Under the pieces are notes generated by a model. It did no database searches. It was given only the letters and a program-made list of their open reading frames with translations, and was not told the DNA's origin. The translations under genes were made by a program, and so were the position numbers. Positions 1-39,118 of a stretch of 39,118 bases of DNA are shown piece by piece (positions within the stretch are counted from its first letter, which is position 1; each line of letters starts with the position of its first letter). The stretch lies in IMG/VR virus record IMGVR_UViG_3300034341_000337, positions 1 through 39,118 of that record; one strand, written 5' to 3'. This DNA is from a virus (taxonomy: Duplodnaviria > Caudoviricetes).

Positions 1-7
1 TATATAT

Positions 8-170
8 ATTTATGTCATTCTTTCCCGCCCCCCCCCCATACCTAACCACAATCAACCCCATATATGGGGAGGGGTAAAATAAATGACATAAATGCCAAAA
101 TCCCAGTAATGGCGGGCAATATAAATGACATTGGCACCAATGCCATAAATAATGTCAAAAATAAAAAATA
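8..170. repeat. AT-rich iteron-like region, putative replication origin
   Basis: ATAAATGACAT at 79-89 and 121-131; inverted pair ATTTATGTCATT 8-19 / AATGACATAAAT 82-93; variants AATGCCAA 91, AATGCCAT 139, AATGTCAA 151; palindrome CCCCATATATGGGG 56-69. Confidence 0.5.
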
Positions 171-176
171 GGCCGC

Positions 177-212
177 TTGACATATACCCTAACGTTAGTT
201 AAGTTAAACTTA
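177..212 (+). promoter_or_regulatory. sigma70-type promoter with two overlapping palindromic operators
   Basis: TTGACA 177-182, 17-nt spacer, TAAGTT 200-205; palindromes CTAACGTTAG 189-198 and TAAGTTAAACTTA 200-212. Confidence 0.7.
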
Positions 213-236
213 TACCAAGGACAGAAAGGACTAAAC

Positions 237-581
237 ATGACTGATTTACAAAACCACGTTGACCATATCGCGGACAATCTCCGCACTTTAGAATTCGCGG
301 ACTACGATTGGGAAAATGGCGAGCCATGCGCCGGGGATTATTCTAGAGATATTTTAGACGTAGAGTATTATATCGCATCTGACGGATCGTATCGAGGCGT
401 TCGCCTATTGGTTGCATTTGGCGGCCCGAATATCTGGATCGACACCAAGCTTAAGGAAGTTCAAGGTTTTTGGTGGGATGACAAAGCAACGGCGGAGCTA
501 GTTGATAATTTGGGGCTTGATGATTTCTGGTCTGAAATGTGGGACTGCCAGAGAGTTGTTAGCGACATGAGGGGGCAATAA
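237..581 (+). CDS. Acidic hypothetical early protein (114 aa, LVAFGGPNIWID motif)
   Basis: ATG 237 follows SD AAGGA; the ORF-track TTG start at 177 is actually the -35 box. Confidence 0.8.
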   Translation: MTDLQNHVDHIADNLRTLEFADYDWENGEPCAGDYSRDILDVEYYIASDGSYRGVRLLVAFGGPNIWIDTKLKEVQGFWWDDKATAELVDNLGLDDFWSEMWDCQRVVSDMRGQ

Positions 582-583
582 AC

Positions 584-778
584 ATGACTGTAGATATAGG
601 CGAACATTGCGTTCAGTGTTTCCACTCTGTGGCGCCGGAAAGCGGACGGTACGTCAACCGAATACCAGCGGACCGTTGCGACGGTTCAAACCATCTCCAT
701 TTAGACGGTTGGCTTTGTGAAGAGTGTCTTTCACTAGCAGAGGCCACAATGGGCGGGATCAGACGCGATCATGACTAA
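584..778 (+). CDS. Small putative zinc-finger protein (CxxC...CxxC)
   Basis: CVQC and CEEC motifs; SD GAGGGGG; coupled to its neighbours. Confidence 0.7.
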   Translation: MTVDIGEHCVQCFHSVAPESGRYVNRIPADRCDGSNHLHLDGWLCEECLSLAEATMGGIRRDHD

Positions 779-1040
779 ACCGATTATCGACGGCTTAACA
801 GCTAAAAAACTGAGGCTGTCGCTTGGCCTGACGCTTGATCAAATGGGGGATATGCTTGGCTATTCGCCAAGCCCCCATCGCAAGGCGGCCGTTCACCGCC
901 TAGAAACTGGCGAGCGTGAAATCTCTCCAATCAAGGCGCGATTATTGACCGCCTATCGTTCAGGCTATCGCCCCGAAGACTGGCCGCAAGAAGTAAACAA
1001 ACCAAAGCGCAAGCGTGGCAGTTATCTACACAATGCCTAA
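771..1040 (+). CDS. XRE-family HTH regulator (Aca-like position)
   Basis: LRLSLGLTLDQMGDMLG...VHRLETGEREIS HTH pattern; last gene of the operon. Confidence 0.8.
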   Translation: MTKPIIDGLTAKKLRLSLGLTLDQMGDMLGYSPSPHRKAAVHRLETGEREISPIKARLLTAYRSGYRPEDWPQEVNKPKRKRGSYLHNA

Positions 1041-3310
1041 TTGTTAGGGGCGGCAAACCAGACCAGGTTAGGCCGTCCCTTTTTGTTTTCGTTGCGATTC
1101 TTCGAGGCTATGCCGTAATCATCGACCAAAACATCCATGACGTCTTTCCGGCGCTTCGGGTCGAGGTTGGCAAAGGCTTTCACCTTGCGGGCAATTTCGC
1201 GTTGTGACATGCCAGCCAGTCCGGCTTGTTCAATTTGCGAATAAACCGCCTTTGATATGCGCTCAAAGTCTCCATCAGCCATGATACGCGACAGGGCGTC
1301 AACCGTTCGTTCAGCGTAAAACGTCACATAGTCACGCGCCCATTTCAGCGAGCTTGTGCTTATTTCGTCTTCCTCTTTTGAACGTGCAATAATCAGGGCG
1401 ACGCGCATTATAATTTCACGGGTCCGGCCAAACATGCTTTCAAGCCCAACCTTGTCGTTTTCATTCATGCGATTGATCATGTAACTTTCAATGTCTTGTA
1501 AGATTTTGTGGCAATCTTTTGAAAATGGGATGACCATAGGATTAGGCGGGTTGTCGTAGCTGTCATGATCGATATCCCCAACAAAAGAGCTTGCACATTC
1601 GTTAAGCCAATTGATTAAACGCTCGCCCGGCTCAATATCTCGGTCAATAATGCGCGACATCTGACGGCCTCTGTGGCTTTCAACAATTAAAAAGCGGCCA
1701 AGAAATCCATCCGAAACATAGCGGCTGGATAGACTGTCATATAGTGTAGACGGTGTTGTCATGCCCAAAAGCGTCAGTGATGGGTGCTTAACTATTCGAT
1801 CAAGATCTGCGGCTTGTGATTTGGTCAGGCCCGTTTTGGCATATCCAATCTGTCTAAGTGTTGCGGCTTGCCTTCCGAAGACTTCCATCAAAGTCGTGTG
1901 GCTATCGGCCTTGTGCTGGTTTCCGGCGGCTTGGCTTGATGCTAGGACGCGGCCTAATTCATCAATGATTGCAATATGATTTGGTTGATTGACAAGTGAT
2001 GAAAAGACGCCAGCGCTTGAAGTATAGCCGCCTGGTCCGATCAATTTATCCAGCCCCGCATGTTCAAGGCAACGCTCAATCACTGTTTTCGCGTGTTCTT
2101 TTCCGGCTGCAGACTTGGCGACATTAATGAAATATAAAGCGCTGTAATTCTGCTGACACGATCGCCAGCGGCGGCCCATAGCGACAGCGCCCAATGCTAG
2201 AGCCGCTTGGACTGCAAATTGGGGCTGCTCTTTTGGAGCCGTGGTTGCGTAAAAAGTGACTACCTCATTCAAAATGCCGGGCACGGTCAGCAAATGTTCC
2301 GGGATATCATCATCTGACTTTTTACCGCCCATGATTGACTGCGCGACTTTGGCGCCATGATCGATGGCTTCCTTATCATACTCAAACGCTGAATCTGATT
2401 GCATTTCCAGCAATTGCGCGGCTTCTCTGACGGCCCTTTGGACATCGCCCGCGTGTTCGTATTGGCAAAACAGTTCGAATGCATCAAAACTATGCGCGCT
2501 ATCAAATGGATCGGACGCATGATGACTGTATGCTGTGTTGTCTTCAAAAACAGAAACGCCAGACAATCCGCTTGTGCTGCGTGGGCTTAGATATCTGTTT
2601 TTGGCTGTGCGCTTGTATCCATAAGCCTGCAGCAACATGTGGATATTATGTTCCTGATTGTAGCGATCAATAACGCTTGTACCTGCTGGCCTTGGTTTGG
2701 CTGGCATAGTCGGTGACTTGTCTACATAGTCTGGATCAATCGATTCCATTTGCGGCTTAAAGCGTTTCCAGTTTTCCCAAAGCATGCGCAATTGTTGCGG
2801 CAGCTCTGGCAACCCTATTTCCAATGATCGACCTGCCCATTCATAAGGCATTCCGGTATCCGGGTGAATACTTGGCGGCAAAACGTCTTGTGTCGAACCT
2901 GCGCGCAATTCGAATATGACCCCGACATTCGGCCATGACAGACTGACACGGCTTTTGATTGTGTCGGGACATTTAAATATTACTTTGGCCCTGCCAGAAC
3001 GTCCGACAATTTGCGGACCTGATGCCAGAATTGCATCATAATCGATGCCAAGAGCAGCCCAACATTGTTTGGTACGCTCGACATCATCTATGTCTATTGC
3101 ACATGTACCGCTGGCGCTGTGAAGCAAGCCCATATTAAATGTCGGGTGCTGTTCATAGTGAATGACCGCCTGGTCTGAATCCACAAGCGCACGCTCGACC
3201 TGTTGCCAGCCGTACGACTTAGGCGCCTTTGATCCCGCCGGGATGCTTACCAGACCCCATTGCATCTTGCTCGTGTAGAAATCTGCCCAGCCACTTGTTG
3301 TTTTTTTCAT
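1037..3310 (-). CDS. Bifunctional DNA primase/polymerase fused to a DUF3987-like helicase/NTPase domain
   Basis: N-terminal Prim-Pol motifs (KAP..GW, NMGL, AIDID, VLPPSIHPDTG..YEW); C-terminal AKSAAGKE Walker A-like and IIDE Walker B; SD AAGGAGA. Confidence 0.85.
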   Translation of the reverse strand: MKKTTSGWADFYTSKMQWGLVSIPAGSKAPKSYGWQQVERALVDSDQAVIHYEQHPTFNMGLLHSASGTCAIDIDDVERTKQCWAALGIDYDAILASGPQIVGRSGRAKVIFKCPDTIKSRVSLSWPNVGVIFELRAGSTQDVLPPSIHPDTGMPYEWAGRSLEIGLPELPQQLRMLWENWKRFKPQMESIDPDYVDKSPTMPAKPRPAGTSVIDRYNQEHNIHMLLQAYGYKRTAKNRYLSPRSTSGLSGVSVFEDNTAYSHHASDPFDSAHSFDAFELFCQYEHAGDVQRAVREAAQLLEMQSDSAFEYDKEAIDHGAKVAQSIMGGKKSDDDIPEHLLTVPGILNEVVTFYATTAPKEQPQFAVQAALALGAVAMGRRWRSCQQNYSALYFINVAKSAAGKEHAKTVIERCLEHAGLDKLIGPGGYTSSAGVFSSLVNQPNHIAIIDELGRVLASSQAAGNQHKADSHTTLMEVFGRQAATLRQIGYAKTGLTKSQAADLDRIVKHPSLTLLGMTTPSTLYDSLSSRYVSDGFLGRFLIVESHRGRQMSRIIDRDIEPGERLINWLNECASSFVGDIDHDSYDNPPNPMVIPFSKDCHKILQDIESYMINRMNENDKVGLESMFGRTREIIMRVALIIARSKEEDEISTSSLKWARDYVTFYAERTVDALSRIMADGDFERISKAVYSQIEQAGLAGMSQREIARKVKAFANLDPKRRKDVMDVLVDDYGIASKNRNENKKGRPNLVWFAAPNN

Positions 3311-3328
3311 AAAAATCTCCTTGGTCGG

Positions 3329-3360
3329 TTGACTTAATATAAGCCATGCTTATAAGTCAA
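3329..3360. promoter_or_regulatory. Overlapping divergent promoters with a central operator
   Basis: TTGACTTA...TAAGTCAA inverted repeat gives a TTGACT -35 on each strand and encloses ATAAGC-CAT-GCTTAT; lies between the divergent primase and recombination operons. Confidence 0.7.
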
Positions 3361-3388
3361 TGGGTAGAAAGAAAGAAAGGATAGATAA

Positions 3389-3766
3389 ATGTCTAATATC
3401 GCTACAATTGCGTCTGCATGGCTTGACGCTAAAAAAGCCGAAAACGCCGCCAAGGAGCGGCGCATCAATCTAGAAACTGAACTATGCGAAGCCTTCGACG
3501 TCAAGGAAGAAGGCACAATTACGCACAGCATAGATGGTTTTAAGATCCAGTTAAATCAGAGGGTATCTCGCAAGGTTGATCCTAAAGCATGGGATCTGGT
3601 GCGTGATAAATGCCCGGAAGTAATCTGGCCGGTCAAGATGGTTCCGACCGTTGACCTGTCCATGATGCGCTGGTTGCAGAACAATGAGCCTGAAATCTGG
3701 GCTAATATTGCAAGAGCGTTCACAACATCCAAGCAGAAAGTAGGAGTGAAAGTAACCAATGATTGA
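3389..3766 (+). CDS. Phage recombination-module protein (Gam/Gp157-like position)
   Basis: N-terminal coiled helix (WLDAKKAENAAKERRINLE); typical position upstream of the AAA/SSB genes; SD AAAGGA. Confidence 0.6.
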   Translation: MSNIATIASAWLDAKKAENAAKERRINLETELCEAFDVKEEGTITHSIDGFKIQLNQRVSRKVDPKAWDLVRDKCPEVIWPVKMVPTVDLSMMRWLQNNEPEIWANIARAFTTSKQKVGVKVTND

Positions 3767-4511
3767 TCTTAATAGTTTATCGACACCGACGGGTCAGAGG
3801 CCCGTCATTTGCACCATTTTTGGTGAAGGCGGGATGGGCAAGACAACACTTGCCGCCATGTTCCCGAAGCCTGTGATTATCAGGACTGAGGACGGCACGG
3901 CTAGTCTGCAGGGCAATGAAAATGTCGCTTTGTTTCCGTTAGCGCGGTCCAGCAATGATGTTTTTGGTGCCATTGAGTCGCTTGCGGTGAATGACCATGA
4001 CTTTAAAACTGTGGTGATTGATTCAATCACGCAACTTGCAAGCATGGTTGAGCAGGAGATCGTAGAGGCTGATCCAAAAGCCAAGTCTATCAGTCAGGCT
4101 GGCGGTGGATACGGCGCCGGGTTCAATGCAGCGGCTGAAATCCATCGATCACTGCGGGATTGGGCTGGTAATCTGGCCTATGAGAAAAACATGAATGTTG
4201 TTTTCATTGGTCACGCCGACACCGAAACGATTGAGTTGCCAGACTATGATCCATATGCACGTTACACCGTGCGGATGCACAAGAAGGCAATTCCAAATTA
4301 CACAGATAATGTTGACCTGGTCGGTTTGATCAGACTTAAAACATTTGTGCGCGGTGATGGTGAGCGCAAACGTGCCATTAGCACGGGCGAGCGGGAGATT
4401 ATTTGTTATCCGCAAGCCGCCTCGGTCACTAAAAACCGTTTTGGCATCACTGATGCTATTCCGTTTACTTTTGATGGCGGAAACCCTTTTGAACCATTCG
4501 TCAGCCAGTAG
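3759..4511 (+). CDS. AAA_24-type ATPase (Sak4-like recombination protein)
   Basis: Walker A GEGGMGKT, Walker B VVIDS, GGYGAG, FIGH and KNRF motifs. Confidence 0.88.
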   Translation: MIDLNSLSTPTGQRPVICTIFGEGGMGKTTLAAMFPKPVIIRTEDGTASLQGNENVALFPLARSSNDVFGAIESLAVNDHDFKTVVIDSITQLASMVEQEIVEADPKAKSISQAGGGYGAGFNAAAEIHRSLRDWAGNLAYEKNMNVVFIGHADTETIELPDYDPYARYTVRMHKKAIPNYTDNVDLVGLIRLKTFVRGDGERKRAISTGEREIICYPQAASVTKNRFGITDAIPFTFDGGNPFEPFVSQ

Positions 4512-4520
4512 GAGATAAAA

Positions 4521-4964
4521 ATGAGACTTGATGGATTTAATGCGAGCGACTTTGCACCAAGCCAAAGCTATGAGCCGATCCCCGAAGGGACTTACAAGGC
4601 GGTCATTACTGAGTCGGAAGAAAAGCCGACAAAAGCAGGTACTGGCAGCTACATGCAACTGACTGTTGAGATCATCGACGGTCAGCACAGCGGACGTAAA
4701 CTGATTGACCGGCTCAATCTTAATAACCCTAACAAGGTGGCAGTGGATATCGCGCAGCGCACCTTGTCGTCTATCTGTCGCGCAACGGGTGTGATGACAC
4801 CGACTGACAGTCAGGAGCTGCACGACAAGCCTATGATGGTCAAAGTGGTTATTCGCCCGGCGCAGGGTGAGTATTCTGCCAGCAATGAGATTAAATCTTA
4901 CATGGTTGGTGAGAGCATTCCTGCACAAGCTGCTACAAACAGCAAGCCAAGCTGGGCGCGTTAG
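4521..4964 (+). CDS. DUF669-like single-stranded DNA-binding protein
   Basis: PIPEGTY, E.K.TKAGTG, LSSICRATG, NEIK motifs and C-terminal PSWAR; follows the Sak4-like gene. Confidence 0.82.
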   Translation: MRLDGFNASDFAPSQSYEPIPEGTYKAVITESEEKPTKAGTGSYMQLTVEIIDGQHSGRKLIDRLNLNNPNKVAVDIAQRTLSSICRATGVMTPTDSQELHDKPMMVKVVIRPAQGEYSASNEIKSYMVGESIPAQAATNSKPSWAR

Positions 4965-4965
4965 T

Positions 4966-5919
4966 ATGGACTTGTCGCGTTATGCAAATGCTAAGACCGT
5001 AGATGCCATTTACGAGCATTATCTCAAGACACGCGATGACTGGAGGCGTCCCCATTTGGGGGCGTCTCAAATAGGTAAAGAATGTGAGAGGGCGCTATGG
5101 TATCAGTTCCGCTGGAGCTGGGCGCCTGATCATGATGGCCGATTGCTACGCATGTTTGACACTGGCAACCATGAGGAAGCCAGGATTGTTGCTGATCTGA
5201 GGGCGATAGGTGTCAGAGTGTGGGAAGTTGACGATGCCACTGGCGAGCAGATTAATTTTAAAAGGTTTGGTGGTCACTTTGCTGCCAGTCTCGATGGCGT
5301 AGGCGCAGACTTTCCAGAAGGCAAGGAGTCGGCGGTCCTAGAGTTCAAAACTGCCAATGAGAAGAGTTTTAAAAGCACCAAGAAAGATGGTGTAGAGAAG
5401 TCAAAGCCCGTGTACTGGGCGCAGTGTCAGGTCAATATGTTACTGTCTGACCTGAACCGCTGCATGTTTGTCATGGTGAATAAGAACACTGACGAGATTT
5501 ACGTTGAGCGGATTAAATATGACAAGGCATATGCTGAAAGTCTGATTGCCAAGGCAGACAAGATTATATTTTCCGACAAGCCACTGACAAAGATCGCGGA
5601 AAGTGAAGATTGGTTTGCCTGCAAGTTTTGCGAGTATCGCCCGATCTGTCATCGAGGCATGGTGCCGGAAGTTAATTGCAGGACATGCGCCAAGGCAACG
5701 GTTGAGACAGATGGAAGCTGGACGTGTGGCGTTAGCGGCAAGATGTTGAGCATAACAGAGCAGAAGCAAGGCTGCGATAAGCACATATACAATCCATACG
5801 GCATGCCGTGGGGCGTTGTTGATGCGGGGGAGGACTGGGTTGAGTATGAGAGCGGAATCAGAAATGAAGGCAACAGCAAAGCCATTTACGCTGAGACCCT
5901 ATCAAAGGTCGGCGATTGA
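4966..5919 (+). CDS. Cas4-like PD-(D/E)xK exonuclease with Cys clusters
   Basis: HLGASQIGKEC, LDG, EFKT, YWAQCQ, CKFCEYRPIC, CRTC; start moved to ATG 4966, just after the upstream stop. Confidence 0.85.
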   Translation: MDLSRYANAKTVDAIYEHYLKTRDDWRRPHLGASQIGKECERALWYQFRWSWAPDHDGRLLRMFDTGNHEEARIVADLRAIGVRVWEVDDATGEQINFKRFGGHFAASLDGVGADFPEGKESAVLEFKTANEKSFKSTKKDGVEKSKPVYWAQCQVNMLLSDLNRCMFVMVNKNTDEIYVERIKYDKAYAESLIAKADKIIFSDKPLTKIAESEDWFACKFCEYRPICHRGMVPEVNCRTCAKATVETDGSWTCGVSGKMLSITEQKQGCDKHIYNPYGMPWGVVDAGEDWVEYESGIRNEGNSKAIYAETLSKVGD

Positions 5920-7444
5920 CAGCACATATGATTACTTATCTGGCGGCAAAGGCGAGAACCCCTTGATCGTGGCGCCTACGGGCGCAGGCAAGACAGCGAT
6001 CATCGCGCAGATAGTTAAAGATGCGTTAAAATGGGATGGCAGGATAATTATTCTGGCACATGTTAAGGAGCTGTTGCTGCAAGGGGTCGATGGTCTGCGT
6101 AAGATGTGTCCAGACGCTGACATTGGTTTGTACTCTGCCGGGTTAAAGAAAAAGCAGACTGACAAGCAGGTAACATTTGCTGGTATCCAGAGCATATACA
6201 ACAAGGCGGACAAGATAGGGGCAGCAGACATCATTTTGATTGATGAGGCGCATATGATCCCTCGCAGAAAAGATTCGCGCTACGGGTCGTTTCTGAGCCG
6301 TATGAGGGAAATAAACCCCAAGGTTAAGTTTATTGGTCTAACGGCAACGCCTTACAGGCTGGATAGTGGAATGTTGCATAAGGGTAAGCATGCAATGTTT
6401 GACGGAATTTCTTACGACATCAAGATTGGTGATCTGATCAATGATGGTTACTTGTCGTCTGTTGTTTCGAGGGCTGTGGATAAAGAGATTGATCTGACCA
6501 ATGTCCGCAAGACAGCGGGTGATTTTAATGAGCATGACCTGGCACTAGCTGCGTCTGATCCAGAGCTGGTTGCGTCTGCGGTTAGGGAGATAACGACATT
6601 AGGCAAGGACCGGAAGTCATGGTTGATATTTGCCAGTGGTGTTGATCACGCATATCTGGTGGCCGAAACTATCACTGATAAAGGTGTTCACAGTGAAGTT
6701 ATAACGGGTGAGTGTGACGCGGCCAGCAGGGCTGACAAGATCGCCAGGTTCAAGTCTGGTGAGTTGCGGTGCCTAATAAATGTTAATGTTCTGACAACGG
6801 GCTTTGATGCACCTAATATTGATTTGATTGCCATATTGAGGGCAACGGAAAGCACAGGCTTATATGTTCAGATTGTGGGGCGTGGTACGAGGCTGAACCC
6901 CGGCAAGAAAGATTGTCTCATTCTGGATTATGGCGGCAATGTTGATCGTCACGGCTTGATAGATGGACTAAGCCCCAAGAAGAAGGGTGGCGGCGGCGGT
7001 GGCGAGGCGCCTGTTAAGGTTTGCAAGAAATGTCAGAAGCATTGCCCGACAGGCTGTCTGGTTTGTCCGCATTGCGGTAATGAGTTTCCGCCCAGAGAGC
7101 TTAACCATGATCGCAGAAGTTATTCGGGGGCATTGCTGGGGCAAAGGGACGAGCCTGTCTGGCATAAAGTTGATGATGTCAGATACTACAGGCACGTTAA
7201 GAACGGAAAGCCTGACAGTGTTAAGGTGACTTATAGATGTGGTCTTAATTATTATTATGACTGGCTATGCCCTGAGCATGGCGGTTATGCGACCATGAAG
7301 TATCTTAAATTATGTCCGGTTCTAGGATCTACTGCGAAGAGTACAGAAGAGGCTCTCAGGCAGGCTCGCAATTGGAAGAAGCCAAGAATGATAATGGTGG
7401 TAAAAGATGGAAAATACGACAAGATCAAACAATTCCAATATTAG
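5864..7444 (+). CDS. Superfamily II DEAH helicase (RadD/YejH-like) with zinc ribbon
   Basis: LRPYQ, PTGAGKT, DEAH, TAT, LTTGFDAP, QIVGRGTR, CKKC..CPHC; likely start ATG 5864. Confidence 0.92.
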   Translation: MKATAKPFTLRPYQRSAIDSTYDYLSGGKGENPLIVAPTGAGKTAIIAQIVKDALKWDGRIIILAHVKELLLQGVDGLRKMCPDADIGLYSAGLKKKQTDKQVTFAGIQSIYNKADKIGAADIILIDEAHMIPRRKDSRYGSFLSRMREINPKVKFIGLTATPYRLDSGMLHKGKHAMFDGISYDIKIGDLINDGYLSSVVSRAVDKEIDLTNVRKTAGDFNEHDLALAASDPELVASAVREITTLGKDRKSWLIFASGVDHAYLVAETITDKGVHSEVITGECDAASRADKIARFKSGELRCLINVNVLTTGFDAPNIDLIAILRATESTGLYVQIVGRGTRLNPGKKDCLILDYGGNVDRHGLIDGLSPKKKGGGGGGEAPVKVCKKCQKHCPTGCLVCPHCGNEFPPRELNHDRRSYSGALLGQRDEPVWHKVDDVRYYRHVKNGKPDSVKVTYRCGLNYYYDWLCPEHGGYATMKYLKLCPVLGSTAKSTEEALRQARNWKKPRMIMVVKDGKYDKIKQFQY

Positions 7445-7586
7445 TTATGCCGATCAGGGTTGCCGGGGCTGTATGAATTTTTACGATGGCAAGTACTGTA
7501 AGAAGTGGCGTGATATTGTGCCGAAAGATGTTGTACCAAAAGGCTGTGATGCTGTTGATCAGTTTCCGCCATTTCCGGAGGATTGA
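7407..7586 (+). CDS. Small Cys-rich protein (59 aa; not in ORF track)
   Basis: Manual translation MENTTRSNN...CRGCMNFYDGKYCKKW...GCDAVDQFPPFPED fills the gap between the helicase and the next gene. Confidence 0.6.
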   Translation: MENTTRSNNSNISYADQGCRGCMNFYDGKYCKKWRDIVPKDVVPKGCDAVDQFPPFPED

Positions 7587-7588
7587 GA

Positions 7589-7882
7589 ATGAATAGAAGC
7601 GAAACGATAGTGCAGGCTCAGCTTGTCATAACGGGCGAGCGACATGATGATTATGGCGATGCAAAGGATAATTTTACCAATATCGCGTCTGGCTGGAGCA
7701 AGATCATAGATGAGGCGTACCGCGTACACGGTGAAATAACACCCATGCACGTTGCATTGATGATGGATTGGATGAAGACTTGCCGACTATTAAACGACAT
7801 AGAGAATGAAGATTCATGGGTAGACAAGATAGGATACTCTGCCTTGGGATCTGAGATCGCGGAGACATATGGTCAAGATTAG
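7589..7882 (+). CDS. DUF6378-like phage protein
   Basis: R..DYG...NF..IA..WS, VALMMDWMK..R, DSWVDKIGY motifs; SD GGAGGA. Confidence 0.82.
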   Translation: MNRSETIVQAQLVITGERHDDYGDAKDNFTNIASGWSKIIDEAYRVHGEITPMHVALMMDWMKTCRLLNDIENEDSWVDKIGYSALGSEIAETYGQD

Positions 7883-8237
7883 TCAGTACACCCAGAAACC
7901 ACCAAGCGAGCATGAAGAACAAGTCGGCTTGGTAATGTGGTTTAGAAACAGATTTCCAGACGTTTTAATTTACGCAATACCAAACGGGGACAAGCGGTCT
8001 GTCAGTGTAGGCAGACGCTTGAAGAAAGAAGGTGTCGTGGCAGGAATGCCTGACCTTCATGTCCCTGAGTGGAATTTGTGGATTGAGATGAAACGGGCTA
8101 AGGGTGGCAGCTTGTCGAGCAAGCAAAAAGACATCATTGAGTATTTGAAATCAATTGACCAAACCGTAATTGTTGGCAAAGGCGCATCTGATGCCTCTCG
8201 TCAGATTATCGAGTTTTTTGAGGGCTTTCCTTCATAA
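7869..8237 (+). CDS. VRR-NUC domain nuclease (resolvase-like)
   Basis: EHEEQ, AIPNG, EGVVAGMPDL, IEMK, G.LS..Q motifs. Confidence 0.88.
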   Translation: MVKISQYTQKPPSEHEEQVGLVMWFRNRFPDVLIYAIPNGDKRSVSVGRRLKKEGVVAGMPDLHVPEWNLWIEMKRAKGGSLSSKQKDIIEYLKSIDQTVIVGKGASDASRQIIEFFEGFPS

Positions 8238-8409
8238 GCGTTTCCAGCTTCAAGCCTGGCAAGACTTGCATCAGCTTTATTCCCATAGCCAGTGACACAT
8301 TATGTTTGCCGCGCTCAATGCCGCAAATGTGAGCAGCTGTGCAACCAAGGTGATCAGCCAGTTCTTGTTGGGTAAAACCCTCAGTAATTCTTGCTTCTTT
8401 TAAATTCAT
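8206..8409 (-). CDS. XRE/Cro-like HTH repressor (67 aa)
   Basis: LKEARITEGFTQQELADHLGCTAAHICGIERG; start moved to ATG 8409; divergent from the accessory operon. Confidence 0.85.
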   Translation of the reverse strand: MNLKEARITEGFTQQELADHLGCTAAHICGIERGKHNVSLAMGIKLMQVLPGLKLETLMKESPQKTR

Positions 8410-8433
8410 TTTATTCTCTTTTATAAAAATTAG

Positions 8434-8483
8434 TAAGCGATGCTTGACAGTGCTTATGAAGCATGGCTTAACAGAATAGTCAA
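8434..8483. promoter_or_regulatory. Divergent promoters with two AAGC-N3-GCTT operators
   Basis: TTGACA 8444-8449 (+) and TTGACT 8483-8478 (-); AAGCGATGCTT 8435-8445 and AAGCATGGCTT 8459-8469 match the motif at 3341-3351. Confidence 0.7.
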
Positions 8484-8497
8484 TAGAGGAGATAGAG

Positions 8498-8737
8498 ATG
8501 TACCACACAAGTTTTTATTCAGACACAGAACGTGACCGTGACCGGCGCCAGAGATGGTTTTTTCTTGATCACACGCCAGAGCTTGATGAGGCTATTGAGG
8601 TGCTTAATCAATTGCCTTGGTGGTTTGATGGTGATTGTATTTGTGAGGCTATTCCGCTTCTTATATTCAAATCAGACTGGAATGATGAGGAGCGTGACTG
8701 GGCAGAAGAGTACATATGCAGCGGAATCAGGAAGTAA
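8498..8737 (+). CDS. Hypothetical acidic Trp-rich protein
   Basis: SD GAGGAG; first gene after the promoter; TAATG coupling to the next gene. Confidence 0.7.
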   Translation: MYHTSFYSDTERDRDRRQRWFFLDHTPELDEAIEVLNQLPWWFDGDCICEAIPLLIFKSDWNDEERDWAEEYICSGIRK

Positions 8738-8922
8738 TGGGACACAAGGAAATATTAGAGAATCTGGTAGGCATTGCCAGGCAGATACAGAACGAAAAAT
8801 ATATTGATCTGGTAAATGCCACCATGGAGTATGAGGTCGCGGTTAAGGAGCATAGAGAAGCTCTGAAAAATATGATCGCAGCAGAAGAAGATTTTGAAGA
8901 GTATAAGAGGACAGTGACATGA
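8737..8922 (+). CDS. Hypothetical coiled-coil protein
   Basis: TAATG and ATGA coupling on either side; start moved to 8737. Confidence 0.65.
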   Translation: MGHKEILENLVGIARQIQNEKYIDLVNATMEYEVAVKEHREALKNMIAAEEDFEEYKRTVT

Positions 8923-9578
8923 GTGCAGATGCGACAGATGAGACAGACGAAGATCAAGAGTCGCATGAAGAATTCAGCAAAGAAGAGCGCGCTGCTTTTG
9001 AACAAATTCTCGCAGAATTTGATGGAAAAGACATCCCTGCTTGCGATGAGTTTACGCCGATAAATATAGACGACGAATTAAAGAAGACAGAACAGCGTAT
9101 AGCGGAAAACATAACTGCTGCATTAAAAAAGACAGAAGAAATGTATAAAAAGGAAAGAAAAATGAACCTGCTAAAAATAGCCCCAGCTCTGCCGACTATG
9201 GCAATTCCGTTTGGTATTTATTGCGTATTGTCTGCGTTAACCAGCGTGGACTTGATAGATATCATATTTATCCCGACGCTCGTTGGAACGCCAATCGGCC
9301 TGACGGGTGGCGAGTTTATCGTCGGTCTTGGCATCATTGCGCTGGGCGTCGAGATAGCAAAGTCAGTCAGCATCAAGAATATCAGCACAGCCGATCACGC
9401 ATTCTCTACCGTGCTGCTGACGCTCATGGTGCTGCTAGTCTTTGCCGTCAATGGTTTCCAGAATGCCAGCTTTCTTGCGCTGGTGATGCTACAGGCGCTC
9501 GACGTACTGGCTGGTGTGCTTGTGACACTAAGCGTTGCGCGGCGTGACTTTGGCTTTCCGGGCATTGGGAGCGACTAA
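8919..9578 (+). CDS. Acidic N-terminal domain fused to a multi-pass membrane domain; probable internal start at 9162
   Basis: About 4 hydrophobic segments ending LDVLAG...ARRDFG; in-frame ATG 9162 preceded by AAGGAAAG. Confidence 0.75.
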   Translation: MSADATDETDEDQESHEEFSKEERAAFEQILAEFDGKDIPACDEFTPINIDDELKKTEQRIAENITAALKKTEEMYKKERKMNLLKIAPALPTMAIPFGIYCVLSALTSVDLIDIIFIPTLVGTPIGLTGGEFIVGLGIIALGVEIAKSVSIKNISTADHAFSTVLLTLMVLLVFAVNGFQNASFLALVMLQALDVLAGVLVTLSVARRDFGFPGIGSD

Positions 9579-9838
9579 TGACTAAAGGCAAAATGAAAGA
9601 GTGGACACATGATGAGGAAATGGACCTTATCAATTTAACAAGAGACGGCTGGACATTGCGGCAGCTTGCAGAGAGGTTTGGCGTCAGTCGATCAGCAATT
9701 GCTGGTAAACAGAACCGGCTGGACGTTCGTAAGAACAGATCGCCAGCGTCGGATGGGTCCATAAATCATAAAGATCCTTGGAACCCGGCTAGAGATCCAA
9801 AGCCAGACATGGGGGTTAAAATTGTTTTACAAAAGTAA
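9578..9838 (+). CDS. gcrA: GcrA-like protein (N-terminal DNA-binding domain only)
   Basis: WT.....L..L...G.....LA..FGVSRSAIAGK.NRL matches the GcrA N-terminal consensus; the Cys-containing C-terminal domain is absent. Confidence 0.72.
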   Translation: MTKGKMKEWTHDEEMDLINLTRDGWTLRQLAERFGVSRSAIAGKQNRLDVRKNRSPASDGSINHKDPWNPARDPKPDMGVKIVLQK

Positions 9839-10103
9839 ATTGAAGAAGTGCATAGAAGTTGCACAGCCTTACTTCGAAGACGAAATTACAATTGAGAGAT
9901 TACAGAACAGAAGACGCACGAAGGACCATGTCCTGCCAAGATTTTTTGTAATGGGACTTCTGGATAAGAGCAGTCAGTACAGCAGGCGACAGATAGCCAA
10001 CATGCTTAACATGAAAGATCACACTAGCATTTTGCACGGGTGTAATCGTGCATATGAAATATGGGGTGATGAACTGTTTGAGGAATTGCAAACAAATGAT
10101 TGA
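9822..10103 (+). CDS. Stand-alone DnaA C-terminal (domain IV) HTH protein
   Basis: RRTK.HV.PR...M......S..QIA..L..KDHTSILHG matches the DnaA signature RDHTTV.H. Confidence 0.8.
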   Translation: MFYKSKLKKCIEVAQPYFEDEITIERLQNRRRTKDHVLPRFFVMGLLDKSSQYSRRQIANMLNMKDHTSILHGCNRAYEIWGDELFEELQTND

Positions 10104-10224
10104 TCTGAAAGTTATCTTGTTTGCGAAATGGCAAGAACTTTGTGCGTGGGTTTTTGTCGATGAGTACCCAGACGAAGAAAGACATTCGTTTTGGGAATGG
10201 TGGAAAATTAAAATGAGGGACTAA
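10096..10224 (+). CDS. Hypothetical Trp-rich peptide (42 aa; not in ORF track)
   Basis: MIDLKVILFAKWQELCAWVFVDEYPDEERHSFWEWWKIKMRD; overlaps the upstream stop. Confidence 0.5.
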   Translation: MIDLKVILFAKWQELCAWVFVDEYPDEERHSFWEWWKIKMRD

Positions 10225-10227
10225 CCA

Positions 10228-10392
10228 ATGGAACATTATGACTGGCCAACCAATGCAGAGCGAGCATTGGAAATACTAATCAAAGCTGATGACATTGAGT
10301 GGGAGAGCCACGGAAAAGAGGATGTATCGGATCTGCGTAAGCAGGTCACGGAACTGATGAAAGATCCGTATCACAGGGAGCCACCGTTTTGA
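10228..10392 (+). CDS. Hypothetical protein (54 aa; not in ORF track)
   Basis: SD GAGGGA; MEHYDWPTNAERALEILIKADD...REPPF; stop overlaps the next start. Confidence 0.6.
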   Translation: MEHYDWPTNAERALEILIKADDIEWESHGKEDVSDLRKQVTELMKDPYHREPPF

Positions 10393-10577
10393 CAGAGCAG
10401 AAGAAGATAAAAATCATAGTATATTACGATCCGAAACCTATTCCGATTCGAAGATTTGACTGGGAAGCCGTTGATTATGACACTCTGGATAACGCCTACG
10501 ACAGCGTTACAGGATTTGGCGCAACACAAGAAGAAGCAGTAGCTGATCTGATGGAGCGTCTTGATGACCTTGAGTAA
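10389..10577 (+). CDS. Hypothetical phage protein (PIP.R.FDW.A...G.GAT.EEA motif)
   Basis: Coupled TTG start; phage-like small-protein motif. Confidence 0.65.
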   Translation: MTEQKKIKIIVYYDPKPIPIRRFDWEAVDYDTLDNAYDSVTGFGATQEEAVADLMERLDDLE

Positions 10578-10737
10578 GGCAACACAACCCAGCTTCAGAG
10601 AAGCCTATTTTGAAACCTACGTTCCTAAGAAGGGCAAAGTGCCTCTAGGCAAGTGCGTGAAGTGGTTGGTGGTCGATGGCAAAGCCGTGCAATGTGGCAA
10701 GCCATGCAAGCGCCAGAGGTGTGATGATTGCGAGTGA
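10564..10737 (+). CDS. Small Cys-rich protein (57 aa; not in ORF track)
   Basis: SD GGAG; ...KCVKWLVVDGKAVQCGKPCKRQRCDDCE. Confidence 0.55.
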   Translation: MTLSKATQPSFREAYFETYVPKKGKVPLGKCVKWLVVDGKAVQCGKPCKRQRCDDCE

Positions 10738-10801
10738 TTTGACCGTATTTCAGTTTTTTAGTAATGCTTACGAACCTTGTTTGCAAACAGAGGATAAAAA
10801 C

Positions 10802-11008
10802 ATGGCACAAGTTGATCTACCTGAACCAAAAAACATTGGTGAGTGGGCCTTAGACCTGCTTATCGTAATCGCAGCAGTTAAGATTAGTTCGCTGTTCCTG
10901 CTAGCTCCGGGCGTAACAATTGGCGATCAGCCACTTGCTGTTGCGGCTGTCGCTGGTATTGGCGCACTAAGCTATAAGCTGGCACGTCGCTGGGTGGCGT
11001 TCAAATAA
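10802..11008 (+). CDS. Small two-TM membrane protein (68 aa)
   Basis: SD GAGGA before ATG 10802; two hydrophobic helices and a basic C-terminus; possible promoter -35 TTGACC at 10739. Confidence 0.7.
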   Translation: MAQVDLPEPKNIGEWALDLLIVIAAVKISSLFLLAPGVTIGDQPLAVAAVAGIGALSYKLARRWVAFK

Positions 11009-11286
11009 TGGACGAAGTTCTAGCGATCCTGGCTGAGAAGATTTCTGAAAAGGAAACAGAACTCAGCAAACTGCAATCAGCCTATGATTGTATCGCGGAC
11101 CTGTCTGCTGTTGTGGCTCCAGCCGTTGAGGAAGTCGAAGTAGACGACCTTGGCGACGAGCCAGTTGAAGAGACCGCAGCAGAAGCAGATCCAATGGAGG
11201 CGCTCGACGCCGCCGAACAAATCATAATCGACGCGACAGAAGATTATGACGAGGATCTCAACGAGGTTATGAAGCCTTACGAGTAA
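11008..11286 (+). CDS. Highly acidic protein with N-terminal coiled coil
   Basis: TAATG coupling; D/E-rich C-terminal half. Confidence 0.75.
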   Translation: MDEVLAILAEKISEKETELSKLQSAYDCIADLSAVVAPAVEEVEVDDLGDEPVEETAAEADPMEALDAAEQIIIDATEDYDEDLNEVMKPYE

Positions 11287-11291
11287 ACCGT

Positions 11292-11323
11292 TGGGGGCTG
11301 GGTCCGCCTAGCCCCTACATTTT
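11292..11323 (+). terminator. GC-rich hairpin, weak terminator or processing structure
   Basis: TGGGGGCTGGG-TCCG-CCTAGCCCCTA followed by CATTTT. Confidence 0.55.
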
Positions 11324-11332
11324 CGAGGTAAC

Positions 11333-11398
11333 ATGGAAACAGCCATCGTCATCATTTTAGCAATAGGCTGGTTCCTAATGGAGCTTACAGATGCTTGA
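11333..11398 (+). CDS. Single-TM micropeptide 1 (21 aa)
   Basis: SD GAGGT; METAIVIILAIGWFLMELTDA. Confidence 0.55.
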   Translation: METAIVIILAIGWFLMELTDA

Positions 11399-11465
11399 TC
11401 TAATTATCCTGTTTGGTGTCGGATACCTTATCTTTAAAGATTTCGTGACCAAAAAAGATGACTGA
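11391..11465 (+). CDS. Single-TM micropeptide 2 (24 aa)
   Basis: SD GGAG; 8-nt overlap with the previous ORF; MLDLIILFGVGYLIFKDFVTKKDD. Confidence 0.55.
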   Translation: MLDLIILFGVGYLIFKDFVTKKDD

Positions 11466-11574
11466 ATTATTTGCTACGATTGGCGTATGGGCTTTCATCA
11501 TCGCCGTGGGCTACATCATCTGCGAAATTGTCTGGCAGGGATATAGGTTCATATATAATCGCCTAAAAAAATAA
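11458..11574 (+). CDS. Single-TM micropeptide 3 (38 aa)
   Basis: 8-nt overlap with the previous ORF; MTELFATIGVWAFIIAVGYIICEIVWQGYRFIYNRLKK. Confidence 0.55.
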   Translation: MTELFATIGVWAFIIAVGYIICEIVWQGYRFIYNRLKK

Positions 11575-11577
11575 TTG

Positions 11578-11606
11578 TTGACACATGTTAAATGTTTATG
11601 TTCAAT
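11578..11606 (+). promoter_or_regulatory. Putative sigma70 promoter for the small RNA
   Basis: A-tract, then TTGACA 11578-11583, 17-nt spacer, TTCAAT 11601-11606. Confidence 0.55.
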
Positions 11607-11611
11607 CAAGA

Positions 11612-11701
11612 CTTAAGGATCTTAGTTAGTTCCTTTCTCCTTGGTAATGACGCTCTAAGGCCGCGCTTCTTCCCCCCCATTTGGAAGCGCGGCTTTTTTT
11701 T
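11612..11701 (+). ncRNA. Putative trans-acting anti-Shine-Dalgarno small RNA
   Basis: Non-coding segment between a promoter and a terminator; seed TTAGTTCCTTTCTCCTTGGTA is complementary to phage early-gene leaders; 5' end approximate. Confidence 0.6.
11660..11701 (+). terminator. Rho-independent terminator
   Basis: GCCGCGCTTCT / GGAAGCGCGGC stem, C-rich loop, 8 T; sits where the early and late arms converge. Confidence 0.88.
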
Positions 11702-12188
11702 ATTCCGTATAATTAAGCCTGGCCTCCAGCTCCATCAACGCGATCTCATCTGATGTTGGCAACATGCGAGGCATTGGCAGCTCTGGCTCTAGCTCTCTGC
11801 CTAACGTCATGTAGCGAGGACGAGGCTGAGGGCAGATGCTGGCCTTGAACTCAAACGCACGCTCGATGTCTGTCTCCCCACGCTCCATGCAATACGGGTC
11901 CATACGAGATCGGCTACTGCATATCTCTAAACGTGTCGGGCTGTACGGCGCAGCACATAGCGTCTTACCTGCGTTCAAGTATGTATGCTCATTGATCGCC
12001 CAGTCCAAGCACCAGCTCAATGTGTAGATTGTAACTACTGTAATGCCCCCTGCAAACAAAATCATTGTGCTATCAGCCATCAGGCTTAAAGCCTTGGCTA
12101 GTTTTGGACGCTCCCTAAAATCATGGCGCACGATTTTTCTGGCGAACGGCTCTCGCTCATTCGCCATTGGCATTAGCTGGCGCGGCAT
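11700..12188 (-). CDS. Hypothetical membrane-anchored Cys-containing protein
   Basis: One TM segment (MILFAGGITVVTIYTLSW); last gene of the late unit. Confidence 0.7.
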   Translation of the reverse strand: MPRQLMPMANEREPFARKIVRHDFRERPKLAKALSLMADSTMILFAGGITVVTIYTLSWCLDWAINEHTYLNAGKTLCAAPYSPTRLEICSSRSRMDPYCMERGETDIERAFEFKASICPQPRPRYMTLGRELEPELPMPRMLPTSDEIALMELEARLNYTE

Positions 12189-12189
12189 A

Positions 12190-12417
12190 TCAGGTGCCGC
12201 AGGCTGCTAGGATTTTAGTGTTTAGCCGGAAGATTTTGATCGCAGTCTCGTCCGTGTCGTAGATGTTTTCACGACTTTCAAAGTCGCCATCTTTATCACG
12301 CATCGAATATTCAATCGGCTGGATCTGATCGCACAGTGGCTCCGCGATTGTAACTACTGGCTCTGGCAGCGTCGCGCAGTTCGTCACTACTAAGAGCGTC
12401 AAGCTCCCTGCCAGCAT
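12190..12417 (-). CDS. Putative o-spanin (Rz1-like lipoprotein)
   Basis: MLAGSLTLLVVTN-C signal/lipobox-like sequence; overlaps the upstream TM gene; follows the endolysin. Confidence 0.6.
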   Translation of the reverse strand: MLAGSLTLLVVTNCATLPEPVVTIAEPLCDQIQPIEYSMRDKDGDFESRENIYDTDETAIKIFRLNTKILAACGT

Positions 12418-12607
12418 CTTCCATTTTCTCAATAATCTCATTGGTCTTTTCATTTACAGCCTCACTGACTTCGAGCCTACCCTGCACACGACCCTTGCGG
12501 CGTTGGTAGGCGTTGTTTGTCTTCCAAAATATAAGAAACCCCAACAACCCAGCAATGGCCTGCGCTATCGGGTTCCTCGCTAAGAAGTTAAATATTCCGA
12601 ACAGCAT
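12311..12607 (-). CDS. Putative i-spanin (Rz-like)
   Basis: N-terminal TM helix plus coiled-coil; directly after the endolysin. Confidence 0.6.
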   Translation of the reverse strand: MLFGIFNFLARNPIAQAIAGLLGFLIFWKTNNAYQRRKGRVQGRLEVSEAVNEKTNEIIEKMEDAGRELDALSSDELRDAARASSYNRGATVRSDPAD

Positions 12608-12619
12608 GTCAAGTGTCCC

Positions 12620-13594
12620 TTACACCAATAATGATTCAGCTTCTTGCCTGCCGCGCCACTTTTTCCATTTCCCGTATTCCACGATAATGTAACCCGTGAC
12701 GGCGACCGCAGCGACAACAAACAAGGCCACCAGCGCGTTGCTTAGAACAGGATCTGCACCAACAAAACCAAACGATCCGATACCCAGACCAGCGCCTACG
12801 CGCACAACGGATGTCCCGACTTGCTCGTAAACGTGACCCATGACGCGCTTGCTATCTTCCAGACTTTTGACCGGACGCTCTTGGTTAACAGCATATGGAA
12901 CCTGCTCGGCTGGAACAGCAATCGTGGGCTGAGATGGGCTGACAGGGGCAGCACTAGGTGTCGGTGGGGGCAGAGCAGGTGTTTCGCGTTCTTCGCGTGG
13001 GGTGACGCGGTTCAGCTCTGTCTCGTTAGCCTCTTGCGTCGTCATGCCCTGCTGAACCTTCTGGACGTAAGGATCGACCCAGTCCGCCAGAGATCGCCAG
13101 TTTGTCTGCCACGTCGCTTCCAGTGCTGCCTGCCAAGGCAAACCATGCCACAGCAAAACTTCCGCCAGGCGGCGTCTATATAGCCCCAGCAAGCGCCTGC
13201 CGCCCGCCAGGCGATACTTCACCCACTGATCGCTGATTTCCTCTATAGGCGCATCCTCGACGATCAGGCGCTTAAGCGTCGGCCACTTCGCTGAGTTGCT
13301 GCCGATGTTGTGAATGAACGAGCCAAGCGCATCACGCTGATTAGCTTGCAGCCCAAGACTTCCAAAGTGCTGATCAATGGCTGGCTCAACATGACGGCGC
13401 ACATGATAGGTCAGCTCCATCTCTGCGCTGAACAGATCGGTTTCGTCACCAATACCTACTGGCTGTCCGTCGCGGTAAATGGTCGTGCCAAAGCCAATCG
13501 TTGGACGACCGGCAGGGCAGAAATATGCGCTAGGTCTAAACCCTTCAAACTGGGTTATTAGGTTCGTGCATTGGCTCGTCGTCGTTGACATCAT
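12620..13594 (-). CDS. GH24 phage lysozyme (endolysin) with Pro-rich linker and C-terminal TM helices
   Basis: FEGFRPSAYFCPAGRPTIGFG (E-x8-C-x5-T triad), ALGSF.HNIG, GL.RRR.AE. Confidence 0.9.
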   Translation of the reverse strand: MMSTTTSQCTNLITQFEGFRPSAYFCPAGRPTIGFGTTIYRDGQPVGIGDETDLFSAEMELTYHVRRHVEPAIDQHFGSLGLQANQRDALGSFIHNIGSNSAKWPTLKRLIVEDAPIEEISDQWVKYRLAGGRRLLGLYRRRLAEVLLWHGLPWQAALEATWQTNWRSLADWVDPYVQKVQQGMTTQEANETELNRVTPREERETPALPPPTPSAAPVSPSQPTIAVPAEQVPYAVNQERPVKSLEDSKRVMGHVYEQVGTSVVRVGAGLGIGSFGFVGADPVLSNALVALFVVAAVAVTGYIIVEYGKWKKWRGRQEAESLLV

Positions 13595-14780
13595 CGACCT
13601 CTTCTTCTGAAACTTCTTCGTCTACCGCTTCAGGCTTCTTCTCGTCCTCAAATATTTCTTTCATCTCACGATCGTCAAGCCAATCCTTGAGGTAGGCTTT
13701 CATCGCAGTCAGGCTCCAGCCGTAAGACTTAGCTACTGTCTCAGGGCTGTCCCCAGCCTTACGCGCATTCGTAATGTCCCTAATGCGTGCAACCCACCAC
13801 TGCCTGCTCTGCTCAATCTTTGTGCCACGCCTGCGCGTTGTTGCACCTTTCTTAGCCGCCTGAGACCGTTTTTCAAAGCGTTCTCGCTCAACCTGCTGGC
13901 TTTTCTCTCGATCAGCCAAGTGCATTGTGTACAATCTTTCCGGCAAGAATATGACCAGCGCCTCCGCTAGTAGCACCCAGAAGATGATAAACGTAATCGC
14001 ACACAGATAGATCGCCCAGTCGGTCGGTTCCTTGCTCCACGTCGCAAGCTGCGCCAATCCGACAAACAATGGAGCCCAAGGCTTCGCTGTAGCCGTCTCT
14101 TCCACAGCATCAGTTCGCGCATCGTTTCGACTTGCAACAAGATCAAGGATCTGATCATCAATCGCTCGCTTGTCCGCTGCCGCCAAGTCCTGCAACATCG
14201 TCCGGCGCTCACGGCTATCATCAGCCAAGTCATCATTGTTCAGGCCATCGGTGATATATTGTCGGATCTCGGCGTTGAGGCTATTAACCGCCGCATTGGT
14301 ATCCGCATCAATCTGCGCCTTACGCGCCTCCAACGTAGCAATCAATTCAGTGTTAGATTCAACTTCAATCGTTGCAATCTGGCGCGTGGCAAGCGCCTGC
14401 TCACGTCTATCTGATAGCGCCTCAAAGCCAAACCCGAAGGCGTGTAGACACACGATAACAGATGCAAACACGCCTAGCGCGTTGAATGTCCATCCGCCTT
14501 TCACACCTTGATACGCGCACCGCGCTGCGGCCATTAAGAACGAGGCTGCAAAGAACCTGTACACCCAGCCCATAGCCTGAAAGCTAAGAGGTGCAATGCT
14601 GTCAGGTGCAAGCGCACGACTGAACTTGCCGTCGATGTAGAGAAGAACAATGAAAGCGCCTGTCACCACGCCCCACAAAATGATGTAGAGCCAGCCCGTT
14701 ACAAACACTGTGACGAACTGATCGCGCATGTATCGCAACGCGCTCAACCAAGTGATACGATCTTCTTCGTGTTCTGACAT
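13545..14780 (-). CDS. Multi-pass membrane protein with coiled coil and C-terminal basic/HTH-like region
   Basis: 3 N-terminal TMs, coiled coil, a further TM, RSQAAKKGATTRRR; start ATG 14780 after SD GAGGT. Confidence 0.75.
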   Translation of the reverse strand: MSEHEEDRITWLSALRYMRDQFVTVFVTGWLYIILWGVVTGAFIVLLYIDGKFSRALAPDSIAPLSFQAMGWVYRFFAASFLMAAARCAYQGVKGGWTFNALGVFASVIVCLHAFGFGFEALSDRREQALATRQIATIEVESNTELIATLEARKAQIDADTNAAVNSLNAEIRQYITDGLNNDDLADDSRERRTMLQDLAAADKRAIDDQILDLVASRNDARTDAVEETATAKPWAPLFVGLAQLATWSKEPTDWAIYLCAITFIIFWVLLAEALVIFLPERLYTMHLADREKSQQVERERFEKRSQAAKKGATTRRRGTKIEQSRQWWVARIRDITNARKAGDSPETVAKSYGWSLTAMKAYLKDWLDDREMKEIFEDEKKPEAVDEEVSEEEVDDVNDDEPMHEPNNPV

Positions 14781-14788
14781 ATTGACCT

Positions 14789-15214
14789 CTAGAAAATAGC
14801 TAACAGGAAACGTGCAGCCGCCCACACGGTGTCTGGATTTTGATATACCATGAAGCCACTGAATAGCGCAATGACCAGCCAGTTAGCCTTCAGCCATGAC
14901 CTCAGATCACCACCCTTTTTGCGCGGCATTCCATCAGGACCGATCTCTAAACCAGCAGCCTCTAGCTCCATGATCTTAATTCTCATGCGCTCTTCTTCGT
15001 GTTTCTGTAGCGCCTCCCGTATGAGGTTGGGCAGCTCGGCTTTCTGTAGCGCCCATGCCGCCTCCACATCTCCGCGTAAGTAAGGCTTCACACTTTCCGC
15101 GATTGCAGAGGCGGTGGGCAGCTGCCCGATCTTATTCTCAAGCCCTCGCACCTCGACTGTCAACCGATCAATCTCGGTCCAGACACGCTGTGGTGGGCTA
15201 ACATCTTTCATCAA
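14789..15214 (-). CDS. Hypothetical membrane protein (C-terminal TM), possibly lysis-related
   Basis: Coiled N-terminus, hydrophobic C-terminus; holin-like position. Confidence 0.65.
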   Translation of the reverse strand: MMKDVSPPQRVWTEIDRLTVEVRGLENKIGQLPTASAIAESVKPYLRGDVEAAWALQKAELPNLIREALQKHEEERMRIKIMELEAAGLEIGPDGMPRKKGGDLRSWLKANWLVIALFSGFMVYQNPDTVWAAARFLLAIF

Positions 15215-16131
15215 GTCACGCGGATCGCCATAACAATACAGCGACCAGATGTCCTAAACGCTGAATTCTGTGAGTATGGATTGAATGTTGTTCCACCTGC
15301 AAGTGTGCTTGCAAATAGACCGCCACAATGCCCAGTATCATCAAGCAATGTTGTATTACCTGTTCCTAATCTGTCAGAGTCATCGGCTCCATAGGCAATG
15401 GCTATAGTTGTCCATGTCCCGCCTGATGGCAGTGTAACTCCAGAGACTCCATCAAGATTAGTTGAGCCAACAAAAATAGCACCAATCTTGGTTGTATCTG
15501 TCGTGGCAATGCCTTCGCTCAAAATGGCCAACGCGCCTAGACCAAGATTAGTTCTAGCTGCGGCGGGTGTGCCTCCGCCCGTGCCACCATCTGCAACTGC
15601 CAGATCGGTTATGCCCGTGATTGTGCCGCCCGTGATCTGCACGTTGTTGGCGTCCTGATGCGCCATCTTAGTCGGACCAAGATCAAGATTAGCCCTTGCT
15701 GACGCTGCATTACCTGCACCCGTGCCGCCAGAAGCAATCTCAAGCGGTGACGTAAGACCGCTAATAGAGCCACCCGTGATCGACACAGCATTGCTGTTCT
15801 GGCTAGCCATAGAGCCAAGCGTCGATGTAGCGCCGTAGGTGTTATTCAGTGCGCTATAGACCAGCGTTCCAGTAACCGTTCTAACCGTCAGGCTGAAGTC
15901 ACTGGAGCCTGTGACGTACAACATGCCCGGAGAGCCGCTATAAGAAGGATAGCCACCAACAGTTCTGATCGGCTGACTGGCAGGTATCGTTCCACCCTCG
16001 TCCCAGAAAACAGAGATAGGATTAGTCTCAGCATCAGAACCCGCCGTGCCAATGTAGATGTAACCATTCTCCAAAGGACCACCAGTTGTGTCACGATAGT
16101 TTGGGTAGCTAGGTAATACTCTGATAGCCAT
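15211..16131 (-). CDS. Tail fibre with P22 tailspike head-binding-like N-terminus
   Basis: G.PLENGYIYIG...NPI.VFWD...QPIRT..GYP; repeated GGTG...AAR.NL and N.V.ITGG.I.G fibre motifs. Confidence 0.8.
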   Translation of the reverse strand: MAIRVLPSYPNYRDTTGGPLENGYIYIGTAGSDAETNPISVFWDEGGTIPASQPIRTVGGYPSYSGSPGMLYVTGSSDFSLTVRTVTGTLVYSALNNTYGATSTLGSMASQNSNAVSITGGSISGLTSPLEIASGGTGAGNAASARANLDLGPTKMAHQDANNVQITGGTITGITDLAVADGGTGGGTPAAARTNLGLGALAILSEGIATTDTTKIGAIFVGSTNLDGVSGVTLPSGGTWTTIAIAYGADDSDRLGTGNTTLLDDTGHCGGLFASTLAGGTTFNPYSQNSAFRTSGRCIVMAIRVT

Positions 16132-16134
16132 GAT

Positions 16135-18612
16135 TTATTGTCCTTGAATCGGTTGTCCGTCTCTCATTCCAGAGCCGCCTTGTGTGGGTAAGGAAACAGT
16201 TAAACCTCTAGGGGGCTGATCTTCAGATTTCTCTTCTTCCGGCCCTTGCTTTGCCGCCGCAATAGCAGAAACAATAAATGCTCTTGGGTCTCTTATGCCA
16301 TTTAATTTAGACCATTTTTTAAATGTAGAGTTACTTGCAAGGGCGTCTATTTGCTCTTGAGGTACAGCACCTGTTTCAATAACTTTTGTCATCATATTTT
16401 GGAAAGGTTGACTAGCAAACATTTCCCCAACCAAGTCAACTGTTTGCTTTCTTGCCTTAGAAGCTAATACATTAAATGCTCCTAAAGCAAGTGTACCAAA
16501 TAGCCATCCACCTCCAGCAGTCCCCGCAGCAAACGCACCAGCTCTAGCCGCAGTTCTGCCACCTACGCTATTAAAAAAAACTGAGAACAATCCTTGAGTC
16601 TGAAGACTTCGCGCCTTTAGAACTTGAACATTTTCTCGGCCTGTTTTTTCAATAGCTTCCTGTGAATTAGCAATTCTTCTTGATAAAATTGATAATTTAT
16701 TTAGCGTATTCATTTGTGAAGGCGTAAAATTCTGGATGTAAATTTTATAAACTTCAGATTGACTTTTAATTTTATCCCAAGAATCAGCAAAATTTTTAAA
16801 ACTAAAATTTCCTTCGGAATCTTTAGACATCTTCAACAAAGAAGACGCTAGTACTTGTGACTTTTTCTCAGGAGATTGAACCGCGTTAAGCAACCTTGTT
16901 ATATCAGAAGTATCACCTTTTTGTGCGCCTTCAGTGCCTATTCTTGTCAATTTAGATGCGATGCTTCCATTTTTGTCAGATCCAAAAAGATTAGCTATGT
17001 CGTCTTGAACGCTTTTCTTTCTAACAACCATTTCATCAGCTAAAGTAAGATCATCCAGGAAGTCATCACCTGCAAATCTTGAAATAGCTTCTCTATAATC
17101 ATTTTTAATAGCTTGATATACTAACCCAAGCTCACGCCCTGTTATGCTTGAAAAGCCATTAGGATCTGATTTTGACCACTTATTGCCTATTTGGCTTTTG
17201 AGCGAAAACAGTGTTGAAATTGATACTGGTTTGGCCTCTTGTTTTTCAGATCCAAAAAATCTTTTATAAAGGCTTAAAAGCCCAGGATTCATGTCTGTTT
17301 CAGGGTCAGCAGTTATAAAACGATTATATTCTTCTTGTAATAATTTTTTTAAATTTGGCGCATCGACCACAGTTTGTTCTGGGACTTGTTCGTTTATTTT
17401 ATCGTATATTTTTGATGATTTCTGAACAAGATCTCTTTCAATGTCAGAAAGCTCTTTATATACAGATCTGCTGACTTCAGAAATATCTTCGCTTGCCCCT
17501 AAATTAGTCATTAAGTCATCTGCTTTTGTAGACGCTAATTTAATGTCCTCATAAAATTCGTTTTTGATATCTGTTCCTGTTTTAGAACGAGCTATACCAG
17601 CAGCAGTTATGATTTCCGCACTGTCACTCAAAACGTCTTCTGGAACTGATATTCCTAATTCTACAGAGGCTTGCTTTGCCTCCAAATTTGTTTTTGCAAG
17701 ATTTGCTAAAGATTGCTGCGCTCTAGAATTTCCTCTGGCAGCGTTAATTATAATGTCTTGCCCTTCTTCAGACAAAACAACAGCTTTAGGCGCATCTCTA
17801 GTTGTTGGTGGAGGAATAACGTCTTCTTCTGCCGCTCTAACAGCAGGAGATGGTGCGTCGTCGGCTAAACTAGGAGGCGCTGGCTCGTCGGGTGCAAGGC
17901 GAGGAGAGGGAGTTCTGGGTCGCATAAAAGGCGCTCCACCAGCCAAACCTCCTGCTAAACCTGCTGCTAATTGAAGGCCAGCGCCACCACCCATTTCAGC
18001 AGCAGTTTCTGCCGCAACAGCTCCGGTGGCGGCACTAGCAAGTTGCGCCGTAGGAGAATCGGCTAAAGCACGACCTATAGATTCTCTGGCAGTAGTAGGG
18101 GCCATCCCAGCTTGCGCTCTAGTTGCTCCCTGCGCTCCCATTAAAGCCTTTCCTGCTTGTAAAGTAGGTGGAACACCTGTTGCCGCCGAAGCCGCTGTTC
18201 CAGCCAACTGCTCCGCAACTGTATCAGGCTCTTCAACGCCAAACTCAGTTAGCATTTTATTCAATGCTTCTGTAGGAGAACCAATGTTAGTTCCAAAAAG
18301 ATAATTTGTCAGATTAACCAGAGGATCAGCTACAAGTTGAGCGCCGACACCAGCAGTAAATCCAGCACCAGCACCAGCTAGTGTCCCAACGCCGGGAACA
18401 ACGCTCCCAGCCGTAGCTCCCGCTGCTGTTGTTGCGGCAGGTAAAGCTAATTGCCTTGTAGCCGCCCCAATCATACCACTTGTTGTGGTTCTTGGGCGAT
18501 CTTGAGCTTGAAGTTTTTCTATTTCACCAGAAATAATAGCTACATGTGTTCTGTTTCCAGCTTCACTTGCTTTAGTTAGCATTTCTTGTAACTGCTCTAA
18601 AGAGTAAGCCAT
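16135..18612 (-). CDS. Large DNA ejection/transfer protein (P22 gp16-like position)
   Basis: Ala/Gly-rich hydrophobic N- and C-terminal stretches, helical body; third ejection gene by synteny. Confidence 0.65.
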   Translation of the reverse strand: MAYSLEQLQEMLTKASEAGNRTHVAIISGEIEKLQAQDRPRTTTSGMIGAATRQLALPAATTAAGATAGSVVPGVGTLAGAGAGFTAGVGAQLVADPLVNLTNYLFGTNIGSPTEALNKMLTEFGVEEPDTVAEQLAGTAASAATGVPPTLQAGKALMGAQGATRAQAGMAPTTARESIGRALADSPTAQLASAATGAVAAETAAEMGGGAGLQLAAGLAGGLAGGAPFMRPRTPSPRLAPDEPAPPSLADDAPSPAVRAAEEDVIPPPTTRDAPKAVVLSEEGQDIIINAARGNSRAQQSLANLAKTNLEAKQASVELGISVPEDVLSDSAEIITAAGIARSKTGTDIKNEFYEDIKLASTKADDLMTNLGASEDISEVSRSVYKELSDIERDLVQKSSKIYDKINEQVPEQTVVDAPNLKKLLQEEYNRFITADPETDMNPGLLSLYKRFFGSEKQEAKPVSISTLFSLKSQIGNKWSKSDPNGFSSITGRELGLVYQAIKNDYREAISRFAGDDFLDDLTLADEMVVRKKSVQDDIANLFGSDKNGSIASKLTRIGTEGAQKGDTSDITRLLNAVQSPEKKSQVLASSLLKMSKDSEGNFSFKNFADSWDKIKSQSEVYKIYIQNFTPSQMNTLNKLSILSRRIANSQEAIEKTGRENVQVLKARSLQTQGLFSVFFNSVGGRTAARAGAFAAGTAGGGWLFGTLALGAFNVLASKARKQTVDLVGEMFASQPFQNMMTKVIETGAVPQEQIDALASNSTFKKWSKLNGIRDPRAFIVSAIAAAKQGPEEEKSEDQPPRGLTVSLPTQGGSGMRDGQPIQGQ

Positions 18613-18622
18613 CCAAAAAACC

Positions 18623-20023
18623 TTATTCTGATGTTACATTATAAATAGAGGCCATATCATCTAACATATCTTCTCTATCATTTGGGTCTAAGTTGATATA
18701 CTCAAATAGCGTTTTTAATTCTTCAACAGTTTGTTCCATTTCAGGAGTCCAACCCTCCCCAGCTCTAGCTTGTGAGTCTGTTATTAAACGAATTGTTCTT
18801 TCTTGCTTGTCTCGAACTGTTTCCGGTGAGTCATTATACCGAGGCATTATAGTCAACAATTGGTCTTTATATTGCTGACTCGTTACACCAGCACCAGTTG
18901 ACAGCCAAATAGCTGATCCTAATATCGCTGTGTATGCGTTCACAACTCTTTGTCGTTCTGATAAATTACGCATCCCTCTATAAGCCTCACCAGCTCCAAT
19001 CATATTAGCGAAAGCTTCTCCGCCTCCAGGTCTAGCTGCCCTAGGATTTTCGATCAGTGCATTAGCAATGTCTGATATATTCTGACTCATGCTTTCCATG
19101 TGCGATGCTGCTCTGGCTTCGTCTTCTCTTAATTCAGGAGCGGCGTTTGCAGCTTCCAGAGCATTTAATTCTATTTGTCCTGTTTGCGCATAAGTTAATT
19201 CAATTTGCGCGTTCATAAGTTGGTTTTCTAACTGCTGAGAAACTGGAAGATTCCTTGCTGTGATTTCAGCAATAGCAGCGTTAGTTTCTGTTAATTGCGC
19301 TTCCGCAGCGCTCTTTTGTTCTGCAAATTCTGCTTGGGCTTCAAAAATATCTGCTTGTGCTTCGAGGCTACGAAGGTCAAGCTTAGATTTAGGACTAAAA
19401 TATTCGTCCATTACTGCATTTTGTTCTGCATTTCCAAATTTAGCAGCTCCCAATCTTGCCTGCACTGCAATGTAGGCTGGGCCAAAAACATCTAATGCTT
19501 GTCTATGGCCTTGAAACATTCTTTGCATGTCTGGATTATCTTCTGTCGCAGCTATTCTTTCATCAAGAAAATTTTCTAGCATACTAGTATCACCAGTTTC
19601 GATTGCTTCTGTAGCAATAAAAGCCGCTTGAGAGTAGGCATTAAAAGATCTTGTGTTTTCTTCCTCTGTTTGCCTTTCCAACTGTTGTTGAAGAGGGCCA
19701 GCTATAGTTGGAAACCGTGCAATTACATTTTTAATGCGATCTTGAGAAACATATTCATTGTTGTTTAGATCTTCATATATGGCTGATACTAAGCCTCTAC
19801 CTTCGGCAATACGATTTTGTTCTGCTGTTACTATATCCATGCGCTGTTGAGCTTCTGACATTTCAAGCTCAGTAGCTCTTCTTTGAAGATCATCAGCTTC
19901 ACGCTGACGGCGCACCTCATCAAGCTGTTGCATCTGGCCAAAACCTGCCTGATAACCCTCCAGAGCCGCAGCCATAGGGTTCATAACCTGCATCTGGTAA
20001 TCAATTGGTGTAAGTCTTGCCAT
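18623..20023 (-). CDS. DNA ejection protein (P22 gp20-like position)
   Basis: PIDY...NP N-terminus, Q/E/A-rich helical sequence; synteny. Confidence 0.65.
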   Translation of the reverse strand: MARLTPIDYQMQVMNPMAAALEGYQAGFGQMQQLDEVRRQREADDLQRRATELEMSEAQQRMDIVTAEQNRIAEGRGLVSAIYEDLNNNEYVSQDRIKNVIARFPTIAGPLQQQLERQTEEENTRSFNAYSQAAFIATEAIETGDTSMLENFLDERIAATEDNPDMQRMFQGHRQALDVFGPAYIAVQARLGAAKFGNAEQNAVMDEYFSPKSKLDLRSLEAQADIFEAQAEFAEQKSAAEAQLTETNAAIAEITARNLPVSQQLENQLMNAQIELTYAQTGQIELNALEAANAAPELREDEARAASHMESMSQNISDIANALIENPRAARPGGGEAFANMIGAGEAYRGMRNLSERQRVVNAYTAILGSAIWLSTGAGVTSQQYKDQLLTIMPRYNDSPETVRDKQERTIRLITDSQARAGEGWTPEMEQTVEELKTLFEYINLDPNDREDMLDDMASIYNVTSE

Positions 20024-20033
20024 TTACTTGATC

Positions 20034-20699
20034 CTATCCACTGCCGCCGAAAGTGCGATTTCCAACATACATGCCAGCAGCTTGGCCAAATCCGCCTGCA
20101 ATATTACCCCACATGTTTGCCGCTGCCTGGCCTTGTGCGAGTTGTCCTTGTGCAAGAGCGGCCCCAAGATCAGCTTGCGTCTGAGCGATGCCGCCACTAA
20201 TTGCAGATCCTTGTGAAGCCTGCCTAGCAGCAGACGCTTGCCCAATACTGGTAATTCCACCAAGCCGCTGATATTGCTGATTTATAAGACCACTAAGAAC
20301 TTGCGGTCTGTATTGCGACAGAGCGCGTTGGACATTACCACCACGAAGCCCACCCGTTGCAGCAGCTTGCGATAAAATTGCTTCTTCGCCAGAGCGCACA
20401 AGCGCCTGATATTCTGGTCCTGCTTGTAAAGCCTGTATTTCTTGTTGTTGCGCCTCTGGCCCAGCTCCGCCTATTAACCTGAGTTGCTGTGAAAGGGTAT
20501 CTGTCCCAGCTTGCACATAAGGTTGGAACAGCTGCTGAACGACATCAAACTGACGTCGCTGCTCCTCTAAAGACGCTGCCGCACCCGCTTCCTGCGCCTC
20601 TGTAGCTCGTCGCGCTGCCGAGCTTTGCGCCCTCGCAGACTGTGATGCGCCTATGCCGCCAATGACTGCGGAGCCAATAATTGCTGATGCTACGCCCAT
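20034..20699 (-). CDS. DNA transfer protein, P22 gp7-like
   Basis: Gly/Ala/Gln-rich; PYVQAG and AAATGGLRGGN motifs. Confidence 0.82.
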   Translation of the reverse strand: MGVASAIIGSAVIGGIGASQSARAQSSAARRATEAQEAGAAASLEEQRRQFDVVQQLFQPYVQAGTDTLSQQLRLIGGAGPEAQQQEIQALQAGPEYQALVRSGEEAILSQAAATGGLRGGNVQRALSQYRPQVLSGLINQQYQRLGGITSIGQASAARQASQGSAISGGIAQTQADLGAALAQGQLAQGQAAANMWGNIAGGFGQAAGMYVGNRTFGGSG

Positions 20700-21175
20700 T
20701 AATTTACCTCCGCCAAATAAACGCGCTCAATTGGCTTTCCGCCAACACGTTCGTACAACTTACTTAAATTCTTCATATTCATTTGATCGGTTAGCACAAG
20801 TTGCGTTGCATCTTTTTGCTTTGCCCAATCTTTCATTGCCTTAAGTAATCTTAATCCTTGATTGGCGCTTTCAGAATATAAAAAAATTTCACTCGCCATA
20901 CGATGACCTGTCGCCAAATGATTACTAATTACTGCGGCAGACATCGCATCTTTTCCAATCCAAACGTCTGCAATGTCGCTATCAATGTAAGACTCAATCG
21001 TTGACGCAAAAAATTCATCATTAAAATCATGGTCATTATAAATCATCTGGCTGTGGAACGAGCGCCCTAAGTTTACCAGACTTGGTATGTCATCATTGAT
21101 CGCTAAACGAACCATTACATTACCTTTTGCACACGACACCTCACAATAACCCAAATGCTCTTCATTGCCAATCAT
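20699..21175 (-). CDS. GNAT-fold virion assembly protein
   Basis: VRLA..DDIP, G.RLLKAM.DWAK, LYER.G motifs; typical position before the gp7-like gene. Confidence 0.7.
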   Translation of the reverse strand: MIGNEEHLGYCEVSCAKGNVMVRLAINDDIPSLVNLGRSFHSQMIYNDHDFNDEFFASTIESYIDSDIADVWIGKDAMSAAVISNHLATGHRMASEIFLYSESANQGLRLLKAMKDWAKQKDATQLVLTDQMNMKNLSKLYERVGGKPIERVYLAEVN

Positions 21176-22149
21176 TGCTGAACCTGCGTTATTGAGATGA
21201 TGGCCGCTGGCGTTGCCGGAGCAAACGCTGTTGGCGCTTCATGGTGAATTGTTAGGGACGTATCATCGACCGCAAACATGACCTCCATATAGTCATTTGC
21301 GTGTAGGCTAAAGAAGTCAGACTTGGCGACATGCACCGCGCCATTGTTGATGTCGTCGGTGACTTGAGTGGCGCTGTTTGGCACGTTTACGCCATTCCTG
21401 CGGAACCAGATATACATCTTCTTCGCGCTAGAACTGCTTGATATAAGCTGTAAGTTCACGTCTATCTTGTACAGCCCCGCATGTGCCACGATCATTCTAC
21501 TAGCTGGTGTTCCTATTGTAACGCCGTGGCTGATCTCCGTATTTGTCAACAAAAGTGCCACGGGACTATTTGTTAGGGACGCAGATTGATCATTTAATTT
21601 GGTAAACTGACCGTAGTATTTGTTCTGTTCTAAGGTGGGTCTGACAAGCAGAACGCCTGATGTTGCGCTATTACTAAGGACAGCCGCCACGGGTATCACA
21701 TTGTTAGGCGCTGTCGGCTTAACATTAGTCAGACCGCCGGCATGTGTCGGGCTTGCATATAATATGTCGCCGTTTGACCATGTTTCACTGACGGAAGATC
21801 CGCTTGCATTTATGCCCTTAAGCTCACCAAACGTCATTGCCCGTCCGGTTTGACCGTTGGGTATATTGGCCATGACAACGCCGATGAAATAGATATTTTG
21901 CTTCGTGCCGTCTGCTATGTACTTCTCGACTTCAACGACTGCGCTTGTGCCGACTTGCTTAAACGACACAACGTCACCAGCTTGCAGTGCCGCGCCCGTA
22001 TTATTCAAAACGCTGATATAGCTTGTGTGACTGACGCCGGGGTCGATCTCACTGATTGTACGAAACAGATCCTCAAAAGCGTTAATAGCCTCTGAATCAT
22101 TGTTTACAATGTCAGCTATCTGTATCCTGCTCAGTTCTATCTCTGCCAT
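21172..22149 (-). CDS. Tail-associated structural protein
   Basis: LSR.QIA...I.AFE.LF N-terminus and beta-rich modules; follows the gp10-like gene. Confidence 0.65.
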   Translation of the reverse strand: MAEIELSRIQIADIVNNDSEAINAFEDLFRTISEIDPGVSHTSYISVLNNTGAALQAGDVVSFKQVGTSAVVEVEKYIADGTKQNIYFIGVVMANIPNGQTGRAMTFGELKGINASGSSVSETWSNGDILYASPTHAGGLTNVKPTAPNNVIPVAAVLSNSATSGVLLVRPTLEQNKYYGQFTKLNDQSASLTNSPVALLLTNTEISHGVTIGTPASRMIVAHAGLYKIDVNLQLISSSSSAKKMYIWFRRNGVNVPNSATQVTDDINNGAVHVAKSDFFSLHANDYMEVMFAVDDTSLTIHHEAPTAFAPATPAAIISITQVQQ

Positions 22150-23558
22150 TAGAACCTCAACGGCTCTAACCGCGCCTCTAGTGCAGAAACCGTTATGAAG
22201 GCGTCAGAAGTGCCTCTGAAGCGTTGCCCTCTAAAGTTCTGCATCTTACCCATACCAACCCAGCGAAGGCGCTTGTCGCGCTGCCCTGACTTGCCAGCAA
22301 GGATTGTCTTAGGCTGTGACCAGTTCAGACCATCCAGCGTGTACTCTGTGGATATTCTGGGATCTTTGCCGACTGTGGTGCGTCCCGTCAGAGCTATCAG
22401 CTCAAGCTCGTGGACGATAGCACCGCGTCCCTCATTGTATAGGAACTGTGTGGTAAACTCCCAGCGCACAGGTTCGCCCCAATGCTCTGACTCTTCTGCT
22501 GACAAGTAGCCGATCTTGTTTGTGGCGGTGTCGCAGACGTTCCATCGATCATAAGCCCATGTAAGGTCTGTAGCGCGATAAGGCTCAATCTTGTTGAGAC
22601 CGGAAGACAGTTTGAACCATACGGGGAATTGCAGCACCTGACTTGCGGCTGCGTCAAATACAAGTGTGAAGCTGCCGGGTAGTGTGATGTGTAGGTGCTG
22701 GTGGCTTCGATCCACACGGGTACTCATAATGATGCGCGACAGCTCTTCCTCGCTATACTCTGCAAGAATGTCGTCAATTTCGCGTGTGCTGATTTTCTGC
22801 GTCTGTCCGCCCTTTGCGGCGATGTAGACAGCAGGGGCTTCATTGATGCCAGAACCCACAAAGGTAATCTGCTCCATGAATACGGTGCAGGCTTTGTTAC
22901 CTATTGTGCCTTTTTCAATCTGCGCTCCCGATATACGCTGAAAAGGAAAGCCAGCAGAGCCTGTGTTACGGAACACTTCGATTGTGTTTCGGTTCATGGC
23001 GTAGACTTCGTTACGCAGCTTCAGCAGGGCAACGATAGGGTCAGGTGAGATTTCCGACGAGCCGTATTTTAGCGGGTCAACGGAAAAGGGATCATTAAGT
23101 TCTGTGACAACGAGAAACTCGCCGTCTGTGGTCATGAAATAACCATCAATGAAGATAACGTCTTTGGCCGCGCCAAGGTCTACATCTGTCACCTGACGCA
23201 ACACACTGCCATCATAGAGCCATAGCTGGTCGTTTGACGTAATGGCGAGATGGGTGAACGAGTTCGTCATAGTGACACGATTTGTGCCGCCTATGGTTCC
23301 AACGGTAACAACGTCACCTGTATTAGTAATGAAGACTAGATCGTTCCCCAGGACGCGGTAGAGAACGCCATTCCAGTTAATGCCGCCACGGTTCAGGCCC
23401 GTGCCTGTGCTTAGTGTTTTAATGCCGTCAGCAGGTCGCAGATATCCGTTGCTGATGCCTTGGCCCATTGGGACGGGAACCAGATTGACGGGATATTCGG
23501 TGCGAAAATCAGCAGAAGAATCTGTCGTGATACCCGAAAAGATCGGCACTCGAACCAT
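22149..23558 (-). CDS. Tail hub / DNA stabilisation protein, P22 gp10-like
   Basis: PVNL.P, DGYF, E.SPD.I, TIEVF.N.G, DG.NWS motifs; size and synteny. Confidence 0.88.
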   Translation of the reverse strand: MVRVPIFSGITTDSSADFRTEYPVNLVPVPMGQGISNGYLRPADGIKTLSTGTGLNRGGINWNGVLYRVLGNDLVFITNTGDVVTVGTIGGTNRVTMTNSFTHLAITSNDQLWLYDGSVLRQVTDVDLGAAKDVIFIDGYFMTTDGEFLVVTELNDPFSVDPLKYGSSEISPDPIVALLKLRNEVYAMNRNTIEVFRNTGSAGFPFQRISGAQIEKGTIGNKACTVFMEQITFVGSGINEAPAVYIAAKGGQTQKISTREIDDILAEYSEEELSRIIMSTRVDRSHQHLHITLPGSFTLVFDAAASQVLQFPVWFKLSSGLNKIEPYRATDLTWAYDRWNVCDTATNKIGYLSAEESEHWGEPVRWEFTTQFLYNEGRGAIVHELELIALTGRTTVGKDPRISTEYTLDGLNWSQPKTILAGKSGQRDKRLRWVGMGKMQNFRGQRFRGTSDAFITVSALEARLEPLRF

Positions 23559-24187
23559 TACAACACCTCTTCTCGTATCACCTGTAGATTATTGGCGGAC
23601 GCTAGGTGATCAACATGTGCGCTACCACGAAGAGCCACGTCGTCCACAACAGGATCGCTACTAACAAGTAAAACTGAACGAAGTCCATTGATGTCCTCCT
23701 CCGAATAGTTTTCCAGCATGGCTGTGATGTACTGATTGTAGATCGCTAGATCACGCTCGACCTCTTGTGCCTTTACCTGCGCCCATGCGCGTTCGCGTGT
23801 GGCAGCGTTGTAAGCGTTGATAGGCGCACGAATGGCAGTTAGCTGTTCGTGGTATGCAGCCTTGTCAGCCTCAAAGGTTTCGCTTTCAGCGTCAGGATAG
23901 ATAAGGGCAGCTTCCGCTGTGGCAAGGGCTTCATATTGCTCCTCTGTAAGCGGCGTAGGCTCGTCAGGAATGGTTGGCACCTCATCTGGCTGTCCTGTTA
24001 CCAGCCACAGGAAATGCTTACGAGCGGTGGCGTGCAGCCCTTTATGTGTAGGTTCGCCTGTACCATCAGCGGATAGCGGGATGGAGAACCCAGCCTTGTA
24101 GCCAATGGAACCTGCCATCTGGTCAACCGCGTCTATCTGATCGACAGGGCAGATGATTACGAGGGATCGAACTGTGTATTCGGTCAT
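23558..24187 (-). CDS. Hypothetical tail-associated protein (209 aa)
   Basis: ATGA overlap with the upstream stop gives start 24187; F..PLSADG..EPTH.G motif. Confidence 0.7.
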   Translation of the reverse strand: MTEYTVRSLVIICPVDQIDAVDQMAGSIGYKAGFSIPLSADGTGEPTHKGLHATARKHFLWLVTGQPDEVPTIPDEPTPLTEEQYEALATAEAALIYPDAESETFEADKAAYHEQLTAIRAPINAYNAATRERAWAQVKAQEVERDLAIYNQYITAMLENYSEEDINGLRSVLLVSSDPVVDDVALRGSAHVDHLASANNLQVIREEVL

Positions 24188-25806
24188 GAGGTTTTCTTTC
24201 CTATCATGAAGTTTTCTAAGAGATCGCGGCCACGACCATCGAGGCGGGTGTCCACTGCGGCCCATGCGTAGAGGCGGCCTGTGGAGTTGTAATTAGAGTT
24301 TGAATATTCACCACCAATGTAGAAGCCGCTGGATGCCCATGTTGAACTTGCCGAAAGATCTGCTTCCTCCACACCAATAGTATGGTCTGTATTGTCTACA
24401 AGAGCCGTAAAAAGGTCACCGCGATTGGCATAGGAAGGTATTACGCCGTCCTCTCGATATACAGGGGAGCCTACAGAGCTGTTTGAGACTGTGGTGGTTC
24501 CGCTCGTATCTGCTGCAAGAATAAAAGGCCCCAAATTCGTCCCAAACATAACCTGCTGCACATCCGTCGTATCCCCACGGAACGTCTTATACAGCGTTGC
24601 ATTACTTGAGGCTGCAATCGTATCGGCATCTAGGATTAGATTGTCATCCGCACCGTCAAAGTCGAGGTAATATCCCGTGTCAGGATGGTTCTCGTCATAG
24701 GTTGCATCCCCGAAGTGCCAAGTGACACCCGACTGAACAGACTGCTGGGACCATGCGCGGAGGATGTTGTTGTATTCCTGCGTGGAAAGGGCGTTGTTGG
24801 CACCACTGAGGAAACTTGTTCCGTTAGTTACACTTGAGACATCCCAGCCGCTAATCTGAAGGCCGGTGAGGCTAAGGCAGCCGTTGAACATCGACGACAT
24901 ATTGGTAACGCTAGAGGTATCGAACCCTGAGACGTCCAGAGATGTTAGGCCGGAGCAGACCGAGAACATTCCAGACATAGTCGTAACACTAGATGTGTTG
25001 AACCCAGAAAGATCCAAGGATGTTAGGCTAGAGCAACTTTGGAACATTGACGACATATTCGTAACGCTAGACACATCAAAACCAGAGACATTTAAGGATG
25101 TTAGGCTAGAGCAGTTTCGGAACATATTCCGCATATTCGTAACACTCGAAGTATCAAAACCAGAGACATTTAAAGATGTTAGGCTGGAGCAGCCTTGGAA
25201 CATCTCCCGCATATTCGAAACGCTAGACACATCAAAACCAGAGACGTCCAAGGATGTTAAGCCGGAGCAGTTGAGGAACATCCGGAACATATTCAAAACA
25301 CTGGATGTATCAAAGCCAGAAAGATCCAAAGATGTTAAGCTGGCGCAGCTTTGGAACATATAGGTCATGTTCGTAACACTGGATGTGTCAAAGCCAGAAA
25401 GATCCAAAGATGTTAAGCTGGAGCAGTTGAGGAACATCTGCTGCATAGTCGTAACACCAGACGTATCCGCTGTACCACCATCAAACGCTGTCATATTGGA
25501 GCAGCCATAGAAGGCTCTATCCAAACGTGTCCACCCGACATCCCCGAGGTCCACCACCTCATCTACCAGCAGTCGGTCCCCGCCGTTGTTGAAGTAAATA
25601 TTCGGGAACGTCCCCGTGATCGTGATGGTGTATTGCCCCGCCGTTGCATAGCTGTGGGCTAGGTCTGCATCATTGTAAGCTGTGATACTGGAGGTTGGCC
25701 CACCGTCGCCCCAGTCAATCGTAGCGTTGAATGTGCCTACGTTCTGACAGGGGATCGTGAAGGTCTGAGGGCTTCCGGTGGTGGTGATCTTGAAGATAAA
25801 GGCCAT
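24184..25806 (-). CDS. PKD-like plus BspA/DUF285-type leucine-rich repeat protein fused to the C-half of a tail lectin-like domain
   Basis: DWGDG motif; 8 x 26-aa DTSSVTNM..MF..CSSLTSLD.SGF repeats; YYLDFDGADD. Confidence 0.85.
   Translation of the reverse strand: MAFIFKITTTGSPQTFTIPCQNVGTFNATIDWGDGGPTSSITAYNDADLAHSYATAGQYTITITGTFPNIYFNNGGDRLLVDEVVDLGDVGWTRLDRAFYGCSNMTAFDGGTADTSGVTTMQQMFLNCSSLTSLDLSGFDTSSVTNMTYMFQSCASLTSLDLSGFDTSSVLNMFRMFLNCSGLTSLDVSGFDVSSVSNMREMFQGCSSLTSLNVSGFDTSSVTNMRNMFRNCSSLTSLNVSGFDVSSVTNMSSMFQSCSSLTSLDLSGFNTSSVTTMSGMFSVCSGLTSLDVSGFDTSSVTNMSSMFNGCLSLTGLQISGWDVSSVTNGTSFLSGANNALSTQEYNNILRAWSQQSVQSGVTWHFGDATYDENHPDTGYYLDFDGADDNLILDADTIAASSNATLYKTFRGDTTDVQQVMFGTNLGPFILAADTSGTTTVSNSSVGSPVYREDGVIPSYANRGDLFTALVDNTDHTIGVEEADLSASSTWASSGFYIGGEYSNSNYNSTGRLYAWAAVDTRLDGRGRDLLENFMIGKKTS
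24844..25467 (-). repeat. Eight degenerate 78-bp coding tandem repeats (LRR)
   Basis: 78-nt periodicity, e.g. recurring GATGTTA(A/G)GC on the + strand. Confidence 0.9.
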
Positions 25807-28745
25807 TATGCTCTGCCTCCGTCCGTTATGTTCCAGCCATAGGTCGTGGTTAGAACCTCCCTAGAGCTGATTGGGGAATTGTAAGATGCAAGGTTTGGAC
25901 GGGCTGAGTCCGATGGGGCTATGGCTGCGTGGGAGGAGATTTCTTTGACGGAATAAGAAACAGTCATTTGAGCAGCGCCAGACGTTCTTAACTGTACGTT
26001 GCCACCAGCGCCGGGCGTAAACACAAAAGACGTACTAGATGAAAAATAATTTGTGTTTTGCCCAGACTTAAACTCTAGCCTAACATTACCGCTAACGTAA
26101 TTAGATATGGTGACAACAATCTCGTACAGTGTACCGCTGCTTAAAGAAATAGGCTGACCATTAACAACCGTTGCGCTTCCCACATTAACATCAACAGAAG
26201 ATGTATCTGCAAGCTCAGGCCGCGCTGCTGTCGCCGCAGCAACCGTAGCACCACCCGTGTCGGATACGTCTAGCATCATGCCCACAGGATCGCCATCAAC
26301 AGGGACACCGCCTGAACCATTACGGCCCACGCGAAGAGATGTCTTGTCATTGATGTCAAACAATACAGCACCCGTCTGGGCAGCTAGAAGCTCGTAGACA
26401 TCTGCGTATTCAGTCACGTCTGGCGGATCAATAGGAGGCTGTGTGGTCGTGCCTAGATAGTCTTGCAGGACTGTCAGCTCGTCATAGTCTACTTGGCCTT
26501 GGCCCCATGAGCCGCCGTAGAAGCGGCCGTCGAGGCCTGCGGCAAAGCGTAGGTTCCACTGAGTGAACAGCGCAAGACCTTGCGTGTCGCCACTATCATC
26601 GTATGGCGTAATGACCCCTGCGCTATTCGCCCCGTTTGACCGTCCAGATATGCTGTTTGTACCAGCCTGCTCGATAGTCAGAACTTGTTTGTCTTGCGCG
26701 TTAAGGGTCGTAAGATCAACTTGAGCGCTGCTGGAATTGTACCAAGCCCAACCGCCACCATGCCTTACCGCTCCACGATGATCACTTGACGTGCCAAAAG
26801 CCCGCTTCCCTGAACCATCACTCTGCCAAGCCCCCACATGCCACCACTGCTCGCCAAGGTTAAGCGTCGGCTTGACCTCCATCCAGTCGTCTACCCCATC
26901 AGTGTCGAGGTAGTATTTGCGGTCTATGCTGGCGGGGAGTTCTTGGACGATTACGTTGTCGATGGAGCCTTCAAAAGACAAACCTTGCATAAACAAGTAA
27001 GAGCTTCCAGAGCAGCGTATATATTCTGAATGCCAACCTGTTGACGAGACAGAGGTTCCAATACCACCTGCCCCAACAATCGGTCTTATTTGACCGCTAG
27101 TGTATGCGGAAACGTAGAACTGCACAAAGTACCATCTATTCTGCACAATGCTAATTTCATTTGCAGTGCGAAGATTAGAGTTCCCTGCGCCCGTGCGACT
27201 CGCCACCCCACTCCCAATGCTCCAGCCTGTGCCTTTGGTCCAATTACTATCAGTATCAAATGTGCCGTTGGTGACGAGGTTGGGGGTTAGGACTTGTTTG
27301 ACGGAGCCTGCTTGGGTTGTTGTTGTGGATCCAAGCGGCTTTAATGTAACGTAAGTTGTTGTACTTGTTGCAACAAACGTAACGACATTATCTGTTGCGC
27401 CATTAAGGTTTGCAGAATAAAGTTGCGTCCCCAGCGCCGACGTTCCAACATTTAAAGCAACTTGCACCGCGCCCGTGTTGCTAACAATCCACTCGTAAGT
27501 GCCACCAATAACAGTCGTAATCTCATGATAGGCGCGGTCAAAGTTTCCGCCGTTGTCGCGATATAGTGTAATCACCCCATCAGATACCGAAGGAGTGCCA
27601 GACGGATTGCCAAAATCATCGAAAATCCAACCACCATCCGACACCAACTCCGCCCCCCGCTCATCAAACGCGGTTAGGACTTTGCGGACGGAGATGTTGG
27701 AAAACGTTGCACCAAGTGGGGACAGAGGACGAATTGAGAAATACTGATTTCCATCAATAGCTCGGATTTTGACGCTATACGTTCCGTCTGCTGCGGTGCC
27801 GTCTACTGTCTGGGCATCCAAGTCATTTGTGGCGTTGTCCGCCAACTGCATACGGTATGTGCCAGCAGTGTAATTCGATAGAGTGTACGTGATTTCATAC
27901 TCCGCCCCGCTTTCCAAAACGCAGGCGAAGGCGCATCTTGGTCCGCCACCAGACGACACCTGAGAAGTGTAAGAGCCATCGCCGTTGTCAATCCAGTCCG
28001 ATTGCGTTTCAGCGGTGACGCCATCAATCAACTCCTCCCCCCGCTGCCCATTATCCGTAAGCGCAGCAGCCGTCAGGTCGGGATCGTCGAAAAGGACAGG
28101 TCGGGCAGAATCAGATGGGGCTATCGCGTGGTGGCCGGGGATTTCTTTTACGGTAAAAGTAACATCTAAATCTGTAAGATTTCCGCCCCACTCAATCATG
28201 CGAACGATAGCTGTCGACCCGTCAGATTGAAATACAAAATTGTGAATACCAACACCTAAAGCGCCTACGTTGCCTCCCGAAACCGGCCTTATGGTTATGT
28301 TGTCACCTGAAATAGAAGCAATGTTTACGGTAACTTCATAAAACCTTCCGCTTACACCGTCAAATTGGCCGTTTATTGTTTGCGATGTGGCAGGTGTACC
28401 GTTACTTAATGTAAACCTTCCGCCACCTTCATTAACTATTTCACCGAAAACACTAGCTGCTCCGTCTGCAAACTCGTTTGTCGCCCCAGCCAGATAATCC
28501 TCTGCGGTCTTGCCTCCGAGCTGTGAGGTGTCAAGCATGACCCCAACAGGATCACCCACCACAGGCTGACCACCGGAACCGTCCGTGCCTACCCTCAAGG
28601 ACGTCAAATCAGCAGGATCGTAAAAGACGTTGGTGTTGCTGGCGGCTTCTTCTTTTTGAAGAATATCAAAAAACTGGCTTGCAATTGATTTCACCAACGA
28701 CATGACGCCGCGAAAACGGAACCTAAAACGCGAACGTCCTGTCAT
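25806..28745 (-). CDS. Modular tail/adhesin protein with a duplicated LamG-like scaffold and inserted beta-sandwich modules
   Basis: Two copies each of TSLRVG..GSGG.PV.GDPVG.MLD.S and AIAPSDSARP.L; modules such as LVTNGTFDTDSNWTKGTGWSI; YYLDTDGVDD. Confidence 0.75.
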   Translation of the reverse strand: MTGRSRFRFRFRGVMSLVKSIASQFFDILQKEEAASNTNVFYDPADLTSLRVGTDGSGGQPVVGDPVGVMLDTSQLGGKTAEDYLAGATNEFADGAASVFGEIVNEGGGRFTLSNGTPATSQTINGQFDGVSGRFYEVTVNIASISGDNITIRPVSGGNVGALGVGIHNFVFQSDGSTAIVRMIEWGGNLTDLDVTFTVKEIPGHHAIAPSDSARPVLFDDPDLTAAALTDNGQRGEELIDGVTAETQSDWIDNGDGSYTSQVSSGGGPRCAFACVLESGAEYEITYTLSNYTAGTYRMQLADNATNDLDAQTVDGTAADGTYSVKIRAIDGNQYFSIRPLSPLGATFSNISVRKVLTAFDERGAELVSDGGWIFDDFGNPSGTPSVSDGVITLYRDNGGNFDRAYHEITTVIGGTYEWIVSNTGAVQVALNVGTSALGTQLYSANLNGATDNVVTFVATSTTTYVTLKPLGSTTTTQAGSVKQVLTPNLVTNGTFDTDSNWTKGTGWSIGSGVASRTGAGNSNLRTANEISIVQNRWYFVQFYVSAYTSGQIRPIVGAGGIGTSVSSTGWHSEYIRCSGSSYLFMQGLSFEGSIDNVIVQELPASIDRKYYLDTDGVDDWMEVKPTLNLGEQWWHVGAWQSDGSGKRAFGTSSDHRGAVRHGGGWAWYNSSSAQVDLTTLNAQDKQVLTIEQAGTNSISGRSNGANSAGVITPYDDSGDTQGLALFTQWNLRFAAGLDGRFYGGSWGQGQVDYDELTVLQDYLGTTTQPPIDPPDVTEYADVYELLAAQTGAVLFDINDKTSLRVGRNGSGGVPVDGDPVGMMLDVSDTGGATVAAATAARPELADTSSVDVNVGSATVVNGQPISLSSGTLYEIVVTISNYVSGNVRLEFKSGQNTNYFSSSTSFVFTPGAGGNVQLRTSGAAQMTVSYSVKEISSHAAIAPSDSARPNLASYNSPISSREVLTTTYGWNITDGGRA

Positions 28746-28748
28746 TTA

Positions 28749-29051
28749 TCAATATCCTTCGCCTTGGATCATATGCAAAGTTGTAGAGTCGCTGCCAGCG
28801 CAGACATAAGCAATGTGTGTGTCATCCTGAAACTTGCTGATCGTGACTTGGCTCCCGCCAAGGACAGCATAGTCTGCCGCTGTTGCTGTGATACCAGATA
28901 TGCCGATACGCACATAACAGACCTTCTCGCCCGTATTGGTCAGGCAGATTGTCTTGCTCTTAAATCCCAGCTCTGTGCTTGCACTTGTTGAGCTAACAGA
29001 AGCCGTAGCGCCGCGTCCGTAAGCTGGTGCGAATGTTTGATCGATAGCCAT
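28749..29051 (-). CDS. Small beta-rich virion protein
   Basis: SD GGAGGT; conserved-looking C-terminus LH...GEG; structural context. Confidence 0.7.
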   Translation of the reverse strand: MAIDQTFAPAYGRGATASVSSTSASTELGFKSKTICLTNTGEKVCYVRIGISGITATAADYAVLGGSQVTISKFQDDTHIAYVCAGSDSTTLHMIQGEGY

Positions 29052-29719
29052 TAAATTACCTCCACGGCATTACGTCTAAGCCAATCGAGGCTACCGTGCA
29101 ATCTTGTATGCAAAGCACGGTCAGCATCGCTTGCTAAATTCATCATAATCTTGTTTGTCAGTGCGTTGTAAAGGGCCAGCAATTCTGCGGCTGTAGATCC
29201 GAACGCCTGATCCTCCCGGAACAAGTCAGAAAGCTCTTCCGGCACCACATCCGGTTCTGGCTCCGGTTCCGGTTCTGGCTCTGGTTCTGGCTCAGGTTCC
29301 GGCTCTGGTTCAGGTTCTTCAACAACAGGCTCTTCTTCAACTGGTGGCTCCTCAATCTTAGGCGCACCATAACGCGGCGGCTCTGCGGGGATGTCTGACA
29401 ATACACCGTTAACAATGTCCCGCAATTGCTGACGCCAGAACTTCCATTCAGGGTTCAGAGCCAGATCCTGCTCTGACGCTTTGGCAACAATGTGATCTGT
29501 CCCAGCCAACAGCCGTAGCGCCTGCTTGGGGAGCAGCACACACTTCTCGTGCTTGCCACCATCCTCATCTTCCACAATCTCTGCGGTGTCCTCATATGCA
29601 CCCGCAGGCAAAGGGTTAAGAATGCGTTGATCCTTGTCCCTAACAAATGCCCAGGGTCCGATATTAATGACCTTGCCTTCGGCATCTCGTACAACTTGCA
29701 TCATCATATCGCGACCCAT
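29051..29719 (-). CDS. Tail fibre assembly chaperone-like protein with (EP)11 linker
   Basis: LLAGTD.......W..WRQQLRDI motif; EP repeat. Confidence 0.6.
   Translation of the reverse strand: MGRDMMMQVVRDAEGKVINIGPWAFVRDKDQRILNPLPAGAYEDTAEIVEDEDGGKHEKCVLLPKQALRLLAGTDHIVAKASEQDLALNPEWKFWRQQLRDIVNGVLSDIPAEPPRYGAPKIEEPPVEEEPVVEEPEPEPEPEPEPEPEPEPEPEPDVVPEELSDLFREDQAFGSTAAELLALYNALTNKIMMNLASDADRALHTRLHGSLDWLRRNAVEVI
29252..29317 (-). repeat. Coding 6-bp repeat, (Glu-Pro)x11
   Basis: GARCCN x11 with varied wobble bases. Confidence 0.9.
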
Positions 29720-30048
29720 CCTGTGTTGCCTGTTCCGCTTTCCTTAACGTACAGCGTTGTGTTTGCCCCACCATCTGTTCTCGTCCACAGCGACCCCACA
29801 GAGGCCGTTACAGAGCCTTCCGGTGATCCTGCACCAGAGCGCCACACAAGGGCCGTATCGCCGCTGACGAGGTTTACACCGCCAGCAAACGTGATTGCCT
29901 CATCGCTGGCTGCATTCTGTGCGTTAATAAACTGTTTAACAGTGGTTCCAGATGCGCGTCTGGCGTCACCGTTGAGCTGACTGTAAACGACAAACTGATC
30001 ACCTGCCGCTAATGTATCAATGGCTGATAGCTTGTTGATGGTTGTCAT
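29704..30048 (-). CDS. Minimal tailspike-like protein (anchor plus C-terminal GSPEG motif)
   Basis: N-terminus paralogous to 30062-31717; GSPEGSVTASVGSL..RTDGG...LYVKESGTGNTGW. Confidence 0.7.
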   Translation of the reverse strand: MTTINKLSAIDTLAAGDQFVVYSQLNGDARRASGTTVKQFINAQNAASDEAITFAGGVNLVSGDTALVWRSGAGSPEGSVTASVGSLWTRTDGGANTTLYVKESGTGNTGWVAI

Positions 30049-30061
30049 TTTCAGTCCCTGC

Positions 30062-31717
30062 TTAAATAGTTTGGTTCAATCTGATGTTTAATCTTACATT
30101 TGCGCCAGTCGCATTGCTTCTGTCTACACTAATTCTAAACCTATTGGAATTGTAGACGCCTGTGTTGCCCGGTCCAGCTATGTCGTTTTCGTCAATTCTC
30201 TTAACGCCAACGGGGAAGAAGGAAGGCGAATTGTTATTAAATCCCTGATCTTCGGCAAAAACTGTTATGAGTGAATGTGCGTCTGGTTTCGCAACAAGAT
30301 TAGAAAAATCAAAGTTTTTGAAATATACGTTTGTTGAACCAACTTGCGTCCATGTTCCCCAGCCGGAAGTCTCTTGAGATATATCGACCGTTGTATTCGG
30401 AACGTCACTTCCGTTATTTTTTGTATTGTCTAATATAATGCCTTTAAAAATTGTGCCGTAGGTATATCCGTTTCCCGTATCGTCTGCATTATACTCAATG
30501 AGATTTGTAACGACTCCAGTTGAATGCGTGATTATGAGACCTTGTGAGTTATCATTCACTTCCGTTGGGTATAAGTAAAAAGCAGTTGTCGTGTTTGAGC
30601 TGGTGCTTTTTACGATTTTATTCTGCACGAAACTGGTCTGACTGTTTCTGATAATCACATGACCATTATCGATGTAAGTGTTGCTCCAGCTAGAATTATG
30701 GAAGCCTGCTTCAATTAAGAGAACAGGCAAATCCTGCGGACTTACATGACTACCATTGTAAAAGTGGCATGAATTGAACTGAGTGTTGAAAGCGGTGTCA
30801 GCTCCGCTCATGCCGCCCCAGCCGACAAACGGATATTTAGAATATGCAGAGATAAGTCTTTCGCCTATGCAATCTGCTGTGCCGACACTAATGCCTGCGT
30901 ATCGTCTGTAGTTTAGCGGGTCTGAGTGACCAAGATAGGCAACTGTGCCAACGTCATTGTTCCAAGGCCACTCTTTAACGACAAGATCCCGCAAAACAGT
31001 TTCCGTTGCTTTGTTCTGCGTTTTAACGCCGTAGCCTTTGAAATAGTTAATTTCTACATTTTCTATTTTCACAGAGGACGTGCGATCTATAAGAATCCCC
31101 GCTGCACCATTGCCTTCATAATTGTCTGCTGCAATTGACGAAACTGTGTTAAGACTTCCTCGTCCACAATCAATCTGCATATCTCGCAAAATTATGTCTC
31201 TTATTACAGGAGTGCCGCCTTGTATTTTAAAGATCATGTCACCGTCAGCGTTCTTAACATTGTAAGACAGCGAACCTGAATTGGCCCAACCTGTACCAAC
31301 GGCTATAAACTTTCCGCCTTTAATGGTGATACCACCAGAATTAACATTAATTGTAGAGCCAACGCCGTAGACATTATTGGTGCAATCTACTTCCCCAATA
31401 GCGCCAAAGGTTGCAACATAGTTGATTGCCCTCTGGATCGCGGCAGAGTCGTCTGTAACGCCATCTGCTACAGCGCCAAAGTCCTGCGGAGTAACTATTA
31501 GTTTGCTAAACTTTGCCTGAATGGTGGTTGCAACAGCACCCGTGCCTTCTGGTGTGTATGTAACGCCTGAAGCATCCGTCGTTATCCCAGACTGCATAAA
31601 CGCCTTTACGGTGTTCATAGATGCTTTGCGTGTGTCGCCCTGCGCGTTGACCCAAACCGGCAGTAAATCATCGGAAACAACTTTGTCCGTGCCTGATAAG
31701 TTACGAATCTTCACCAT
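30062..31717 (-). CDS. Tailspike with pectate-lyase-like beta-helix (putative depolymerase)
   Basis: GTGAVATT, VTPQDFGAVADGVTDDSAAIQRAI; Asn/Gly-rich beta-helix. Confidence 0.85.
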   Translation of the reverse strand: MVKIRNLSGTDKVVSDDLLPVWVNAQGDTRKASMNTVKAFMQSGITTDASGVTYTPEGTGAVATTIQAKFSKLIVTPQDFGAVADGVTDDSAAIQRAINYVATFGAIGEVDCTNNVYGVGSTINVNSGGITIKGGKFIAVGTGWANSGSLSYNVKNADGDMIFKIQGGTPVIRDIILRDMQIDCGRGSLNTVSSIAADNYEGNGAAGILIDRTSSVKIENVEINYFKGYGVKTQNKATETVLRDLVVKEWPWNNDVGTVAYLGHSDPLNYRRYAGISVGTADCIGERLISAYSKYPFVGWGGMSGADTAFNTQFNSCHFYNGSHVSPQDLPVLLIEAGFHNSSWSNTYIDNGHVIIRNSQTSFVQNKIVKSTSSNTTTAFYLYPTEVNDNSQGLIITHSTGVVTNLIEYNADDTGNGYTYGTIFKGIILDNTKNNGSDVPNTTVDISQETSGWGTWTQVGSTNVYFKNFDFSNLVAKPDAHSLITVFAEDQGFNNNSPSFFPVGVKRIDENDIAGPGNTGVYNSNRFRISVDRSNATGANVRLNIRLNQTI

Positions 31718-32202
31718 TATTCAAACTCCAGCTCTGAATCAGGTCCAGCATCCAAGCTGTCTGCCGCTGAATCCAGGAAGGGATCTTTGTTCCACCGCCA
31801 CTGCTTGTTGCCTTGTCCGGCAGGCAGCGTGTGGGTATCCATTCTTCGTTGTATCGGTGCCGCAGAATTAGACAGCAAAGCCATGTAGCCCTGACGCGCC
31901 ATAACCTTTGTGTCGGGCGATGGCTGCTTGCCCATGCTTGGGGCTAAACGCAGAGCCAGCCCCGTATACATAGCTTCTAGCGCCATATCCGAAACATTAA
32001 CGTCATCACTTAGATTAGACTTTGTGTAAGCTGAAGGCAGCGGATATCCGACACGAATGCCTTTATGGTTCCATTGCGCCATCATGCCGTCCAGCCTACG
32101 AAGAGCATATTGCATCTCTTCTGGCGCGGCATCGAAGACGTAATCGCCCAAGCCTATTTCAGTAAAAGCCTGCTGGATAACATTAAGTTTCGTGAACGCC
32201 AT
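31717..32202 (-). CDS. Head-to-tail adaptor, P22 gp4-like
   Basis: ALRRLDGMMAQW...GI..GY, LALRLAP..GK, LPAGQGNK. Confidence 0.85.
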   Translation of the reverse strand: MAFTKLNVIQQAFTEIGLGDYVFDAAPEEMQYALRRLDGMMAQWNHKGIRVGYPLPSAYTKSNLSDDVNVSDMALEAMYTGLALRLAPSMGKQPSPDTKVMARQGYMALLSNSAAPIQRRMDTHTLPAGQGNKQWRWNKDPFLDSAADSLDAGPDSELEFE

Positions 32203-32497
32203 ATAGTTTTTCCTCTATCCGTTTACGCAACTTCTCGTCGCTTGTGCGGCCATCTACCTTTAAGCCGATATCCAGTGCTTTCTCAATTAGCTCTGCACGA
32301 GTTGGCTGCTTGGTGTCAATTTCTTCTTTTTCAGCAGGTTTGCTGAAAGCATCCATAGCCTCTTGTGCATTCTGGAACCAGCCCTTTGTCAAAGCATTCG
32401 TTAGCTCTTCTTTAGAATGAACAGCTTTATATTTAAACGTACCGCCTCTAGCTATTTGATCGCCGGGGCTTTGATAAATCATTGTAGGAAATTCCAT
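32183..32497 (-). CDS. Hypothetical protein with C-terminal helix-extension-helix motif
   Basis: PTRAEL.EKA..IGLKVDGRTSD.KL...I. Confidence 0.75.
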   Translation of the reverse strand: MEFPTMIYQSPGDQIARGGTFKYKAVHSKEELTNALTKGWFQNAQEAMDAFSKPAEKEEIDTKQPTRAELIEKALDIGLKVDGRTSDEKLRKRIEEKLYGVHET

Positions 32498-32649
32498 TAC
32501 TTTCTCTTCTTTGCTGTTTTGGCTGACTGCTTAAAGGCTTTAGCCGTTGGCGCACCTTTACTGCCGGCTTTTCTCATCTTCTCACCGCTTCCCGCCTTAA
32601 TCCGCTTACGCTTGGCGTGAATGTTTGCGTACAATCCTTTACTTGGCAC
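32497..32649 (-). CDS. Very basic 50-aa protein (not in ORF track)
   Basis: GTG start with SD AAGGA; MPSKGLYANIHAKRKRIKAGSGEKMRKAGSKGAPTAKAFKQSAKTAKKRK; TAATG coupling. Confidence 0.75.
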   Translation of the reverse strand: MPSKGLYANIHAKRKRIKAGSGEKMRKAGSKGAPTAKAFKQSAKTAKKRK

Positions 32650-32887
32650 TTTTCGTTCCTTTGCATTTCCACCGCTTGCGGCTCAGTCTCAGCGGACTGT
32701 TAGGATCTTTTGCAGCCTTAGAATGTTTCTTCATCTGACCTGCCGATCTAGCGCAATAGGCGTCACCCTTCTTCGTTCCGGGCTTGACACGAGCGCCGCC
32801 GCCTTTGGCTTTACCAGCCTGTCCGTAGCTAACCTTCTTGCCAGAGGCTGTTACCTTGACCCGTGCTTTGCCTTTGGCTGGCTTCAT
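32639..32887 (-). CDS. Very basic 82-aa protein (DUF6321-like)
   Basis: YCARSAGQMK...KDPNS....SRKRWKC. Confidence 0.75.
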   Translation of the reverse strand: MKPAKGKARVKVTASGKKVSYGQAGKAKGGGARVKPGTKKGDAYCARSAGQMKKHSKAAKDPNSPLRLSRKRWKCKGTKSAK

Positions 32888-32997
32888 TTCTTTTTCTTCC
32901 TGTTCACAACAGGCTTGCCAGTGCGTTTAGCTGCTGCCGCTGCTTTTTTGCGACCTGCTGGCGTGTAGGCATATGTTTTTTTACCGACTTTGGGCAT
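32884..32997 (-). CDS. Very basic 37-aa protein (not in ORF track)
   Basis: SD GGAGGT; MPKVGKKTYAYTPAGRKKAAAAAKRTGKPVVNRKKKK; ATGA coupling. Confidence 0.75.
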   Translation of the reverse strand: MPKVGKKTYAYTPAGRKKAAAAAKRTGKPVVNRKKKK

Positions 32998-33017
32998 ATC
33001 GTACCTCCAAATGGTTA

Positions 33018-33037
33018 GGGCGACCCGAAAGCCGCCC
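33018..33037 (-). terminator. Hairpin after the coat gene (stabiliser or leaky terminator)
   Basis: GGGCGGC-TTTCGG-GTCGCCC with a UUCG-type loop and no good U-tract. Confidence 0.5.
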
Positions 33038-33053
33038 CTCCCTTTTAGCAGAT

Positions 33054-34340
33054 TTACGGAGTTTGGCCAAACAGCAGGATACCAGTCATTTCTGGTTGCT
33101 TGTTTACCACGCCGTACAGACAGTCGAGACGATACTTTGTCATCATGGTGTCGATGTCATATTGCTTCTGCATAACGACTTCAATGCCATTGTCTGTTGT
33201 GCCACGCATCACGTCTGCACCTGCATCACCCGGTACAGCATAACGTCCTGGCAGAAGCTCAATCGCATCTTTGTGCCAGAAGCAGTTAATGTTTGCTGCA
33301 TCATAGTTGATGAAGGTAATCGCAGAGTTAGAAGCAGCCGTGACGATTTCACAGTTCTTGTAAGAAGCTGATGCGTCATCTGGTGTACCATCTTGGTTAG
33401 AGATGATTGGCGGCGAAATAACCATGCTCGATCCGTCAACAACAGAGATAACACGGAAAGTTTTCAACTGGCCCGTGTCAGCTTTGGTGATGTGGTGAAC
33501 AGCATTAACACCAGCAATGGTAAACGCATCACCAGCTGCTACGTTAGCTGTCGAAGACACAGTAACAGTCTGGTAGCGATTGTCATAGTTATTGACTTCA
33601 CCAGTTGCCGCAGTCGATGTCGCTTGCGGTGTGTGGTGCTGACCACTGGCCTGTGCGCGGGTGTCAATGGTAATTGAACCACCACCAGCAGCCGCGTTAA
33701 TGCGGTTAGCATAATCCAGCTTCATTGTGGTGAAACCAGCCACGTCACCTACCAGCGAACGCTCATATGCGCTGACAGATTTCTGTCCTGCAAACGAACG
33801 TGGTGCGACTGACAGATTGGACGCCATGCCGTTATAATCACGGCTAGACAGGGCCAGATGACGATCATTCATCGGGATACCAATTTCGTTAAACACTGCA
33901 TCAATTTCCGCAACATCGTCATAACCAGACGCAGCACCTGTGCGGCTAACAACAACAGTACCACTCGAAGATGCAACATTGGTTACTGATACGTTAACAT
34001 CAGAAGCCAGCTTCTGATATGCAGCGTCACCAAGGCGATTTTCCTGCAATGCGTCACGCAGTTCTGTTGCGCTCATTTTCCACGGAACGGCTTTTGAGAA
34101 ACCGATAGTGGCAGGAACGGAGAGCTGTGTGTAGTCGCCAAAATTGGACGTCATATCCGTACCTGAATATGAGCGAGCAATGTAAGGCTGTGGACGCCAG
34201 ATGGTGTTGTTTGTACGTTCCATCATAGTCTGGTCAGTGCCATAAATGCTGACTGAGTTGCTCAATATGAGTGCATCATTGAAACCTTCAAGAATGCTTT
34301 CGAACGCTACTCGTTCTTCTTTGTTAAAGGCGTTAGCCAT
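33054..34340 (-). CDS. Major capsid protein, P22 gp5 family
   Basis: MANAFNKEERVAFE, WRPQPYI, ELRD, AGDAFTIAGV, RLD.LYGV..PE motifs. Confidence 0.93.
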   Translation of the reverse strand: MANAFNKEERVAFESILEGFNDALILSNSVSIYGTDQTMMERTNNTIWRPQPYIARSYSGTDMTSNFGDYTQLSVPATIGFSKAVPWKMSATELRDALQENRLGDAAYQKLASDVNVSVTNVASSSGTVVVSRTGAASGYDDVAEIDAVFNEIGIPMNDRHLALSSRDYNGMASNLSVAPRSFAGQKSVSAYERSLVGDVAGFTTMKLDYANRINAAAGGGSITIDTRAQASGQHHTPQATSTAATGEVNNYDNRYQTVTVSSTANVAAGDAFTIAGVNAVHHITKADTGQLKTFRVISVVDGSSMVISPPIISNQDGTPDDASASYKNCEIVTAASNSAITFINYDAANINCFWHKDAIELLPGRYAVPGDAGADVMRGTTDNGIEVVMQKQYDIDTMMTKYRLDCLYGVVNKQPEMTGILLFGQTP

Positions 34341-34352
34341 ATTTCTATCCTA

Positions 34353-35204
34353 TCATTTGTTTTTGAGCTGCCGCTTGTAAGCCATGACTTTTGAGAAATC
34401 GCCAGTTTTGGCAGCTTCGTTTCTAAGTTCGTTTAACCGTGCATCAGAACCTGAAGCAGAGGCGCTACCGCTTATCTTCTTCTCTGGTGCTGCTGCTGGT
34501 TTTCGAGATGTGACTTTCAACTGCGTCTCCATGCGCGCGACCGCAAATGCAAATTTTACCGGATCGGTTATTTGAGATAGTTCATCGAGTTTTTTGGGGT
34601 TCTTGCCCAGTGCGTAGACCAGTAGTGCCGGATTTTCCGCCCCACTGACAATCATGCCTTGCTGTGTCGTATTAAAAGCGTCCTGAACAAGCTCTTCGGT
34701 TTCTGCATAGTCTTTGACTTTCAGACTTCCTTTAGCTTCCTCATAAGACTCCAGTCTGCTTTGCCATTCCTGCTGGATCTGCTTCTCAGCGTTTTCCTTC
34801 TGGGACAGCTCGGCATCATGTGACTTTTTACGATCATACCAGGACTCAAGACTTTTTTCGAATTTCTCCGTATCATACTCACAAGATTCCAGGGTCGGTT
34901 TAGGCCCGAGTTGAGGCTTTTTGGCCTCTTCATACTCCGCCAGTTTCTTTTCTAGTTCTCTTGCTCGCTTTTTTTCCTCACGATGCGCTTTGCGCAGGTC
35001 GCGGACCCATTCTGGAGCTTCTTCTTTCGATTCTGAGGGCGGTGACTCCTCATCACCAATCGTGACGATCATTTCGTCGCTTTCAGCTTCAGTTTCGGCC
35101 TCAGTCTCTACGACTTCTTCCTGCACCTCTGCTTCTTCGACAATCTCTTCGTCAATCTCGGTGTTTTCTACCAGTTCTTCTACGTCCTGTTCTTCCAGAC
35201 TCAT
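34353..35204 (-). CDS. Scaffolding protein
   Basis: Acidic N-terminus, AP.WVRDLRK, NPALLVYALGKNP, GDFSKV.AYK; between portal and coat. Confidence 0.85.
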   Translation of the reverse strand: MSLEEQDVEELVENTEIDEEIVEEAEVQEEVVETEAETEAESDEMIVTIGDEESPPSESKEEAPEWVRDLRKAHREEKKRARELEKKLAEYEEAKKPQLGPKPTLESCEYDTEKFEKSLESWYDRKKSHDAELSQKENAEKQIQQEWQSRLESYEEAKGSLKVKDYAETEELVQDAFNTTQQGMIVSGAENPALLVYALGKNPKKLDELSQITDPVKFAFAVARMETQLKVTSRKPAAAPEKKISGSASASGSDARLNELRNEAAKTGDFSKVMAYKRQLKNK

Positions 35205-35228
35205 TTTACTACCTCAATCTCAATGGGA

Positions 35229-37262
35229 TTAGCGGCCCACTGGTTCCCGCATCTCTTTCAAAGCCTTCAGGGCGTCATTACGGTCCTGGCTTTCAATATT
35301 CGCCAGCGTTGCGGTGGTCTTAGCCTCCGTTTCCGCTGTTTTAGCAACAACATGGGCTGTTTCAGCCTCTGTCTTGACCGCTTTGGCCTGACTTTCCGCC
35401 GCTGCCGCCTGTAAATACATCGCATTCGGGTCAGGCTGCTGATTCTGGGCCTCTGCCTGTAGCATTTCAGCCTCTTTCTGCGTCGGCTCCACCACACCCA
35501 TGCGTACCAGCTTCATACGGAAATACTTCCTCGTATCCGCCAGCCCTTCACCTTCCATATTCATCAACGCCATGCTGGTCAGAATACTCTGCGTCTCAGG
35601 ATCAGTCGCCAGTTGCAACATTCCCGTAACACTACGCACAATACCCGCCCTCTTACTCGCAGAAGACGGCCCGACATCCACAGCCACGTCAAACTTGGCA
35701 TTTGACATATCATTCTCATACGCCACAGCCCCCACATCATCCAGAACGGGACGTGCCAGCTCAACCTGACCAATCTCGCCATCCATGCTCATAGTCTTCA
35801 TCTTGCGGCCATCCTCAACCAGAACATCTCTGGCCATAGACAACCACACCTCACCCGACCGCTTGATAGCCTTCGCCATGTTGCTCATGTAGATAAAGTT
35901 CAAATGATCCAGCCGCGTCTGTATCATCTCAATCGCCTTGCCCGACATATGCGTTTGCAGCTCGTCCGCCGCATCCTGCTTGCCCAGCAAATCAATCATG
36001 TCCTGCTCAGTCACCTGCAACAGTGCCGCCATAGCAGGCGGTATATCAGGCGCCCTCACATAATCCGCCGGACCCTGCAACGTCTCCGCACCATCCGCAT
36101 TCATAATCGGATTGATCAGCAAATAGGGATTATTCTTAACATTATCTTCAGCCCACGCCACCTCGTGGCCAGCCACCTGCTCAGGACTAAATATCGGCTT
36201 CTGTACCGCACTATACGCACTAATCTCGGCCAGACGACTAAGCTGCATATTCTTCAGCCGCTGTGCATCCTTCACCATCCGGACATGGCCCATCATGCGC
36301 TCACGATTATCAATATACCAACGCTTGCCATAAACAGGAATAATCGGGATCTGATTCCCCGCAATGTAACCAAGATCCTCCAGAACCTCGCTACCATTCA
36401 TAATATATTTACGAACCTTGCGCCGCTTCACACGTTTCTGGCGAACCTCTGTCGCGCCCGTAGCAGCCAGCATACGCTCTAAATTCTCATCTTCCTCAAA
36501 GTCACGTTCCGTATAACGCTCCTCAGATCCATCCAGCGTCTGGAAAATCCTGACAGTCTCGGACTTCTCCTCCACTCGATAATATTCCGCCACATACACA
36601 ACATCCGGCGTCTGCCAGTCAAACTCCGTCATCTCGATAGATGTCGGCATGCTCGCAGGGTCTACTCCGTATTCTTCCTCGTAAGCCTCATACGACATCG
36701 CCGTAAGAACATAACAAAATCTAGCATCCGACTTGTCTTGCCGCTTTGCATTGAGGTCGAAAAAAACAAATTTGTCAGCGTCGTAAATTGGCTCAATTCG
36801 AATACGCTGCCGCTCATCTTCATCATCCTCTTCGTCCTCATACTCTGCTCTGAGTCGCCACGCTCCAAATCCACCCCCTACAGCCTCCTCAAACGCATTG
36901 TCATAAGCCTCATCCGCACAACTATCCTGCTCATCCGCACGGTACAAACCATCACAAGTGTCCGCCAGACCCTCGTCACTCGCACCATCCTTAGGCAAAA
37001 AATCAACCGTAATACGATTATTACGATACTCATTAATAATCCGCATCACACCCAGATGAACCTTATTCACCTCCAGACGCGGCCTATTCTCAAATTGTGA
37101 CTTAAAATCACCCTCCCATTGCGAACCCGCAATAGAATAAAAACGACGATCAGCTAGACACTGTATCCGCTCGTCCTTCACAGAAACCTGTATATTATTA
37201 AAACTCTTCAACGCCTCACGGTGAACCTGAACCAGACGCTCTGCTTTACTCACTCTAGCCAT
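35229..37262 (-). CDS. Portal protein, P22 gp1 family
   Basis: G.QW, RP.LEVNK, A..GGFGAWR, D...K..DKSDA, IPIIPVYG, KDAQRL.N motifs. Confidence 0.93.
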   Translation of the reverse strand: MARVSKAERLVQVHREALKSFNNIQVSVKDERIQCLADRRFYSIAGSQWEGDFKSQFENRPRLEVNKVHLGVMRIINEYRNNRITVDFLPKDGASDEGLADTCDGLYRADEQDSCADEAYDNAFEEAVGGGFGAWRLRAEYEDEEDDEDERQRIRIEPIYDADKFVFFDLNAKRQDKSDARFCYVLTAMSYEAYEEEYGVDPASMPTSIEMTEFDWQTPDVVYVAEYYRVEEKSETVRIFQTLDGSEERYTERDFEEDENLERMLAATGATEVRQKRVKRRKVRKYIMNGSEVLEDLGYIAGNQIPIIPVYGKRWYIDNRERMMGHVRMVKDAQRLKNMQLSRLAEISAYSAVQKPIFSPEQVAGHEVAWAEDNVKNNPYLLINPIMNADGAETLQGPADYVRAPDIPPAMAALLQVTEQDMIDLLGKQDAADELQTHMSGKAIEMIQTRLDHLNFIYMSNMAKAIKRSGEVWLSMARDVLVEDGRKMKTMSMDGEIGQVELARPVLDDVGAVAYENDMSNAKFDVAVDVGPSSASKRAGIVRSVTGMLQLATDPETQSILTSMALMNMEGEGLADTRKYFRMKLVRMGVVEPTQKEAEMLQAEAQNQQPDPNAMYLQAAAAESQAKAVKTEAETAHVVAKTAETEAKTTATLANIESQDRNDALKALKEMREPVGR

Positions 37263-37265
37263 CTA

Positions 37266-38495
37266 TCACCTCGCCATTGGCATCCTAACAGGTATTATCT
37301 TCGCAAAACCACGCTTAGGCCGGTCCTTCGCACGTCTCGCACCCTCACAAGCATACCTTAACGCATCAATAACATGGTTTTCCTTATCTACAAGCAAAGG
37401 CAAAACATTACCCGTCAAAGGATCCTCCTTGTAACTATACAAGGTCAGCTCATCTATCGTCTTCTTGCACCGGGGATGAACCACAATGTCAAACGACTTC
37501 AACCACTCAATACCATCCTCAACCGACTTCGGACCCTTCACCGCAGCCCGTATCTTGGGAAAGCCATGCTTGCGCATATAACTAATCGTCTCAGGCCGCG
37601 CATTGTCAGCCGTCAAAGGCCACTTCTCAGCCTCCGGCACCGACATAAACAATTCCGGCGTGTCAACAATCTCACAGCCAACCCGATACGCCTCATAATC
37701 AATATACAGCTTACGCCCAACAATATGACACCGAACCAGAACAGTCGGATCAGTCGCAAAACCCCAGTCAGCACCAAACCTATGCACAGCATCAGCCGGT
37801 GCTTCAAACTCCTCTATCGACCAGTTCTTAAACACCCGCGTCTCAGAGTTCTTAACATAATCACCTAACCAGATATGAGCGTACTTGTCAGGATCACGCT
37901 TCTTGTCATACTCCATCTCCTCCTGCAAAACATCAGGAAACCAGGGATTATTAACAAAATTAACCTCCTCGACAATCGCATCAGGAGGCGGATTATCACC
38001 ACGCAACAAAATCTCTATCGGATCTGTCGGCATGCTAGGGTTCCACGTAAACAACAATTCAGAACCAGGCTTACGTATCGTCGGACGTAACAAATCCAGA
38101 CTACGCTGAGAACAACTCTGAGCCTCCTCAAACCAGGCAATGTCAAAACCCTCAAGAGACTTGATCGACTCAGCCGTATGAGACGCCAAACCCTCAAAAA
38201 TAATTAAACTACCATTCTGATTATGCTTGATACGATCATGCTGGACCGTAAACAAAGTCCCAACACCCATATTCTCAATCTTATCCTCAATCAGCTTCTT
38301 CACCGACTGCTTCAAAGACCTCTGAACCTCACGCAAACAAACAACATCCGTGCGGCCCATAACACACCGCTCAACTATATACTCCGCAAACGCATGGGAC
38401 TTGCCAGAACCACGGCCACCATAAGCACCCTTGTATCTCGCATTCTCAAGAAGAGGAATAAACCAACGAGGCGTATTAATATTCAACTCAGCCAT
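37266..38495 (-). CDS. terL: Terminase large subunit (PBSX/Terminase_3 type)
   Basis: YGGRGSGKS, WFEEAQ, TWNP, GADWG, NHVIDALRYA. Confidence 0.95.
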   Translation of the reverse strand: MAELNINTPRWFIPLLENARYKGAYGGRGSGKSHAFAEYIVERCVMGRTDVVCLREVQRSLKQSVKKLIEDKIENMGVGTLFTVQHDRIKHNQNGSLIIFEGLASHTAESIKSLEGFDIAWFEEAQSCSQRSLDLLRPTIRKPGSELLFTWNPSMPTDPIEILLRGDNPPPDAIVEEVNFVNNPWFPDVLQEEMEYDKKRDPDKYAHIWLGDYVKNSETRVFKNWSIEEFEAPADAVHRFGADWGFATDPTVLVRCHIVGRKLYIDYEAYRVGCEIVDTPELFMSVPEAEKWPLTADNARPETISYMRKHGFPKIRAAVKGPKSVEDGIEWLKSFDIVVHPRCKKTIDELTLYSYKEDPLTGNVLPLLVDKENHVIDALRYACEGARRAKDRPKRGFAKIIPVRMPMAR

Positions 38496-38557
38496 TGCTT
38501 AGTGCCGGTCTAACAACAAAGATAACCAAACCACGCATATAGTGCCCAGTATCAAAC

Positions 38558-38914
38558 TCAATCAATAACCTTACGATTAATCTTCGTAACCTCAATGTGA
38601 TGCTCGTTTACAGACTTGTCCGAATAATTATCACGGAAACGATTTTTCATCTGAAAAATAAATGCCGTCGCATTAAAACCAGGTATCTTACCCGTCGCAC
38701 CATTCATCCCAATGTCTTCCCAGTAAGCCTGCGCCGCAGACTGAGCTTCCTTCAACGCCTTCGCAAACTCAGGCTTCTTCTCCTGATAACGCTTCAAACT
38801 CGTATAACCAATGCCAAGGTCACGCGCAATCTGAGACATGGACTTGCCCTCACGGCCAAGCTCAACAACCCGCTCGCAAAACTCAGGATCCCACTTAGAA
38901 GTACTTGATGCCAT
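38558..38914 (-). CDS. terS: Terminase small subunit
   Basis: N-terminal HTH (GKSMSQIARDLGI), PEF..A, IFQMKNRF; directly upstream of terL; start ATG 38914 (alternative GTG 38923). Confidence 0.8.
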   Translation of the reverse strand: MASSTSKWDPEFCERVVELGREGKSMSQIARDLGIGYTSLKRYQEKKPEFAKALKEAQSAAQAYWEDIGMNGATGKIPGFNATAFIFQMKNRFRDNYSDKSVNEHHIEVTKINRKVID

Positions 38915-38920
38915 AAATCT

Positions 38921-38964
38921 CACCTAACTTACACCTCGCATCATGTCAATTAAGCAGAACTTAA
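38921..38964 (-). promoter_or_regulatory. Late promoter candidate with adjacent full CtrA box
   Basis: TTAA-GCAGAAC-TTAA at 38950-38964 abuts TTGACA (38949-38944, - strand); weak -10 TAGGTG at 17-nt spacing. Confidence 0.6.
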
Positions 38965-39118
38965 AACCTCAAAATTGAAAAAAATTCTGGGGGGGAATGC
39001 AAAAATAATTGTCCGCCGCCGCCGGGAGGGGGTCATACCCCTCGACCGTACGGAACGTACCGTACTCTCAGCGGTTGACGTTACGTCACCCAGAACGGAC
39101 CGTACACGTCGCCGAATC
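38965..39118. other. Structured non-coding end region (candidate packaging/terminus signals)
   Basis: A and G homopolymer runs, hairpin 39026-39043, CGTAC x4, palindrome TGACGTTACGTCA 39076-39088. Confidence 0.35.

Follow-up and report, generated by a model that had tools for sequence, protein, structure and literature searches.

The virus record analysed here in full (the window; 39,118 bases, with seawater runs as its source) carries at 11612–11701 on the plus strand what is probably, as judged from its sequence, a trans-acting phage antisense small RNA (sRNA), with fewer targets than a sequence-only reading had first proposed. We lean, with little more than even confidence, towards a promoter-driven or 3′-derived sRNA that would block the leader of the first early gene in trans, with the primase ribosome-binding site (RBS) as a second predicted target. 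Every string and coordinate quoted in the sequence-only reading was recovered in its place.

The window is a marine P22-like podophage. PHROG comparison of 53 proteins identified, on the minus strand from 38923 to 11700, a P22-type portal, scaffold, coat, Ad3/Hc3 connectors, ejection proteins and endolysin. To the left arm it assigned primase, Sak4, SSB, a Cas4-like exonuclease and helicase; the scan of these 53 proteins turned up no integrase. The candidate RNA element is located exactly at the junction of the early and late arms. The stop codon of the last small early ORF (11458–11574, plus strand) lies 3 nt 5′ of the -35 box, and the last gene of the late/lysis arm (11700–12188, minus strand), to which a family search assigned no family, ends in the terminator U tract. 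A second hairpin within the early arm (11287–11325; GGGGGCTGGGTCCGCCTAGCCCC plus a T run), kept in the relatives L078, L079 and G001, is a possible internal terminator 250 nt 5′ of the predicted promoter. The host is probably an alphaproteobacterium, because GANTC is depleted in the window (0.52 of expectation) and a GcrA-like HTH gene at 9593–9838 gave a weak match to Pfam PF07750 (25.5 bits, below cut-off). A Sak4 search of GTDB genomes returned two matches, neither naming a host.

Two close relatives (L082 and L168) carry an extra 1.0–1.3 kb of early genes between what are the last and first bases of the window, and so the window probably lacks this piece (L082:2725–4000; L168:285–1250; three or four small early genes, an HTH gene and a (TA)n run). 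The piece has the promoter TTGATA-17-TATGTT in L082 and gene leaders of the form AAGGAG/AAGGAAC-AACAAAC. At the window's own left end (1–175) stand AAATGAC/GCCAT repeats, a C-run/G-run hairpin and a TATATA tract, and at its right end (38985–39118) ACGT-rich repeats; both are possibly origin or packaging signals. Divergent promoter pairs at 3325–3365 and 8420–8490 have a common near-palindrome (TAAGCCATGCTTA / AAGCATGGCTTA) between facing TTGAC boxes, each copy beside an HTH or replication gene, and this is likely an operator.

The predicted promoter (11578–11606, plus strand) consists of TTGACA at 11578–11583, a 17-nt spacer and TTCAAT at 11601–11606, with an A-rich stretch upstream. The -35 box is perfect and the proposed arrangement is in place, but TTCAAT is a poor -10 and a consensus scan did not list the promoter; TATGTT at 11597–11602 is an alternative -10. 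Other likely phage promoters (177, 8444 and 38949) likewise combine TTGACA with loose -10 boxes, and the background of TTGACA in the sequence is 0.5–0.7 per kb on both strands. The predicted RNA is about 90 nt long (11612–11701, 5′ end probably at 11608–11613). Its fold, calculated for 11612–11702, was more stable than that of most shuffles (z = -2.6; 1 of 200 equally stable) and comprised, in order, a 5′ hairpin, a mostly open stretch and an 11-bp terminator. The 21-nt seed (11626–11646), which is complementary to the first early leader, contains the overlapping anti-Shine-Dalgarno (anti-SD) motifs UCCUUUCU and CUCCUU. The 5′ hairpin (11615–11635) hides the 5′ half of the seed and displays UUAGUUA in its loop, and the 3′ half of the seed is mostly open. 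A loop-closing stem between CTTAG (11621–11625) and CTAAG (11655–11659) had been suggested; both strings are present, but the 5′ hairpin forms instead in the predicted fold.

The intrinsic terminator (11660–11701, plus strand) has an 11–13-bp stem, a 12-nt loop with C7 (11672–11678) and a U tract. Described earlier as strong, it folds as an 11-bp stem followed by U8; the consensus scan did not list it because of the 12-nt loop. Across six sequences, 75 of 75 cells in the stem were paired and 1 of 13 pairs had changed on both sides, covariation that was not above shuffles (105/500). The invariant C7 loop (TTCCCCCCCA) has a second, same-sense copy on the minus strand (38989–38998), 5′ of the late promoter. 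Possible targets of this loop, G-rich leaders or AUGGGGG starts (569, 9809 and 29390 of G001), were too short to tell from chance. The stretch had been described as free of ORFs. A 53-codon ORF (11592–11753) does overlap it, but this frame has no RBS and is stopped at codon 6 in both relatives of the same type (L078 and L079), so the description as non-coding stands. By its sequence, this non-coding stretch between a promoter of its own, albeit with a weak -10, and an intrinsic terminator has the general anatomy of trans-encoded base-pairing sRNAs (50–200 nt).

Relatives were found via the neighbouring lysis-arm gene: one IMG/VR record (G001) and seven metagenome loci (L073–L079). The element, consisting of TTGACA, 5′ hairpin, pyrimidine tract and C7-loop terminator, was present in seven of these eight junction-spanning loci (G001, L073–L076, L078 and L079) and absent from L077, which has another cassette at the junction. 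Five alleles occur in two unrelated upstream contexts. Alleles A0 (window and L078) and A1 (L079) follow a small membrane ORF; alleles B0 (G001), B1 (L073 and L074) and B2 (L075 and L076) follow the GcrA-like gene, which in these relatives lies directly 5′ of the RNA and includes TTGACA within its 3′ end. In all eight sequences, the window included, TTGACA lies 83–96 nt 5′ of the terminator stem core, the 5′ hairpin forms, a U/C-rich tract stands exposed, and the loop of the terminator varies only between C7 and C8. TTGACA is missing from the end of the GcrA-like gene in the window itself. In G001, the early block that in the window runs up to the element closes with neither TTGACA nor the RNA. 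The box is thus absent where the RNA is absent, in both contexts, and moves with the element rather than with the upstream gene. In L079, TTGACA, the spacer length and both -10 candidates are kept while the spacer sequence has changed, and in its 5′ hairpin one pair has changed on both sides and a U-U mismatch has become G-U (a comparison of two sequences only).

These constancies bear on the reading that the stretch is inert, no more than the early arm's 3′ UTR and terminator, in which cassette recombination stranded an inverted leader copy. Correct spacing of TTGACA in two unrelated contexts, a 5′ hairpin built from different sequences in all five alleles, and a U/C-rich tract with CUCCUU or CUCCCUU in every allele although the remainder turned over all argue against it, and we consider it unlikely. 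It draws on the weak -10, the absence of the element from L077 and the junction itself, a cassette hotspot where L077 and G001 carry other cassettes and hairpins; the early leader is moreover a repeated module, inverted capture of which would give a long match without selection. Conservation was likewise not clearly higher in the element than in neighbouring ORFs (differences at 3/66 positions in 11635–11700 and 5/24 in the 5′ hairpin, against 15/206 to 39/242 in ORFs).

The relationship between G001 and the window is one of strong mosaicism. The lysis module is common to both (93–97%), capsid and terminase differ, and the replication module of G001 is of the ERF type. The early-gene block of the window (10094–11555) forms the opposite arm in G001 (C1:30760–33010), and some tail genes are common. 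A cassette linker, GCCCC...GCGGGGTTT.GGGTGCC plus an RBS, precedes small genes at L082:4555–4635 and L077:3790–3860 (minus strand), which is the first early operon in L082 and the early/late junction in L077; the same linker at two sites suggests repeat-mediated cassette shuffling. A candidate second sRNA in G001 (26004–26125) proved to be a cassette RBS in reverse complement and was discarded. Contigs from runs of four studies hold alleles of the element (A0 in X5, X8 and X12; B1 ends in X8, X12 and X20), with A- and B-type alleles in the same runs. The sole RNA run, X20, which consists of assembled contigs without strand or ends, contained a B1-type contig and none over 11469–11660.

Searches for further members suggest a narrow family. 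Rfam gave no match at gathering score in the window and only sub-threshold matches at E up to 10, and blastn of 11300–12300 against 50,697 annotated phages gave no match. The exact seed 16-mer occurred at 29 loci in IMG/VR, behind none of which stood the terminator. The terminator-stem pattern occurred at 31 loci, one of which was the element itself; a pattern of TTGACA plus the C-loop gave 18 loci, none with the element, and the terminator loop was found in none of the GTDB genomes searched. A model of the element (R1) recovered only the 8 known copies in 90 sources, and none in the whole records of 48 Sak4 relatives, of which only 3 were at least 90% complete. From these patterns and the model, the family looks narrow, or else distant members have diverged past the model.

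The main predicted target of the seed is the leader and SD of the first early gene (213–234, plus strand; ATG at 237), with TACCAAGGA at 213–221, GAAAGGA at 224–230 and CTAA at 231–234; this takes up almost all of the 5′ UTR that follows the promoter at 177–205. Gene 237 had no family, and an atlas search led to unnamed clusters only. Complementarity to nearly the whole of this leader, as claimed in the sequence-only reading, was confirmed: it was the best site genome-wide on both strands (-25.0 vs. -19.9 kcal/mol for the next), and with the whole 40-nt 5′ domain it still ranked first, narrowly (-27.6 vs. -26.9). In full-RNA cofolding with a panel of 57 curated leaders (28 early and 29 late, starts chosen by eye), the 237 leader again ranked first (-21.2), followed by those of 584 (-17.6, a loose duplex), 8737 (-16.2) and the primase at 3310 (-15.5 kcal/mol); the best late leader reached -13.5. 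It had been argued that a match extending beyond the SD bases speaks against chance, and this holds for the 237 leader. None of 80 dinucleotide shuffles with free seed choice reached -25.0 on any of the 57 leaders. When the 12-nt anti-SD core was held constant, 3 of 1500 control seeds did so, as did 71 of 5000 control leaders in which the SD cores were held constant. In the stricter full-RNA cofold with shuffled decoys, 1 of 25 reached the best energy.

A relative fetched by its Sak4 protein and not by its leader (L082) shares the window's first gene; the leader of that gene runs colinear with the seed, 20 of whose 21 bases pair, and the second early gene has a similar leader. The top three seed sites within its 9.6 kb are early leaders (-29.6, -28.0 and -19.6). 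In L168, which was fetched by the leader pattern and is hence biased, all 21 seed bases pair, with two bulges. L168 and contigs of X5 and X20 carry the same promoter and leader before different genes, so that the leader is the constant part of a cassette array. L082 and L168 stop short of the RNA locus and no contig joins an RNA allele to a changed target allele, and seed-target covariation was therefore not shown. In the ERF-type G001, the best four sites of the A0 seed are not leaders, and for allele A1 the leader match was not first in the genome scan. Leaders of the type CCAA-N-AAAGGAACUAAAC in 10 loci without similarity to the window pair at -15.6 to -22.5. Part of the 237 match is therefore generic: a common strong leader of this kind accounts for about two thirds or more of the pairing energy.

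The same controls weigh on the idea of a general anti-SD decoy for host mRNAs, in which the match to phage leaders would be a by-product of strong SDs. Anti-SD loops are common in alphaproteobacterial sRNAs (PMC4615179). The B alleles fit such a decoy in having long U/C loops without a clear target in their own genome. Two anti-SD motifs lie in the seed, one of which presumably resembles the 16S 3′ end of Alphaproteobacteria. The match, however, runs 4 nt past the SD cores on each side and beats the core-fixed controls (3/1500 and 71/5000). Moreover, when a 16S anti-SD motif was used, the 237 leader was not first and no early/late bias appeared (p = 0.31). We hold the decoy to be improbable.

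Among the other claimed targets, the primase RBS (3316–3325, minus strand; ATG at 3310; ACCAAGGAGA at 3325–3316) was upheld at moderate strength only, with 10 bp to the open half of the seed and fourth place among the 57 leaders; 9 of its 10 bases are kept in L084. Three further sites fell inside the range of the late leaders: the recombination-operon leader (3360–3381, plus strand; ATG at 3389; AGAAAGGA at 3374–3381) with -8.5 for A0, the AAAGGAA site at 9149–9155 (leader of 9162) with -9.2, and the leader of gene 10228 (10217–10228, plus strand; 11 of 12 paired, the 12-mer ending on the A of the start codon) with -10.7 kcal/mol when the RNA's own hairpin was counted. All three are weak because the 5′ hairpin hides bases that they need. 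Single-base covariation of seed and target at gene 10228 was not found, the RNA of L079 having changed and the leader not.

A preference for early leaders was seen in part. Early leaders paired more strongly than late ones (p = 0.0015; 0.011 without the top four), but 23 of 25 shuffled decoys leaned likewise. The lean of the real RNA was -2.86, compared with at most -2.26 for decoys, one of which had a lower p. Leaders of the GAGGU type, which the seed does not match, make up 9 of 29 late and 1 of 28 early leaders. B0 showed no early preference on the G001 leaders (p = 0.29; best -10.0 early and -10.2 late). GGAGAAAA leaders were counted by motif in G001 (2), L073 (1), L075 (2), L077 (1) and the window (0), and one orthologous leader reads GAGGAUAAAA in three A-type genomes and GAGGAAAAAA in one B-type genome; the use of GGAGAAAA leaders by B-type genomes was rejected as support, since the energies did not bear the motif count out.

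In the mechanism that we favour, blocking of the first early leader, its own TTGACA promoter would drive the RNA from the point where the early and late arms meet. The open 3′ half of the seed (UCUCCUUGGUA) would first pair with ACCAAGGA, a string common to the 237 leader and the primase RBS. On the 237 leader, pairing would then spread into the 5′ hairpin and unzip it, giving a duplex that covers the SD and all but a little of the 5′ UTR, stops 2 nt short of the AUG and should block ribosome binding. As the RNA builds up, it would damp the first early mRNAs and act as delayed negative feedback on early expression; late leaders would be largely spared because they are mostly of the GAGGU type. 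A shutdown timed to the early-to-late switch and an action on host mRNAs, both put forward in the sequence-only reading, are conjectural. Alternatively to its own promoter, cleavage of the early transcript near its 3′ end may release the RNA, which would leave the mechanism unchanged. The seed is probably an inverted copy of the lineage's repeated early leader minus its start codon. It ends where the start codon of the leader would begin and has no minus-strand start behind it in four of five alleles, which fits inverted capture; such capture explains the match and does not prove its use. An inversion site formed by leader and seed was considered and rejected, with no recombinase among the 53 proteins scanned and a gapped repeat.

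The pairing of the B alleles lends itself to a wider reading. Their best site is the 3389 leader of the window (-17.5, -22.9 and -21.3 for B0, B1 and B2; about 18 bp), and B1 also pairs 9/9 with the primase RBS; in Sak4-type phages these two sites flank a single divergent promoter. The match to the 3389 leader was not above shuffles (12/60 and 6/60) and could stem from base composition, from an exchange of modules or from an action against competing phages. We entertain, as a rather doubtful extension, a mobile sRNA cassette whose C-loop terminator is invariant and whose seeds, each a captured mirror image of an early leader, can be exchanged; it would both time the phage's own early genes and silence co-infecting relatives. 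Entry and replication genes of relatives would be silenced, and the B-type RNAs of ERF-type phages would be aimed at the divergent primase and recombination leaders of Sak4-type phages. If true, this would amount to one phage excluding another by means of an RNA, in a marine lineage that is lytic.

Superinfection exclusion proper, in which the sRNA silences the first genes of incoming relatives and variable seeds track the leaders of competitors, appears to us very doubtful. It is suggested by the A0 seed, which pairs more strongly with the L082/L168 leaders (-24.3, -22.8 and -30.7, L168 having been picked by leader pattern) than with its own (-21.2), by the pairing just described of B alleles, which sit in ERF-type genomes, with the Sak4-type window, by the co-occurrence of both allele types in the same runs, and by the roles of c4 and STnc6030 in immunity or exclusion (PMC12197685). 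The shuffles for the 3389 leader tell against it, mismatch between RNA and own leader can stem from module exchange in mosaic genomes, and the window, with no integrase among its scanned proteins, gives no evident sign of a long resident phase. That the tract is the RBS of a minus-strand gene or part of the plus-strand ORF is largely refuted and deserves scarcely any weight, for although the ORF exists and most of the 29 exact 16-mer matches in IMG/VR resemble RBS reverse complements or coding sequence, no ATG, GTG or TTG lies on the minus strand within 20 nt behind the SD-like tract in four of five alleles (the TTG in B0 is not conserved) and the plus frame is broken in both A-type relatives.

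The blocking of an early leader that we propose would resemble the action of c4 of P1/P7, a phage RNA that blocks, in trans, the RBS of an mRNA of its own phage, with specificity between related phages set by sequence differences (PMC12197685). The target of c4 is the antirepressor (ant) mRNA, with a role in lysogeny and immunity (PMC12197685), whereas here the targets would be the first early leader and the primase RBS, in a phage without an integrase match. No antirepressor was found among the 53 proteins scanned, the best target being the leader of gene 237, and Rfam C4 gave no gathering-score match in the window and was not among the 13 matches to E 10 at 11450–11800. The element is also like Cuckoo (RSs0680/CcsR, alpha-r14), a small hairpin RNA with anti-SD motifs from what is probably the same host class. 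Cuckoo RNAs have 2–4 hairpins, each with CCUCCUCCC in its loop (PMC4615179), whereas the seed here is one long tract matched to a specific leader; CCUCCUCCC was absent from all five alleles, and Rfam gave no match to Cuckoo/alpha-r14.

ErsA/Pseudomon-1 (RF01719) and 6C (RF01066) likewise have a C-rich loop on a terminator-like hairpin, the likeness being confined to that loop. ErsA was the best sub-threshold Rfam match (29.3 bits, E = 5.6e-4 in the window and 21.6 in G001; gathering score 50); 6C scored 20.1 and 18.6 bits against a gathering score of 47, and the element has one C-rich loop where two hairpins define 6C. 6C RNA binds mRNAs via its C-rich loops (PMC6486639), and terminator loops can have regulatory roles (PMC11979758).

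The predicted RNA would further resemble phage trans sRNAs of about 100 nt that are expressed in the lytic cycle, namely sRNA1 and sRNA2 of PAK_P3, PreS and LPR1 of lambda, and VpdS of VP882 (PMC4933390; 10.1101/2024.10.31.621285; PMC12197685). Few sRNAs of virulent phages had been described as of 2016, their functions unknown, those of PAK_P3 included; sRNA1 of PAK_P3 is late and has an 11-nt match inside an early ORF (PMC4933390). PreS differs in that it activates host dnaN (10.1101/2024.10.31.621285), and VpdS in that it acts on the Hfq network (PMC12197685). Complementarity to a whole early 5′ UTR is not described for the PAK_P3 sRNAs, PreS or VpdS in the accessible parts of these sources (PMC4933390; 10.1101/2024.10.31.621285; PMC12197685). 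Our search of the literature outside subscription journals found no lytic phage for which an RNA mirroring one of its early leaders is described. What is known of the down-regulation of early genes in lytic phages that use the host RNA polymerase mostly concerns transcription. By comparison, an RNA that mirrors the first leader of its own phage would constitute a protein-free timer at translation, and with a 90-nt RNA, a 25-nt leader and natural alleles of both, the case is readily testable.

What the first reader, a model, noticed from the sequence alone, without database searches (positions are those of the whole stretch)
24184..28745. Two adjacent tail genes with swapped C-termini: a circularly permuted PKD-LRR gene inserted into a tail domain
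Seen: the 979-aa protein has one complete scaffold copy (...AIAPSDSARPVL...YYLDTDGVDD...). Its second copy breaks after AIAPSDSARPNL and ends ASYNSPISSREVLTTTYGWNITDGGRA. The missing half (GYYLDFDGADD...LLENFM) is at the end of the next gene, right after the LRR cap LSTQEYNNILRAWSQQSVQSGVTWHFGDATY. From family knowledge, PKD/BspA-DUF285 proteins normally continue from that cap into ...R..L...YGW.ITDGG, which here lies upstream of its own start codon. Both junctions share a codon-aligned core: TGCATCTTACAAT (ASYN, 25890-25878) and TGCAACCTATGAC (ATYD, 24706-24694), 8/13 identical and 1184 bp apart. Removing that segment gives an intact 1125-aa tail protein plus a circle encoding exactly one 394-aa LRR gene whose stop overlaps its own start (TAATG at 25806). 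Inference: integration of a single-gene circle, or capture across a tandem LRR pair, produced two chains that must interlock to complete both folds. This would be an unusual way to attach a new receptor-binding module.
Basis: partly seen in the sequence, partly recalled or inferred. Interest (0 to 1): 0.85.

Follow-up and report, generated by a model that had tools for sequence, protein, structure and literature searches.

The report
Permuted repeat gene interlocks phage proteins
In a family of marine phages, a repeat-protein gene sits inside a lectin-like protein gene with its own end placed in front of its start, so each of the two resulting proteins carries a piece of the other; they are predicted to clip together and finish both folds, likely adding a variable binding arm to the virus particle.

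Summary
The swap is real. Gene A ends with the last 27 residues of a PKD–PARCEL (DUF285) repeat protein. Gene B carries the rest of that protein, then the missing half of A's second lectin-like scaffold.

Contigs bridge both junctions with no differences. 34 of 47 relatives of B's C-terminus and 5 of 10 of A's share the swap. A complex model scores 0.89 (controls 0.00) and contains both reciprocal interfaces.

- The 8/13 DNA core is chance-level and not conserved.
- The site is a hairpin slot that in relatives holds either a short loop or carbohydrate-binding modules.
- "Tail" rests on context only.

New: one clade of this cassette, opened in the same cap loop, also splits a scaffold at a different position (both genes seen). 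It also joins a third scaffold family (downstream gene only).

Best reading: a gene circle integrated once, then spread as a block, giving an interlocked heterodimer that displays a variable repeat arm. Binding and function are untested. This scan noted the same kind of arrangement before on other phage DNA with other folds; my paper searches found no description.

The parts
25806..28745 (-). Gene A, 979 aa: one whole lectin-like scaffold with inserted CBM-like modules, the N-half of a second scaffold, then the LRR-cap tail
28083..28673 (-). Scaffold copy 1, N-part (with one CBM-like passenger), up to its hairpin slot
   Evidence: tblastn with P0052
26922..28082 (-). CBM-like passenger modules filling the slot of scaffold copy 1 (boundaries approximate)
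   Evidence: CBM_4_9 in relatives P0003, L002; contigs of X5 replace these blocks
26454..26918 (-). Scaffold copy 1, C-part (YYLD...LQDYL; boundaries approximate)
25890..26402 (-). Scaffold copy 2, N-half (A 782-952), including one CBM-like passenger at about A 845-935
   Evidence: collinear with P0052 122-330; passenger fold Z 13-15 to CBM4/16/22 in the P0052 model
24707..25890 (-). The 1184-bp permuted PKD-PARCEL segment: cap tail, stop/start, PKD, repeats, first half of cap
25878..25890 (-). Junction 1 (scaffold N-half to cap tail); sequence varies among relatives
25809..25889 (-). LRR-cap tail on chain A (A 953-979): last helix and last strand of the intact fold
25804..25820 (-). GGAGG Shine-Dalgarno-like motif within the DGG codons and the TAATG stop/start overlap; the usual 3' end of intact donor-type genes
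24184..25806 (-). Gene B, 540 aa: leaderless PKD-like domain, 26-residue PARCEL repeats, first half of cap, C-half of scaffold copy 2
25522..25803 (-). PKD-like domain (PKD_4 17.4 bits, under its cut-off of 27)
24788..25545 (-). 78-bp-period repeat array (PARCEL/DUF285); repeat number varies among relatives
24697..24816 (-). First half of the LRR C-terminal cap (B 331-370), ending FGDATY
24694..24706 (-). Junction 2 (cap to scaffold C-half); ATYD invariant in 35 aligned proteins
24187..24672 (-). Scaffold copy 2, C-half (B 379-540)
   Evidence: 65% identical to P0052 338-497; feature look-alikes include Laminin_G_3 clusters at 0.93-0.94
23558..24187 (-). Downstream gene (ATGA-coupled to B) that travels with the module in the related loci inspected; function not identified

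Best explanation
A PKD-PARCEL repeat gene lies opened in its C-terminal cap loop inside a hairpin slot of a lectin-like phage scaffold gene, and the two resulting proteins are predicted to fold together as an interlocked pair that likely displays the repeat arm on the virion as a variable binding module.

Shown: gene order, swapped termini, spread among relatives, three allele states of the slot, other insertion sites.

Predicted (about 0.8): A's tail supplies the last helix and strand of B's cap, B's C-half completes A's second scaffold, and TAATG coupling gives roughly 1:1 synthesis.

Inferred origin (about 0.55): a donor gene closed into a circle running from just ahead of the PKD's first strand to just past its stop. 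The circle took along the donor's own Shine-Dalgarno and the next gene's ATG and lost the donor's leader. It integrated by a short-homology crossover in the cap loop. The block then moved between scaffolds by relaxed recombination; the phage encodes a Sak4-like annealing protein.

Inferred reason it is kept: the slot needs an insert whose two ends lie close together. An elongated solenoid cannot offer that with its natural termini, but can when opened in the cap loop and broken at its natural ends.

Inferred function (about 0.65): adhesion or receptor binding, as an alternative to the carbohydrate-binding modules that fill the slot in sister alleles.
For: Complex of B 230-540 with A 780-979: ipSAE 0.89 (median of three runs), best of 3 controls 0.00. 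Runs agree in at least 82% of contacts, partner pLDDT is at least 82, and the mark was reached by 116 of 157 solved and 2 of 215 mismatched pairs (counts only rough for own alignments). Partner pLDDT falls to 58 when B is replaced.

In the intact relative P0058 (pLDDT 91), the break falls in the loop between strand 318-319 and helix 324-334, and the tail is modelled at pLDDT 97-98. In uninterrupted P0052 the slot is the turn between strands 328-331 and 338-341 (model pLDDT only 59).

17 of the tail's 27 residues are invariant in the 11-row alignment, where mean column identity is 41%. Window vs L090 shows 8 synonymous and 4 replacement codons; window vs L088 shows 10 and 7.

The slot has three states in 43 of 47 relatives: 34 LRR cassette, 6 CBM modules, 3 short loop. 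L102 has the same cassette about 15-20 residues further along a homologous scaffold, whose intact form is in Pseudomonas phage vB_PsaM_M1. Seven proteins join the cap to a third scaffold at its own passenger slot. All 19 permuted rows plus intact P0058 form one branch, SH-aLRT 99 (quick tree).

Intact genes often end GGAGG...TAATG (GGAGG in 28 of 33 rows, TAATG two codons after DGG in 11 of 33). The full-length permuted B genes start directly at the PKD's first strand, whereas intact units carry leaders. P0188 carries about 70 residues inserted in the same cap loop in one chain. Sak4-like gene at 3759-4511.
Against: The complex is a model of two halves of split domains, which tend to pass. The tool gives one score for both interfaces; the 25 best pairs listed are all in the scaffold interface, none in the cap interface.

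L088 vs L090 shows 4 synonymous and 6 replacement codons in the tail, which is weak constraint. Part of the tail's conservation may come from the Shine-Dalgarno it encodes.

The DNA core is chance-level in the window, and the TYD duplicate is only 7 of 8 bases in one lineage. No circle or excision joint was seen. For the third scaffold the upstream gene was never seen, so its permuted state is half-shown. Class II rests on one contig (L102) and one protein cluster (P0057). The tree is the quick one, and its one-clade test did not finish.

No direct evidence shows that A or B is in the virion or binds anything.
Confidence: 0.7

Rival explanations
1. Same interlocked product, but no free circle: one period was captured from a tandem pair of PKD-LRR genes, or from a multi-unit protein whose linker then gained the stop/start, by two crossovers at the same cap-loop microhomology.
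For: Multi-unit proteins with cap tail linked to the next PKD are common (L020/L021, P0067, P0074, P0077). Tandem genes exist (L062, L074). The product would be identical at both junctions.
Against: No intact, leaderless, TAATG-coupled pair was found among the fetched loci; the tandem genes seen start with long leaders. The multi-unit proteins fall outside the permuted clade. The GGAGG...TAATG end is already the native 3' end of single genes.
Confidence: 0.3
2. In-place reshuffling: an ancestral one-chain fusion (scaffold, then PKD-LRR-cap) recombined between its own slot and cap loop, and the excised piece re-entered downstream.
For: Such intact fusions exist for the third scaffold family (L118, L023, L028, P0128, P0204). 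One reciprocal crossover would create both junctions.
Against: No such fusion was seen for the window's scaffold. The LRR units of those fusions lie outside the permuted clade. It would have to happen separately for each scaffold.
Confidence: 0.1
3. The chains do not interlock. A's tail is a relic kept for B's ribosome-binding site, and each chain works alone or through homo-oligomers.
For: GGAGG lies in the tail's DGG codons. One pairwise comparison shows weak constraint. No bench data exist.
Against: Conservation covers the helix residues far upstream of the Shine-Dalgarno. Both scaffold halves stay open and conserved in all carriers inspected. A's half models poorly without B, and the model finds both interfaces. 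L102 independently keeps a tail of the same extent (19.5 bits).
Confidence: 0.12
4. An actively switching, site-specific cassette (integron- or shufflon-like) that excises and reinserts at an att-like core.
For: The cassette is opened at the same cap loop in three scaffold sites. Alleles with and without it co-occur in runs X8 and X13 (loose ends at 24669-24671).
Against: The core is not conserved within class I or between classes. No integrase or serine recombinase catalytic domain was found in 42 of the 84 ORFs scanned against Pfam. No 24706-25890 joint was listed in 8 runs (9 joints not shown, and contigs drop rare forms). The co-occurring allele has CBM modules, not the empty site.
Confidence: 0.05
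5. Assembly artefact at the repeat array.
For: The contigs of X1-X3 break inside the repeat array, at 25314-25417.
Against: Both junctions lie outside that break and are bridged with 0 differences. Five independent contigs and dozens of diverged proteins have the same junctions.
Confidence: 0.01

Closest known systems
Aeromonas phage Aeh1 nrdA split by mobE (PMC3045599; abstract and outline read)
   Same: A phage gene is cut in two by an inserted gene. The fragments carry tails that arose with the insertion and assemble non-covalently into a working protein.
   Different: There the insert is a free-standing homing endonuclease and only the host is split. Here the insert is itself split and permuted, both folds are completed across chains, and the insert looks like a selected binding module, not a selfish nuclease.
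Fractured genes with split inteins (PMC2677866; abstract and outline read)
   Same: A gene-in-pieces arrangement in environmental phages, with a gene inserted between the halves.
   Different: No intein and no endonuclease here (Pfam). Rejoining is predicted to be by fold complementation, not trans-splicing, and the targets are structural or adhesion domains, not DNA enzymes.
PARCEL / DUF285 repeat proteins (PF03382, TIGR02167; PMC2996958 abstract and outline; a phage example in PMC7765460, passages)
   Same: B carries these repeats far above the cut-offs; variable repeat number; horizontal spread.
   Different: B has no lipoprotein or other leader and lacks its cap's end, which is on the upstream gene. 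The parts of these papers that I read describe no permuted or split form.
Ordinary domain insertion of CBM4_9-like modules into ConA/LamG-like phage scaffolds (sister alleles P0002, P0009, L002, L003)
   Same: Same slot and same scaffold; the passenger sits as a branch.
   Different: Those passengers keep one polypeptide. The LRR passenger is permuted and brings a stop/start.
Permuted segments left by integration of DNA circles (for example yeast region B; name taken from scan note e1-9753798, paper not read)
   Same: Head and tail of the inserted piece are swapped.
   Different: Here the integration keeps both reading frames and yields two chimeric proteins that are maintained across diverged phages.

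Membership tests
PARCEL/DUF285 repeat protein | Tandem 25-26-residue repeats above the curated cut-off | tested here: met
   DUF285 209 bits vs 25; TIGR02167 289 vs 30; 78-bp period
PKD-PARCEL-cap unit (intact type, P0058) | Cap first half followed in the same chain by the helix and W.I.DGG strand | tested here: not met
   No tail hit in B; the hit is at the end of A. It works like the unit only in trans.
PKD domain | Pfam PKD/PKD_4 match at the gathering score | tested here: inconclusive
   PKD_4 17.4 bits vs 27; all-beta N-terminal domain in the P0058 model
ConA-like/Laminin_G_3 scaffold | Profile or fold match | tested here: inconclusive
   No Pfam hit for A, B's C-half or P0052. Weak Laminin_G_3 hits for the intact homologues P0217 and P0218 (E 0.007, 0.013). 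Atlas features 0.93-0.94. Fold searches were filled by the CBM passenger.
CBM4_9-like passenger modules | Jelly-roll CBM profile or fold | tested here: met
   For relatives: P0003 CBM_4_9 45.5 vs 25.9 bits; P0052 180-314, Z 13-15, rmsd 2.2-2.9, 124-132 aligned. The window's own passengers have no Pfam hit.
Genes-in-pieces, nrdA/mobE type | Host gene split into two ORFs by an inserted gene | tested here: met
Genes-in-pieces, nrdA/mobE type | Insert is an intact free-standing homing endonuclease | tested here: not met
   The insert is a permuted PKD-PARCEL gene
Genes-in-pieces, nrdA/mobE type | Fragments assemble into a functional protein | not testable with these tools
   Model only
Split-intein fractured genes | Intein halves at the breaks | tested here: not met
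   No intein/Hint family at E <= 0.01 in A or B; junction residues map to scaffold and cap
Site-specific cassette (integron/shufflon) | Conserved recombination core at both ends | tested here: not met
Site-specific cassette (integron/shufflon) | Cognate recombinase and excised forms | tested here: inconclusive
   None in 42 of 84 ORFs scanned; no joint listed, but contigs drop rare forms
Phage tail / receptor-binding protein | Match to a tail family, or presence in the virion | tested here: inconclusive
   No PHROG hit for A. It lies between a tailspike and P22 gp10-like genes. The same scaffold is fused to a minor tail domain (P0052) and a baseplate wedge domain (P0053).

The most novel reading that the evidence does not exclude
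A circularly permuted, self-starting adhesin cassette acts as a reusable clip-on module in marine phages. It drops into loops of different lectin-like structural domains, splits each into two chains that lock through mutual fold completion, and so lets phages branch long repeat arms from sites that cannot take an ordinary insert. This would be a general route of protein evolution: mutual domain insertion across two chains.
Probability: 0.55. Interest if true: 0.88.

Novelty: new variant of a known kind. Interest (0 to 1): 0.78.

Why it matters
Gene insertion normally breaks a gene or needs splicing to repair it. Here both the host and the insert are cut, each appears to repair the other, and the arrangement has spread and persisted beside ordinary alleles. 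It gives a concrete, testable path from a DNA circle to an obligate heterodimer, and a rule for how elongated domains can be grafted into loops. The natural series makes the test direct: empty slot, CBM slot, permuted LRR slot, intact donor-type gene, and second and third insertion sites. It also warns that annotation will miscall such pairs as two unrelated hypothetical proteins.

Tried and rejected
- The 8/13 core as a recombination signature: chance-level and not conserved.
- A programmed -1 frameshift fusing A and B: the frame relation is the same in 7 of 7 loci (offset -1 or +2), but none has a slippery heptamer of the tested form in the last 40 codons, and the -1 frame has stops within 25 codons.
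- DNA pattern for the stop/start junction: 0 hits in viral contigs and 8 in genome contigs, all unrelated on translation.
- Cultured phages: no record covers 80% of A or B, and all best places are under 60% identity. The best B matches listed cover the PKD/repeat part only; Brucella phage hits cover A 489-630 at 32%.
- Upstream genes of class III: not obtained. Scans returned intact scaffolds or unrelated LRR genes, and the cluster look-up gave no accessions.
- Junction 1 in the records behind L010, L011, L086, L001: these contigs end before it; L102's record is not held.
- In X5, X7, X8 and X13, pieces reach only to 25913. That is 30 bases past the point where the alleles diverge, one short of the tool's bridging rule, so they are not counted as bridging.
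- The 100-aa gene upstream of A as a head-spike base like that of RcGTA (recalled idea): no support.
- Fold of the scaffold itself: both searches were filled by the CBM passenger; the sequence search of PDB gave only a CBM at E 0.025.
- Careful tree and one-clade test: not finished; the quick tree was used, on 59 of 79 distinct units (class I thinned from 33 to 13). My pattern mislabelled P0059 as intact (it is class III) and left two intact rows ungrouped. Five rows labelled permuted (L124, L127, L128, L129, L132) are mislabelled intact caps (seen for L124 and L127) and were left out of the 33.
- Literature: searches listed nothing on reciprocal permuted-gene insertion in phage structural genes (listings only; the library lacks most subscription papers). 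No supplements were opened.
Full report
Setting. The window is a 39-kb record of a P22-like podovirus: portal, scaffold, coat, gp4-like adaptor, tailspike, gp10-like stabiliser, gp7-like ejection protein and endolysin. Runs that hold the stretch are mostly marine or seawater metagenomes. A weak GcrA-like hit hints at an alphaproteobacterial host (E 2e-5, under cut-off). Genes A (25806-28745) and B (24184-25806) lie between the tailspike region and the gp10-like gene and overlap at TAATG.

B is a PKD-like domain, PARCEL/DUF285 repeats and the first half of the family's C-terminal cap. In intact relatives the cap continues with a short loop, a helix and a W.I.DGG strand. Of 318 cap first halves in 133 of 150 distant representatives, 302 are followed by that tail by one pattern, and 15 of the 16 misses by eye (a second pattern gave 288). 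In the window the tail is not in B but at the end of A: 25.3 bits against at most 4.7 in 200 shuffles. After its half cap, B continues with a 160-residue piece 65% identical to the C-half of the uninterrupted scaffold of P0052, whose N-half matches A 782-952.

It is not an assembly error. Contigs of X1, X2 and X3 (one study, possibly the source) cross both junctions with no differences and break only inside the repeat array. X10 and X13, from other studies, bridge junction 2. Five of 15 metagenome loci hold both junctions on one contig. No joint skipping the segment was listed in 8 runs, but contigs drop rare forms and 9 joints were not shown.

It is a widespread allele of a three-state slot. 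Of 47 proteins related to B 320-540, 34 have the same cap-to-scaffold junction, 6 have CBM-like modules in the slot, 3 have a short 8-residue loop, and 4 are other architectures. Of 10 relatives of A 776-979, 5 end in the cap tail at 43-55% identity; three are CBM alleles (one truncated), one is a fragment and one a distant relative. Full-length B relatives run from 435 to 620 aa through repeat number. Both alleles co-occur in runs X8 and X13, where loose ends at 24669-24671 read as the CBM allele. Gene A itself is a mosaic: contigs of X5 keep the conserved posts and replace six blocks between them. In the model of the short-loop allele the slot is a hairpin turn (mean pLDDT 59, so low confidence), and the passenger is a CBM4/16/22-like jelly roll. 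The scaffold is probably ConA/LamG-like, but my tests are inconclusive.

The core. The 8/13 match is not evidence: 9% to 52% of random position pairs reach it. Junction 1 reads ASYN, ATEN, KTYN or RTYD in different carriers. The window's AS codons are identical to those of the CBM allele in L003/L024, which suggests a later crossover between alleles. L088 and L092 keep TYD on both sides (7 of 8 bases), a weak hint of the original microhomology.

The same cassette sits elsewhere. In L102, gene 1 ends with a scaffold fragment and a cap tail (19.5 bits), TAATG follows, and gene 2 (P0057) runs from the cap into the rest of the scaffold. The intact scaffold is a protein of Pseudomonas phage vB_PsaM_M1: gene 1 matches its residues 6-240 and gene 2 its residues 245-377. 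This site lies after the YL.FDG.DD motif, whereas the window's lies before it, so it is a separate insertion point. Seven proteins (P0055, P0056, P0059-P0063) join the half cap to the C-half of a third scaffold family, where L104 ends a CBM passenger; their upstream genes were not seen. In a quick tree of 59 units, all 19 permuted rows and the intact P0058 form one branch (SH-aLRT 99) with the three classes intermixed (careful search and clade test unfinished). P0188 has about 70 residues inserted in the same cap loop within one chain, so the loop tolerates inserts.

How the chains likely work. In the model of intact P0058 (pLDDT 91) the break point is the loop before the last helix and strand, which are modelled at 97-98. 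The complex of B 230-540 and A 780-979 scored 0.89 against 0.00 for the best of 3 controls. Runs agreed in at least 82% of contacts and partner pLDDT was at least 82; in calibration the mark was reached by 116 of 157 solved and 2 of 215 mismatched pairs, roughly applicable here. The interface lists include the cap patch (B 342-372, A 960-979) and the scaffold patch (B 376-397 and 495-539, A 780-828 and 939-957), and A's piece drops to pLDDT 58 without B. Caveats: halves of split domains tend to pass, the 25 best-resolved pairs are all in the scaffold, and a model is not binding. The closest solved folds for the repeat unit are distant LRRs (best E 2e-4), so recall of a like complex is not obvious but is not excluded. 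The tail is conserved, with 17 of 27 positions invariant in the 11-row alignment. Synonymous changes exceed replacements in window-vs-L090 (8:4) and window-vs-L088 (10:7), but not in L088-vs-L090 (4:6). From general knowledge of solenoids, N- and C-termini lie at opposite ends. An intact unit therefore could not sit in a hairpin turn, whereas one opened in the cap loop can, provided the chain is broken at its natural ends; this step is inference, as no distance was measured.

Origin. Intact genes of the family commonly end with GGAGG in the DGG codons (28 of 33 rows) and TAATG two codons later (11 of 33). Full-length permuted B genes start directly at the PKD's first strand, while intact units have leaders or upstream domains. 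The simplest reading is a circle closed between the start of the PKD and the donor's downstream ATG, which supplies a ready ribosome-binding site and start codon. One crossover in the cap loop followed, then spread as a block. The phage encodes a Sak4-like annealing protein and a Cas4/RecE-like exonuclease; the abstract start of PMC5499656 says such proteins recombine diverged DNA. Tandem capture gives the same product and is not excluded: tandem units exist, but none of the leaderless coupled kind was found. One-chain scaffold-plus-LRR fusions exist for the third family but fall outside the clade. No integrase or serine recombinase catalytic domain was found in 42 of 84 ORFs scanned.

Function. 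Virion location is inferred from neighbours and from fusions of the same scaffold to a minor tail domain and a baseplate wedge domain. The module also occurs next to terminase genes in other phages, so 'tail' may be too narrow. Exchange with carbohydrate-binding modules and hypervariable repeats point to adhesion or receptor binding. Nothing was tested.

Comparison and novelty. The closest published kinds are Aeh1 nrdA split by mobE (PMC3045599, abstract and outline) and split-intein fractured genes (PMC2677866, abstract and outline); in both, the inserted endonuclease gene stands free and only the host gene is split. PARCEL repeats are known (PMC2996958, abstract and outline), also in a phage (PMC7765460, passages). 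Eight searches listed no paper on reciprocal permuted insertion in phage structural genes. This scan's notes hold four like arrangements with other folds in other phages (unchecked, not independent evidence) and none for this family. I file it as a new variant of genes-in-pieces, with a better than even chance that it is a general, undescribed route of module capture.

Noticed in passing
L102 962-3426 (P0057): Second insertion site of the same permuted cassette, in a homologous scaffold of a phage with a different gene context; both genes and the TAATG overlap seen.
   Followed up: yes
P0055, P0056, P0059-P0063; L104 3966-5456; L118 3528-6710: Third scaffold family joined to the half cap at its passenger slot; intact one-chain scaffold-PKD-LRR fusions also exist. 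Upstream genes of the chimeras were not seen.
   Followed up: partly
P0188, about residues 628-700: About 70 residues inserted into the same cap loop within a single chain.
   Followed up: no
window 25949-28480: Gene A is a mosaic of conserved posts and exchangeable blocks; contigs of run X5 replace six blocks.
   Followed up: partly
P0052, P0053: The same scaffold is fused to a lambda-like minor tail domain and to a baseplate wedge domain, so the module moves between phage morphotypes.
   Followed up: partly
window 23558-24187: Unannotated gene of about 210 aa, ATGA-coupled to B, found downstream in the class I loci inspected whatever the slot holds.
   Followed up: no
window 28749-29051: 100-aa gene directly upstream of A; look-alike of large unnamed viral clusters. 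No support found for a head-spike base.
   Followed up: partly
window 3759-5919, 1037-3310, 5816-7444: Sak4-like annealing protein, DUF669, Cas4/RecE-like exonuclease, helicase and primase-polymerase module.
   Followed up: no
window 29051-29719: Protein with a (PE)n tract and a weak tail-fibre-assembly hit.
   Followed up: no
window 16000-20000: Lower G+C (0.35-0.46 in most 500-base bins) over the ejection-protein region.
   Followed up: no
window 28900-28920: Contigs of X1, X2 and X5 differ from the window at four bases where X3 agrees: strain variation in the source population.
   Followed up: no
L090, L091, L094 at the stop/start: A 3-base insertion moves B's ATG from offset -1 to +2, keeping the frame relation; no slippery site found.
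   Followed up: partly
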